64,000 bases of DNA from Squalus acanthias (lineage: Eukaryota), in contig CM059432.1 in NCBI GenBank assembly GCA_030390025.1, positions 99,512,001 to 99,576,000 on the forward strand. The letters are read 5' to 3'. Positions 1 through 64,000 of this stretch are shown here, one piece after another. The position numbers and the translations under genes are program-made. Position 1 is the first letter of the stretch. Every line of letters begins with the position of its first letter. The notes beneath the pieces are model-generated. The model saw only the letters and a program-made list of their open reading frames with translations, did no database searches and was not told the DNA's origin.

Positions 1-773
1 GGCAATGCCAAATGGCCTCCTTGTGTGGTGTTATTTGGTATGATTGCATTAGGACGAGGGTGAGTGTGAGGGATGGCTAGTCAGATGGGGATGTGATAAT
101 GTTGATAGAGAGGAATGGGTGGACATGCAAGGTATGTTGGTGTGAGTAATGATGTGCAGGAGCAGGCTTGGGAAGGCAGAGTGATGGGGATGTGATGAGA
201 GGCAGGGGAGGATGAAGTTGAGTGTGGCTTTGTACTCACCTTTCCTGATCTCATGAGATAATTGAAGCACTTCTGGCACTGCACCCAGGTCCTCCTCACA
301 ACATCCCTTCTGTTCACCTCCTCTGCTATCTCCAGCCAGGCTCTTTTGGTCTGCTTGGGAGGCCTCTTGCACCCATCAGAAGGGAAGAGGACCTCCCTGC
401 ATGCTCACACTCCCTCCACAAGCATATGGAGGGAGTCTGCTGAGAACCTGGGTGTATCCCTCTGCCTCTGTGCAGTCATGTGTTCAAGGCTTAGCAAGAC
501 CCAAATGATAAAATACAGTGCCTTCACACTCCTGGATGAACCTTCAAATGCAATGTGGCCAAGGTGCCTTTAAATAACCTGGCTAGAAATGAGTCATCGA
601 TTACATCATCAGACCTGAACCATTTAATAGGGCCGGGTAATGCGCAAGCCTGCCTTAATAGACCTCATTAAGGGAAACTTGTTCTGAGGAGCGGCATGAA
701 ATGAGGAACGGGGTCCCGACCCGCCACGCCGACCGCCCACACCCGACCCGTCCAGGTAAATAAAATTCTGGCC
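1..773. mobile_element. PIF/Harbinger transposon, right end (Myb/SANT-like gene exon 1 on minus strand at about 240-479, TIR ending at 773)
   Basis: Minus-strand peptide TPRFSADSLHMLVEGV...RRTWVQCQKCFNYLMRSGK followed by a GTGAGT donor at 239; end AAAATTCTGGCC resembles the TIRs of the other Harbinger copies here. Confidence 0.8.
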
Positions 774-1994
774 ATTGTATTTGTGAATTGAGTAGTGATA
801 AATTTATTAATATTGTTTGGAATCTTTGTTCTGTGGTGGCTCTCAGTTCAGCTTTGTGCCCAGGAGACGCTGTGATATTCCGTGACAGAGGGATGGTATG
901 TTGGGACATGTTTGATGAGGATGTGGTGAGCAATGGGGATCTGGGGTTTCATTCACTCGAATCAGAGTCTGATGAGGCGTTCACGGACAGCCCGTGTCGA
1001 AGGGAGACTTGCTGCCTGCCTCCTCCCTTCCTCCTTGTCCTCCTCCTCTTCCTCTTCATCCTCCTCCTCTGCCTCATCCTCTTCCTGAGGTCGTCCCACA
1101 ATCCCTGCTGGCAAGGCTGCGCCTTCATGATGGCCGAGTTGTGGACCATGCAGTAGACCCACGAAATGGGACACCCGCTCTGGTGTGTACTGGAGGGCTC
1201 CTCCCGAGCAGTCAAGGCAGCGGAGCCATTGCTTCAGCAGCCCGATGGTCTGCTTGATGATGTTCCTGGTGGAAGCATGGCTAGCATTATATGACTGCTG
1301 GGCAGGTGTGTTGGGTTTGCGGAGGGGAGTCATGAGCCAGGTGTAGAGCGGATAGCTCTTGTCTCCGAGCAGCCACCCTCAAGTTTGACGTGGTGGCTGG
1401 AGGATTGCTGGAACACCAGATGTTGAGATTAAATTATCTCTGGTCCTTTCAAATAAGCAGGGCTGACTGCAACCAATATGGTGGGTATGTTGTGTTTAGT
1501 CGGAGTTTAAGACTGAATATAACACATTAGCTATACAGCAAAAACATACGACCGTGACAAGCAGCTGGTACCAGTCCCGATCGGACAGATAGGTGGCATG
1601 CGCGAACAGCTCTTTGGCTTATGGCCTTTCTCCCTCTCTTTCTCTCTTCTAGAACTGCCAAGAGTGTTAGACACTCTCAGGAGCTCTTCACTCCACTGTC
1701 TGTGCTAGGGTCTTTTCAGGTCTTTCTTTTATACTCTTTTTTAGAAGTGGACCTGGGGTAGAATATTGACAAGACCATTTAAGCTATAGAGGTTCGCCTT
1801 AAAACAAGGTGCCCAATGGTATGTTGAGTTCTTTGTTTAAACCTTGGAAAAAGGGTCAACCCGCATGTTATCTCCCACCTGTCAGGGGGTCCTTTTAGCC
1901 ATGCCTTTCAGTAAGCTGAGAACTGTTTTTCCCTTATCTCATCCGGCCCTTTCCTTCCTAATTTTAGCACCCTGAAAAAGTTAGCGTCCCTACC

Positions 1995-2587
1995 CCGTAA
2001 ATTCAGTAGTAGCACCCCAAGAAGGAGGGGGAGCACGACTGGAAGCCATGCACGGTGGCACGTAGTGCCGTATCATTGCAGGCCTCCTCCCCTGATTAAA
2101 GGAGAGGGGTCTAGCGCTGTGCGCACCAGGGCCCTGCCGGACCACCGGGGAGCGGGTGCCGTGGAAACAGCCCGGCACTCAAGTACTGGGCTGAGCGATC
2201 GCGGCCGGCACCCCGCATAGAAATGTGAAAGGTGGGCAGGTGCTGGCAGTAGGCCAAAATAAAAAAGGCTGCCGACATCTGCCCTTTATTTTGCGCCGCC
2301 GCCTGCTACCACCGCTGCAAAACCGCCCCCTGATCCTGTCGCACATATAGTCAGGAGGCGCAAGAGGAGTTTGTGGCCAGGGCGCAAATGGGGCGCTGCA
2401 CACGGCGATGACGTTATCATCGCCAGCGCAGCAGTGCGGGGCGCTACCGGCAACCACCGTCACTAACCTCCTGCTGAATTTCACAGGAGGTGTTACCGGT
2501 GCCACGCCCGGGCGCTAGGGCACTTGCGCCCCATTAGCAGCCCCGGGGATGCTAACGAGAGGCGCAAAGCAACCCAATTTCTAGCCC
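1995..2587. mobile_element. GC-rich Harbinger-type MITE fragment inside the LTR
   Basis: Ends CCAATTTCTAGCCC like the other MITE TIRs; subterminal GGGCGCTA motifs; left TIR unclear. Confidence 0.55.
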
Positions 2588-3101
2588 ATAGTCTCTTATC
2601 TCATCCTGTCTTGTCCTCCCCAGCCTGGAGTCAGCAACTCCACGTTCCAGTCTCGGCCCTCAGACTCCTTCAGTCAGAGGCCCCTTTGTTCAGAGCGGTT
2701 CATGCAGCCAGCTGTGTTCAATTCATTATCATACTATTGTACCTTGAAATGAATCATTAAACTTCCAAAGATATCCTCTATTCTATTCTCACACACTGGT
2801 TAACTTATGCATTTTAGCAAGCAATTTTGTTAAACAAAGTCAAAATCCTAAAATATAACATTATAATATGATTATTTGCAGTAATGGAAGAAACATAGGC
2901 ATTGGGCCTTAGTTGGTCAAATTAAAGATACATTAAACAAAATCAAAATCCTAACTTACAATCAGCAGTCAGCTAGCCTGGGAGGCAAGGTCATATGTGA
3001 CTGCCACGGTGCCGAATGTTATCACATCCACAAGGAAATGAAAACATGGGCATATGTTAAGCATCTATCCATCTAATCTAATACCAGTCTGAAGACACTT
3101 T

Positions 3102-3563
3102 GGGCTGGATTTTGAATGACCCATGGAGTTGGGTTTGGAGGCGTGTGGGGGGTTAAATTTGCGGGGTCGGGGGTCCCGACCCCATCCCGACTCCATCCCG
3201 CCTCCACGCAATTTTGACAAAATCAGTCGTGGGGTTCCTGACTCCGTCCCACCTCCAAAAGGCGGGAGAGGCCATTAAAGCCCTTAACAAGCTCTAAATT
3301 GGCTCTGTAATGCGATTTTGAAACGTTTTAGCTAGTTTAACACTTTTCTGACGTGAAGCACGCCTGGTGTGAAACACTCCAGTGAAACTTGGCGGGAGCA
3401 CAAGTGGATAGCTGACTATTGGCTGCAGGTTCACTATTACAACGGAGATGTGATGAAGGTAGTAGTAGTATTAGGTGGTGTGAAAGTCACATCTGATGCT
3501 GCTGCATTGAATGTGTTCAGAGACTGCATGGCATTTGGTGTGAGAGGACTTGGATGCAAAAAA

Positions 3564-3608
<45 letters not shown>

Positions 3609-3920
3609 TCGCTCTCTCTCTCTCTCCCCTTCCTTTCCTCCCCCCACATCTTGCATCCAGGTCCACTCACATCAAAAGCAAGCCAGGCAGGTCCTCTCTC
3701 ACCAACAGTCTCTCAGACTAGGCAGTCAGCAATGATGACATCATCAGAGGCGACTTTCAGACTGAAACTACTAATTAGTTCATGGGCTCCCACATGCTGG
3801 AACTCAATTGACCAATTAAGTGAAAATTGCATCATTCATCCACATTCATCTGGAGTCGGGGGGGAAACATGAAATGCGGATGACACGACCCCAACCCGAC
3901 CCCAAGACAAAATCCAGCCC
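3102..3920. mobile_element. Non-autonomous Harbinger MITE
   Basis: 13-bp TIR GGGCTGGATTTTG/CAAAATCCAGCCC; TSD TTT; internal (CT)n at about 3567-3625. Confidence 0.9.
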
Positions 3921-4375
3921 TTTATCTCAAGCTCTAATACAAGTTTCCAGGAAAACAAAACTTAAGCAGTTCCAGTGAAACACAACTTATACATTAACCC
4001 CTTACTTATCTCGAGCTCTAATACAATCATTTAAACACAGTATTATTCATGTCACAATTTCATTCAATTAACCATATACATTTTAGGTACCCCTAATTTC
4101 TAACACAGACTGACGCAGGATGATGACATCATGACTGCTGCCAGGATAGTGGGCATTGACCATCAGGATGCACTGGACGTGGTCGCACAACAACTGCACA
4201 TTAAGTGAGTGGTAGCCTTTGCGGTTATGGAACATCTCAGGATTGTTATGCAGCGCCCGCAAAGCCACGTGTGTGCAGTTGATGGTGCCCTGCACCATGG
4301 GGAAGCCCTCTATCCTGGCAAAGCCACATGCACAATCCTCCTGCTTCTCCCTGCTCAGAGAGAAGAAAACATAAT

Positions 4376-5140
4376 GGCCCAGAAATTTGACTCGGAGGCT
4401 TGCCGCGGGGGTAAGGATCGCGCGCGATATCACCTACCGCGCCTGCCGTCCTTGTTTGCCCCCGCAGGAACTTCGGGTCCTGGGCCTCTCCCTAGTGCCG
4501 GCGTGCAGTATGTGCGTGTCCCAGGGGCGCAGTTAGTGCGATGCGACCTCTGGGATCACGTGGGCCATGGAGAGCCAATGGCAGCAGACCATCTTTCATT
4601 CATAGATTTGACAGGAAGACCTGTCAAATCTGTGAATTGAAAGAGGCCCCAAAAGAACAGCTAAACCTCAAATAAATTTAAAATAAAAACCATCACATTA
4701 ATAAAATAACTATAGTTAAATAAATTAACCACTTTAAACAAAAATTTCAATTTTTGAAAAAATTAAAAAATTTTTTAAAGTTATAAAAATAAACTTACCT
4801 TTCTTTAAAGTCTCTAAAAAAGATAAACCTGTTGAAAAAAATTAAAAATTATACTTAATTAACTACTTACCTTGCTCAAAAGGGGTCTTATGCCTCCTTT
4901 TTACTTGTGTAGAATCTTCAATACTTACCCTCGCGTTGAAACCTGAAAAAAAATCTAAGTGTGCTGCGTGCGCGCAGCCTCTAGTGCGCACGCGGTTCAC
5001 CTAGGAACCGCCCCCTTCGCCATACCGGAAGTGCCGGTTTCCCGCGCATGCACAGTGCATGCAGGAAACCGGCACTTCGGGAACGAATACGGGTGAGTAC
5101 GCAGCGGGTACTCTCCCATATTCGGCCGATTTTTTGGGCC
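4376..5140. mobile_element. Harbinger MITE (GGCCCAGAAATT family, AT-rich core)
   Basis: TIRs GGCCCAGAAAT/ATTTTTTGGGCC; flanks AAT/ATT; removal with one TSD restores transposase KRREYVFF. Confidence 0.9.
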
Positions 5141-5683
5141 ATTCTCTTCTCTTGGTGTAGAGAGCCTCTGTGACCTCCTGGATGCAGCGATGGATGGCAA
5201 ACTGTAAGTTGTTAGCTATGTCTCCTTCTGCAGACTGGAATAATCTACTGGTAAAGAAATTGAGGACCACGGTGACCTTAACTGCCACTGGGAGAGCCAT
5301 GTTTGCCTTGCTCTGAGGCTGCAGGTCTGGTTGCAGGATGGGCACAGTTCTGTGACTACCTCCTTGGTGAAGCGGAGCCTCCTAATACACTGCTCCTCGC
5401 TTAAGTGGATATAAGAGAAGTGCTCTCGGAAGACCCTAGGTGGGTAAGGCCTCCTGTTGAGAGACCTCCTAGCCCTCCTCCTCCTCCCGCTGTGCACATC
5501 TTCTTTTCTTTGCTGCCTCTGCTCCCTTTCCCTCCCTTTCCCGAAGATACTCGAGCATGAGGGGGACTGCAAGTAGAGTCCCCATGACTGTGAGCAAGTG
5601 TTGTAAGTAGAAGCCTTTAGATAAGAGTGAAGGCATGCTCCACTTGTCCCAATACTCCCTGTCACCTTAGGACCTTGAAAGAA

Positions 5684-6120
5684 GGGGCAACACGGTGGCA
5701 TAGTGGTTAGCACTGGTGCCTCACAGCGCCAGAGACCCGGGTTCGAATCTGACCTCGGGTGACTGTCTGTGTGGAGTTTGCACATTCTCCCCGTGTCTGC
5801 GTGGGTTTCCTCCGGGTGCTCCGGTTTCCTCCCACTGTCCAAAAATGTGTGGGTTAGGTTGATTTGGCTATGATAAATTGACCCTTAGTGTTAGGGGGGA
5901 TTAAATATGTGGGGTTATGGGGATAGGATGGGATATGTTAGGGGGAATTAAATACGTGGGGTTACGGGGGTAGGGTGGGATATGTGTACTGTGGGGATTA
6001 AAGCAGGGACAGGGTACTGGATTTGGATGATCAGCCATGATCGTATTGAATGGCGGAGCAGGCTCGACGGGCCGAATGGCCTACTCCTGCTCCTAGATTC
6101 TATGTTTCTATGTTTCTATG
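5684..6120 (+). mobile_element. tRNA-derived V-SINE (HE1-like) with CR1-type tail
   Basis: A box TGGCATAGTGG, B box GGTTCGAATC, V domain GTGGAGTTTGCACATTCTCCCCGTGTCTGCGTGGGTTTCCTCCGGGTGCTCCGGTTTCCTCCCAC, tail (TTTCTATG)n shared with local CR1 3' ends. Confidence 0.92.
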
Positions 6121-7885
6121 TAATAAAGCTGCTAGAGTTGCAGAAAGTTCCACAGAGCCAGTCAAACTGAAGAAACATGTCAGCTGCAAGTTGTTGTTGA
6201 TGATCCCTTTAAATAGCGCTTCTGGAGCCTCCTTCCTGCTTGTGAACGCTTGGTCAGCTGGTCGCAATTAACACAGGTAAGTTGAGCGGCACACTCCAAC
6301 ATGGCAGATCAGGTGTCAGCTGAGCATTGCACACCCACTGACGTCACGATTTGCATAATCTCCATATTGCTGGTGAGCGTGGACATTGGCACCGCTGCCA
6401 CCCAGCTGAAATTGGCGGCCGCTGCAGCACCCGCCGGCAGCCGCCGGGCCACCATTTTATTTCCTGAAACTGGCCTTAGTGGCCAGCGGTAATACTGCAA
6501 ATTTCTAGGCCTCTATCTATTGTTTCACAAGAATAAAATCCTGAGAGAAACCTTTACTGAGTTTTTATCAGTACTGTGGACATGTCTTTGTCCGAGAACT
6601 CTTCTCTGCTATATAACACACAACTAAACACATCTAAACCTCTACTGACCACTGTCTGGCTCAACTGTTACCGTTGAATCTGCAGAAGGTAAATTGGAGC
6701 CAAAAAAATGGTGACTTGAAGGTCTAAAGCAGAATTACCTGTAATACCCAAAAGGTTTTATCCAATAAATTGATGTCCAATGTCTTGAGAAATAATTGCT
6801 TGAGGACAAACCTATGTGGACTGTTCATGTGCCAAACATGCCAAGGGCATCTTAACTTTCTCAGCTGTATCTCAACACAATAAGCTATATACACAAGGAT
6901 AACAACAGTGTCTTAATTTGGCCCAAGCAACATACTGAATCCTTTGTCAAAAAGACATAAATGGAGGAATGCCACCTGTCATATATATCTGTCCCTCATT
7001 TGGAATGGATATTGACAAAAACTAAGTATTGTGAGACTAAAAACTACTATCTAATTGTCATACATGCCACTGATTTGTTGTCCAGCAGTACTTAAAAAAA
7101 ATCTTGCACAATGCAAAATAGAAATATACAGTGGATCATACCTTTAAAATGGTCAATATAAAAACATATTCTACAATATTAAGGGTTTTCATGACATTCT
7201 TTTCCTGTGAATAATTCCCTGACCAGTTTTCAGAACATCTTTCTTCACACACGTGTGATGAAAATTGAATAAGGAATCAATAGCAGCCTTTAAACTCATA
7301 CTGGAAGGCATGAATACACCCTAGGGCTGTTTTCACTGTGTAAACCTGATAAGTTTCATGAACAACCTTAACATGAAAGCAACCAGACAACTGCCTCACT
7401 ATGCTAGGTCTTTTTTGGTGAGGTCATAGTTCAGAATATTCCTGGAGGTATGAATCTCAAGGAATTTGTAAAGTGAACTAAGCGTTAAGGGTATACCGAC
7501 CTACAGCCTTAGGAATATCAGGCATTAGAATGAATTACATTTTGTTGGGAATGAACCCTGCTATCGTGAAGATAAGAAAGGGAAAACGTGCTCATAAATA
7601 AATCTATGTACTATCCAGATTGCTGGTCATTTTTACTGAGGAATCTGTAGAACGAATGGACCAGAGCACATGCAGACTGGGTGACTTAATAGCTTCAAAA
7701 GATCCAAAATACCATGCAATCATTTAGAAACATACTGCTTGTTGGTGCATTGACTAAACAACGTGCATAGCACATGTAACCAAGGAAGTGGTTGAAGGAC
7801 TCTGAACTGAATATAAGACAATAACTTCTCTAATAATACTTATTCCTTCCCTGTACACAAGTTGAACCTGTACACATGAATTTAC

Positions 7886-9660
7886 GGCCTAGAAATTCCC
7901 TACCTTAACGCCAACCATTTGCGCTGCTACCCTGGTGAAAAATGGCGGCTGCCACTCTAACGCGCTTCTCTGGCACGGGACTTGGTGGCTGCCATTTTGG
8001 TGAGGGCCTTCGTGCTGTCAAAAGCAGCACTGGCCCTGGAGATGCAAATGGGCAGAGAGTGATGTCAAAACGTTACATTCTGTGAACTTCGACCTTAGCG
8101 CTGAATTCAGCGCTGGGTCATAAGTGCACTCCGAAAAGTAAGTGTTTCTTCAGCAGACTGACAAAGATGCTGTCAGTACTTCTTAAAGGGACACGCACAT
8201 CTTTCAGGTAAGTTTGCATTTAAGCTTTTGGAGTGGAGTTTTTTTTACTTTATTGAAGTAGTGGCTTGGTGCAATACTTGTTAAAAGTTTTTTAAGTGTG
8301 CAGGGAGTGCAGAGAATGCTGCTGGACGCTTGCAAGGCCTCGGAGGGTAATGGAAGGTCTCTGAGAAGACAGAAAATACTGGAAATACTCAGCAGGTCAG
8401 GCAGCATCCGTGGAGACAGAAACAGAGTTCACATCTAAGGTTGAGATGCTGCCTGACTTGCTGAGTATTTCCAGCATTTTATGCAGTCAATTCAGATTTA
8501 CAGCATCCTCTCACAGAGGGAAAAGGAAAACGCAGAAGAGGAAGATGCAGAAGGAATGATGCAACCCAGACAGCCTCTTTCTGGCTGGGATATCCGGGAT
8601 GGAATCATCTGCCTGCAGTACCAGTGACCACAACTCCAATTCCCCTTTCAACATTTGTCCCACACCTTACCTTCCCTCTGTTACTGACCATCACAGTGTC
8701 CTCTTGGCCACAATGCTGAAATAAAAGCTGTCACAAAGCAAACTATCCAATCCAACATTATACATCTATCCATCCAATATGACATCAAGAAGTCAACTCA
8801 TCACCCTTATGCATTCCCGTAGTGGCTGTCTTGAGTGTGCCTTTGCCTATCCTACTGATGTCAAGCAGTGCTACCCCAGTGGCTGCAGCATGGCTGGTGG
8901 AAGGCTGCTGACTTTCAGTGGGGGACACTGCAAATGGCCTTGCAGGTCGACCATGAGGATCTAATGGCTGGGAGTGTGAAATCGAGTGGCAGTGCTTCTT
9001 ATTCTTCTTCTTCACTCTCTTCTCCCTCTTCTTGGTCAACCATTGGCTCGGTAAGCTGCATTTCTTGGGTGTGTGAAATGAGGAAGGTACAAGGGTAGAG
9101 TTCTGGTGAGGAGCGAGCAGGAAAGCAAGAGGTGCATGCAAGTAGGAGGATAACGTACGAGGATACCAGCATCTTGTATCCTTTCAGCCCCGCTGCTGGC
9201 CAAGGGCTCAGCCATGCCCCAAGAGGTGAAGCTAGGAATGTGAGGTGTGCCGAGGTTTTGGTACAGATTGTTGGTAGGTGAGTGATTGGGGAGGGGAGTC
9301 ATGCATTGAGCAATGTGTGAGGCTAGTGGTGCAGTTGGTAGCAGACAGCTTTTGAAGATGCATTCACTGACCTTGACCACTGGTCTGAGGTCATGAAACT
9401 TCTTTGGGCACTGGAGCCAAGTGATGGGGGCGACACTGATGGCAGTGACGGCCTCGGTAATCTGGTCCCACATCCTTTCTTTCTGGAGGGCCTCCTGGCT
9501 CCTGTGGGTAGAGGACCTCTCTTGCAGTGTTGACCCCCAGCACAAAGCTGGAGTGCTGCGTGTGAGCCTCTGGGTGCCCCTTCCCTGACATGCTGAGCCA
9601 TTTGTGTTGGTGCTGAAGCACTTTTCCCATTTTTTTAGGTGCAGAATGCAATTCAGCTTT
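7886..9660. mobile_element. Internally deleted Harbinger remnant (left TIR, transposase tail, Myb/SANT gene pieces on minus strand)
   Basis: TIR GGCCTAGAAATTCC; acidic transposase C-terminus at about 8515-8627; minus-strand MAQHVREGAPR...WDQITEAV...TWLQCPKKFHDL at 9371-9601. Confidence 0.75.
8366..8506. mobile_element. Two inverted fragments of the short hammerhead (Penelope-derived) repeat family
   Basis: AGAAAATACTGGAAATACTCAGCAGGTCAGGCAGCATC followed by its reverse complement; same family as 59336-59435. Confidence 0.75.
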
Positions 9661-11371
9661 AAGAGCTGAAGACTCCCATTTGGTAATTCTTTTTAATGTT
9701 AATTTTTTTCAGAAGGCAGTTGAGCTGTCAAAGCTAAAAACTGCCTATTTTTACATGATTTTTATTGTTTTAACTCCGACCAACTTTTGACTTCAGTCCA
9801 AGCTTCTGCTGTTGATTTAAAATCAGAGACAGATCAGTTGGACAGATATTGGGAAAAGAGATCTAAAATCAGAAAGGGCAGCCAGTACTGGAGTCTAGAG
9901 GTAGTGTTGCCATTTAAATGTCACACTGCTTAAGGAGTGGGGCAAAAGCAAATAGAAATGCACTGATTGAAATAATAACAAAGAGAGAAAATATATTTGT
10001 AGATGCCAGCCCACATTACGGTAACAATATTGATTGATTGAAACTTTGTAATATTAACCTTTGTCTTATATGAAAGTCATACTTTTTCAGGTATTCTGAG
10101 TGGAATTTTTGGGGTCTTCTTAAAGGTGGGTCACCTTAATTGAGAGTATATGCAGTACTCAGAGATTGTATCTCATTGTATAATTAAGTTTACAGAGAAA
10201 ATATAGAGCACATTCTAAAAACCTTCAGAAAATATCCCCAAATTGGCAAGCACGATACATCCAAATAACAAGCCTTGTCAATTAAGTGATGAGTTATGTA
10301 ATAATTCTTCCTTCTGCCATTGCAAAATGTATACTGTCTAGAAATATGGGCTTTGCATATTTTACTTTGCTTCTCTAGAGGGCATAAAATTAATAATTAT
10401 ACCGAGCATCTGATAAATGATGCATGATCACCATGTGTAAATAGCCTGCACATTTCTGACCTGCAGAAAAATCAGCCTTTCAGCAGACAAGCCTTCAAAC
10501 CTCCTTGGCAGGTATATCTGTCAACTAGAGTTGATTAATTCTAGCACTAATTTCTGTGAGATTCCTGGTGTTTCGCTGCTTCTTAATTGTTCTGAATTAA
10601 TAGCTTTGGTCGCTGTGTGTAGCAATAGCATCAATGTATCCATGAAAATTTCCTCTGGATGGTATATCTATGAAATTGTGAAATTCTATTATTGCCCAAG
10701 AAACAATGATCTAATTTAGAAGTCACTTTACATAATGACCAGAGCAATTTCCCCCCCATTAATGTTATGTGTGAAACTTAGAACTGCACATATTTCATAT
10801 CACTGTACATAGTCAGAGCAAATTGGTACACTATTTTCTGACCTGCAAGCAGTAAGCCCGTATTTTGCCAGTAACATTGCTCAGTTATTCTCAATCCAAA
10901 AAAGACAATCAATTTTCCAATTTATTGTATCCATAACAATTGGAAAGCAGCAACTTGACCGATACAAATGAGCCGTGCTCAGATTCTAGCGAAAGAAAAT
11001 AGAAGGCAAAAATACATTTTTTGCCGCAACATCAAAATGGCTGACACAGAGGGTTATTGAGCAGTCATAACCATATCATAAACCATTAGTCAAGTTTCAA
11101 AAGCTGTCATGATTATAAAGGCTTGCCCGCAGTGCTACAATGATTTTAAGCATATTGCTCACATGGAGGTTTCCCAGAGTAAAAAAAGGCATTAGCAAAT
11201 AAATGCAAAGTCATTGCAGCCAGAAAGTTATTGATATGGGCCAAACAAATGACCATTTTTCTCCAACTTCTGGCCAAGTGAGACAGCCATTTCCTCAAGT
11301 CCTTCACATTCCGGTGCCATTTTAATGCAATAATAAATGACAAGTAACAATTATAAAAGTGTTTGAAAAAA

Positions 11372-11495
11372 ACTACAAATGCAGAAAATCTGTAGCGAAA
11401 ACAGAAAATGCTTTAAATATACAACAGGTCCACTGGCATCTCAAAATATAAAAAAAAAGGTTCATGTTTTGGATGGAGACCTTTCATCAGAATTC
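11372..11495 (-). mobile_element. Degenerate short hammerhead retroposon copy
   Basis: Minus strand CTGATGAaaggtctccatccAAAACatgaacc (GAAA core mutated) plus family body. Confidence 0.65.
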
Positions 11496-11786
11496 TCAAC
11501 TGAGTTGTTACATTAAGCAAATAAATTAAGTATTGTTTCCACACTTACCGGATCAACCTATGGATTACAAAATTGATAAACGATGCAAAAGTGTTGTAGC
11601 TGGGCCTTTGGAACATTCGTGAATTTAGAATTTTTATTGTTGCGATATAAAATAGATATCTGGGAGTGTGATACAGAGCTTGATGAAGGATTTGAGTGAA
11701 TCACAATTGTAAAAGTCTCACACAGAGTTGCAGTATGCTTTGTTTGCCTATAATACAATTTTGTTTTTGCATTTTACCAAGTCCAT

Positions 11787-12512
11787 GGGGGAGCAATTTA
11801 GTATCGCCCCATTTGGGGGCAGTAACTTTCAGGTGGAAACTTAGCGCCAGACGCTAATGATTCCCAGCTTTTAAAAAATTGTGTTTTAGCACTCCAGGAA
11901 GGAAGTGGAGCACTAAATCAAGCACTTCACTTCTTCCTGGAGCGCTAAAGAAAGACGGGGCGGAAGTAGTGCAGTGCGTTCCGAGGCTCCTTCGCTCCCT
12001 TAAAGGGAAGGGCCATCGCTGCAGGCTCTGCATTGGGACCAGTTAGCTGGGCCCTGACGGCAGCTGCGATCCGGCTCGATCAGCCCCATGCACTCCAGCA
12101 GTGCCGGGCTGATCGATCACGGCCCAGGAGAATTGAAAAAAATTGCAAAATTACATTTTAGAAATTTTGCTACTTACCTCGGCAACCTCCCCTTTAACTT
12201 CTGCCCCCGAAGCGCCCGGCCTCCCGAACAATGCAGCTGTTGGTGTTTTCACCCAGCGGTGCTGCAGGGAGCGGAACCGAAGTTCTGGTCTGGGGCGGAA
12301 CCGAAGTTCGGGTCCGGGGCGCAACCAGGGCGATGCACACGGCAATGATGTCACGATCTCCGGGTGCAGGAGACCGTGGCACAAAGTTTTACCACCGTTG
12401 CAAGCCTCCCAGCCAAGTTAGCGGGAGTCGTTCATCTCACCACGCCCGGGTGGTAAGTCGTTAGTGCCCCGTTATCACCCCCGGGGGCGCTAACTCACCG
12501 AATTTCTCCCCC
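11787..12512. mobile_element. Harbinger MITE (GGGGGAGAAATTC family)
   Basis: TIRs GGGGGAGCAATTT/GAATTTCTCCCCC; flanks CAT/CAA; ends similar to 24835-25727. Confidence 0.85.
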
Positions 12513-12837
12513 CAAATGTTTTCATGCCAGTTTTCACTTTTGATTCTCGGTGTTGTTATGATTTTTGCCAATATTTACTTTCCATGACTGTTGTGCTCAT
12601 CAAATGTGGCTGTGCAGAGTTAGGTCATTTTACATGAAGTATTTCATTTCATAACATTGAACTACAGGAGAGGATTTAACTAGAAAATAAAATATGCAGT
12701 CTCCTCCCATGACAGGAGAAACAATGCCTCACATTTTATTCAGTAATACCAATGTTGTATGCATCACAGTTTTCCTGAAAAAACATTTATTCATGTGGAT
12801 GCCACATCTGTATAGATAGATGCATATAGAATCATAG

Positions 12838-13540
12838 AATGAGAAAGCGTGGATGAATAAAGCCATAAGGGAAAAATTGAGGGTAAGGAAAGAGACATAC
12901 ATTAAGTACATGGACAGCAGGGGAGAGCATGATAAAGGAGAATATGAAGAGATTAGGAGAGAAGTCAAAAAAACCAATTAGGAAGGCAAAGAGGAACTAT
13001 GAAATTAAATTATCAAGGAATATAAAACAAAATAGTAAAATATTTTACAGGCACATAAATAAAAAAAGGAAAGTCAGGATGGGAATAGGGCCACTAAGGG
13101 ACAGAGCGGATAATACCACAGGCAGCAATAGAGAGATGGCAGAGATATTAAATAATTACTTTGCTTCAGTATTTACCAGGGTGTTCGAGTAGATACAGAG
13201 AAAGTGTTTCCACTTGTGGGGAAGAGCAAAACTAGAGGCCATCAATATAAGATAGTCACCAAGAAATCAAATAGGGAATTCAGAAGAAATTTCTTTACCC
13301 AGAGAGTGGTGAGAATGTGGAATTCGCTACCACAGGGAATGGTTGAAGCGAATAGTATAGATGCATTTAAGGGGCAGTTAGATAAGCATATGAAGGAGAA
13401 GGGAATAGAGTGTTATGCTGATAGGGTTAGATGAGGAAACACAGGAGGAGGCTCGAGTGGAGCATAAACACTGGCATAGACTGGTTGGGCAGAATAGCCT
13501 GTTCCTGTGCTGTATATCCTATGTAATCCTATGTAATCTT
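12838..13540 (+). mobile_element. CR1 LINE fragment with large internal deletion
   Basis: IRKAKRNYEIKLSRNIKQNSKIFYRHINKKRK...AEILNNYFASVFT joined directly to FPLVGKSKTRGH...RRNFFTQRVVRMWNSLP; 3' tail (ATCCTATGTA)n. Confidence 0.85.
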
Positions 13541-13670
13541 ACAGCACAGAAGGAGGCCATTTGGCAAGTCGTGCCTGTGCGGTTCTTTGAAAGAGCTGTC
13601 CAATTTAGTCCCACTCCCCAGCTTTTTCCCCATAACCCTGCACATTCGTCCTCTTCAAGTACATGTCCAT
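13541..13670 (-). mobile_element. CR1 3' tail fragment
   Basis: Reverse complement matches the 3' end of the CR1 fragment at 26330-26465. Confidence 0.75.
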
Positions 13671-13820
13671 GATACATACATGATATGTTCAAGTACAAGT
13701 ATATGATGCTACATTTTTGAGGCTCCACTCACAGGGGCTTATTTAGATCTTGAGTTAGTCCACAATGGAACTGAAAATCCGGACAGATGTATAACAGGCA
13801 GTTGAATCTATATTGCCCAT

Positions 13821-15483
13821 TGTAAGGGGTTCGGTGGCGCTTGTATCGCAGACGGTGCTGGTGCGGGGTTAGGCCTTCGTTGCCTAATACTATTGCTTAC
13901 TCTGGTCTCCGGCCAGCCTTGTTGCAATAAGCACCTGTGAGTGGTTCGACCCACTCGCCCTTATGGTTCTAACACTGGACTTAGGTGCGAGAGCAGTAAT
14001 GCAGAGAAAAACTCAAATAGACCCGGTTGAATAGTACGAAATGGAAATCTTTATTGCATAGCGTCCAAAATCATGAAGTACATGTCATAGGCACAAATTA
14101 ACGATAGTACAAGTATACATACATTCATAAAGCTTGGTCTATGGTAATGAAGAACGCACGGCACATCGTAAAAAGGGGAACACATTAAACTTTATCCTTA
14201 ATAAAACCACCCTCCCTTATCAATACCTATGCTACATCTAGATTTGTAGGATCGGGAAACATGCTCACCACTCGTGATACTTCGGAGAATTTTAAAATGA
14301 GGCACTCGGCTCGTTTCGCTGCAGCGCCTGACTGTCACGTGTTTGAAGGGGTCTCTGTACCCCACTTGTTTATCTTCGCTGCTCCGGCAAGCAGGCTGGG
14401 CTCCCCGTTGTCATGAAGAACTCGACAGTGCTCGGGCCCGGCTGTAGAACTCAAAGAAAAGTCTTCCTGGACCGACACCAGTTACCGGTAGAATTCAAAG
14501 AAGATTCTTCTTGTATCGACACCGGTTGTCGATAGAATTCGAAGAAGAGTCTTTCACTGGTTCGTGCAGCAACCTATAGAGTTCAAAAATGGTCTATATA
14601 TTTTCGGGCGCGGTCGGGGTTTACTGACCGCGGCGGCACGTGGACTCTTCTTCTTCTCTTCTCATCTTGTCTTGTCTTTTCGGGCCTTCGGGTCCAGAAC
14701 ACTGTTTACCGACACTCGGGATGGTGCACCCGGTTACGTGCCCTCCGTCGAGGCGGCTCGTCCCGATTGAGCTCCACCCAACATTAGTCGACAGAGTCCA
14801 GAGAAACACAGAAGGCTGCTCGTCCAGCAGAGCGATACCCGAGGATAAGGATAGGAGAGATAAGAGGCCGATGGACATTTGTTGTCTATAGTTATAGTGC
14901 TGTGTTCCCTTATCTCCCACTCAAATCTTAATGTTTGTCCTTTGTGAAATATTGGCGCTCAAAACTCCCAGCATGGGGTGATTCTTGTTTTTAACGAGTT
15001 TCGGTAGCACCTGAGACTGGCCAACTACCCGTTAATGTTTTCCCCATTGTCGAACCGGCTAGGAGCCTCCCTGGCTGGGTTTTGGGGGCCCCTGAATACT
15101 TGTTTAATCACCCGAGAATGGCTCTCTCATTGTAGAGCCGTGGGGGTATTTGCGTATTGATGTGTCTGGATGGGTCTTCGATTGCCCAGTACAATGGTCC
15201 TTACTTGTGCATGGAAAATGATTCCAGCACTCATATCTTTTGCTATTGTCACAAATGCAAACAGGTTGCATCCTGTCTTTATCAGTGCTTATCGAAAATG
15301 TTTATTGGAACGCCATCTTGTCTGCCCACTGTACTTCTGGAAACTTCTGCCACGATGCGCGGCGGCCATTTTACAGGCTTCTGTGTCCTGTTTAATCATG
15401 ACAGCATTTCGTTTAAATAAACTGATCAAACGAATCTGCTTCTATCTCGTTATTTCGAATCGCGATAATTGCGAAACTTTACA
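13821..15483 (-). mobile_element. Solo LTR, 1663 bp, CpG-rich (young)
   Basis: TGTAA...TTACA termini; TSD CCAT at 13817-13820 and 15484-15487; minus-strand TATATA near 14597 and AATAAA near 14051; lies within a small TIR element at about 13733-15520. Confidence 0.88.
14445..14589. repeat. 44-bp tandem array (3.3 units) within the LTR
   Basis: TAGARYTC unit starts at 14445, 14489, 14533, 14577. Confidence 0.9.
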
Positions 15484-15804
15484 CCATTTTACACTATCGA
15501 GCAAGGTAAAAATGACCCCTCTCTAATCAGGAGTGCTGTGAATCAGGTGGACTGACCTCCATGCTTGATTCTCTAATTTGTGCCTCTGTTGATTAGCGGA
15601 GCATTAGTGGAACCTCAGAAAGTTTACCCTTTAGTATATTGTAAATTTATACATTGTTTGTGATGAAGATTTTTTGAGTCAAGTACGACATTTCTTTGTG
15701 CCCTGGACACATTTAAAGTGTGGTGTGTGCTTGGTGCAAGACTTTTAATAATATTGATAATAATGTATTGTATTGGCTTTATTTTAATCAAAATGGTAAT
15801 TAAT

Positions 15805-16549
15805 GGCCCAAAAATTCATCCCGGTGCGCGAGAGTACGCATTGCGTACTCTCGCGTATTCCCTCTGCAATTGCCAGTTTTCTGCATGCCCTGCGCATGCG
15901 CTGAAAACCGGCAATTGCTCTTTTGAAAAGGGGGCGGTTCCTTGGTGCACCGCGTGCGCGCTACAGGCTGCGCGCACGCTGTGCACTTCATGCTTTGGAC
16001 GCGCAGGTAAGTACTGAAGATTTTAGAAATGTAAAAAGGAGGAGTAAGACCCACTTTTAACAAGGTAAGTAGTGAATTAAGTATTTTTTTGAATTTTTTT
16101 TTACAGGTATATCTTTTTTAGAGACTTTAAAGACAGGTAAGTTTATTTTTATAACTTTTTAAAAGATTTAAAATTTTTTCAAAAATTTAATTTTTTATTT
16201 AAAATGGTTAATTTATTTAACTATACTTATTTTATTAATGTGATGGTTTTTTTTTTTTAATTTAATTGAGGTTTAGCTGTTATTTTGGGGGGGTGTAAGA
16301 TTCATAGATTTCACAGCCGTGCTGTGAAACTTATGAATGGAAGATGGTGTGCTGCCATTGGCTCTAACTGAGTCACGTGATCCCACAGCGCGCACGAATT
16401 CACTACGCCGGTGGGATACGCAAGCACTGCCCAGCTGTTGTCTGGAACATCAAGTTCGTTCGAGCTGGATCTGTAAAAGCACAAGCGAGGTGAGAGATCG
16501 CGGGGAAGGCTTACCCCCGCGGGAACAGAGCGAGATCAATTTCTGGGCC
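15805..16549. mobile_element. Harbinger MITE (GGCCCAGAAATT family)
   Basis: TIRs GGCCCAAAAATT/AATTTCTGGGCC; perfect TSD AAT; inverted homolog of 4376-5140. Confidence 0.93.
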
Positions 16550-17776
16550 AATGTTTCATATTGCTAAATTTCATGATTTCAACAGCATCTCATTACAAGA
16601 GCTCAATAATCATCTGGAATTAAAAATATCACAGGAAGAAATTGTGTTTCCATGTCTCACAAGAAAATCTTTTCTTGAAGTCTCAGTAAGTTAGTATTCT
16701 GGTATTTATTATGTTTGGTGTTTATGCGATTGTGATAATACTTTATTCACATTTGTATTCAAAAAATAATCAGATTCAACACAAAGAAGCAATCTGAAAA
16801 CAATGTGAGCAGTTGAAACCAAATGTTATTGGAGGACAAGAGAAGAAAAGGACCTTTTAGTTCAATGACGCATACACAATTTAATGATTATTTCTTCTGT
16901 CCCCTAAGTGCAGACTTGTCAAACGTGAAGAGACCACAAAAATGACAAAAGGAAGATCGGAAAAATATATCGGAAAAAGTCTGGATTGATGAACTAAGAT
17001 TTCTGGAATACAAAGATAGCACAACTGATCTCTTCAGACTTATGTTACAGTTTTATTTGCAAACATATTGATTTTTTTCCCTCTGTGTATAAAAGTTGCA
17101 AAACTGTACATTTACAGATACTACTACACACAGGACAGAACAAGCTAGCATAGATGCAGTTAGAAAAGAATTGGCTTTTTGAAAAAGATTGGGGAAGAAA
17201 TTGGATTCACACTAGGGAACCGGTTCGAAGTGGACATCTCGAACATCATGCTCAAACTGGAGACCCGATTCTCGCTCCAAATTGGGCCCCGGGCTTCACC
17301 ACCATAATATTGATGAGCTGCAGATCTCGATGCAGCTCCTCTGTTGGGTCCTTCCCAAAATCAGCTGCATCAGACGCTCAGCCAGCCGACAGATAAGTCC
17401 TGAGGGGAAGGTAGGAGAACGGGAGGAGGATTAACACGGGCCAGCAGCAGCCTGCTGTATTGCTGTCGAGCTTGGAGGACCACTCCTGATCTTTTTGGCT
17501 CCACCTTAAGGTAAGTGTAAAAGAAAGTCGTACCTCTTCTTCAGCGGCCTCCAGTGATCCCTTTAAGGACCGCAGATTTACGGTTGGTTAGGCTGCCGTA
17601 GACCCAGAAAAAAGTGAATGGAAAATTGTGTGTTTATATTACTCATTCAACTTTCCAACATTTTAAAGTGGCAACTAAAGTTAATGTTCTGAGTAATGAT
17701 TACTACCCATGCGGTGAAGATTAAAATTTACTCCAGTGTAACAATGCTTGAACATTCTTAAAGCAACATAATCAAT

Positions 17777-18953
17777 GGCCCGTAATTTCCGATAGCAGGC
17801 TTCCTGCGTGTGGATGCCTCCTATCGGAAAAAAATCTACGCTCTTACCTGAGGGCTCCCGAGGTCCGGACACTTCCGATGCTGGGCCTCTCCACAGTCGA
17901 AATGCGCAGAGCCCACGTATCCCAGGGGCGCATGTGGTTCGTAAGCTTCCCTGGGATCACGTGGGCCAGGCCAGCCAATGAAAGAAGGGAATCCCCCTTC
18001 ATACTTTTAACAGATAGAACTGTCAAATATATGGATGGGGATCACTGAAAAAAGAGACTAAAACATGAAATAATTTTTTTTAAATCACATTTTTAAAATG
18101 AGTTAAAATTGCATTAAATTAAATATTTTTTTTTAATTAATTTTTTGTAAAAAATAATTAAGGTTTTTTACGGGGCTAACAATAAACTTACCTTTTTTAA
18201 AAGTATTTTTAAATTATAAATGAGTGAAAAAAAATTATTTTTAAAAACTTTTTTAAACTCTTATGCTGGTAAAAGCAGGCCTTATGCCTGCTTTTACCAG
18301 GCGTAAGATTTCTAAGAGCTTTCTGCGGGCAGAGGCCCTTCTCCAGGGCAGACATCCGATCTGTCACGAGCATTCGTGACAGATTGGAAATGTCGGTTTT
18401 CAGCGCATGCAGTGAACTTCAGATTTTTTTTCCGGTTTCTCCGGGAAGGTAAGTATGAAGAAGCTGCGTTTTTAAAAAGGAGGTGCAAGGCATGTTTTTA
18501 ACAAGGTAAGTGGTTAATTAACTACAAATTAAAAAATTTTTCAACAGGTTTATCTTTTTTAGATACTTTAAAGAAAGGTAAGTTTATTTTTAGCACCGTT
18601 AAAAAGTATAATTAATTTTTTCAAAAATTTAAATTTTTGTTTAAAGTAGTTAAATTATTTGAAGTTTAAGTGTGGTTTTGGGGCCGATCTCTATTCATAG
18701 ATTTGACAGGTCTTCCTGTCAAATCTATGAATGAAAATGCCCTGCTAGGATTGGCTCTCCATGGCCCACGTGATCCCAGGGGACGCTTCGAACTAACTGC
18801 TCCCCTGGGATACACAAGCACTGCGCGCCGGCAGCTGGAGGAGGCCCAGGACCCGAAGTCCTCGTGGGCCCAAAGCACAACGGCAGGCGCGGTCGGTAAG
18901 TACGCGCGCGATGCTTGCACCCGCAGGAAGCCGGAAAGCCGAATTTCTGGCCC
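17777..18953. mobile_element. Composite fold-back MITE made of two related arms
   Basis: Ends GGCCCGTAATTTCC and GAATTTCTGGCCC; each half has the GATCACGTGGGCC motif, the TTCATA..ACAG palindrome and an AT-rich core, in opposite orientations. Confidence 0.75.
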
Positions 18954-19532
18954 CATAACAATTCGCTGCGAATTTTTTTTTTACTCATGTCGCTTATGGT
19001 TCTTTTGCCAATTACCTTAAAGACTCTTGATCAGAAGAGTTCAAAAAGTATATCATTTTGGAAAACTTAGATGTAACACAAAGAGGATAACTTACTTCCT
19101 ATCATAAGAAGAGAGCAAGATTTCTATAATTATTCTGAAAACAAATTCTGAAATCAAGTCAGTTATTTATTAATACTGAAAATAATGCAACCCCTTTTAA
19201 TATTTTCCTGGTCAGGGTCTTTTTGTATATCGGGATATTCCCTCAGAGATATCTACATTGTGAAGTTTGAGGATAGGATGCAATGCAGCCAAAGAGAGAG
19301 CAGTGTTGCATTCTAGCCATGTCTTTTTGTTCCTATTCACTGGTTTTAACTACTTGGGAACCTATGTATACTGACAAATATTGTCATTGCATTTTGTACA
19401 TTAGGAAAATGTGTAATTTTATTAAGAACAATGGGAAATTCAGGTGACAGGATTGATTGGTGTCTCTTAGCTGGTGATATCTGTAACATGTCCTGTTCTC
19501 TTTGAAGCTAAAATGGAGAAGAAAATTTAATG

Positions 19533-19637
19533 AAAGAAAGAACTTGCCTTATTATAGCACCTTTCACAACCTCAGGACATCCAAAAAGTGTTTTCCAGCC
19601 AATGAAGTACTTTTGAAGTCATTGTTGCAATATAGGG
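19533..19637 (-). mobile_element. 3' tail fragment of a Deu-domain SINE
   Basis: Reverse complement matches 53080-53180 (CTTCAAAAGTACTT...CCTGAGGTTGTGAAAGG). Confidence 0.7.
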
Positions 19638-20128
19638 AGGAATAACTGAAGGTTAACCTGCTGTGGTTACACAATTCTTTCAATTTGTTCAGGGCCATGC
19701 GATTGCCTGCCCTACCTCTGCCTCATCCTCATAATTAACCTGTTTATAGAAGCCACTTTATCCTTGCCCTTGTACTTTAGGCCATTCCAACTTTTCCAGA
19801 TTTCACCACAATCTACTAAACCTATAAATTTATATTTGGTTTATCGATGATATTTAAGGAAATTTATAATACTCTTGAGTACGTGTAATAAATGAATATT
19901 TTTGAATTTTATAAAATGTTGTTACAATGAGCTCTAATTCTGCCTTAACTCTTTCTGGGATGCCTTGATTCAAGGTTGGAGTGAAATACTGAGGTCAATT
20001 TTTGCTTGTGGTGCAAATCGGGAGGGTGGTCTGCAGCGTCTTGTCTCTGTCCACTCAGTAAGGTGGACATTTTACCTTCATTTTTCTCTTTTCCTTTAAT
20101 CACTAGTTCACACACTTATAAACATTGT

Positions 20129-23100
20129 GGCCACGATTTCGCCAGCGGAGGCGGGATTGCGGTCGGAGAGGTGGTTGGTGGGTTCCGGTGCCGATCCCGG
20201 CTGCAGCCACTCTGTAAAAAGGATTTCCCGTTAATAGGGCTTGTTAAGCCCGCCCTGCGGGGCACCCGGCCAATTAAACGGAAGCGGGTCTGATGACATC
20301 ATTTGATGGCGCGTCATCAGCCGGTTTCTTTAAAGGGACCATGTCCACATTCATTTTGACAGTTGCGCTGTCAGTGTTCTGCAGCATTGAGGTGCTGCAA
20401 ACACTGACAAGCACTGCACAAAGGTGGACGGCTGCACCCAGGCTCTTGCATGACTCCCTCCATAGGCTTATGGAGGGAGTCACAGCACGCAGGAAGGTTC
20501 TCTTCATTTCCAAGGGCGGAAGAGACCTCCCCAGGACACCAAAGCAGCCTGGTTGCACATTGCACAGGAGGGCACAAGCAGGGATGTCGTCAGGAAGACC
20601 AGGTTGCAGTGGCGCAAACCTTTCAATGATCTCAGTAGATCACGAAACGTTACTGCAAAGCCACACTCAACCTCATCCTGCTGTGCCACTCATCACATCC
20701 TCATAACTCTGCCTTCCCTACCCTACTCCTGCACATCCTTACTCACACCAACTTACCTTGCACCTCCACCCATCCCTCTCTATCTACATTATCACTTCCC
20801 CATCTCACTAGCCACCCCTCACACTCACCCTCATCCTACTGCAAGCATACCAACTAACAACACACAAGGGTAGGCACTTGGGTGTTCTCTGCAATGTTCA
20901 TGTAAATTTTCTGTTAATGTTATGTCAAACATTGAAATCTTTATTTTCAACACTTTGCCTTATTGTACAGATCTGTCCTCACCTTTGGAAGTGTCTTAGT
21001 GAGTTGCAATGAATGGTGAGACATAACGGAGTCCCCCGCAATGGTCATGAGTGTGAAAGGAATAGCTTGGTCATTGTAGGATTGCTTTATCATGATGGTA
21101 TGGGGAGGTGTTAACCTGGTGCATCATGTGGCAGCCAGGGTGTACAGCGTCACGTGAAGTAAATCTGGCCATGGTGATGCCATCGCTGGCCTCCCGGGCA
21201 GCAATGTTGTTGGGTGCTGATGCCCTGTGTCCTGTGCAGCATCAAGTGATTGCAGAGAAGGTTGGTATTGTTGTTGGTGATGTTGGTGTGCCTGGTGATG
21301 TTGGTGTTGGGGCTGATCGTGGAGCGATTCAGAGGACCAAGGTGAGATTTTTTCAAGCGTACCGATGTTGCTGGAAGAGATGGCAGCTGAAGTTGAGATG
21401 ACAGAAGCGATCTGTCAATGGTGAGAGAGCTTGCTCCAAGGAGGTGACAGTGGATAGAGAGTTTACTCCAAACACTTCCAAACTGTATACAGCTTAAAAG
21501 TATCTTCCAAGTCCTGAAGGCTCAAGCAGCTTCTGACATTGAAAAGTGACCAGCTGTGAAATGGCAGCTTTAATACCACTTTTGCAATTGTCACCTATTC
21601 ACAGCAATGGGGATACATAGAGAACCCGACCTACTTACCTGACGTGATCTCTGAACGACGTGAACCCCATTAAAAATGTGATAAATCATAGAATCATAGA
21701 AATTTACAGCACAGAAGGAGGCCATTCAGCCTTTCTTGTCCGTGCCGGCCAACAAAGAGCTATCCACCCTAATCCCACTTTCCAGCAATTGGTCCATAGC
21801 CTTGAAGGTTATAGCACTTCAAGTGCATATCCAAGTACTTTTTAAATATGATGAGGGTCTCTACCTCTACCACCCTTTCAGGCAGTGAGTTCCAGACCCC
21901 CACCACCCTCTGGGTGAAAAAACTTCTCCTCAAATCCCCTCTAAACTTCCGACCAATTACTTTAAATCTATGCGCCTTGCTTATTGACCCTTCTGCTAAG
22001 GAAAATAGGTCCTTCCTATCCACTCTATCTAGGCCCCTAATAGTTTTATGCACCTCAATTAGGTCTCCCCTCAGCCTCCTCTGTTCCAAAGAAAACCAAA
22101 GCCTATCCAATCTTTCCTCATAGCTAAAATTCCCCAGCCCAGGCAACATCCTTGTAAATCTCCTCTGCACCCCCATAGTGCAATCACATCCTTCCTGTAA
22201 TGTGACCAGAAATGCACGCAGTATTCTAGCTGCAGCCTAACTAGTGTTTTATACAGTTCAAGCATAACCTCCCTGCTCTTATATTCTATGCCTCGGCTAA
22301 TAAAGGCAAGTATCCCATATGCTTTCTTATCCACCTTATCTACCTGTCCTGCTACCTTCAGGGATCTGTGGACATGCACTCCAAGGTCTCTCTGATCTTC
22401 TTCACTTCTCAGTGTCCTACCATTTATAGTGTATTCCCTTGCCTTGTTAGCCCTCCCCAAATGCATTACCTCACACTTCTCCAGATTGAATTCCATTTGT
22501 CACTGTTCTGCCCACCTGACCAGTCCATTGATATTTTCCTGCAGTCTGCAGCTTTCTTCTTCATTATCAACCACACGGTCAATTTTTGTATCATCTGCAA
22601 ACTTCTTAACATACTTCCTACATTCAAGTCCAAATCATTGATATATACCACAAAAAGCAAAGGACCCAGTACTGAGTCCTGCGAACCCCACTGGAAACAG
22701 CCTTCCAGTCACAAAAACACCCTTCGACCATTACCCTTTGTTTCCTGCCTCTGAGCCAATTTTGGATCCAACTTGCTACTTTGCCTTGGATCCCATGGGC
22801 TTTTACTTTCGTGACCAGTTTTCCATGCGGGACCTTATCAAAAGCCTTGCTAAAATCCATGTAGACTACATCAAATGCACTACCCTCATCGACCCTCTTT
22901 GTTACCTCAATAAATTCAATCAAGTTAATCAGACACGACCTTCCCTTAACAAATCCATGCTGACTGTCCCTGATTAATCCGTGTCTTTCTAAATGGTAAA
23001 ATAGAAAAAGGCTGGCAAAGTAGTAGTAAACAAACACTTAACAAGCAGTTAAGTATCTTAAATGCCTCCCCCGCCGCTTGGTGTCGGGTCTGTTCTGAAA

Positions 23101-23234
23101 TCGCAGACCCGACACTTTGGAAACTTACGTGGAGGCATGTTCGCAGCGGGTTCCTAACCCGCTGTCAATCATTTTGATTTTGACAGCGGACCCGCCTCCA
23201 AACCCACATTCTGAGCACCGGCAAAATTCAGTCC
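20129..23234 (-). mobile_element. Internally deleted Harbinger element interrupted by a CR1
   Basis: TIRs GGCCACGATTTCGCC / GGCAAAATTCAGTCC; flanks TGT/TGC; Myb exon 1 remnant on plus strand (about 20405-20640), transposase 5' remnant on minus strand (about 21080-21370). Confidence 0.8.
21685..22997 (-). mobile_element. 5'-truncated CR1 LINE (RT region, frameshifted)
   Basis: SQHGFVKGRSCL, YMDFSKAFDKVPH, KCEVMHLG, RRSFFTQRVVGVWNSLP; (ATTCTATG)n tail. Confidence 0.93.
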
Positions 23235-23329
23235 TGCATGACAATCAGGGGCTGCATTACACTGCCACTCATCTTTTACTGCTTACCCTTGCAGTACATG
23301 CTAATCCTTGTTCCTCCGCTCTTTTTCTA

Positions 23330-23960
23330 GGTCCTTGCGGCCCTACAGCCACAAAAATGGAGGGGACAACCATACCAGAGATGCACTATCACAGAGCACA
23401 GAAATTGCCCCTCCAGGTGGCATAGAGAGTGAGATAAAGGGGTCTGCACAGGGTGATTCATAGACTACAAGTGAGCAGGAGCAGGTGCAAGTGAAAAAGA
23501 CAACTCAGGAAATGACTTGCTGGAGGGCAAGCTCGAATCTTACTTCCACTGAAGAGAACACAGGTGCAGACTTTAAGGACCCATCTAAGTGGATAGGGAC
23601 TTCAATCACATCATGGATCTCCTGTGTTCTGCTCTCTCACAGATTAATGGGAATGCTGATCCACAGCCCAATAGCAGGGGCAGTCGTGCAATGGAAGTGC
23701 AATATGTGGCCCTCTCTCAGGATGACAGCATGTCTGCAGCCTCACCACCCTCTCAAAAATGTGCACCCTGGTGCCAGAAAGCCAGACTGTCCCGGCAGCC
23801 ATAAGTTGCTGCAGTCTGCAGCTGGACCCTCTCAGGCCCGAGCTTCTAGAGGTTACTGACCACGAACATCTCTATAGCCCTTGGCTGAGCCACAGCAGCC
23901 TTCCACTTCCCATGTTGCAGCCACCAGGGGAGCACATTGTAGTAGCACTAGAATAGGTTA
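23330..23960 (+). pseudogene. Decayed last exon of a Harbinger Myb/SANT-like gene
   Basis: Acceptor TTTTTCTAG at 23330; composition and C-terminal basic motif resemble exon 3 of the Myb genes at 37590 and 60949. Confidence 0.45.
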
Positions 23961-24834
23961 GAGTTCACCTGGATGTTAATTATTGTGTAGGCATTTGTGT
24001 AAGACAGTAAGCTGAAATCTTTGTGTGCAGAGTGTTCCGACAGTAACTGGTAACTGGTAGCCCTCCAATATTGCGTGACATGAATATCAACATTGGTCGC
24101 TGCACAGATGTAGTGTAGTGGAGGGTGGAAGGACTGGCACAGATGTTGGACAGGACCATAAATGCAAGAGAGCAGGGATTGGTTAGCTGAAACAGGTGAA
24201 CTTCAGAAGCAGAAACGAGACGGCACTGAGACAATAATTGGCCTCATTTTGATTATCTCCTTTACTGGGAGTTCACAAATAACTCAGGTGCAGTGCGGTA
24301 TGCTTTATTTACACTCTTTTCTGTTCATTTTTGTCTCATTAACACAATGCATGTGATTGACTGGTGTACATGAAAATCAACACTTATATGCCAACACAGA
24401 TAACAAAATAACAAATCTACATCATACCACAAAACCAAACCACATAAGTACACTGTGGTACATATTTGTCATCTCATAAGTTTGAGCACTTGTTCTTTTT
24501 ACATTCTAGAAATGCATCTAGCACACTTAAATCTGACTTGACACATATAAGTTAGAGGATAGAGCTCTTCTACATATTGAATTCTGACATGTTTTATCTT
24601 CAACCTCAGAAATGCAACCTCTATTATGTGCTGATCTATCCAGGTGGCACTGATGGACTCATAAAAATAATTATCTAATTACTACCAGTTAATCACTAAT
24701 TATAAGGAAGGACTGTGGCTCTGATAATGCCTAGTATAATCATCAGTGTCGTATCTGCCAGTTGTTTTCCAAAGCAATTAGCTCAGGTCAGGTTTGAACT
24801 TCTTAAAAGCAGCACAGATAGGTTAAATTGCCAG

Positions 24835-25727
24835 GGGGCAAAATTTCGGTTGGTTTACGCCTCCCGTTAGCGCCTTAAGAGGGCGCTAATGGGGTGCAAA
24901 GCAACTAGCGCCCGTGCGCGGCGATGTTCGTGCCGCTCACGAAATTGACTAGACATTTTGCGGCGGCGCTAAGCACTACCGGCACGATCTCCTGCTCCTG
25001 CAGATCGTGATGTCAGTCGAGCGTGCAACGTCCTGGTAGCGCCACGGACCGGATATTGAGTGGCGCCCCCCTGTCTTACCGCCTGCCGCTAGCAACGACA
25101 GGTTGAGGGGAGCGTTTTGCAGTCGGGAAGGGACTGGGGGAGCGCTATTTAAAGGCGACCACTTCCTGCCTTTTTTAATCGGCGACATTTTTGCACCACG
25201 CATTCTGAGAGAGAGAGAGAGACTTCTGGAGAGATTCAAAGCTGTGTTGAGGAGTTTTGGGTACTGAGCAGCACTTTGCAGGTTCTTTTTGATTTGATCT
25301 TCCTTGCATCGATTTAGAAGAGACTTTGGGGGCTGCACTCTGAGCTCTTTCCCGAAGCCTCTCCATTTTTCTTTCCAACAGATTTGATGTACAAGTCTCT
25401 CCAGGCCGAGATTCAAGACTGCAATGAGCAGGGTGTGGATGGAGAGCAAGATCGACCCTCCCCTTTAAGAACTGGCCGGTGCCAGTGTGTCTGTGTTTCA
25501 TTGCTGACTGACATCACATGAGCTTCGCCAGCGCTCTGAGGTAGCGCCTCGCTCCTCGGTGTTAGCACCTTAAGAGAGGTGTGTAGCGCCTGATTTAGTG
25601 CTCCAATCACTTCCAGGGGCGATAGAAGCCAAGTTTGCAGTTGGAGGCGATAATTAGCGGCAGGCGCTAAACTTTGCGCCCGGCCGATAATCGCGCCCCA
25701 AACGGGGCGATACTGAATTTCTCCCCC
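24835..25727. mobile_element. Harbinger MITE (GGGGGAGAAATTC family)
   Basis: TIRs GGGGCAAAATTTC/GAATTTCTCCCCC; TSD CAG; partial inverted copy at 50251-50720. Confidence 0.88.
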
Positions 25728-25971
25728 CAGGAGTTTACAATTCAACAACAGGTTGCATATACTTTGGACAACCTTGGTGTATCCCCAGTAGCTTCAGGTA
25801 ATATTTTTGTAGTCTTATCATTTACAAGAACAATGTCAAAGATGTATACAAGATCATTTGTATGAAGATTGAAAGTGTTTGCTATCACTGGCACAGACTG
25901 TAGCATTCATTGTGAGGTGCATCTGAACCAAAATACTGCTGATCTTTATGTACTGTAGTCACTGGGAGTAT

Positions 25972-26469
25972 CTCAGCCTTGGAGAGGATGCAGCAGAGAT
26001 TTACTAGAATGGTAGCAAGGATGTGAGTCTCCATTTTTGTAGAGAGACTAGGTAAGCTGGGATTGTTCTCCTTAGAGCAGAGAAAGTTAAGGTCACCTTT
26101 GATAGAAGTGTTCAAAATTATGAAGGGTTTTGATAGAATAGATAGGGAGAAACTGTTTCCACTGGCAGGTGGCTCGGTAACCAGCAGACACAGAATGAAA
26201 ATAATTGGCAAAAGAACCAGAGGGGAGATGAGGAGAATTTTCTTTGCACAGTGAGTTGTTATGATCTGGAATGCAATGCCTGAAAGGATGGTGGAAGCAG
26301 ATTCAATAGTAACATTCAAAATGGAATTGGATATATACGTGAAAAGGAAAAATTTGCAGGGCTATGGGGAAAGAGCCGGAGAGTGGGACTAATTGGATAG
26401 CTCTTTCAAACAGCTGTCGCAGGCACGATGGACCAAATGCCCTCCTTCTGTGCTGTATGATTCTATGAT
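25972..26469 (+). mobile_element. CR1 3' fragment
   Basis: FSLEQRKLR..LIEVFKIMKGFDRIDREKLFPL; ATTCTATG tail. Confidence 0.88.
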
Positions 26470-28482
26470 CTCCAGTGCAACAAGGATCATCAAGGTCTCT
26501 AGATTACCAGGGCATAGTGTTTCAGCGTGCACTTGATATTCATGGTTTAAGCATGTTTTCGATATTTCTTGCTGCAACACAAAATTCAAGCAAGTGTCAG
26601 ATCAAGATTAGAAGCAGTAAGGTTAACTGCAATCATGAACTACCGAGAGGCCAAAATGATATATACTGAGGTGTATTTCAGTTTATGCTTGTGGGAGACA
26701 ATTCAAAGAAGGTGGATTATAGCATTGGAAGGTGTATAATGAAACAGACTTAACATGCACTGATGTGTTGCATTGAAACAGAATGTGTAATTAAAGTCAT
26801 TAACCTATACAAGGTGTGCCAAATGTCAAACAAACAGAGAACATTTAAAAACAGTAATTATGCAGAGAAACAACAGAGGGCCATGACATGAATCATCATT
26901 AACAATACCTCATTAGTATGATCACATTTAGTAGAGCTACAAGGAAATAACTAATGAACCATACAAAGGACAATTATTTTTTCCAAAACTACCATACATG
27001 AACCAACAACTCTAACATTTCTCTTCAAGTCCTTTGAACAGCCATTGTATTTACACGTAGAAATTAAATTTGTCATAATAAATACACTAAAAATTACATC
27101 TGAAAAATATCACCAACTTTAGCCATAAAGTTTATTATTATACGTTAGGAATGTTTCTAAGAATTTTTTCTCATACAAACCGACCAGTCTCTGTTTCTTT
27201 TAGCTTGAGTTCTGCTTGCTTCCAAATCTTGGCTTCTTCAACTGAGCCCTGGCATAAGAACTTAAGAACATAAGAAATAGGAGCAGGAGTAGGCCAATTG
27301 GCCCCTCGAGCCTGCTCCGCCATTCAATAAGATCATGGTTGATCTGATCCTAACCGCCAATCTACTATCACAGAACCATCTCCTGAACCTAACAGAATTG
27401 GACACACGAAATAGGAGCAGGATCAGGCTACACAGCCCCTGGGCCCGCTACGCTACCCACAGGGCCATGACCGATCCGAACCTAGACTCATGTCCAAATT
27501 CCTGCCCGCTCCCCGTAACCCTTAATTCCCTTTACTTCTAAGAAACTGTCTATTTCTGTTTTAAATTTATGTAATGATGTAGCTTCTACAGCTTTTTGGG
27601 GCAGCATATTCCATGGACCTACCACGCTCTGAGTGAAGTAGTTCCTTCTCATCTCAGTTTTGAAAGAGCAGCCCCTTATTCTAAGACTATGCCCCCTAGT
27701 TCTAGTTTCACCCATCATCGGGAACATCCTCCCCGCATCCACCCGATCCAACCCCTTCACAATCTTATATGTTTCAATAAGATCGCCTCTCATTCTTCTG
27801 AACTCCAATGAGTAGAGTCCCAATCTACCCAACCTCTCCTCATATGTCCATCCCCTCATCCCCGGGATTAACCGAGTGAACCTTCTTTGTACTGACTCGA
27901 GAGCAAGTATGTCTTTTCTTAAGTATGGACACCAAAACTGTATGCAGTATTCCAGGTGCGGTCTCACCAATACCTTGTACAACTGAAGCAATACCTCCCT
28001 ATTTTTATATTCTATCCCCTTAGCAATGAAAGCCAACATTCCATTGGCCTTCTTAATCACTTGCTGCACCTGCATACTAACCTTTTGAGTTTCGTGCACC
28101 AGGACCCCCAGATCCCTTTGTGCTTCAGTACTTTCCAGTTTCTTGCCATTTAGATAATAACTTGCTCTACTATTTTTCCTGCCAAAGTGCATAACCTCAC
28201 ACTTTCCAGTATTGTATTCCATCTGCCAAATCTCTGCCCCCTTACTTAGCCTGTCTATGTCCCCTTGCAGATTTTTGATGTCCTCCTCACTCACTACTTT
28301 CCCTCCCATCTTAGTATCATCTGCAAACTTTGATATGTTACACTCGGTCCCCTCCTCCAAATCATTCATATAGATTGTAAAGAGTTGGGGACCCAGCACT
28401 GACCCCTGCGGAACACCACTAGTTACTGATTGCCAGTCTGAGAATGAACCATTTATCCCAACTCTCTGCCTTCTGTTAGATA

Positions 28483-31245
28483 AAATTGAGAGGTCGCACA
28501 ACACCAGGTTATAGTCCAACAGTTTTATTTGAAATCACAAGCTTTCGGAGCTATCGATTTGCTCCTTCCTCAGGTGAAGTAAATTAGATACAGAATCTCC
28601 AAAGCATATATAGATGGAAAACAAAGCATGTGTACTTTACAATTGCAGACCAATAAATTAAATCATCCTGACTATCTGCCGAGGTGTGATAAAGTTAATT
28701 AAGTCAGCCAGGAAGGTACCACATCAAAGACATAGCAAGATACAACTGAGACAATGAGGTGTAGTCGCAGGGGTTCTAACGTGTCAAAAGCTGCCGTCTG
28801 TATGTAAAACGAAAAGCTTTAACATTTTTTACTTTTTTACTGGGAAAATTTTTACTTTTTTACTGGGAATCACATCTGTGAACAAGCTAACGACGACTCG
28901 AGTCCGGATCACGTCATGTATCGTGACATAAACCCAAGATCCCGATTGAGACCGTCTTCATGAGTGCGGAACTTGGCTATCAGTTTCTGCTCGATGATTT
29001 TGCGTTGTCGTGTGTTTCTAAGGTTGCCTTGGAGAACGCTTACCCGCAGATCCGAGGCTGAATGTCCTTGACTGCTGAAGTGTTCCCCGACTGGGAGGTA
29101 ACAATCCTGCCTGGCGATTGTTGCGCGGTGCTCGTTCATACGTTGTCTCAGTGTCTGCATGGTCTCGCCGATGTACCATGCCGCGGTGCATTCTTTCCTG
29201 CAACGTATGAGGTAGACAACGTTGGCCGAGTCACATGAGTATGTACCATGTACCTGGTGGGTAGTGTCCTCACGTGTGATGGTGGTATCTGTGTTGATGA
29301 TCTGGCATGTCTTGCAGAGTTTGCCATGGCAGGGTTGTGTGGTGTCGTGGTCGCTGTTATCCTGAAAGCTGGGTAATTTGCTGCGAACGATGGTACTTCT
29401 GAGGTTAGGCGGCTGTTTGAAGGCAAGTAGTGGAGGCGTGGGGATGGCCTTAGCGAGGTGTTTGTCGTCATCGATGACATGTTGAAGGCTGCGAAGAACA
29501 TGGCGTAGTTTCTCCGCTCCGGGGAAGTACTGGACGACGTAGGGTACCCTGTTGGTTGTGTCCCGTGTTTGCCTTCTGAGGAGGTCTATGCGATTTTTCG
29601 CTGTGGCCCGTCGGAACTGTCGATCGATGAGTCGAGCGTCATATCCCGTTCTTACGAGGGCGTTTTTCAGCGTCCGTAGGTGTCCATCGCGTTCCTCCTC
29701 GTCTGAGCAGATCCTGTGTATTCGCAGGGCTTGTCCATAGGGGATGGCTTCTTTAACATGGTTAGGGTGGAAGCTGGAGAAGTGGAGCATCGTGAGGTTG
29801 TCCGTGGGCTTGCGGTAGAGTGAAGTGCTGAGGTGTCCGTCTTTGATGGAGATTCGTGTGTCCAGGAATGAGACTGATTCTGAGGAGTAGTCCATGGTGA
29901 GTTTGATGGTGGGATGGAACATGTTTATGTTATCGTGTAGTCTTTTCAGTGATCCTTCGCCATGGGTCCAAAGGAAGAAAATGTCGTCGATGTATCTGGT
30001 ATACAGCGTTGGCTGGAGGTCCTGTGCAGCGAAGAAGTCTTGCTCGAACTTGTGCATGAAGATGTTGGCGTATTGGGGTGCGAATTTGGTCCCCATGGCT
30101 GTTCCGTGTGTTTGGGTAAAAAAATGGTTGTCGAAGGTGAAGACATTGTGGTCAAGGATGAAGCGGATGAGTTGTAGGATGGCGTCTGGAGATTGGCTGT
30201 TGTTGATGTTGAGTACTGAGGCTGTTGCAGCGATGCCGTCATCGTGGGGGATACTGGTGTAGAGTGCCGATACGTCCATCGTGGCAAGGAGTGTTCCTGG
30301 TTCAACTGGTCCGTGGGTGCTGAGTTTCTGTAAGAAGTCTGTAGTGTCGCGACAGAAGCTGGGGGTTCCCTGTACGATGGGTTTCAGAATGTCCTCGACG
30401 TATCCAGAGAGGTTCTCACACAGGGTTCCATTGCCTGATACGATAGGACGTCCGGGTGTGTTGGCTTTGTGTATCTTTGGGAGGCAGTAGAAGTCTCCCA
30501 CGCGAGGATTACGTGGGATGAGAGCGCGTAGGATGTTTTGAAGGTCTGGATCGAAGGTCTTGATCAGTCTATTGAGTTGGCGGGTGTGTTCTTTGGTCGG
30601 ATCTGCGGGTAGCTGTCTGTAGTGTTCCTGGTTGTCCAGTTGTCGGTATGCTTCTTTACAATAGTCCGTTCTGTTCTGTATGACGATGGCTCCTCCTTTG
30701 TCCGCTGGTTTGATGACAATGTTGCGGTTGGTCTTGAGAGCGTGGATGGCGTTGCGTTGTGCTCGGGTGACATTCTGGACTGTCTTGTGAGTGCGGCTGA
30801 TGAATCTGGCGTTGATGCATCTCCTGACAGCTTGAGCATACATGTCAAGCTTGGGGCAGCGACCCTCCGGAGGGGTCCAGTTTGACTCTTTTTTCTTCGG
30901 TTGCTGCACTGCGAGTCCCTCTGTCTGCTGTTCTGGATCATTGATTGTCTCATTGGGTTTGTTGCTGACATCTTGGGATTTGTGGAAGTATTCCCGGAGC
31001 CTCATTCTCCTGATGAATTCCTCCGTGTCTGCCGCGAGACGGATGCGGTCCATTTTGGTGGTTGGGCAGAACTTGAGCCCTAGGGCGAGAACTTCGATTT
31101 CGTCTGGTTGAAGGGTATGGTCGGACAAGTTGACGATGGACTTCCCTGTGGTTGCAGCCGTGGTACCGGGGGAGGCTTGGTTGCTGCTGGTGGTGATGCC
31201 GAGTTTCTCAAGCTTCCTGTTCTTGATGCGCATGTAGGCAGCGTA
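28483..31245 (-). mobile_element. Penelope-like element (RT + GIY-YIG endonuclease), 5'-truncated
   Basis: TSD GTTAGATA at 28475-28482 and 31246-31253; motifs IKPADKGG, YCLPKIHK, GRPIVS, DVSALYTSI, GTAMGT, YTRYIDDIF, LYRKPT, VVYLIRC..WYIGET. Confidence 0.96.
28535..28577 (-). ncRNA. Minimal type-I hammerhead ribozyme in the Penelope 3' pseudo-LTR
   Basis: Minus strand: UCAC CUGAGGA A GGAGC-aaaucgaua-GCUCC GAAA GC UU GUGA; intact CUGANGA/GAAA core, palindromic AAGCUU stem III, AAUAAA just downstream. Confidence 0.85.
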
Positions 31246-31785
31246 GTTAGATAGCCAATCCTCTATCCATGCCAGAATATTACCCCCAATCCCGTGATTT
31301 TTTATCTTAAGTAATAATCTTTTGTGTGGCACCTTGTCAAATGCCTTTTGGAAGTCTAAATACACCACATCCACTGGTTCCCCTTTATCCACCCTGTGTG
31401 TTACTTCCTCAAAGAACTCCAGCAAATTTGTCAAACATGACTTCCCCTTCATAAAACCATGCTGACTTTGTCCTATTAAATTATGATTATCCAAATGTCC
31501 CGTTACTGTCTCCTTAATAATGGACTCCAAAATTTTACCTACCACAGATGTTAGGCTAACCGGTCTATAGTTTCCAGCCTTCTGTCTACTGCTCTTTTTA
31601 AATAAGGGTGTTACATTAGCAGTTCTCCAGTCTGCCGGGATCTTTGCTGAGTCCAGGGAGTTTTGGAAAATTATTACCAATGCATCCACAAACCCTACCG
31701 CCACTTCCCTCAAGACCCTAGGATGTAAGCCATCAGGTCCAGGTGATTTATCCGCCTTGAGTCCCATTATTTTACCGAGTACCAC
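28909..31785 (-). CDS. Chimeric open frame: N-terminal CR1 RT fragment (about 180 aa) fused in frame to Penelope RT/GIY-YIG (about 778 aa)
   Basis: 958-codon stop-free ORF; junction WIEDWLSN|YAAYMRIK coincides with the TSD; the start is GTG, so expression is unproven. Confidence 0.75.
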   Translation of the reverse strand: MVLGKIMGLKADKSPGPDGLHPRVLREVAVGFVDALVIIFQNSLDSAKIPADWRTANVTPLFKKSSRQKAGNYRPVSLTSVVGKILESIIKETVTGHLDNHNLIGQSQHGFMKGKSCLTNLLEFFEEVTHRVDKGEPVDVVYLDFQKAFDKVPHKRLLLKIKNHGIGGNILAWIEDWLSNYAAYMRIKNRKLEKLGITTSSNQASPGTTAATTGKSIVNLSDHTLQPDEIEVLALGLKFCPTTKMDRIRLAADTEEFIRRMRLREYFHKSQDVSNKPNETINDPEQQTEGLAVQQPKKKESNWTPPEGRCPKLDMYAQAVRRCINARFISRTHKTVQNVTRAQRNAIHALKTNRNIVIKPADKGGAIVIQNRTDYCKEAYRQLDNQEHYRQLPADPTKEHTRQLNRLIKTFDPDLQNILRALIPRNPRVGDFYCLPKIHKANTPGRPIVSGNGTLCENLSGYVEDILKPIVQGTPSFCRDTTDFLQKLSTHGPVEPGTLLATMDVSALYTSIPHDDGIAATASVLNINNSQSPDAILQLIRFILDHNVFTFDNHFFTQTHGTAMGTKFAPQYANIFMHKFEQDFFAAQDLQPTLYTRYIDDIFFLWTHGEGSLKRLHDNINMFHPTIKLTMDYSSESVSFLDTRISIKDGHLSTSLYRKPTDNLTMLHFSSFHPNHVKEAIPYGQALRIHRICSDEEERDGHLRTLKNALVRTGYDARLIDRQFRRATAKNRIDLLRRQTRDTTNRVPYVVQYFPGAEKLRHVLRSLQHVIDDDKHLAKAIPTPPLLAFKQPPNLRSTIVRSKLPSFQDNSDHDTTQPCHGKLCKTCQIINTDTTITREDTTHQVHGTYSCDSANVVYLIRCRKECTAAWYIGETMQTLRQRMNEHRATIARQDCYLPVGEHFSSQGHSASDLRVSVLQGNLRNTRQRKIIEQKLIAKFRTHEDGLNRDLGFMSRYMT

Positions 31786-33257
31786 TTCCTTAGTGATTTT
31801 GATCGTGTTTAGCTCCTCCCCCCCCCTATAGACCCCTGTTTGTCCAGTGTTGGGATATTCTTAGTGTCCTCTACTGTAAAGACTGATACAAAATATTCAT
31901 TCAGTGTATTTGCCATCTCCATATTTCCCACCATTAATTTCCCGGTCTCATCCTCTAAGGGACCAACATTTACTTTAGCCACCCTTTTTCTTTTTATATA
32001 ACTATAAAAACTCTTACTGTCTGTTTTTATATGTTTTGCTAATTTACTTTCATAATCTATCTTCCCTTTCTTAATCAATCTTTTTGTTATTTTTTGTTGT
32101 CTTTTAAAGTTTTCCCAATCCTCTATCCTCCCACTAGATTTGGCTACCTTATAAGCCCTTGTTTTTAGTCGAATACTATCCTTAATTTATTTGCTTAGCC
32201 ACGGATGACTGTCTTTTCTTTTACACCCTTTTCTTCTCAGTGGAATATATATTTTTTGGAAGTTGTAAAATAACTCCTTAAATGTACACCACTGATCATG
32301 TATTGTCTTACCCTTTAATCTATTTTCCCAATCCACTCTACTAAATTCCGCTCGCATACCTTCATAGTCTCCTTTATTCAAGCTTAGCATGCTTGTTTGA
32401 GATCCAACCTTCTCACCCTCTAATTGAATATGGAATTCAACCATGTTATGGTCACTCATTCCAAGGGGATCCTTTACTAGGACATTTTTAATTAATCCTG
32501 TCTCATTACACAGGACCAGATCTAAGGTTGCTTGCCCCCTGGTCGGTTCAGTTACATACTGCTCAAGAAACCAATCCCTAATACACTCAATGAACTCATC
32601 CTCAAGGCAGCCCTGCCCAATTTGATTTGTCCAATTAATATGATAGTTAAAATCCCCCATAATTATAGATGTTCCCTTATTACAAGCCTCAACTATTTCC
32701 CGATTGATACTCCGTCCAACAGAGTTGCAACTATTCGGAGGCCTATAGACTATGCCCACTAGTGTTTTTTTCCCCTTATTATTCCTTATCTCCACCCAAA
32801 CTGTTTCATTATCCTGATATTTTGACCCAATATCATTTCTCTGTATTACAGTGATTCCTTCCTTTATTAACATAGCCACCCCACCTCCCCTTCCTTCCTG
32901 CCTGTCCTTCCTGATCGTTAAATAAGCTGGTATATTTAATTCCCAGGCATTGTCACCCTGCAGCCATGTTTCTGTAATGGCCACAATATCATACCCATAT
33001 GTAGTTATTTGTGCCATTAACTCATCTATTTTGTTACGAATGCTACGTGCATTCAGATAGAGAACTTTCAAATATGTTTTGTGACACTTAGTTCCTGCTT
33101 TTGCCCTTTTTATTACTTTACCTTTTACTCCATACCTTCTGCCCCTTCATGACACACTCTGGTTTTTAATTTCCCCACTGCTACCTAAGTCTATGACCTT
33201 CTGGTGACACATTGGGATAGTTTTTCATCTTTGCCAATTGGGTATCAAACATACGAT

Positions 33258-33345
33258 AGCAAAATACTGCAGATGCTGGAAATCCGAAATAACAACAGAA
33301 AACGCTGGAAAAACTCAGCAGGCCAGGCAGCATCCGTGGAGAGAA
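33258..33345 (-). mobile_element. Short Penelope-derived repeat fragment (hammerhead portion absent)
   Basis: GAAATAACAACAGAAAACGCTGGAAAAACTCAGCAGGCCAGGCAGCATCCGTGGAGAGA identical to the body of 59336-59435. Confidence 0.8.
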
Positions 33346-34174
33346 CCTGATGGGGAGCATTGCACATTAGTTACACAGGCTGCCTGATTTTCCTTCCATT
33401 AATTTAAATAGAAGGAAAATACAGAGGGTTCTGTTACTGGCGGTGCTCCACTCACCATGTTTTCCTCTCTGCGTTCTTCTTAGGTGATGCTTAATACCCA
33501 GGCAGTGAAGACGAAAATCTACCTCCAATATGTGTGTGAATCTTTTATTCTCCAATATGTGTGTGTGTGTGTGTGAGGCAGGAAGATGCATCATGGGACT
33601 TGTAGTTTTCACCCCATCCTATGAAACCACAGTACCGAAAGTGCACTGCAACAGTGTATATTGGCCTGGAGTTTCCGCTGGATTGCGGTGTATTTTTCAG
33701 CGCAATTCGCCTGAAATTGGGCAAATCTGTGCAAAAGATCACGGAATTTCAAACACAAATTACGTCTAGTGCAGATTGAGTTTCTGCGATCTTTTGTACT
33801 AGTTTAAAAAACATTGGTCTAGAAGCCGGCCTCGCACATAGAACTGGCCACACCCCAGATCGACTTAATCACCATGGCAAGTTTCTGCTAATAGCGCCCA
33901 TTTGCGGGCCTTCAAGGAGGTTCTTAAAATTAAACTTTTTTTAGGTGCAAGGACACTAATAGGCACATTTTAAAAGCTTTTGAATATATATTTGTTTTAA
34001 ATTTACTAAGAAAAGTACTGTATACTAATATAACCAGCAAGTTGATACATATAATTTTTTAAGTAATTTCAGTTATTTAAAAACGGATTACTCACAGGTT
34101 ATGGACTAGACATTGATTAAAAATGCTTATTTTTGTGATAAACCCATTTTCAGCTGTTTTAATCAAATACAGAC

Positions 34175-34428
34175 TGTTTCCCCCAGCTGGAGAGTCCAGA
34201 ACTAGGGGTCATAGTCTCAGGATAAGGGGTCGGCCATTTAGGACTGTGATGAGGAGAAATTTTTTCACTTAGAGGGTTGTGAATCTTTGGAATTCTCTAC
34301 GATATGGAGATAAGGCGGGGAAGTGCAGTTGATGTAGAAGATCAGCCATGATCTTATTGAATGGCAGAGCAGGCTCAAGGGGCCATATGGCCTACTCCTG
34401 CTCTTATTTTTTATATTCTTATGTTCTT
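34175..34428 (+). mobile_element. CR1 3' fragment inserted in an older TIR element (about 33663-34670)
   Basis: GAGTCCAGAACTAGGGGTCATAGTCTCAGG...GGCCTACTCCTGCTC, TTCTTATG tail. Confidence 0.85.
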
Positions 34429-34703
34429 AAACTGCACCAAGTTACCACTCTTAAATATATCAAGGAATATATTTTGAACCCAATTTTTTTTTTAATTATG
34501 TTCCATAATGCTGCCTGATTGCACTGGTTCAAGCCAGATTTTACATTTGGCGATATGCGCTTCTCAAAACTAGCACAGTTTGCGCCCGGATCGCCGATTG
34601 CAACCACTCAATGCCTGATACAAATGGCACAGGCTCTGCTGATTTTTAGCTCAAAATTTCAATCAGGGTGTTATATACGCCATTTGACACTGCATTGCAA
34701 TAG

Positions 34704-34802
34704 GTAACGTTGCCTAGTGGTCATGGTATTGGACTAGCAACCCAAAGATTGTAGGTTCAAATCCCATTATGGTGAGTTGTGAAATAGAATTTAATAAATC
34801 TG
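34704..34802 (+). mobile_element. tRNA-derived SINE head remnant
   Basis: TGCCTAGTGG A box and GGTTCAAATCCC B box; similar to the head at 48770-48805. Confidence 0.55.
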
Positions 34803-35189
34803 CTAATTAGAGTTTAATAAATATAAGACTGACCCTCGTTACACATGGCCTTCACCTGACACAGGCAAGTGCTTGGCTCCATATCTCAGGACCCTACCCA
34901 AGGAGACAGCAGCTGGAGTGCCAGTGTCAACAGGGCAGTAAGTGACCCAATGCCATTTTCAGTCCACTACTGTCCCATTTATACCAGGCACAGCGAGTTT
35001 AAATCAGCTCTTATAATGTCAATCACTAAGAGTTTGCGATTTGGGTGTGAAAAGAAATATCGCTTGCATCTTAAGAAAGTTATAAAATGATAGGTAAATA
35101 GCATAAATATTATATCTGTGAAACTTGTATCTTTCCATATCTATGAAATATGTGATTTATTTCTTCCTCATATCAATCAAGAGGAAGAC

Positions 35190-35325
35190 TCAGAAATAAA
35201 ATCAAAATACTGCGGATGCTGGAAATCAGAAATAAAAACAGAAAATGCTGGAAAACACTCAGCAGGTCAGGAGCATCTGGAGAAAGAAACAGAGTTAACA
35301 TTTCAGGTTGATGACCTTTTATCGC
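35190..35325 (-). mobile_element. Degenerate short hammerhead retroposon copy
   Basis: Family body plus AGAGTTAACATTTCAGGTTGATGACCTTTTATC (core mutated). Confidence 0.75.
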
Positions 35326-36149
35326 AGGAAGACTCCTGCTCCTTAGACACTATTACACAAAAAAGACGCACCGCCATTTTCTCAAGGTGACTAGGGATGT
35401 GAAATAAATATGGTCTCGATGGTATCACCTCATATTTTGGGAACACATTTTTAAAACATGACATGCTGCTTCAGTAAAGTTGTGTTACAGAGATGGGGAA
35501 ACCAGGTTTAGGCTCAGTTAGGATCGTGGGAAACATCAGAAAATGTATTCCAACTCAGACTGCCTGTCAGCATTGCAATGGGAGATCTACTAATAGTTAA
35601 TGAATACTTGATCTGTGTCTGTGGCTGCGACTTTGCCGGTGCTCAGAGGGCGGGTTTGGAGGTGGGTCAGAAGTGAAAATCTAAATGATTGACGGCGGGT
35701 GGCGAACCCGCCTCCACGCAACTTTACAAAGTGTCGGGCCTGCGAGTCCTGATCAGGCCCGACACCAATCGACGGGAAACACACTTAAGGCAGTTAACAG
35801 CTTGTTAACTGCCTGGATAATCCCATTTTTCAGGCTCTTCCCATTTTAGTACATTTTCACCGTGTTGCCTGTCGTGTGACAAACACGCCAGCTGATTGTG
35901 CCGGGTTCAGCAAATACCTGAATTGTTGACAGCTGCACCTGCAGCATAAAAGTGGACCTGTAACATGGCTGACTTCCAGATGCCAGAAGTTTATGTTTTG
36001 AAGTTTTGGAACACATTTTGCAGGTCTATTGAGCTTGTAAGTGTTTAAGCTGAGATTCATATGCACTGTGACCTCCTTGGAAAACCCTCTCCCCACATTG
36101 ACTGAGCGCTTATAACATCTATTCCTCAACTGACATATATACCAGCAGA

Positions 36150-37318
36150 ATGGGAACCATTTATACCCTCTCATCCTGGTCCTCAGAATCGGAGGAAGAG
36201 CAGCCTGGGCAGTAGCAGAACCCGGCACAACAGCAGCAGCAGCAACAGGAGCGCCAACCTTCTCCTCAGCCACCTGATGATGCACAGGGCAGAAGGCGTC
36301 AGCGCAGGGCTGCACCGCACCGCAGGAGATACCCCCAACACAGGGTTTACAGGCAGAGGATGAGCTTCCTCAACATGACTGAGCAGCAGTGCCAATGAAG
36401 GCTGAGATTTACGCGAGAGGTAGTCGCTGACACCTGCGCAATGTTGCACCAACACCTGGAGCCCAGAGGAGCGGGTGGACACTCCTTACCAGTGGCTGTC
36501 AAAGTCATCACCACACTCAACTTCTTTGCTTCGGGGTCCTTCCAGGGATCAGCAGCAGACATCAACGGCATCTCCCAGTCGGCCGCACACGCTTGCATCA
36601 CGCAGGTTACCGATGCCCTCTTTGCAAAGTCGTACAATTACATCCACTTCTCCACGGATGAAGCAAGTGTAACCGCGCGTGCGGTTGGCTTTGCAAATAT
36701 GGCAGGCTTGCCAAGGGTGCAGGGCGTAATATATTGCACACATGTGGCCATTAGGGCACCCCATCACAACCCAGCTGTATTTGTCAACCGCAAGGGCTTC
36801 CACTCCCTTAACGTCCAGCTGGTATGTAACCACAGGAAGAACATTATGCATGTTTGCGCCAAGTTCCCTGGCAGTTGCCATGACTCATTCATCCTGCGGC
36901 AGTCTACTGTGCCTCAACTGTTCAATCCGCCAACCCAACTTTTGGGATGGCTACTTGGAGACAAGGGCTAACCCCTGAAGACGTGGCTAATGACACCGAT
37001 GAGGAGGCCATCAAACGAAGCTGAGGAGCGCTACAATGTGATCCACATTTCCACCAGAAGCATCATAGAGTAAACCTTCAGATGCCTCGATAGATCTGGT
37101 GGAGCCCTACTGTACTCACCAGCAAGGGTCTCCAGAATCATCGTGGTCTGTTGTGCACTGCACAACATCGCACATCAGCGTGGCTCAGGGAGGAGGAGGA
37201 GGAGGAGGATGCAGATGAGGAAGACCTTGCGGAGGCGCATGTGCCAGTTCCACCAACACACGAGCATATTGCTGGCCGTGAGGCAAGGGATACACTAATC
37301 CATGCTAGATTTGCGTAA
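36150..37318 (+). pseudogene. Harbinger DDE transposase (premature stops, deletions)
   Basis: MGTIY start; [42 protein letters not shown]. Confidence 0.93.
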
Positions 37319-37589
37319 TTTTCGCAGCAAACACATGTGGCTGGCACATGGAAATGAGTGTCTGCTGACCTTCTCAACACACCATACAGCATCTGTACAA
37401 TAAACTGTGGTTTCCTATCACTCTCACCACCATCATTACAGATGAAGGCGGCCTGAGTCCTCACTGTTCAACTTCCATTTCTGAGCACACTTAGGCCAAC
37501 TCTTTGAATCTTTGACATCGCATTTCGTAATTACAATTAAAATAACAATGAGAATCTTCACTTTGTATTAGATCAAAACACCCAAGTGA

Positions 37590-39820
37590 CTACCCTTGTG
37601 ACCATTTGTGTGTTAACTTTCTCTTACGTGTGCTTCTACATGGTGCTTCCCCTATGGTTTCAGCAGATGTTGAGGCACCTTGCTCACTTCCATGCAGCAC
37701 CTGCTTCGACACCTTTGGCAGGCGTCCTCTGGGTTTGGGATCCTGGGAGGGCTCAGCAACAGTCTGCTCCTCCTGTAGCTGTGCAGGGGCTAAGATGGCC
37801 ATTACAGTTGGGTGAGGAATCTGGGGCTCTGAGCAAGGGCTCGGCAGTGGGAGCGCTTGGAGAGGAGCCCACACTTTCTTGTTGTGGACCACCAACATCC
37901 CTCTCATGGGTCACCCGCACTTCACTGCTAGCAAATAGCTGGAGAGCACCTTGCTGCACATGAGGACCCGTCTCTGTACTGACAGTCCTCATAATGGGGA
38001 CGTCCATGTAGCTCTGGTTCCTCTCCTCAATAGATGCCCATCTATCCTCCATAGCAGACCATCTATTTAGAAGAGTCACCATGTTCATTTGCATCTGGCG
38101 ATTTATGTCCTTCATGGAGGTTGCCATCTTTTCCATGGTGGCACCTACATTCGCGATTGAGTGCACCACGGCATTGCTCATGTTTGAGATGGACTCCTCC
38201 ATTCTCTGCACACTCGCAGTTACAGTCACAGAATCACAGAATCACAGAATCCCCACAGTGCAGATAGAGGCCATTTCGGCCCATCGAGCCTGCACCGACA
38301 CATATCCCACCCTATCCCCGTAACCCTATGTATTTAATCCCCCTAACACTAAGGGTCAATTTATCATACCTAATCAACCTAACCCGCACATCTTTGGACT
38401 GTGGGAGGAAACCGGAGCACCCGGAGGAAACCCATGCAGACACGGGGAGAATGTGCAAACTCCACACAGACAGTCACCCGAGGCCAGATTCGAACCCGGG
38501 TCCCTGGCGCTGTGAGCCAACAGTGCTAACCACTATGCCACCGTGTTGCCCACAGTGGTTGCAAACTCTGTCAGAGACTCCTGCACTTGTTCCTGAAGTT
38601 ACAGCACCGCTCTCTTTCTGGATGGCCCCAGAGGAACAGCGCCCACATGCATCTGAGCAGAGCTAGGAGCGTCCCGTACCCTCCGACGAGGACTCTCCAC
38701 TGCTGTTCCTGTCTCCACCATCTGCTGATGCTCACTTGTGAGCTGTGATACACCAGGTGACAATACTAATCCATCTCGCGAATGACCCACCGAGGTGCGC
38801 GTCTCTGCGCTGGTGCTGGGTGCACTCAATTCTGCTGACACTGCGCCCTCAGAGTTTGCAGCTTCCTCTGAGGAGTCTTTTGGCTCTTCCTCCTAGACAG
38901 TGGGGAGGGGGGCTCTCGATGGTCCTGTGGGGGAGTAAAGGCATGAGTTAGACATGTGATATTAACGTAGCAGACACATCCCACTGTGCAGATGATCAGA
39001 ACTCAATCTGTATGATCATCAGATGCCATATCAGTCACTCATGCAATCTAAATGAGAGGGTTGCAAATCTATTCTGTCACCAGCTTGCCCTACTGCGCCC
39101 GTCTCTCCGTCCCCCACTTCCAGCTCCTCAGCACCTCTGACGATGTCAATAGCAGCCTCCTCAGCGGTGGTCAAGTGCGCCATGGAAAGTGGCCCTCCTG
39201 TCCTGCCTCTCTCCCTCTTATTATGGTCTCTCTTTTCCTGCAATGAGAGACACAAGTGGAGTTTGTGTGAGAATGTTGGAGTGAGTGTAGAGAATCCATA
39301 GCATAGATGCTTAGAGGGAGACAAATATGGAGTGAGGTGCCAATACCAAGGGCCCTCCCTGTGCGTTGTTAGTTGTTGTCATTGCATAACAGTGATAGCG
39401 AGTGTGAGGGGTGCCTAGTAGAATAGTGGAGTGATTCTGTACATAGAGAGAGAGGGAAGGTTAATGGTGCAAGGGATGTAAGGGTAAGTTGGGATGTGCA
39501 GGAGTAGGTTGACAATGCAGAGTGCTGCTGATGAGAGGAGATGGGGAGCAGATTGAAGGTAAGTGTGATGTTATACTCACTTTTGCTGAGCGTAGCAGAT
39601 CATTGAACCTTTTGCGGCACTGAACCCAGGTGCGTGCACACAAAGACCTGGCGCTCACCTCCTCAGCAATTTGCAGCCAGGCTGCCTTGGTTTGCTGAGG
39701 AGGCTTCCTCCGTCCATTTGACCGGAACAGAACCTCTTTGCACCCTCTCACCCACTCCACAAGAGCATAGAGGGAGTCATCATCAAATCTTGGAGAGGCC
39801 TTGGCTCATGAAGCAGTCAT
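37590..39820 (-). pseudogene. Three-exon Myb/SANT-like (MSANTD/NAIF1-type) accessory gene; exons about 39820-39581, 39237-39081, 38924-37590
   Basis: SPRFDDDSLYALVE...KAAWLQIAEEVSARSLCARTWVQCRKRFNDLLRSAK|GTGAGT; CAG|EKRDHNKRERGRTGGP...; splice sites conserved in copy B; V-SINE in exon 3. Confidence 0.88.
38227..38551 (-). mobile_element. tRNA-derived V-SINE with (ATTCTGTG)n tail
   Basis: A/B boxes and V domain nearly identical to 5684-5840; TSD ACAGT. Confidence 0.93.
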
Positions 39821-40239
39821 CTCTCTATCTGCCACTCTTAGAAGTATCAGAAAATGAATGAAAAATCACAAGGCTGCATGGGCCCCTTAAATACAGCTGA
39901 ATGGAAGACGTCAGCAGAAGCGAGCAGCAGACCCGAACCCACTGATTGGGCCGGGCAACGCGCACGACGGGCTTAATAAGCCCAGTTAAGGGAAAATAGT
40001 TAATTCAGAGCGGCTGAAACCGGCAGCGGGACTGGAACCCGCTGACCAGCCAACCCAACGCCGATGGTAAAATCACGGCCTGTAACTTTCTTTTCTGATC
40101 AAGTAGATACTTAAATCATTAGGAAACAAATACACAAGCAGTTACATCCTGTGCTGACACAAATCATCTTGTTATCATATTGAATTTTAAATATTTTAGA
40201 TAAATAACACAGAAGTGCACAGCAAGGACATCCTCTTTC

Positions 40240-41885
40240 ATGGGTCTAATGAGAGGGAGGAACTGAATGAAATCAGTATTTGTAGGGAAATGGTGTTAGG
40301 GAAATTGACGGGATTGAAGGCTGATAAATCCCCAGGGCCTGATAATCTACATCCTAGGGTACTTAAGGAAGTGGCCCTAGAAATAGTAGATGCATTGCTG
40401 GTCATCTTCCAAAATTCTATAACTCTGGAACAGTTCCCATGGATTGGAGGGTAGCTAATGTAACCCCACTATTTAAAAAAGGTGGTAGAGAGAAAATGGG
40501 GAATTATAGCCTGACATCGGAGTGGTGAAAATGCTAGAGTCCATTATAAAAGATGTAATAGCAGAGCACTTGGAAAACAGTGACAGGATCGGACAAAGTC
40601 AATATGGATTTACAAAAGGTAAATCATGCTTGACTAATCTACTGGAATTTTTTGAAGATGTAACTGGTAGAATAGATAAGGGAGAACCAGTGGATGTGGT
40701 GTATTTGGACTTCCAGAAGGCTTTCGATAAGGTCCCGCATAAGAGATTAGCATGCAAAGTTAAAGCTCACGGGATTGGGGGTAAGGTACTGTCTTGGATA
40801 GAAAACTGGTTGGCAGACAGGAAGCAAAGAGTTGGAATAAATGGGTCTTTTTCCGAGTGGCAGGCAGTGACTAGTGGGGGACCCCAGTTATTCACAATAT
40901 ATATTAATGATCTAGACGAGGGAACTAGATGTAATATCTCCAAGTTTGCAGATGACACAAAGCTGGGTGGGCGTGTGTGCTGTGAGGAGGATGCAGAGAA
41001 ACTCCAGTATGATTTGGACAGGTTGGGTGATTGGGCAGATGCATGCCAGATGCAGTATAATGTGGATAAATGCGAGGTTATCCACTTTGGTGGCAAAAAC
41101 AGGAAGGCAGATTATTATCTGAACGGCAATAGATTGGGAAAAGGGGAAGTGCAACGAGACCTGGGTGTCCTTGTGCACCAGTTGCTGAAGGTAAGCATGC
41201 AGGTGCAGCAGGCGGTTAAGAAGGCAAATGGTATGTTGGCCTTCATAGCGAGAGGATTCGAGTACAGCAGCAAGGATTGCTTGCTACAGTTGTACAGGGC
41301 CTTGGTGAGACCACACCTTGAGTATTGTGTGCAGTTTTGGTCGCCTTATCTGAGGAAGGATGTTCTTGCCATGGAGAGAGTGCAGCGAAGATTCACCAGA
41401 CTGATACCTGGGATGGCAGGAATGATGTATGAAGAGAGATTGGGTCGATTGGGCTTATATTCGCTAGAGTTTGGAAGAATGAGAGGGGATCTCATTGAAA
41501 CTTATAAAATTCTAACAGGACTAGACAGACTAGATGCAGGAAGGATGTTCCCGATGGTGGGGGAGTCCAGAACCAGGGGTCACAGTCTAAGGATAAGGGG
41601 TCGGCCATTTAGGACTGAGATGAGGAGGAATTTCTTCATCCAGAGAGTGGTGAACCTGTGGAATTCTCTACCACAGAAGACAGTTGAGTCCAATTCATTA
41701 AATATATTCAAGAAGGAGTTAGATATATTTATTAAGGCTAAGGGCATCAAGGGATATGGGGAGAAAGTAGGGACAGGGTACTGAATTTGGATGATCAGCC
41801 ATAATCGTATTGAATGGCGGAACAGGCTCGAGGGGCTGAATGGCCTACTCCTGCTCCTATCTTCTATGTTTCTATGTTTCTATAT
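40240..41885 (+). mobile_element. 5'-truncated CR1 LINE (RT ORF 40522-41784)
   Basis: KADKSPGPD, YLDFQKAFDKVPH, FADDTK, RPHLEYCVQFWSP; (TTTCTATG)n tail. Confidence 0.95.
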
Positions 41886-42376
41886 GAAAAACATGTTTCA
41901 GATATTCCTCGTCAAACTTCCTCTTTAAATGTCAATTTATAATACTTCCCAACTAGGTCTGGATATTGTAACTGATGTCATAAATTAATGCCATCAGAGT
42001 TATTTGAAAGTAGAATTGCTTGCTTGATTGGATTCTGACAGAAATCACCTCCCATGTAGACACAAGGATCTATATGTGGCATCTCATTAACTTTACAGCT
42101 GTGTGGCCCATGAGTAACATTTGAGGCTAAACCCCTGAAAGTCACAAACTATAATAATGTCTGAGAAGCAGGTGTCTACCTCATTAGAACTGGTTAAAAT
42201 CCAGCCTATTCCAACTGCATTATTACATTAGGAAGGCCTTCATTTTCAGTCTTCCAGCAGAAAGTTTGGTAATTTGCTCTATAAATGTACAAATCAGAGG
42301 CATCTTAAGTTGAAATTGAGGATTTATTCTTAAGTTGGAATCTGCATAACAGATGTTGTGCTTTGTCAATATATAT

Positions 42377-42528
42377 GCCGGGAATTTCCTCAGATTTGCT
42401 CCTGCTCTGCCACCATAACTTCGCCGGAAGAGCAGCGGAAACACCATTATGCGTGTAAACTGGGTTTCTCCACGCTTCCAGCGAAGTTGTGGTGGCGGAG
42501 CGGGAGCAGGTCTGAGGAAATTCCTGCA
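42377..42528. repeat. Fold-back MITE or long hairpin with 50-bp arms
   Basis: 42381-42430 pairs with 42475-42524 (6 mismatches). Confidence 0.85.
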
Positions 42529-42999
42529 CTCCTGCTCCACAGAAACATTTTTAAAAATTACTATTTTTTAAAAAACTCTCCTTTTGTTGGCGGCCGCTGA
42601 AGAATCCTGTGAGGGTGGGGGCAGGCCCGACTCCTGCCTTGCTCAGTGAAGACCAATTTCAGCAAGTGGGGCTAAAACAGGCATTAGGCCTCCATTTACG
42701 TAAGGAACATGAAGCATGTTTTAAGCGGCCACCAGGGACGTCTGAAAAATGCCTCGACACAATTTTGGGTCAGACGTTTTTCAGGCATCCTTGGAATGCA
42801 GGACATTGGTCCCTGAAATTGGGTTTCATTGTGCCTGTTTTACATCCAATTTCTACCCCCTAGTTTGAAAACATTTGAGTTGTAAGGAAATGCTGGAGAA
42901 ACGAAGGTTTATCAATCTCAAAAGGAGGCATTGGACAGATAATGCCGATGTGAAGCACAAACTATTTTGAAACCTGGGCCTTATTAACATGCCAGAACA

Positions 43000-45770
43000 A
43001 TCAAGGCTGGGAACTGAATATCCAGGGGTATTCAACATTCAGGAAGGATAGAATAAAAGGAAAAGGGGGTGGGGTAGCATTGCTGGCTAAAAAGGAGATT
43101 AATGCAATAGCTAGGAAGGACATTAGCTTGGAGGATGTGGAATCAATATGGGTTGAGCTGCAGAACACCAAAGGGCAGAAAACGTTAGTGGGGGTTGTGT
43201 ACAGACCTCCAAACAGTAGTAGTGAGGTGGGGGAGGGTATGAAACAGGAAATCAGAGGTGCATGCAAAAAAGGCGCAGCAGTTATCATGGGTGACTTTAA
43301 TATGCATATAGATTGGGCTACTCAAACTGGAAGCAATACGGTGGAGGAGGATTTCCTGGAGTGTTTAAGGGATGGTTTCCTAAACCAATATGTTGAGGAA
43401 CCAACTAGAGGGGAGGCCATCCTGGACTGGGTGTTGTGTAATGAGGAAGGACTAATCAGCAATCTTGTGGTGCGAGGCCCCTTGGGGAAGAGTGACCATA
43501 GTATGGTGGAGTTCTACATTAGAATGGAGAAGGAAACAGTTAATTCAGAGACCATGGTCCAGAACTTAAATAAGGGCAACTTTGAGGGTATGAGGCATGA
43601 ATTGGCGCGGTTAGATTGGCAAGCGATATTTAAGGGGTTATCAGTGGAAGGGCAATGGCAGACATTTAGAGATCGCATGGATGAACTACAGCAATTGTAC
43701 ATCCCTGTCTGGCGTAAAAATAAAAAAGGGAAGGTGGCTCAACCATGGCTAACAAGGGAAATCAGGGATAGTTTTAAAAGCAAGGAAGTGGCATACAAAT
43801 TGGCCAGAAGTAGCAGCAAACCCGGGGACTGGGAGAACTTTAAAACTCAGCAGAGGAGGACGAAGGGTTTGATTAGGGCAGGGAAAATAAAATATGAAAG
43901 GAAGCTTGTGGAGAACATTAAAACGGACTGCAAAAGCTTCTATAAATATGTAAAAAGAAAGAGGTTAGTAAAAACAAACGTAGGTCCCCTGCAGTCAGAA
44001 ACAGGGGAAGTCATAATGGGGAACAAAGAAATGGCAGATCAATTGAACAAGTACTTTGGTTCGGTGTTTACTGTGGAGGACACAAACAACCTTCCGGAAA
44101 TAAAAGAGATCAAAGGATCTGGTAAGAGGGAGGAGCTGAGGGAAATCCTTATCAGTCGGGAAAAGGTGTTGGGGAAATTGATGGGACTGAAGGCTGATAA
44201 ATCCCCAGGGCCTGATGGTCTGCATCCCAGAGTACTTAAGGAGGTGGCCTTGGAAATAGTGGATGCATTGACGATCATTTTCCAACATTCCTTAGACTCT
44301 GGATCAGTTCTGAAGGAGTGGAGGGTGGCTAATGTAACCCCTCTTTTTAAAAAAGGAGGGAGGGAGAAAGCAGCCTGACATCGGTGGTGGGTAAAATGAT
44401 GGAATCAATTATTAAAGATGTCATAACAGACCATTTGGAAAGTGGCGACATGATAGGTCCAAGTCAGCATGGATTTGTGAAAGGGAAATCATGCTTGACA
44501 AATCTTCTGGAATTTTTTGAGGATGTTTCCAATAGGGTGGACGGGGGGGAACCAGTAGATGTGGTGTATTTGGACTTTCAGAAGGCCTTCGACAAGGTCC
44601 CACACAAGAGATTGGTGTGCAAAGTTAAAGCACATGGGATTGGGGGTAATGTGTTGATGTGGATTGAGAACTGGTTGGCACACAGGAAACAAAGAGTAGG
44701 AGTAAATGGGTACTTTTCAGAATGGCAGGCAGTGACCAGCGGGGTACCGCAGGGTTCGGTGCTGGTGCCCCAGCTGTTTACATTATATATTAATGATTTG
44801 GACGAAGGGATTAATTGTAATATCTCCAAATTTGTGGATGACACTAAATTGGGAGGCAGTGTGAACAATGAGGAGAATGCTAGGAGGCTACAGAGTGACT
44901 TGGACAGGTTGGGTGAATGGGCAAATGTACGGCAGATGAAGTACAATGTGGATAAATGTGAGATTATCCACTTTGGTGGTAAAAATAGGGAGGCAGACTA
45001 TTACCTGAATGGTGGCAGATTAGGGAAAGGGGAGGTGCAACGAGACCTGGGCATCATGGTACATCAGTCACTGAAGGTGGGAAGGCAAGTGCAGCAGGCA
45101 GTCAAGAAAGCAAATGGCATGATGGCCTTCATAGCAAGGGGATTTGAGTACAGGAGTAGGGAGGTGATGCTACAGTTGTACAGGGCCTTGGTGAGGCCAC
45201 ACCTGGAGTATTGTGTGCAGTTTTGGTCTCCTAACTTGAGGAAGGACATTCTTGCTATTGAGGGAGTGCAACGAAGGTTCACTAGATTGATTCCGGGGAT
45301 GGCCAGACTGACATATCAAGAAAGACTGGATCAACTGAACTTGTATCCTCTGGAGTTCAGCAGAATGAGGGGGGATCTTATAGAGACGTTTAAAATCCTG
45401 ACTGGTTTAGACAAATTAGATGCGGGCAGAATGTTTCCAATGTTAGGGAAAACTAAAACCAGGGGTCACAGTCTAAGGATAAAGGGGAAGCCATTTAAGA
45501 CTGAGATGAGGAGGAACTTCTTCACCCAGAGAGTGGTGAATCTGTGGAATTCTCTACCACAGAAGGTTGTTGAGGCCAGTTCGCTAAATATATTCAAAAG
45601 GGAGTTAGATATAATACTCACAACTAGGGGGATCAAGGGGTATGGCGAGAAAGCAGGAATGGGGTACTGAGGTAGCATGTTCAGCCATGAACGCATTAAA
45701 TGGCGGTGCAGGCTCGAAGGACCGAATGGTCTACTCCTGCACCTATTTTCTATGTTTCTATGTTTCTATG
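43000..45770 (+). mobile_element. CR1 LINE, near complete ORF2 (APE C-terminal part + RT) with a frameshifting deletion at about 44372
   Basis: ORFs 43080-44378 (YRPP, GDFN, SDH) and 44384-45670 (RT); (TTTCTATG)n tail. Confidence 0.96.
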
Positions 45771-46004
45771 ATTGAAGTGAAAGGAAAGTAAAACATGCAG
45801 GGTGTTAAATGAGTGACAGATCCAGTTCAAATGATCCCCTGGTCTTAGTGAGGTTTCACTATTCTTAACAAAAAATTAAGAAACATAACAAGAATTATGG
45901 AACAATATTGCCGCACAAGGTAAGAAGAAATTAGGAACTTAAATTAGATACAGAAAACTAATATTTACCTGCAGCATAAATGCGGATATATTTTAAATTA
46001 TAAA

Positions 46005-46063
46005 AGGAAAAACTTGCATTTATATAGTGCCTTTCACGACCTCATAACGTCCCAAATTGCTTC
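46005..46063 (-). mobile_element. Deu-SINE 3' tail; the rest resumes at about 48808-48910 after the LINE insertion
   Basis: ACTTGCATTTATATAGTGCCTTTCACGACCTC, continued by AAGTACTTTTGAAG...GGCAGCCAATTTGTGCACAGCAAGCTCCCACAAACAGCA. Confidence 0.75.
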
Positions 46064-48805
46064 ATTTACTTTTTTATTCATTCATGGGAAGTCCAGCATT
46101 TATTGCCCATCCCTAATTGCCCTTGAAGATGGTGGTGAGCCGCCTTCTTTAACTGCTGCAGTCCATGTGGTGAAGGTACTCCCACAGTGCTGTTAGGGAG
46201 GGAGTTCCAGGATTTTGACCCAGCGACGATGAAGGAACTGCGATATACTTATAAGTCAGGATGATGTGTAACTTGGAGAGGAACTTCGAGCTGGTGGTGT
46301 TCCCATGCGCCTGCTGCCTTTGTCCTTCTAGGGGTAGAGGTCACGGGTTTGGGAGGTGCTGCCGAAGAAGCCTTGGTGAGTTGCTGCAGTGCATCTTGTA
46401 GACGGTACACACTGCAGCCACGGTGTGCCGGTGGTGGAGGGAGTGAATGTTTAAGGTGGTGGATGGGGTGCCAGTCATGTGGGCTGCTTTGTCCTGGATG
46501 TTGTCGAGCTTCTTGAGTGTTGTTGGAGATGCACTCATCCAGGCAAGTGGACAGTATTCCATCACACTCCTTACTTGTGCCTTGTAGATGGTGGAAATGC
46601 TTGGGGAGTCAGGAGGTGAGACATTTTCCGCAGAATACCTAGCCTCTGACCTGCTCTTGTAGCCATAGTATTTATGTGGCTGGTCCAGTAAAATTTCTGG
46701 TCAACAGTGACCCCCAGGATGTTGATGGTGGGGGATTCGGCAATGGTAATGCCGCTGAATGTCAAGGGGCAGTGGTTAGATTCTCGCTTGTTGGAGATAG
46801 TTATTGCCTGGCACTTGTGCGGCGCGAATGTTACCTGCCACTTATCAGCCCAAGCCTGAATGTCGCCCAGGTCTTGTTGCATGTGGGCAGGTACTGCTTC
46901 ATTATCTGAGGAGGTGCGAATGGCATTGAACACTGTGCAGTCATCAGCGAACATCACCATTTCTGACCTTTTGTTGGAGGGAAGGTCATTGATGAAGCAG
47001 CTGAAGATGGCTAGGCCTAGGACACTGCGCTGAGGAACTCTTGCAGCGATGTCCTGGGGCTGTGATGATTGACCTTTAATCACCACAACCATCTTCCTTT
47101 GTGCTAGGTATGACACCAGCCAATGAAGCGTTTCCCCCCCGATTCCCAATGACTTCAGTTTTACTAGGGCTCCTTGATGCCAGACTCGGTCAAATGCTGC
47201 CTTGATGTCAAGGGCAGTCACTCTCACCTCACCTCTGGAATTCAACTCCTTTGTTCATGTTTGGACCAAGGCTGTAATGAGGTCTGGAGCCGAGTGGTCC
47301 TGGCACAACCCAAACTGGGCATCAGTGAGCAGGTTATTGGTGAGTAAGTACCGCTTGATAGCACTGTCGATGACACCTTCCATCACTTTGCTGATGATTG
47401 AGAACAGACTGATGGGGCAGTAATTGGCCAGATTGGATTTGTGAACAGGACATACCTGGGCAGTTTTCCAGATTGTCGGATAGATGTCAGTGTTGTAGCT
47501 GTACTGGAATAGCTTGGCTAGAGGCGCGGCTAGTTCTGGAGCACAAGTCTTCAGCACGATAGCCGGGATGTTGTCGGGGCCCATAGCCTTTGCTGTATCC
47601 AGTGCGCTCAGCCGTTTCTTGATATCACGTGGAGTGAATCGAATTGGCTGAAGACTGGCTTCTGTATTGAACCAGGTTTGGTCCCCTGGCTTGATAATGT
47701 TAGAGTGAGGAATATGCCGGGCCATGAGATTACAGATTGTGGTGGAATACAATTGTGCTGCTGCTGATGGCCCACAGCGCCTCATGGATGCCCAGTTTTG
47801 AGCTGCTAGATCTGTTCTGAATTTATCCCATTTAGCACGGTGGTAGTGCCACACAACACGATGGAGGGTGTCCTCAGTGTGAAGACAGGACTTTGTCTCC
47901 ACAATGACTGTGCAGTGGTCACTGCTACCAATGTTGTCCTGGACAGATACATCTGCGACAGGTAGATTGGTGAGGACGAGGTCAAGTAGGTTTTTCCCTC
48001 ATGTTGGTTCTCTCACCACCTGTCGCAGGTCCAGACTGGCAGCTATGTCCTTCAGGACTCAGCCAGTTCAGTCAGTAGTGGTGCTACCGAGCCACTCTTG
48101 GTGATGGACATTGAAGTGCCCCACCCAGAGTACATTCTGTGCCCTTGCTACTCTCAGTGCTTCTTCCAAGTGGTGTTCAACATGGAGGAGTACTGATTCA
48201 TCAGCTGAGGGAGGGCAGTAGGTGGTAATCAGCAGGAGGTTTCCTTGCCCATGCTTGACCTGAAGCCATGGAACTTCATGGGGTCCGGAGTCAATGTTGA
48301 GGACTCCCAGGGCCACTCCTTCCTGACTGTATACCACTGTGGGTATGTCCTATCCCACAGGTATGGTGATGGAGGAGTTTGGGACATTGGCTGAAAGGTA
48401 TGATTCTGTGAGTATGACTAGTCTGTGGGACAGCTCTCCCAATTTTGGCACTAGTCCCCAGATGTTGGTGAGGAGGACTTTGCAGTGGGCTGGGTGTGCC
48501 GTTGTCGTGTCCGTAGCCGGCGCCGAGGTCGATGTGTCGGGTGGTCCATCTGGTTTTATTCTTATTATTGTTTTTTGTAGCGGTTTTTTACAACTGAGTG
48601 GCTTGCTAGGCCATTTCAGAGGGCAGTTAAATGTCAACCACATTGCTGTGGGTCTGGAGTCACATATAGATAGGCCAGAACAGGTAAGAATGGCAGATTT
48701 CTTTCCCTGCAGGAGATCACTGGTTATTACCTCATGTAACAGGACATTAGTGAACCAGATTCTGGATTACTAGTCCAGTAACATAACTACTATGCTACCG
48801 TTCCC
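46064..48805 (-). mobile_element. CR1-group LINE of a second lineage (APE + RT, decayed) with tRNA/SINE-like 5' end
   Basis: LLTNIWGL..ILTESYL, TYCPPS, GHFNVHHQEWLGS, AMGPDNIP, ALDIKAAFDRVWH, MFADDCT; 3' end AAGGGCAATTAGGGATGGGCAATAAATGCTGG. Confidence 0.9.
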
Positions 48806-50250
48806 GATACCCAATAAAGTACTTTTGAAGTCTCATCATTGTTGTAATGTAGGAAGCATGGCAGCCAATTTGTGCACAGCAAGCTCCCACAAACAGCAAT
48901 GAAATAAATGTCCATATCATTTGATCTTGTAAAATATTCCAGCTGTATATAATCAAAGAATGATATTCTCCTCAGCATACCTATTAGGTTTTCTCAAAAA
49001 TCTTGCACAATAAGCTTACATTTCTGCTATATTTTTCTATAAATTGAAAGAAAAATAATCTCAAAATTCCACTTAAAGTGATCATTAATTTCATGTACTA
49101 ATTGAAGTCTGTCACTGAGCTCAACATAACTGTTAGCTTCTTACATCTGTTCCCTATAAATCTGTCAGCAATCTACTGATCCACTATATGAGCACTTCAC
49201 CATGATACTGCCATTACAGAGAGCGGCAGAAGAAGCAGACAGCTGTTGATAAGTTAATCTAAATCAGACACCCACTCTACTTCCAAGAATCCCTTCTGTA
49301 ATTAGAAGAGGGATGTCGCTATATAACTAACAAATTTCAAAGAATGACATCTGATGGAAGTTAAAGGGCAGACAGCTTTATCTTTCTACTAGAAAAATAC
49401 AGGTGTATTCATTGATTTTTTTTTTATTAAGTTCATCTTACACAGCACTCAGAAAGCTGACAGCCTTTGTCCAACCTATCAGGTGCATTTACTAAATTTA
49501 CAGCCTACTTCTATGGTGCATTCACATTCCACAAACTTGGTGTCGGTGTGAAGCTTTGCACCGATGCTAAACTTGGAGTGTAAATTAGATGTGACTTTCC
49601 AAACTGATTCCAAAGTAAAGTGGAATGAGTCTCATTCTGCTTTGTTTCAGTGTCAGGTCAGACGCTGACACTAAAGCCACAGTTGTATTGTAAATGTATC
49701 CATAAAGATGTAAGGACAGTGAAGAATTGCAGATATCTTTTAAAAATACTCATGGTCAGAATAATTTATGCAAGTGAAAGAATACAGCAGATCATGCCTA
49801 AGATTCATGTAAAGGAATCCCATTCACCTAAGTAAAACTTATCTATATATACCAAATATTCTTTCAATCTTAAATGGTACTTTATCCCCCACAATTTTCT
49901 GAAAATTGTACGTTTGTAAAATATAATAGAATCAATTTTGAACTTCCAGAGTGGTAATCCTCTTGCAGTCTTGTAAATGAGACAGTTTTGATAAACAGTA
50001 AATGAGATCAAGCTCCAATAAATTGTTAATATTCGTGTTGTGTGGTTTCACAGAAATGATTTGAGTTCATCATTAACCTTTGCTTCTAATGCCCAATTAT
50101 ACTGGACATTTGGTGTGGATGGGCATGATCTTTTCCATTGCTCTGATGTCAACATGCAGTATGACAATGCTGATTTTGAGATTTCAGCAGTCTGATACTG
50201 GGAGGGGGTGTGGGAGAGGAATTTTAACCCCCAAAAATGGGTGGGAAGTT

Positions 50251-50720
50251 AGGGTAGAAATTAGGTCGCGCCCCATTTGGGGCGCAAATATCGTCCGGAC
50301 GCAAATATTAGCGCCTGGCGCTAATTATCGGCACTGACGGGAAACTTCACTTTTACCGCCCCGGGAGGTGAGTGGAGCGCTAAAGCAGGCGCTGCACACC
50401 TCTCTTAAGGCGCAAAGGCCGAGCAGTGAGGCGCTAACTCGGAGCGCTGGCGAAGCTCATGTAATGTCAGTCAGCAATGGAACACACACACAATGGCACG
50501 GGCCAGTTCTTAAAGGGGATGGTTAATCTTGCTTTCCATCCACATCCTGTTCATTGCTGCCTTGAATCTCGGCCTGGAGAGACTTGCACATCAAATGTGC
50601 TGGAAAGAAAAATGGAGAGCACCAGGCAAAGAGCTCAGAGTGCAGCTCCCACGGTCTCTGCTAAATCGATACAAGGAATGGCAAATCAAAATGAACCTGC
50701 AAAGTGCTGCTCAGTACCCC
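50251..50720. mobile_element. Truncated MITE (same family as 24835-25727, opposite orientation) nested in another TIR element (about 50215-51320)
   Basis: Reverse-complement match to 25260-25727. Confidence 0.8.
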
Positions 50721-52059
50721 AAGGTGTTAAAAGTCTGAATCCCGACCCCTTCCCGCCTCTAATTCACCCACTTTTGGTTTTACCGGAGGTGGGATGGGGG
50801 CGGGCAGCCGACCCGTTCCCAGGAGGCGGGTCTCCCATTTTAATATTATAATGAGGCTGCCGTGCCTCAGATTTAACCTCCATTTTAAATTTAACTTTAG
50901 CTGTTCAAGTTTTGCAGGCTTCGTGAAACTCGCCAGCTAAAGTAAGGCGAGGCCTGCTGGATCCAGGAGGTAAGTGCCTTTACACTTACCTCCTGGATCC
51001 AGCGTCCCTGCCTAACCCAACCCCCCATGATTCGAGACCCCGACCCCTCCCACGAGGCCTCCGATCCCCCCACGAGGCCAGCCCCCCCCCGCCCCCCAGC
51101 CCCACGATCATGCTGCTCCTGGCCCCCCGTGCTGCTTCTGGTCTTGGTACGGAGTTGAAGTGCGCGCTAGGAACTGCCACCCCGAGGTTGAGTATGGCTC
51201 TGATTGACAAATAAATTGCGTGCTAGTGCTCATTAAAGAGGCTGCTTCAATTAACAACCTCTCCTAACAGCGAGCAGCTGAACAGGAGTAAAGAAGTCAA
51301 TGCTGAGGATTTCTAGGGCTACTCAAAGCCATGCTCAGCTTTCACTGTTCACTTGCTGCTGGAGATAGACTGTGTTTCAACAGGACATTTGAGACACATC
51401 GGGAGACTTTCTGGTACACTGTGTCAAGACTTCACCAGCACTCTAACAACATTTTTCGTGGAAATTCTCTGAGGACACCACCTAAAGAGAGCGAGTGCTG
51501 TGCTACTCTACCTTATAGGAGTCACCAGGAGAAAGGGAGTGCTTGGTCATGAGGATCTTGCTTGGGGTCCCCCTTGGTCTGGAGGAGGAACGGGAGGAGG
51601 ACAAGCAGATCAGCACCTGCTGCTGCAGGAGAGAGGGCAGGGGGCAGGGGGGCAGGGTGGACTCCTTCCCCCACCCCTGCGGGTACAGGGCATCCCTCAT
51701 CCACCAGGAACTCCAGTGCCATGTCCGAGAACCTGTGCGCCCTCTCCCTCAGTCCCTGAACAATCCTGAAACATTCTGTTGTGTGTCAGCCAGCGCAGTC
51801 CACACCTTCAGTCCACTAAAATTGCTTTTAAACAGTGCTTGAGTGCCAAACCTGCAGCTGTCTGTTTTAGCACCTCCAGGCACATTTAAATCATGGTAAT
51901 CATCAATTAGCCCCAAAATTGCAGGCTAAAACCAGACTTTCAAACAAGGGTGTCTTATTGGCACAGCACCCATTTAGCGTCTGTTTTCACCCTTTCACCA
52001 AAGTAACCCCCTTTATTTTCTAGGGAACCTAAGATCTAATGCTAGTTATAGCTTGGCTC

Positions 52060-53180
52060 AGTAGTGTTAGACATGGCTCAGTGGTTGCATTTTCATTTCT
52101 TGAGGTTGTGGCTTCAAGTCCCACTCCAGAGACTTGAGCATAAAATCCAGGCTGACACGCCAGTGCAGTACTGAGGGAGTGCTGTGCTGTCGGAGGTGCC
52201 CTCTTTCAGATGAGACATGAAACCAAAGCCCCGTCTGCCCTCTCATGTTGTAGGAATTATTTACAACTTTCACACCTCCCACGATAGGTGTTAGAGTAGG
52301 GTTCGTAGACCTGAATCCACTTTAACAGAAACACACACATACACTATCTCTCACAGAGATGTTTTATTTAACCATTAACACATGGATTAAATAAGAAACA
52401 CAACTAGACCTGTCCTGGAGTCTTCAAGTGCTCAGTTGGAGAGACCAATGATCACCCGAAGTCCATAGAATTCTTTAGATCTCTTTAGACCAGGACACAT
52501 TTGTCCTCATCGACTGCAGTAAAAAACCTAGGTCTTGTGTCAGTTCTTATATTTCTTGTGTTCCGATTCTTTATGTGACGTTTACGTGTATATCTCCATC
52601 ACTGGCTCATTCAAGCATGGCTTTTCTCCTTGTTGTTCATGATTGGTTCAGAGTTTAGTGAGGTTACTTCATCACGTGTGTCACTTGTTGCAGTTAATGA
52701 GGGTCTTATCTCAAGACAGTGCTGGTCAGTTCCACTGTTCCATAGCAACTACAGACCTGTCCCTGTATGAGTAATGTCTGTTAAAAAATATGTTCCTCCA
52801 CACTTTCTGCTTTCAACTTGCATTCCAAAGCCATCATTAAAAGTTCTGTTTTGTATTAAAGTTCTTCTTGTTGTTGGGGATGTTTAAAATAGATTTCCCT
52901 TCAATCTAGACGTAAAAGATCCCATGGCACTATTTCGAAGAAGAGCGGGGGCGTTCTCCCCGGTGTCCTGGCCAATATTTATCCCTCAACCAACATCACT
53001 AAAACAGATGATCTGGTCATTCACATAGTGCTGTTTGTGGAACCTTGTTGTGTGCAAATTGGCTGCCTTGTTTCCTACACGGCAACAGTGACTAGACTTC
53101 AAAAGTACTTTATTTGCTGTAAATCACATTAGGATTTCCTGAGGTTGTGAAAGGCACCCTATAAATGCAAGCCTTTATTT
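52060..53180 (+). mobile_element. Deu-domain tRNA SINE (SacSINE1/AmnSINE1-like) split by a solo LTR
   Basis: TGGCTCAGTGG A box, TTCAAGTCCC B box, CAGTGCAGTACTGAGGGAGTGCTG...GACGTAAAAGATCCCATGGCACTATTTCGAAGAAGAGC, tail GTTGTGAAAGGCACCCTATAAATGCAAG. Confidence 0.85.
52249..52903 (-). mobile_element. Solo LTR, 655 bp
   Basis: TG...CA termini (TGTAGGAA / TTCCCTTCA); flanks ATGT/ATCT; removal rejoins the SINE; minus-strand AATAAA near 52363. Confidence 0.78.
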
Positions 53181-53831
53181 CTTTACAGCTGAAATAGATG
53201 CATAGCAGTGAGCTTTCCTATAAAAAGAAAATACTGGAAGTACTCAGAGAAAGAGTGCAAGACAGAAAGAGAGAGAGAGATAGAGAGACTTAGGGCTCAA
53301 TTTTAATAACCCTGAGGAGGTGGGTTTGGAGGTGGGTCGGCAGCGAAAATCGGAAAAAATGGCTTCAGTCACCCAACCCACCTCAATCCCGCCCCCATGC
53401 GATTTTCGTGAGTGTCGGGTCAGCCGCTCCCAAACTGACCCGACTGGAACCGGTGGGACAGGTTGTTAAGGCAGTTAGTAGCCTGTTAACTGCCTTGCTA
53501 ATCCTATTTTGATAGTGGTTTCCCATTTTTGTGCTTCTGGCTCCTGTTTCCCATCTTGTCAGAAACAGGCCACCTGCAAGGAGACGAGTTTCTCGAGGAC
53601 ATGATTTGTTGTCATTGGTGCAGCACTTTAAAAGCGCTCCTGTAACATGGCTGACATTCAAATGCAACAACTTTGATGTTGGAGGTTTGGGATAAGATTT
53701 TACAAATCTACTGGCCTTGTGGCTGTTCAAGCTGACACCCATCTGCAGTGTTACCTGATTGGAATAATTTCAGGCCACTTTGAGTGTGCGCTTGCAAGCT
53801 TCTTGCCTCAAGTGAAATTTATAGCAATGGT

Positions 53832-55085
53832 ATGGGGACCATTTATATCCTCTCATCCTGGTCGTCAGATTCGGAGGAAGAGCAGCCGCGGCAGTACCAC
53901 AACCAGCCACAACAGCAGCACCAGCACCAGGAGCGCCAAACTCCTCCTCACCCACCTGATGATGCACAAGGCAGTGGCCATCAGTGCAGGGCTGCACCTC
54001 GCCACAGGAGATACCTCCAACACCGGGTTTACAGGCAGAGGATCAGCTTCCTGAGCATGACTGAACAGCAGTGCCAAAGGAGGCTGAGACTTTCGAGAGA
54101 GGTAGTCGCTGACATCTGCGCAATGCTGCACCAACACCTGGAGCCCAGAGGAGCGGGTGGACACTCCTTACCAGTGGCTGTCAAAGTCACCACCGCACTC
54201 AACTTCTTTGCTTCGAGCTACTTCCAGGGATCAGCTGTAGACATCAGCGGCATCTCCCAGTCGGCCGCACACACTTGAATCACGCAGGCTACCGACGCCC
54301 TCTTTGCAAAGGCACACAATTACATCCACTTCTCCACAGATGGCCCAAATGATACCGCGTGTGCAGTTGGCTTTGCCAATATGGTAGGCTTGCCAATGGT
54401 GCAGGGCGTCATAGACTGCACACATGTAGCCATGAGGGCCCCCTATCACAACCCAGCTGTATTTGTCAACCGCAAGGGATTCCACTCCCTGAATGCCCAG
54501 CTGGTGTGTAACCACAGGAAAATCATCATGCATGTTTGCGCAAAGTACCCTGGCAGTTGCCATGACTCGTTCATCCTGCGCCAGTCTACTGTGCCTCAGC
54601 TCTTCCATCCGCCAACTCAACTTTCTGGATGGCTTCTTGGCGACAAGGGCTATCCCCTGAAAAAGTGGCTTTTGACACCGATGAGGAGGCCATCAAACGA
54701 TGCCGAGGAGCGGTACAATGTGAGTCACATATCCACCAGAAGCATCATCGAGCAAACCATCGGCTTGCTCAAAATGCGCTTCTGATGCCTGGACAGATCT
54801 GGAGGAGCCTTGCAGTATACACCAGCCAGGATGTCCAGAATTGTCGTGGTCTGCTGTGCCCTGCACAGCATCACACAGCAGTGCGGCTTAGTGCTGCCGG
54901 AAGAACAAGTGGCTCAGCACACAGCCTCCTCAGAAGAAGAGGACGAAGAGGAGAATGAGGAGGAGGATGAGGAAGAGGACGAGGAGCAACGCCTTGCGGG
55001 GCCGGATGTGGCCAATCTAGCAGCATGCGACCACATTGCTGGCCGTCAGGCAAGGGATGCACTCATCCATGCCAGATTCGCGTAA
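53832..55085 (+). pseudogene. Harbinger DDE transposase, full length, in-frame stops at about 54276 and 54783
   Basis: Catalytic motifs IDCTH, GDKGY and IEQTIG all present; acidic C-terminal tail. Confidence 0.93.
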
Positions 55086-55274
55086 GCTTACGCTTGAACC
55101 ACAAGTGGCTGGCACATGGAGATGAATATAAGTCTGACACTCTCAAAACCCCAGGCATCATCTGCCCAATAAACGATGGTTTGCGCTCAGTGTCACCACC
55201 ATCATTCTAAATGGAATTCTCCCTGAGCCCTCACTCTTGAACTTCCATTTCCCAGAACACAGAGGTCACACATA

Positions 55275-55498
55275 GGTGATCTCAGCAGATCATTAAACTG
55301 AACCCATGTGCATCTGCACACAAAGCTTGAACTCACCTCCTCAGCAACTTGCAGCCAAGCTGCCTTGGTTTGCTGAGGAGGCCTCCTCCTTCCATTTCCA
55401 GGGGAGAGAACCTCCTGATGTCCTCTAACTCTCTCCACAGGAGCATAGAGGGAGCCCTCATTGAACCTGGGTGCAGCCTTAGTTTTTGTGGCTGCCAT
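55275..55498 (-). pseudogene. Myb/SANT-like gene exon 1 remnant
   Basis: MAATKTKAAPRFNEGSLYA...KAAWLQVAEEVS...TWVQFNDLLRS. Confidence 0.85.
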
Positions 55499-55834
55499 TC
55501 CTGCAGCAGCCAGCACTTTTAACAGAAAAAAGCTAATGCTTCTGCAAAGGGGACATGGCCCCTTTAAATCTTTACTGAAACAACACATCATCAGAGGCGA
55601 GAATCTGACACTGCAAGCAATTGCCTGGAGGGACCCGCACATCGGCCGGAACGAGGCCAATCAAACCTAAAATCTGATCAGCGGGGCGGCAGCAACCAGG
55701 AGCGCCGTCAACCCGCCTCCTTCATTAAAATCGAGCCCATACAGAGAGAGACAGATACAGAAAGGGAGAGAGGCTGACAGTGAGAGAGAACGCGTCAGAG
55801 AGAGATAAAATGTGAGACAGGACTACCAGCAACT

Positions 55835-55885
55835 GAAAAGAGAAACAATAGGTTAACGTTTCAGATAGAGACCATTCGTTAGAAT
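55835..55885 (-). mobile_element. Degenerate hammerhead portion of a short retroposon (5' body probably at about 53225-53250, split by copy C)
   Basis: Minus strand CTAACGAatggtctctatctGAAACgttaacc. Confidence 0.55.
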
Positions 55886-56496
55886 GAGCTGTGTAGCAGC
55901 TCAGGCAAAATTCAGTGCTTTGGTTTCTCAAGTTTCTCATCGTGTTTTGACGTTCCTATCTGAGTCTTTCTACATTCCTATCCACTGTAGATTAAAACAC
56001 CCGCTCATCCATAATCATTTGTACAGTCCTTTGCAGATTTCAAGAAGAATTGCATGCAGTACAAAAAAATATATAAAACAAAGCTTACATGTCACTGGCG
56101 TTATGCTTCAAATGCTAGCCACTCTTTCACAAAAAGGAAAAAAATTCAAATGGAAAGTGTCAAATTCTTTGTGAAGTGATAGTGAAAGTGTGTGGTCAAA
56201 GTGGCTTAGCTAATACATTTTCAATCATCTCCACATCCTCACAGTTCAGATACTCAAATTGTTTTCAAGGACAACCAAACATCTTAGTGGAAATTAATTA
56301 TTATATGGTTTGTGAGTAATACAGCATTCGGACCATTCAAATGAGTGATTGGCAACCTCTTTCAACAGCAGTCAAAGCTCCAGGGTTGTGGTGGTGAGGG
56401 AAATTGGTTTTTGACTTTGACACTGAGTCTGGAGATCAGGGTTTAAAGATTTTTTTCTTGCAATGCACACTGCACAAATCCAGGTTTACAACCACA

Positions 56497-56582
56497 AATA
56501 CTAGAAATACACACAGGTCTGTCAGCATCTGAAAGGGAAAGGAGAAGTCAATGTTTTGGGTGGAGACCCTTAGCCAGAACTG
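56497..56582 (-). mobile_element. Degenerate short hammerhead retroposon copy
   Basis: AAATACTAGAAATACACACAGGTCTGTCAGCATCTG...GTTTTGGGTGGAGACCCTTAGCCAGAACT. Confidence 0.55.
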
Positions 56583-57421
56583 GTATAGCATAGGTAGACA
56601 AGAGAGCCTTTATATAGAACCAAGAATAACAAGAGGGAGGAGAAAAGAACAAGTAACGGTTAAGAGTATAAAAATGCGAACTGGCTTTATAAATAGGCAA
56701 ATAACAGATTTAATAGGCAGAATTTTATAGAGTTTAAAATCCTGCAAAGAAGTGAAAAATGCTACACTTTAGACAAAAATCATCTCTGTCAATCTCTGAA
56801 CAGGGAGTAGAAAAACAAAATGTGAGTAAAACAGCTCATAAATGGAAAGGAATACACTGGATGTGAATCTGCAGAAAAATTAGATGCCATCTAAGATCTG
56901 ATGCTTCTGAAGTCAATGCTTCAAACCAGAGGGCTTTCAGTGTGGACAGGGAGAAAATGGGATATTGGAGTTGATTTCTGGCACTGTGTGCCAGATGAGC
57001 ATTTGCAGAATAGTCAAAGGGGATTGCAGAACTGGGAGCCAGCACTGCGTAGGTTTCCTACTGTGCTACAGTTCAGCGGTCGGCTGCACTTGATGTACTT
57101 GCACCCATTTTATGCCGCAGCCTCATTAGGGTTCCAGATTTCATGCAAAGATATTTAAATGAACACCTCATACAATTCTGAGGGATTTGACCTGGGTTTC
57201 TGCCCTAAGTTCTTACACTTTCCACCTCCCTTTCCTCCTTTAATATACTCCTTAAATCCCACCTCCGAGCACCTTTGGACGTGTTCTTCATTAAAAGCAT
57301 TACATAAATGCAAGTTTCCGTTGCTGTTGTTGATTTTCTTTCAGTGCCCGTTTGAAATGGGAACAAGGGAAGCTCCATGATCAATGGAGCTCTTGAAGGA
57401 GAAGAGGCTTTGGAAGATTTT

Positions 57422-57597
57422 CCCTGAAATTCCACAGGGGTTCTCCCAGTAATCTACTGCAACTTTAGCAGGAGACCGGTAGTAATCCCAGAGAAATGGT
57501 GCCAGTAGTTGAAAACAGCCTTCCTCCGGGGGTTCCTCTGGTCTTCTACTGCAGTTACAGTGGGAAACCAGGAGAAGCTCTGCAGAATTTCAGGGCC
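57422..57597. mobile_element. Small fold-back MITE
   Basis: CCCTGAAATTC / GAATTTCAGGG termini with imperfect long arms. Confidence 0.7.
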
Positions 57598-57789
57598 GTT
57601 GTTTTGTGCATTATTTATAGTCTCTTTTTTTGTACTGTGTTGTTTTTATTAGAGGTGTTTTTCATTTTTCTAAACTTTACCGAAAATATTTTTGTGAAAA
57701 AAAGTTTCGGGAATCTTTCTTCACTCCAAAAGTTAAGTTTGTTTTTAAAGTGCCCCAAATGCAGTATTTCAAGGTTGAGGCGGTACAAG

Positions 57790-58460
57790 ATGAAAGATGA
57801 CATTCCAGAGAGGCTAGCATGTTTCAGACCATACTTGCAAACCTTGACATATTTACCTGACAGTGAATACAGACAACTGCCTCAGTTTGTTGTCATCTGC
57901 AGCAACACCTACAGCCAAATTGCAACATAGGGATGGCACTGCCAGTGGTTGGCACTATCACCACTGCCCTCAACTGCTATGCCTGTAGTTCATTCCTAGC
58001 TACCACTATTTGCTAATGTGCTGCTCGCACATGAATCAAACAGGTGACAGGCGCATTGGTCAGCAAGATCAGTGCCTTCATCTTCTTTCCCACTGAATAG
58101 CTTGAGACAACTGCCGAAGCAGAAGGGGTTGCTGATGGTTGCCATATGTTCAAACTGAGTGCCCTGGGTGTTTTCAATTCTTGGATAAATCTGGTGGAGC
58201 CGTGCAATGCAGCCCAGTGAGTATGTCCAGAATCCCTGGAACATGCTGCATACTACATAACATCATGAGGAAGAAAGGCTTGTTGTTTGTGCAAGCTGAA
58301 GACGATAATGATGAAGAAGAGGGAGTGGATGGCCCTCACTCCCCACAGCAGGGGGAGGGCACACAGGAAGGATTAGATGTGGGATATAACAGCCAGCATC
58401 CCCAAAGAAAAGAGAATGCAGCATATAGCCTGGTGCTTTCGATAAGTAAAGGTTGACTCA
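57790..58460 (+). pseudogene. Old, heavily decayed Harbinger transposase
   Basis: FRPYLQTLTYLPDSEY, LDKSGGAVQCSPVSMSRI..CCILHNI, acidic tail. Confidence 0.65.
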
Positions 58461-59335
58461 TTATATAAAAAAACTGCTTGTTCTCCTCACAAAGGCTCAC
58501 TGTCAAAGAATTCTGCCAAATTGCTTCAAGGAAGAAATCTACATTTCCCCAGCCATCATAAAGCTCCCAAAAGCTGAAAGCATATACAGAAATGATTGAT
58601 GTGCACGAGCCTTGTTTAATATACAAAGTAACATTCACCAAAAATTGCCAAAAATTCCACTTGTGCCATTTCTTAACACTGTATCTAACCTATGTGCCAG
58701 CTAGTAAATTGCTCGGGCTCCTATTTTACTTTTACGAGGTGCCCCCTGAATGAGACGAGGTTGAGTGGTGAGCAGCTGAGATGATTCTCCAAGAAGGCCG
58801 CAATTTTGCCAGCACTCAGAGGGTGGGTTTGGAGGTGGGTCCCGAGTTAAAATCAAAATGATTGATGGCGGGTTGTTAACCCACTGCGAACCCGCCTCCA
58901 CGCAACTTTACAATGTGTCGAGTCTGCGAGTTCCGATCAGACCTGACACCAAGCGGTGGGAGAGCCACTTAAGGCAGTTAACAGCTTGTTAACTGCCTGG
59001 ATAATCCTATTTTATGAGGCTCTTCCCATTTTGCAACATTTTCAACGTGTTGCACGTCGTGCGACAAACACACCAGCTGATTGTGCCGGGTTCAGCAACT
59101 ACCTGAATTCTTGACAGCTGCTCCTGCAGTATAAAAGCAGACCTGGAACATGGCTGACTTTCAGATGCCAGAACTTTGTGTTTTGAGGTTTTGGAACACA
59201 TTTTGCAGGTCTATTGAGCTTGTAAGTGTTTAAGCTGAGATTCATATACACTGTGATCTCCTTGGAATACCCTGTCCCCATATTGACTGAGTGCTTGTAA
59301 CATCTATTCCTCAACTGACATATATACCAGCAGAA

Positions 59336-59435
59336 ATAACAACAGAAAACGCTGGAAAAACTCAGCAGGCCAGGCAGCATCCGTGGAGAGAGAAAGAGAG
59401 TTAACGTTTCAGGTCGATGACCTTTCGTCAGAACT
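59336..59435 (-). mobile_element. About 100-bp non-autonomous hammerhead retroposon
   Basis: TSD (T)ATATACCAGCAGAA on both sides; the empty site is visible in copy A at 36136-36150. Confidence 0.92.
59399..59435 (-). ncRNA. Minimal type-I hammerhead ribozyme
   Basis: Minus strand AGUU CUGACGA A AGGUC-auc-GACCU GAAA CG UU AACU; intact core, palindromic AACGUU stem III. Confidence 0.85.
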
Positions 59436-59448
59436 ATATACCAGCAGA

Positions 59449-60675
59449 ATGGGAACCATTTATACCCTCTCATCCTAGTCCTCAGAGTCAGAGGAAGAGC
59501 AGCCTGGGCAGTAGCAGAACCAGGCACAACAGCAGCAGCAACAATAGGAGCGCCAACCTTCTCCTCACCCACCTGATGCTGCACAGGGCAGAAGGCGTCA
59601 GCGCAGGGCTGCACCTCAACGCAGGAGATTCCCCCAACACCGGGTTTACAGGCAGAGGATGAGCTTCCTCAACATGACTGAGCAGCAGTGCCAAAGGAGG
59701 CTGAGACTTTCACGAGAGGTAGTCGCTGACATCTGTGCAATGTTGCACCAACACCTGCAGCCCAGAGGAGCAGGTGGACACTCCTTACCAGTGGCTGTCA
59801 AAGTCATCACCGCACTGAACTTCTTTGCTTCAGGGTCCTTCCAGGGATCAGCAGCAGACATCAGCGGCATCTCCCAGTCAGCCGCACACAGTTGCATCAC
59901 GCAGGTTACCGATGCCCTCTTTGCAAAGTCGCACAATTACATCCACTTCTCCACGGATGAAGCAAGTATTACCGCGCATGCGGTTGGCTTTGCAAATATG
60001 GCAGGCTTGCCAAGGGTGCAGGGCATCATAGACTGCACACATGTGGCCATTAGGGCACCCCATCACAACCCAGCTGTATTTGTGAACCGCAAGGGCTTCC
60101 ACTCCCTTAACATCCAGCTGGTGTGTAACCACAGGAAGAACATTATGCATGTTTGCGCCAAGTTCCCTGGCAGTTGCCATGACTCATTCATCCTGCGGCA
60201 GTCTACTGTGCCTCAGCTGTTCAATCTGCCCTTGCAACTTTCTGGATGGCTGCTTGGAGACAAGGGCTATCCCCTGAAGACATGGCTAATGACACCGATG
60301 AGGAGGCCATCAAACGAAGCTGAGGAGCGCTACAATGAGAGCCACATTTCCACCAGAAGCATCATAGAGCAAACCATCGGCTTGCTTAAAATGCGATTCA
60401 GATGCCTCGACAGATCTGTTGGAGCCCTACAGTAAGCACCAGCCAGGGTCTCCAGAATCATCGTGGTCTGCTGTGCCCTGCACAACATCGCACAGCAGCG
60501 TGGCTTACCGCTGCCTGAGGAACAAGTTGCTCAGCGCACAGCCTCCTCAGAAGAGGAGGAGGAGGAGGCAGATTAGGAAGACCATGCAGAGGCGCATGTG
60601 CCAGTTCTACCAGCACACGAGCACATTGCTGGCCATGAGGCAAGGGATGCACCAATCCAGACCTGATTCGTGTAA
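59449..60675 (+). pseudogene. Harbinger DDE transposase (258-aa intact catalytic core at 59659-60435, stops on either side)
   Basis: [22 protein letters not shown]. Confidence 0.93.
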
Positions 60676-60948
60676 CTTTACGCAGCAAACACATGTGGCT
60701 GGCAAATGGAAATGAGTGTCTGCCGACCTTCTTAACACACCATACAGCATCTGTACAATAAACTGTGGGTTCCTATCACTCTCACCACCATCATTACAGA
60801 TGAAAGGCATCTGGACCCCTCACTATTCAACTTCCATTTCTGACCACACATAGGCCAACTCTTTGAATTTGTGACATCGCATTTCTTTAATACAATTGAA
60901 ACAACGATGAGAAACGTAACTTTGTATTAGATCAAAACACCCAAGTGA

Positions 60949-62830
60949 CTACCCTTGTGACCATTTGTGTGTTAACTTTCTCTTACGCGTGCTTCTACAT
61001 GGTGCTTCCCCAGTGGCTTCAGCAGATGTAGAGGCACCTTGCTAACTTTTATACTGCACCTGCTTCGATGCCTTTGGCAGGTGTCCTCTGGGATTGGCAG
61101 CTGTGCAGGGGCTGAGATGGGTGAGGAATATGGGGCTCTGACCGAGGGCTCTGCTGTGGCATGGGAGTGTGAGCGCTAGGAGAGGAGCCCACACTTTCTT
61201 GTTGTCGACCACCAAAATCCCTCTCATGGGTCACCCACACTTCACTGCTAGCAAGTAGCTGGAGCTGCACATCAGTGGGGCCATGAGGACCCGTCTCTGT
61301 ACTGACAGGCCTCATAACGGGGACGTCCATGTACCTCTGGTGTCTCTCCTCAATAGATGCCCATCTCTCCTCCATAGCAGACCATCTATTTAGAAGAGTC
61401 ACCATGTTCATTTGAGTCTGGCGAGTTATTTCCTCCATGCAGGTTGCCATCCTTTCCATGGCGGCACCTATATTCGCCATTGCGTGCACCACGGCATTGC
61501 TCATGTTTGAGATGGACTCCTCCATTCTCTGCACACTTGTAGTTACCATAGATGCACGAGTCGGAGAATCCTGCACTTGTTGCTGAAGTTCCAGCACTGC
61601 CCTCTTTCTGGATGGCCCCAGAGGCAAAGGGTCCACATGCAGCTGAGCAGAGCTAGGAGTGCCCTGCGGCCTCCAATGAGGACTCTCCACTGCTGTCCCC
61701 ATCTCCACCATCTGCTGATGCTCACTTGTGAGCTGTGATACACCAGGTGACAACACTAATCCATCTCACGAATGACCCACCGAGGTGTGCGTCTTTGCGC
61801 TGGTACTGGGTGCGCTCATTTCTGCTGATGCTGCGCCTTCAGAGGCTGCAGGTTCCTCTGAGTCTTCCAGCTCTTCCTCCTGGACAGTGGGGAGGGGGGC
61901 TCTCGATGGTCCTGTGGGGGAGTAAAGGCATGAGTTAGACATCTGATATTAACGTAGCAGACGCATCCCATTGTGCAGATGATCAGAACTCAATCTGCAT
62001 GAACATCAGATGCCATATCAGTCACTCATGCAATCTAAATGAGAGGGTTACAAATCTATTCTGTCACCAGCTTGCTCTACTGAGCCCATCTGACCGTCCC
62101 CCACTTCCAGCTCCTCCGCACCTCTGACGATCTCGATAGCTGCCTCCTCAGCGGTGGTTAATTGCGCCATGGAAGGTGGCCCTCCTCCTGTCCTGCCCTC
62201 TCCCTCTTATTGTGGGCTCTCTTTTCCTGCAATGAGGGAGACAAGTGGAGTTTGAGCGAGAATGTTGGACTGAGTTTTGAGAATCCATAGCATAAATGCT
62301 TAGAGGGAGATAAAGATGGAGTGAGGTGCCAATACCAAGGGCCCTCCCTGTGCGTTGTCAGTTGTTGTCATTGCATAACAGTGATAGCGAGTGTGAGGGG
62401 TGCATAGTAGAATGGTGGAGTGATTCTGTACATAGAGAGAGAGGGATGGCTAAGGGTGCAAGGAATGTAAGGGTAAGTTGGGATGTGCAGGAGTAGGTTG
62501 ACAATGCAGAATGCTGGTGATGAAAGGAGATGGGGAGCAGATTGAAGGTAAGTGTGATGTTATACTCACTTTTGCTGAGTGTAGCAGATCATTGAACCTT
62601 TTGTGGCACTGAACCCAGGTGCAACCACACAAAGACCTGGCGCTCACCTCCTCAGCAATTTGTAGCCAGGCTGCCTTGGTTTGCTGAGGAGGCTTCCTAC
62701 ATCCATTGGAGGGAAACAGAACGTCCTTGCGCCCTCTCACTCCCTCCACAAGAGCCTGGAGGGAGTTCATCATCAAATCGGGGAGAAGCCTTGGCTCTTG
62801 AAGCAGTCAGCTCGCTATCAGGAATACTGA
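60949..62830 (-). pseudogene. Three-exon Myb/SANT-like accessory gene; exons about 62830-62570, 62226-62068, 61911-60949
   Basis: KAAWLQIAEEVSARSLCGCTWVQCHKRFNDLLHSAK|GTGAGT; splice sites identical to copy A; coiled-coil-like SVQRMEESISNMSNAVVH; basic C-terminus. Confidence 0.88.
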
Positions 62831-63187
62831 GAAGCAGCAGAATTTGAATGAAATACCAAAACTGCATGGGCCCCTTAAATGCAGATGAATCGAAGATGTC
62901 AGCAGAGGCGAGCAGCAGACCCGAACCCACTGATTGGGCCGGGTAACGCGCACAGCGGGCTTAATAAACCCAGTTAAGTCAAAATTGTTATTTCAGCGTG
63001 GCTGAAACCGGCAGCAGGACCAGAACACACCTAGCAGCCAACCCGATGCGAACCCGCCTTCGATGGCAAAATCGCGGCCTAAAGACCCAAGCTGATTCTT
63101 ATTTTAGGGAAGCTAGTGTCCCTGAGGGACCAGCTTCCAGTAGCCTTACAGTTGCAGTTGAAAGGGTTTTCCAAGCCTATATCTGAA

Positions 63188-63800
63188 GCAGCCACATAAA
63201 TACTGTGGCTACAAGGGCAGGTCAGTGGCTGGGTATTCTGCGACGAGTGTCTCACCTCCTGACTCCCCAAAGCCTTTCCACCATCTACAAGGCACAAGTA
63301 CGGAGTGTGATGGAATACTCTCCTCTTGCCTGGATGACTGCAGCTCCAACAACACTCAAGAAGCTCGATACCATCCAGGACAAGGCAGCCTGCTTGATTG
63401 GCACCCATCCACCACATTAAACATTCACTCGCTCCACCACCAGCGTACCGTGGCTGCAGTGTTTACCATCTACAAGATGCACCACAGCAACCTGCCAGGG
63501 CTTCTTTGACAGCACCTCCCAAACCCCCGACCTCTACCACCTAGAGCGACCAGGGCAGCAGGCACTTGGGAACACCAACACCTGTAAGTTCCCCTCCAAG
63601 TCACGCACCATCCTGACTTGGAAATACATCGCCATTCCTTCATCGTCTCTGGGTCAAAATCCTGGAACTCCCTCACCTAACCACACTGTGGGAGTACCTT
63701 CACCACACGGACTGCAGCGGTTCAAGGCGGCGGCTCACCACCACTTTATCAAGGGCAATTAGGGATGGGCAATAAATGCTGGTCTTGCCAGTGGTGCCCA
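63188..63800 (+). mobile_element. 3' fragment of the second-lineage CR1-group LINE
   Basis: ATRAGQWLGILRRVSHLLTPQSLSTIYKAQVRSVMEYSPLAW; tail AAGGGCAATTAGGGATGGGCAATAAATGCTGG as at 46085-46127. Confidence 0.9.
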
Positions 63801-64000
63801 CTGCATTGCAAATGAGGGCCCTGTGAGGAAAGTGCAGTGGTTTGCAGCGGAGTCACTTAGGCGGACATTACTCCCCTTCCCCAACAAATAACTTGCCAAC
63901 ACAAGGAGAATCCAGCCCGTTGAGTCTAGAGGTGACAAGAGCAAGCGTTTTGGTGGTAATTCTTGTTGCTGTTTTGTTGGAATCCTATGATATTGACCTT

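Follow-up and report, generated by a model that had tools for sequence, protein, structure and literature searches.

The element at 46070-48805 on the minus strand of a 64,000-nt stretch of Squalus acanthias DNA (the whole stretch is referred to below as the window) is, judged by its sequence, a defunct member of the elasmobranch Zenon family of LINEs, in the CR1 group. The copy is decayed and 2736 nt long, and it begins with the remains of a tRNA-like head, followed by a core, a linker and a single APE-RT reading frame; the avoidance of T-runs on the sense strand of this elasmobranch Zenon copy is new here. The explanation that we favor, and that we regard as evenly balanced between right and wrong, is that elasmobranch Zenon may be a Pol III-headed single-ORF LINE with an unconventional translation start. 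The original prediction was upheld in its single-ORF, autonomous-type LINE, in the tRNA-type head and core, and in a short element sharing both ends of the LINE, whereas the core as source of the start codon and its identity with the Meta/MESC domain were not sustained.

Extent of the Zenon copy and its tRNA-like head

The frame at 46113-48484 (minus strand), which was read through its breaks with X for the Pfam domain calls, contains APE and RT domains in a single ORF (PF14529, Exo_endo_phos_2, E 3.4e-11; PF00078, RVT_1, E 1.5e-26). It carries stops and frameshifts, and approximately 134 codons are missing near 47663. Only ∼320 nt separate the 5′ end from the endonuclease motif, so the copy, which was also surveyed for ATGs, has no ORF1, as had been predicted. 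The tail (46070-46125, minus strand), delimited by the joints to the core end described below, consists of the last codons, the stop, a short 3′ UTR and a poly-A end of six residues (46075-46070). Close protein matches to the copy were those of sharks and rays. For five elasmobranchs, Zenon LINEs without ORF1, with a poly-A end and with consensuses of 2.9-3.3 kb are given in the accessible part of PMC13343379, the supplement of which provided consensus rows that were compared over the first 400 nt of each. By eye, the 5′ 400 nt of the copy were collinear with SquAca_Zenon-1, and the exact core-end 16-mer had five matches in the supplement, of which the two displayed were Zenon rows. The copy has the 5′ start, core, linker, single APE-RT frame, absence of ORF1 and poly-A of the elasmobranch Zenon consensuses, and within these visible parts no difference in kind was found; it is a decayed member of that family. 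According to the same parts of the paper, vertebrate Zenon is confined to elasmobranchs, coelacanth and hagfish, and elasmobranch Zenon is mostly dead, since in six consensus rows 59-2313 copies retain 0-3 intact ORFs.

Sequence comparison and contigs indicated that the whole copy entered an older SINE in a single piece. The left half of the 3′ part of this host SINE, Deu-type by eye, lies at 48811-48923 and the right half at 45995-46056 (both minus strand); the halves match, in order, uninterrupted copies near 53005-53171 and 19523-19639, with a few bases unaccounted for. Because the flanks are two halves of one older SINE, the head and the LINE body were inserted together. In the search for a target-site duplication, GTA alone was repeated at both ends of the element. 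Assembled contigs of four runs (X1, X3, X12 and X16; three organisms, four studies) were also compared, at least half of the sampled words being contained in 14 of the 24 runs listed. Three of these runs are DNA and X16 is presumably RNA; contig depth was taken neither as copy number nor as expression. Among the matches listed, contigs broke at 48805 into dissimilar flanks in 701 cases (X1) and 610 cases (X12), none being among those listed for X3 and X16. A 25-nt pattern of the endonuclease region was found in no stretch of viral or of metagenome contigs, and protein alignment against viral contigs (78 candidates) yielded no relative of the copy.

The 5′ part of the head occupies 48761-48805 (minus strand), its first bases being those of SquAca_Zenon-1 in the visible supplement. 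As claimed, a tRNA-like head begins at 48805: an A-box-like 11-mer (48797-48787) and an anticodon-like arm (48778-48762) with AGT in its loop were found on the minus strand. ARAGORN called no tRNA gene in this head, the Rfam tRNA model gave 17.4 bits (E 0.74; cut-off 29), and no B box was found in 48481-48830. The likeness to a tRNA is weak because ∼145 nt, comprising the variable arm, the B box and an AT-rich spacer, were lost at 48761/48760 in a deletion private to this copy (hand count against the visible SquAca_Zenon-1 row); in agreement with this, 538 contigs of X12 have a loose end at 48761 and run on into the part lost here. With its B box deleted, the Pol III promoter of this copy would be broken. 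A related truncated head with an intact B box, and without a core behind it, lies at 34700-34810 (plus strand), and its segment 34712-34767 was the sole Rfam match of the window above a curated cut-off (tRNA, 32.5 bits).

Head, core and linker open all seven elasmobranch Zenon consensuses over the 400 nt compared (SquAca_Zenon-1, -2 and -3, CarCar, ScyCan, RhiTyp and HypSab_Zenon-1; five species in all, namely sharks and one ray, HypSab), and this start is absent from the first 400 nt of the three Zenon rows of hagfish and coelacanth. Six B-box 10-mers matched six rows of the visible supplement, all of them elasmobranch Zenon, and the ray row there holds a variant B box. A hairpin-like extra arm stands between the anticodon arm and the B box of the consensus heads; in the Squalus rows it resembles, by eye, a tandem copy of the anticodon arm. 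Contigs bridging core and linker were absent among the matches listed, and the link between the two rests on the copy, the consensuses and the gene models P0048 and P0193. Since the predicted head-core-ORF junction recurs in seven of seven rows and head and LINE body together split a single older SINE, chance adjacency, which unrelated 5′ ends would have indicated, was excluded. No tRNA was found in related LINE loci by ARAGORN (55 of 80 loci) or by Rfam (15 of 80), a result of little weight because both tools also miss or barely score the head of the Zenon copy.

Core, short derivative and start of the reading frame

The core (48590-48760, minus strand) is common to the LINE and its short derivative, as judged from contigs and consensuses. 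It carries a private insert (48741-48709) and four extra nucleotides near 48671; the core of the family, in the visible rows, is ∼140 nt. The likeness between core and Meta domain that had been put forward was not borne out by a comparison that consisted of two motif searches and inspection by eye. None of the 33 and 6 matches that the two Meta motifs have in the window falls within 48340-48805, and neither the 66-bp Meta consensus of MetaSINEs nor the BivaMeta rows showed a likeness by eye to the core or to the visible 5′ ends of intact Zenon consensuses. MetaSINE heads were aligned to tRNA-Thr in the available passages of PMC4824008, PMC7245038 and PMC4758252, and the Zenon head is likewise a tRNA type, with an AGT loop; according to these passages, MESC SINEs have been described only in snails and mussels. 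The UCON3 and Deu domains did not resemble the core by eye either, searches of the 80 related loci for core or tail gave nothing beyond short matches (E 0.08-0.97), and folding of the core (z -1.03) and of the tail (z 0.38) was no better than that of shuffled sequences.

The core end (48589-48596) was joined to the tail (46121-46126) in 57, 50, 79 and 11 contigs of the four runs, with ∼2465 nt of the LINE skipped. Because these joints occur in all four runs, a short element of core and tail exists, and the predicted sharing of the tail by a SINE was confirmed. The joint sides in the contigs are at most 41 nt, and none of those displayed spans head to tail; we infer that the short form begins with the tRNA head, the A and B boxes of which were seen in the LINE consensuses. 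Rarer joints with the same 5′ breakpoint and a longer 3′ part were observed at 46149-48590 (four of four runs) and 46192-48589 (three of four), and these are possibly independent, repeated deletion derivatives. Like a SIDE, the short form retains the two ends of the LINE and nothing else; SIDEs of the Persaeus kind, however, bear neither a small-RNA head nor a Pol III promoter, whereas the LINE from which the short form derives has a tRNA-like 5′ end. In lepidopteran Zenon, the Persaeus SIDEs likewise keep both LINE ends and arose repeatedly by internal deletion (PMC6740152, available part). Given that lepidopteran Zenon repeatedly yields such derivatives, our analysis favors internal deletion as the probable source of today's short forms, though not of the first gain of the head. 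According to that part of the paper, Persaeus lacks both tRNA homology and a Pol III promoter, in contrast to the shark derivative, the core of which sits behind a tRNA head.

The ATG of the core (48641-48643, minus strand), in frame with the endonuclease in this copy alone by hand reading of the frames, opens 97 codons; as the original prediction had described, the frame runs into the endonuclease motifs LLTNIWGL and ILTESYL. The further claim that the core supplies the start codon of the ORF failed in the consensuses, where the frame stops after 25 codons in HypSab, 27 in RhiTyp, 25 in SquAca-1, 24 in SquAca-2 and 14 in SquAca-3 (hand reading of the visible rows). It stays open in CarCar and ScyCan, in a frame reading KPDGPP, and the last ∼35 nt before the LLTNI motif lie outside the visible 400 nt of these two rows. 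In HypSab, the one row with an intact linker that is visible through LLTNI, the KPDGPP frame is off the endonuclease frame. Since the frame of the core ATG stops in five consensuses and, in the two where it stays open, follows a register that is off-frame in HypSab, the start codon of elasmobranch Zenon is, by these sequences, not the core ATG at 48643. The register of this ATG is not conserved, and the endonuclease is reached only via indels private to this copy.

These indels lie in the linker (48485-48589, minus strand), a LINE-specific segment with an A-rich stretch of variable length according to contigs and consensuses. The copy reads in frame from the core ATG because of one extra base in the A-rich stretch, a gain of 2 nt at 48536 and a loss of 7 nt at 48486/48485. 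The 2 nt at 48536 were left out in 23, 15, 30 and 1 contigs of the four runs, and these contigs amount to 18-26% of the depth in the three DNA runs; the loss of 7 nt was deduced from SquAca-2 and HypSab and is absent from the contig table. A linker ATG is kept in six of the seven visible consensus rows and reads ATA in the copy (48559-48557); it would need a -1 shift to reach the endonuclease frame. In the visible HypSab row the endonuclease frame can be followed upstream through an Arg-rich peptide in which no ATG occurs, and a remnant of this peptide was recognized in another frame of the copy. A basic stretch stands just before the endonuclease motif in the related proteins P0029, P0032, P0045 and P0009. 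Gene model P0048 joins core- and linker-derived pieces to the endonuclease, with the off-frame linker peptide passing straight into VLLTNIW, which may reflect a private base or an artefact of the model; it resembles what the linker ATG with a -1 shift would yield, in a single gene model. P0193, which may be spliced, leads from the core ATG into LLINIW without the linker. The MWLT N-terminus was found in none of 38 candidates among longer proteins (weak by the tool's own note) and in two of six of similar length, both gene models that may be spliced, and the N-terminal peptide from the core ATG had no counterpart in related proteins.

T-run scarcity and the polymerase of the full-length RNA

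If the head drives transcription of the whole RNA, oligo-T is expected to be rare on the sense strand. The T-run tests were performed on one decayed copy, from which ∼580 nt of family sequence are missing. It contains 6 TTT+ runs versus 20.9 expected (0 of 2000 shuffles as low), under a simplest null that is inflated by CpG decay; dinucleotide shuffling gave 12.2 expected (p 0.007), and within the coding frame 5 runs were counted versus 12.9 under a protein-preserving null (p 0.001). TTT is the sole non-CpG word among the eight rarest trinucleotides of the copy. For comparison, the best 80 of 460 related LINE loci were used, which are 27-42% identical to P0029 and are taken without assignment to a clade. 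The median of their TTT+ ratio was 1.11, and the lowest locus had 0.59 (Zenon copy 0.30); for the dinucleotide-null ratio the corresponding values were 1.03 and 0.66 (Zenon copy 0.49), and for the codon-null ratio, in the 73 of 80 loci with a long frame, 0.99 and 0.65 (Zenon copy 0.39). All 80 loci hold at least two TTTT, and their longest TTTT-free stretch reached at most 1219 nt versus 2112 nt in the Zenon copy. Phe makes up 2.5% of the Zenon frame versus at least 3.0% in all 73 related frames. Because the A-runs of the copy are not depleted and their number is normal, the scarcity is strand-specific. The only sense-strand TTTT (46690-46693, minus strand) is private to this copy, since contigs read another letter at 46690 in 97-100% of the depth in four of four runs. 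By eye, TTTT was absent from the visible 400 nt of all seven elasmobranch Zenon rows and present in all three visible rows of hagfish and coelacanth.

Other counts were less distinctive. For TTTT taken alone, which is the actual terminator, the deficit was not significant (1 vs 4.5, p 0.06; 1 vs 2.4, p 0.24). A second Zenon copy at 63183-63815 (plus strand), 5′-truncated and 87% identical, was undepleted over its 633 nt (4 TTT+ versus 3.8-4.2 expected), three of its four runs not being common to the main copy; its frame closes with KGN-stop where the tail retained by the short derivative begins. Five CR1 pieces in the window gave TTT+ ratios of 0.81-1.27 under the dinucleotide null, with one of five frames also below the codon null (p 0.014), and TTT avoidance judged by codon context (p 0.011) lacked specificity, as the CR1 controls show a similar tendency. 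The Penelope-like element of the window, which holds a T7 and a T4, had 5 TTT+ versus 10.0 (ratio 0.50, p 0.014, dinucleotide null) and gave no Rfam tRNA match at the curated cut-off. Overall, the T-run scarcity of the sequence fits whole-length transcription by Pol III and would be compatible with it.

The main competitor, possible though less probable than not, is that the head is family-wide and Pol II makes the full RNA, either from a core promoter or with the A and B boxes serving as enhancer-like TFIIIC sites, while Pol III makes the short derivative only. The scarcity of T-runs would then have another cause, e.g., base composition or constraints on the RT or RNA. That the Penelope-like control is equally TTT-poor, that the TTTT test was not significant and that an AATAAA lies close to the 3′ end of the Zenon copy all speak for this explanation, as does the textbook rule that LINEs are transcribed by Pol II and SINEs by Pol III (PMC10886601 and PMC5786205, in the passages available). 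It accounts poorly, however, for a B box kept in six of the seven visible consensuses across sharks, with a variant in the ray row, for a depletion that none of the 80 related loci approaches, and for the restriction of the effect to one strand.

The remaining alternatives concern the start codon and the ownership of the head. That the core ATG at 48643 is the family start codon, the SINE having given both promoter and translation start, is very unlikely. The frame open for 97 codons into the endonuclease motifs, the presence of the ATG itself in all seven visible consensuses and the course of P0193 from the same ATG into the endonuclease agree with it; the stops after 14-27 codons in five of the visible consensuses, the contigs of all four runs that leave out the 2 nt at 48536 and, with less weight, the lack of this N-terminus in 38 longer proteins and in relatives do not. 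Somewhat better placed, but still improbable, is a start that the core provides with a different codon, through readthrough of AUG-GCC-UAG or from a core-end UUG in frame with the Arg-rich peptide. Three of five species in the visible rows (CarCar, ScyCan and HypSab) have the Arg-rich frame open back to exactly that stop, whereas a TAA right behind the TTG closes the frame in SquAca-1 and the Zenon copy, and RhiTyp differs in register. The least credible alternative is a target-specific LINE whose insertions into this SINE fall where the core ends, or a fortuitous nesting, in which case the head would only appear to be that of the LINE. Small-RNA genes and repeats do serve Tx1-type LINEs as insertion targets (PMC4494074, in part). 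Targeting into a SINE is nevertheless made unlikely by the single tail after the ORF, behind which the host Deu-type SINE resumes, and by the truncated copy at 63183-63815 with no head before it; moreover, the junction is identical in seven visible consensuses.

Under the Pol III-headed explanation, Zenon came, in the common ancestor of sharks and rays, to start with a tRNA-derived head with A and B boxes, a core of ∼140 nt and a short linker, an arrangement seen in the sequences themselves. Pol III would make the full-length RNA from this head, and the single APE-RT protein would start with the Arg-rich stretch in the linker. Its translation start would be unconventional, either by non-AUG initiation or re-initiation in the Arg-rich frame or from the linker AUG with a -1 frameshift. 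The protein would then copy RNAs that end in the common tail by target-primed reverse transcription, a process established for LINEs and RNAs with the cognate tail. Joining of the core end to the tail, which was seen in the contigs, would yield a tRNA-SINE of ∼400 nt, with the head presumably included, that uses the same enzyme. The fullest form of this proposal, in which the whole 3.3-kb Zenon RNA is made by Pol III, oligo-T was purged down to the choice of codons and amino acids, a conventional AUG is lacking and tRNA-SINEs arise via single deletions, is tentative and falls a little below an even chance. Uncapped Pol III RNA is hard to translate, which counts against a Pol III LINE. The weak processivity of Pol III and the size of SINEs (100-700 bp; PMC10886601) also count against a long Pol III RNA.

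Comparison with known elements and other features of the window

The words tRNA and promoter, and likewise polymerase, Pol III and start codon, are absent from the main text of PMC13343379, so the head, the derivative SINE and the T-run scarcity are undescribed in that text. Neither a tRNA-headed shark LINE nor its SINE, nor an avoidance of terminators by it, was found in literature titles and the beginnings of abstracts, a scope outside which lie Repbase, Dfam, SINEBase and subscription journals, where the SINE may be named; five short motifs of the window had no occurrence in the literature searched. The 5′ structure of this repeat, abundant in sharks and rays, and that of its SINE appear to be previously undescribed in that literature. 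Precedents for small-RNA sequence in autonomous LINEs are known, namely RTE-1_DAn with related elements (PMC5786205) and crocodilian Tx1 elements with U1/U2-derived 5′ ends (cited in PMC4758252), all of other clades as far as the available passages go. The passages of PMC5786205 gave no position, promoter function or terminator analysis for RTE-1_DAn, and U1 and U2, unlike a tRNA head, are without internal promoters. The bipartite SINEs Bov-tA and SINE2_Gav likewise combine a tRNA head with a 5′ part and a 3′ part of a LINE; according to those passages of PMC5786205, the head was added to a deleted derivative and RTE and Vingi were the only contributors, whereas in shark Zenon the autonomous CR1-group LINE itself bears the head. 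SINEU elements hold oligo-T that excludes Pol III (PMC4494074, in part).

A LINE made by Pol III, if true, would break the division of LINEs to Pol II and SINEs to Pol III. It would also provide a natural example of a Pol III RNA that is both long and translated, which poses the problem of ribosome loading on uncapped RNA, and a one-step route from LINE to SINE that bears on the origin of SINE bodies. Even with Pol II as the polymerase, the organization of the 5′ end in this repeat, which is abundant in sharks and rays, and in its SINE would appear to be new to the literature searched.

Several other features were observed in the window and in the databases. In-frame Zenon pieces are contained in the shark and ray gene models P0007, P0010, P0012, P0016, P0018, P0020 and P0022, probably as annotation artefacts or exonisation. 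A weak 30-nt match to the Zenon endonuclease region at 51295-51342 (E 0.048) is possibly an old remnant. The frame with RT and GIY-YIG-like parts at 28534-31240 (minus strand), inserted in a CR1, is the element that we take to be Penelope-like from its motifs. Transposase fragments, presumably Harbinger-like by their motifs, lie at 36399-36971, 54279-54785 and 59548-60435 (plus strand) and elsewhere, with partner frames on the opposite strand. Finally, two copies of one repeat, seen via their translations at 5216-5884 and 38268-38666, are assumed to be V-SINE-like (HE1-like).

Follow-up and report, generated by a model that had tools for sequence, protein, structure and literature searches.

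Analysis of a 64-kb stretch of DNA (hereafter the window) revealed that a 99-bp insert on the minus strand (59336-59434) is a real, young insertion into a dead DNA transposon, and that it is probably the severely 5'-truncated terminal-repeat (pLTR) end of a very abundant Penelope-like (PLE) family. The insert is the tail-less short form of a hammerhead-bearing repeat family; it most likely represents, in clean form, a type of element already known and not a novel parasite. A first-pass annotation of the same DNA had described it as an intact, retrozyme-like element mobilized by Penelope-type machinery. Retrotransposition by such machinery is supported by the truncated, tailed and inverted forms of the family. 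The word intact is not supported, because the family continues 5' of stem I of the hammerhead and 36 nt further 3', and the retrozyme-like label is not supported either, given the lack of any fixed head-to-tail junction of a 100-135-nt unit in the window and among the joints listed from public sequencing runs.

The insert lies between the two copies of an exact 15-bp direct repeat (59321-59335 and 59435-59449, 99 bp between them); no other exact repeat of at least 15 bp in the window has its copies spaced 100-130 bp apart. The earlier estimate of a 99-100 bp insert with a 14-15 bp target site duplication was therefore borne out. The last three bases of the left duplication (59333-59335) are also family sequence; the first base of the right duplication, 59435, is the family's next base too, and its last base, 59449, is the A of a transposase ATG. 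The microhomology at the 5' end of the insert is 1 nt (59435, common to target and family), and that at the 3' end is 3 nt (59333-59335), followed by a mismatch and then one match. The 3-nt value was obtained from a sibling at 33 kb, of which 59 out of 59 bases are identical to the insert, and from the loose-end consensus of the public runs; the 5-nt microhomology proposed previously holds only against the diverged copy at 35 kb. The insert has a GC content of 47% and five intact CpG sites.

Alignment of three Harbinger-type copies in the window confirmed the uninterrupted site that had been noticed in copy A: 114 bp are absent from this copy and the 15-mer is present once (36136-36150). This empty site is paralogous, not allelic. 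Copy B also lacks the 114 bp, but it is more distant and diverged at the site. The perfect duplication and the paralogous empty site together fix both junctions to the base. Among the contig pieces listed from public runs, none spans an insertion junction, and joints that skip about 114 bases in runs X1, X2 and X6 may represent other Harbinger copies.

The host is Harbinger-type copy C on the plus strand (58795-63080, approximate extent as judged by likeness to copy A, about 87-89%), and the flanks in copy A are about 90-94% identical to copy C. It contains a transposase pseudogene (59449-60600, plus strand, end approximate; DDE_Tnp_4, E 1e-33) with five in-frame stops. The insert does lie just before the transposase ATG (59449-59451), as had been claimed; the A of this ATG is the last base of the duplication, and the frame reaches the DDE_Tnp_4 domain. 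Since the ATG was left intact and the frame carries five stops, the insertion is without evident consequence. The stop at codon 22 is common to copies A and C, while other copies carry a sense base there (row 59512, nearly all depth, four runs). A stop shared by A and C and rare in the family indicates that the transposase was probably dead before the insertion, and it hints that the two copies descend from one dead copy. The start codon as an insertion target was considered and rejected, the evidence from a single event being wanting.

A predicted minimal type I hammerhead motif occupies 59399-59435 on the minus strand, where it is matched by a hammerhead descriptor. Stem I comprises 4 bp (59435-59432 paired with 59402-59399), the fourth of which uses 59435. 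The core extends from C3 (59431) to A9 (59425) and is followed by an extra A at 59424; stem II comprises 5 bp (59423-59411) and is closed by an A-U pair (59423/59411). G12, A15.1, U16.1 and U17 correspond to 59410, 59407, 59404 and 59403, and the cut is predicted between 59403 and 59402, which is 67-70 nt from the short-form 3' end of the insert. The motif thus has a type I core, stems I and II and an NUH triplet, and it lies on the sense strand near the 3' end of the terminal repeat. The first-pass annotation had described a complete minimal hammerhead with a palindromic stem III; the motif and the 5-bp stem II stand, but stem III proper is only the 4-nt palindrome A15.1-C-G-U16.1 (a two-base CG in place of stem III) with a GUU triplet. 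A GUU triplet is cut slower than GUC. GUU is among the active NUH cleavage sites as described in the cited part of PMC3138052, and the G10.1-C11.1 pair, here A-U, is highly conserved but not invariant in minimal hammerheads as far as the relevant section of PMC4209133 goes.

The hammerhead descriptor found two sites in the window (the insert and 28573-28539) and none in any of 200 block shuffles. Rfam hammerhead models gave no match at the gathering score over the whole window or at E up to 10 over 171 bases. The predicted minimum-energy fold of the monomer (-9.1 kcal/mol, compared with -6.4 for the hammerhead fold) pairs the core with the palindrome instead of forming stems I and II, and the predicted minimum-energy folds of both monomer and dimer differ from the active fold. 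Folding z-scores were not significant for the four stretches analyzed (-1.49 to +0.56). The hammerhead-like layout is a prediction from sequence, and apart from the A-U pair the motif fits the minimal hammerheads of metazoan PLEs, for which the portion of PMC4209133 at hand reports no cutting as monomers and weak cutting as dimers. The hammerhead of the insert is most likely a passenger, and a lone, promoter-less copy most likely does nothing. Additionally, the whole insert (59333-59434, minus strand) can be read as one open frame, 34 codons long; it contains an ATG located 19 nt beyond the predicted cut, and the frame would continue from there through the family tail. PLE ORFs often start inside the pLTR. 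A protein search with the 40-codon frame across the insert obtained two candidates, neither at E 0.01 or better, which is weak evidence; we do not regard the frame as coding.

BLAST search with the insert against the window identified five more family pieces at four loci (E < 0.001); weaker matches (E > 0.001) at 22126-22154 and 11478-11492 and matches to GA repeats were dropped. The sibling at 35192-35325 (minus strand, 134 bp) is a long form: its start falls at the hammerhead core or close to it, it extends 36 nt past the 3' end of the insert, and it is flanked by a 10-bp duplication (35182-35191 and 35326-35335). The 3' ends of the short form and of this long form fall in the same T-rich word. 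The identical sibling at 33260-33344 (minus strand) lacks the hammerhead, begins 11 nt downstream of the predicted cut and carries about 25 nt of tail. The tail is thus optional in the family: the 35-kb sibling has 36 nt of it and the 33-kb sibling about 25 nt, whereas the insert has none. Two family pieces at 8369-8508 lie head to head, an inverted arrangement typical of PLE insertions; the sense arm of this pair begins within stem II. A diverged relative with a decayed core lies at 55826-55884 (minus strand), its likeness beginning at the position that corresponds to 59433. No convincing duplications were found around the siblings at 33, 8 and 55 kb.

In insert coordinates, the 5' starts of the six pieces at five loci are 59434, about 59425-59431, 59433, 59417, 59391 and 59381, so that three of the six begin within about 6 nt of stem I; none starts or ends at the predicted cut (59403/59402). 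These six starts, the head-to-head pair and the opposite-strand joints described below constitute variable 5' truncation with inverted 5' copies. The insert itself starts at stem I, as the earlier description had it, and this start seems to recur in the family. No match to the upstream family motif was found in the window at up to 3 mismatches, and no head-to-tail units of 100-135 nt were found within the window.

To characterize the family outside the window, we used 20 public runs from eight organisms that cover part of 58000-60500, all of which are contigs and none of which is recorded as RNA. Run X1 may be the source sample, and run X19 is RNA by guess only and may include DNA, so it was not counted as evidence of transcription. 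Four of the 20 runs were aligned on 59180-59600 at 85% likeness (20,840, 28,084, 36,692 and 1,883 contigs). The family is very abundant and common to organisms A and B: in three DNA-type runs, the summed depth, which is not a copy number, is 3-11 million over the insert and about 4,000-200,000 in adjoining Harbinger bins. Loose ends at 59435 (483, 635, 694 and 86 in the four runs) have consensus strings that open with the same 16 letters in 4/4 runs, which indicates that the family continues 5' of stem I, although the upstream strings agree poorly over 30 letters (0.41-0.50). The loose ends that lie before 59333 (123, 178 and 283) lead into the tail consensus in all three DNA-type runs, showing that 59333-59335 are common to target and family and giving the 3-nt microhomology. 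Furthermore, opposite-strand joints touch 59431-59435 in 4/4 runs.

Among the rows listed, loose ends are also frequent at 59434 (161, 246 and 267) and, in run X2, at 59433 (189), far above a rough mean of 7-14 for each of the remaining rows if an even split over 833 rows is assumed. This pile at 59433-59434 is partly an edge effect, because the reference leaves the family there and terminal mismatches inflate the counts. The summed depth does not drop from the 3' part towards the hammerhead. No loose end was found at the predicted cut among the rows listed, and the contig table of the four runs contains no position with an accumulation of molecule starts or ends. Among the joints listed, those that place short units head to tail are single contigs with unlike spacers of 2-39 letters and depths of 10-35, and no conserved head-to-tail junction of a 100-135-nt unit was present among them over the 421 bases covered, a span in which a longer monomer is invisible. 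One 5'-to-3' junction of the short unit was seen in both runs of organism A. Exact-pattern scans of viral, metagenome and prokaryotic collections found the family at 0 loci in 6/6 cases, as expected for an animal repeat. Our literature search found no paper naming the family, which repeat databases and paper supplements may already list.

A second PLE family is represented in the window by a young, 5'-truncated copy at 28483-31245 (minus strand), which lies inside a CR1-type LINE and is flanked by an 8-bp duplication. Its open frame is 778 codons long, contains RVT_1 (E 1.5e-8) and GIY-YIG (E 1.2e-4) domains and is nearest to RT/GIY-YIG clusters in the Atlas (0.98). The cysteine motif between the RT and the nuclease, compared with the description in the cited part of PMC8557442, suggests that it may belong to the Neptune clade. 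This copy carries a minimal hammerhead as well (28573-28539), at a distance of 56 nt from the 3' end, compared with 67-70 nt in the insert. The layout of the two is the same, and their likeness is at shuffle level (189 and 15 of 200 shuffles reach the scores), for which reason the second PLE was rejected as the direct parent of the insert; it might still act in trans on the insert family. An autonomous Penelope with the terminal sequence of the insert had been proposed as a check, and none was found: no RT or GIY-YIG frame was linked to the insert family in the window, in the collection scans or in the protein search, the PLE of the window being of another family. We also observed that the second PLE sits in frame in the LINE, forming a hybrid frame of 983 codons (28909-31860) with CR1-RT and PLE parts.

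The reading of the insert as a truncated PLE end is supported by the upstream continuation of the family, the optional tail, the varied 5' starts, the head-to-head pair and the opposite-strand joints. It also draws on the traits of minimal hammerheads (the extra base between 9 and 10.1, the palindromic 15.2-16.2 and the short stem I) and on the presence in the window of a bona fide PLE with a matching layout. According to the cited parts of PMC8557442 and PMC3846280, strong 5' truncation is characteristic of PLE insertions, many of which have an inverted 5' copy, and a tail of 30-40 bp is optional. Such an insertion would begin with a longer family RNA, as implied by the upstream continuation seen in the runs, bound by a putative PLE RT/GIY-YIG protein. 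The presumed enzyme would nick the target at staggered positions 15 nt apart, the distance given by the duplication and the empty site. The nicked plus strand, with three matching bases at the junction, would then prime cDNA synthesis at one of two internal start sites separated by 36 nt, namely the upstream site, and thereby produce the tail-less form; both 3' ends were observed, and the priming step is modelled on PAc, the PLE of Anolis carolinensis. Reverse transcription would pass through the uncut hammerhead and stop or be joined at the foot of stem I, where one base is shared, and repair would yield the duplication. Several points count against this reading: no RT or GIY-YIG frame was linked to the family in the searches described above, the upstream consensus has low agreement, the 10.1-11.1 pair is A-U where G-C is usual, and the 15-bp duplication is longer than the reported 8-10 bp (the three duplications in the window are 15 bp for the insert, 10 bp for the 35-kb sibling and 8 bp for the second PLE). 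Additionally, random truncation predicts no clustering of 5' ends, and the apparent clustering at stem I therefore counts against it.

This apparent clustering is the basis of the strongest alternative, according to which the family is copied mainly from a short RNA with its 5' end at stem I, the 100- or 135-bp product being a preferred unit. It would be a SINE-like passenger of PLE machinery, which comes close to the first-pass annotation except that no circles are involved. The cause could be a start site, a processing step or a barrier to the RT just upstream, such as a splice-site complex or a lariat. We consider this alternative unlikely on the whole, and we would give equally modest credence to its more specific form, in which splicing or processing next to a splice-acceptor-like site, and not ribozyme cleavage or random truncation, would set the 5' end of very many 100- or 135-bp insertions. 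The concentration of 5' ends at 59430-59435 in the runs and near stem I in three of the six window pieces agrees with it, and so does the depth that fails to fall from the 3' part towards the hammerhead. The pile of loose ends nevertheless adjoins the edge between reference and family, where terminal mismatches inflate it, and the strings of run X2 at 59433 and 59434 bear a partial resemblance to the sequence with which the family continues. On the element strand, the upstream consensus resembles a splice acceptor, with a candidate branch motif, a stretch of pyrimidines and an AG that places its G at 59434, but the branch-like motif lies only about 10 nt from the AG. A branch motif about 10 nt from the AG is unusually close. 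Furthermore, no distinct upstream exon follows 59433, and no position with many molecule starts or ends was seen in the run contigs, which cannot show RNA ends. Because an RT travels 3' to 5' along the RNA, it would reach the 3' side of the stems first, and stalling at hairpins would thus fail to explain stops at the 5' foot. In D. virilis, the end of the Penelope intron maps to the 5' end of helix I, as given in the cited parts of PMC4209133 (for the intron, PMC2377424). We treat the clustering of 5' ends at stem I, together with the splice-acceptor-like site, as no more than a lead.

Much less probable than this is an origin as a monomer of a non-LTR retrozyme, released from tandem arrays by paired hammerheads, circularized and re-inserted. 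According to the accessible part of a 2026 preprint (bioRxiv 10.64898/2026.07.22.740005), PLE pLTRs gave rise to retrozymes, which leave monomers and are present in a chondrichthyan with a mean length of 363 bp, and a few contigs of the runs do link two units, 5' end to 3' end. These joints have spacers of 2-39 letters and depths of 10-35 against a family depth of millions. Neither the six window pieces nor the loose-end rows listed contain a copy end at the predicted cut, no head-to-tail units of 100-135 nt each with a complete hammerhead were found in the window or among the joints listed, and the motif is minimal, whereas the retrozymes in the cited part of PMC7229834 carry canonical type I motifs. 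The slightest chance is given to an insert that is the tail of a tRNA-SINE or of a CR1/L2 LINE and bears the hammerhead motif incidentally. Such SINEs and LINEs are present in the window, and the length of the duplication would suit a LINE, as LINE-type insertions commonly have duplications of about 15 bp. This origin, which the first-pass annotation had named as one that would refute its reading, was looked for and not found: there was no tRNA match at the insert, and when the insert was compared with the tRNA-headed repeat of the window and with three 3' ends of CR1 type, the scores were at shuffle level (109-183 of 200 shuffles reach them). The insert has no poly(A) or short tandem tail, and 0 of 200 shuffles produce the hammerhead motif.

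The truncated-PLE reading places the insert beside several known systems. The pLTRs with minimal hammerheads (Cervera and De la Pena, 2014; PMC4209133) are, in the parts of the paper relating to them, of type I without a real stem III, with a palindromic 15.2-16.2, an extra base between 9 and 10.1 and a short stem I, as in the insert; they are mostly dispersed single copies thought to be truncated PLEs and reach thousands per genome in coelacanth and Xenopus. The insert differs from them in its A-U pair at 10.1-11.1 and its 5-bp stem II, and cartilaginous fish are not named in those parts. PAc, the Poseidon-type PLE of Anolis carolinensis (Frangieh et al., 2024; PMC11167929), is described in the cited part as having a hammerhead upstream of two RT start sites and an uncut ribozyme in its insertions; its tail is the stretch between the two internal start sites, and the uncut RNA is the substrate. 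The optional tail of 30-40 nt is shared with the insert family. PAc primes without homology at AT-rich sites and has its start sites in an AC-rich stem-loop, whereas the insert has three matching bases and ends in T-rich words, and no ORF is linked to its family.

Solo pLTRs of Penelope in Adineta vaga (Arkhipova et al., 2013; PMC3846280) resemble the insert, as far as the cited part describes them, in being solo repeats with an optional tail (31 bp), head-to-head copies and duplications proved by an empty site; they measure 181-218 bp with reported duplications of 8-10 bp, compared with 99 bp and 15 bp here. Non-LTR retrozymes (Cervera and De la Pena, 2020; PMC7229834; Li et al., 2026) are likewise non-coding, hammerhead-bearing and PLE-related, with longer duplications and dispersed monomers. 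In the portions cited of PMC7229834 and bioRxiv 10.64898/2026.07.22.740005, they are tandem units with complete hammerheads and circular RNAs; the insert family has no fixed tandem junction and varied ends, and its unit is shorter than the reported 170-400 nt. The preprint (bioRxiv 10.64898/2026.07.22.740005) proposes, in the part available, that retrozymes derive from PLEs and lack autonomy, and a chondrichthyan is among their reported hosts, so that even a full retrozyme reading of the insert would concern a kind already described.

The insert contributes a family from vertebrates that receive little attention in the hammerhead papers cited here. If the clustering of ends is real, it would bear on how PLE insertions end at the 5' side, on why PLEs retain introns and on the role of the hammerhead, and the abundance of the family would make the counting of junctions informative. 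A 5' boundary at stem I set by splicing or processing, if true, would describe a promoter-less, SINE-like Penelope passenger and would tie the handling of introns by PLEs to insertion length. The window is rich in other repeats. A tRNA-like head, probably that of a SINE, was found at 34712-34767 on the plus strand (Rfam tRNA, 32.5 bits), and fragments of LINE RT and endonuclease at 40252-45769 and 46085-47998, two of which are in tandem (40.2-41.9 kb and 42.9-45.8 kb). The three related Harbinger-type copies lie within 28 kb (35623-40081, 53292-55490 and 58795-63080), and more DDE_Tnp_4 and Myb/SANT fragments were detected at about 1 kb and about 9 kb of the window.
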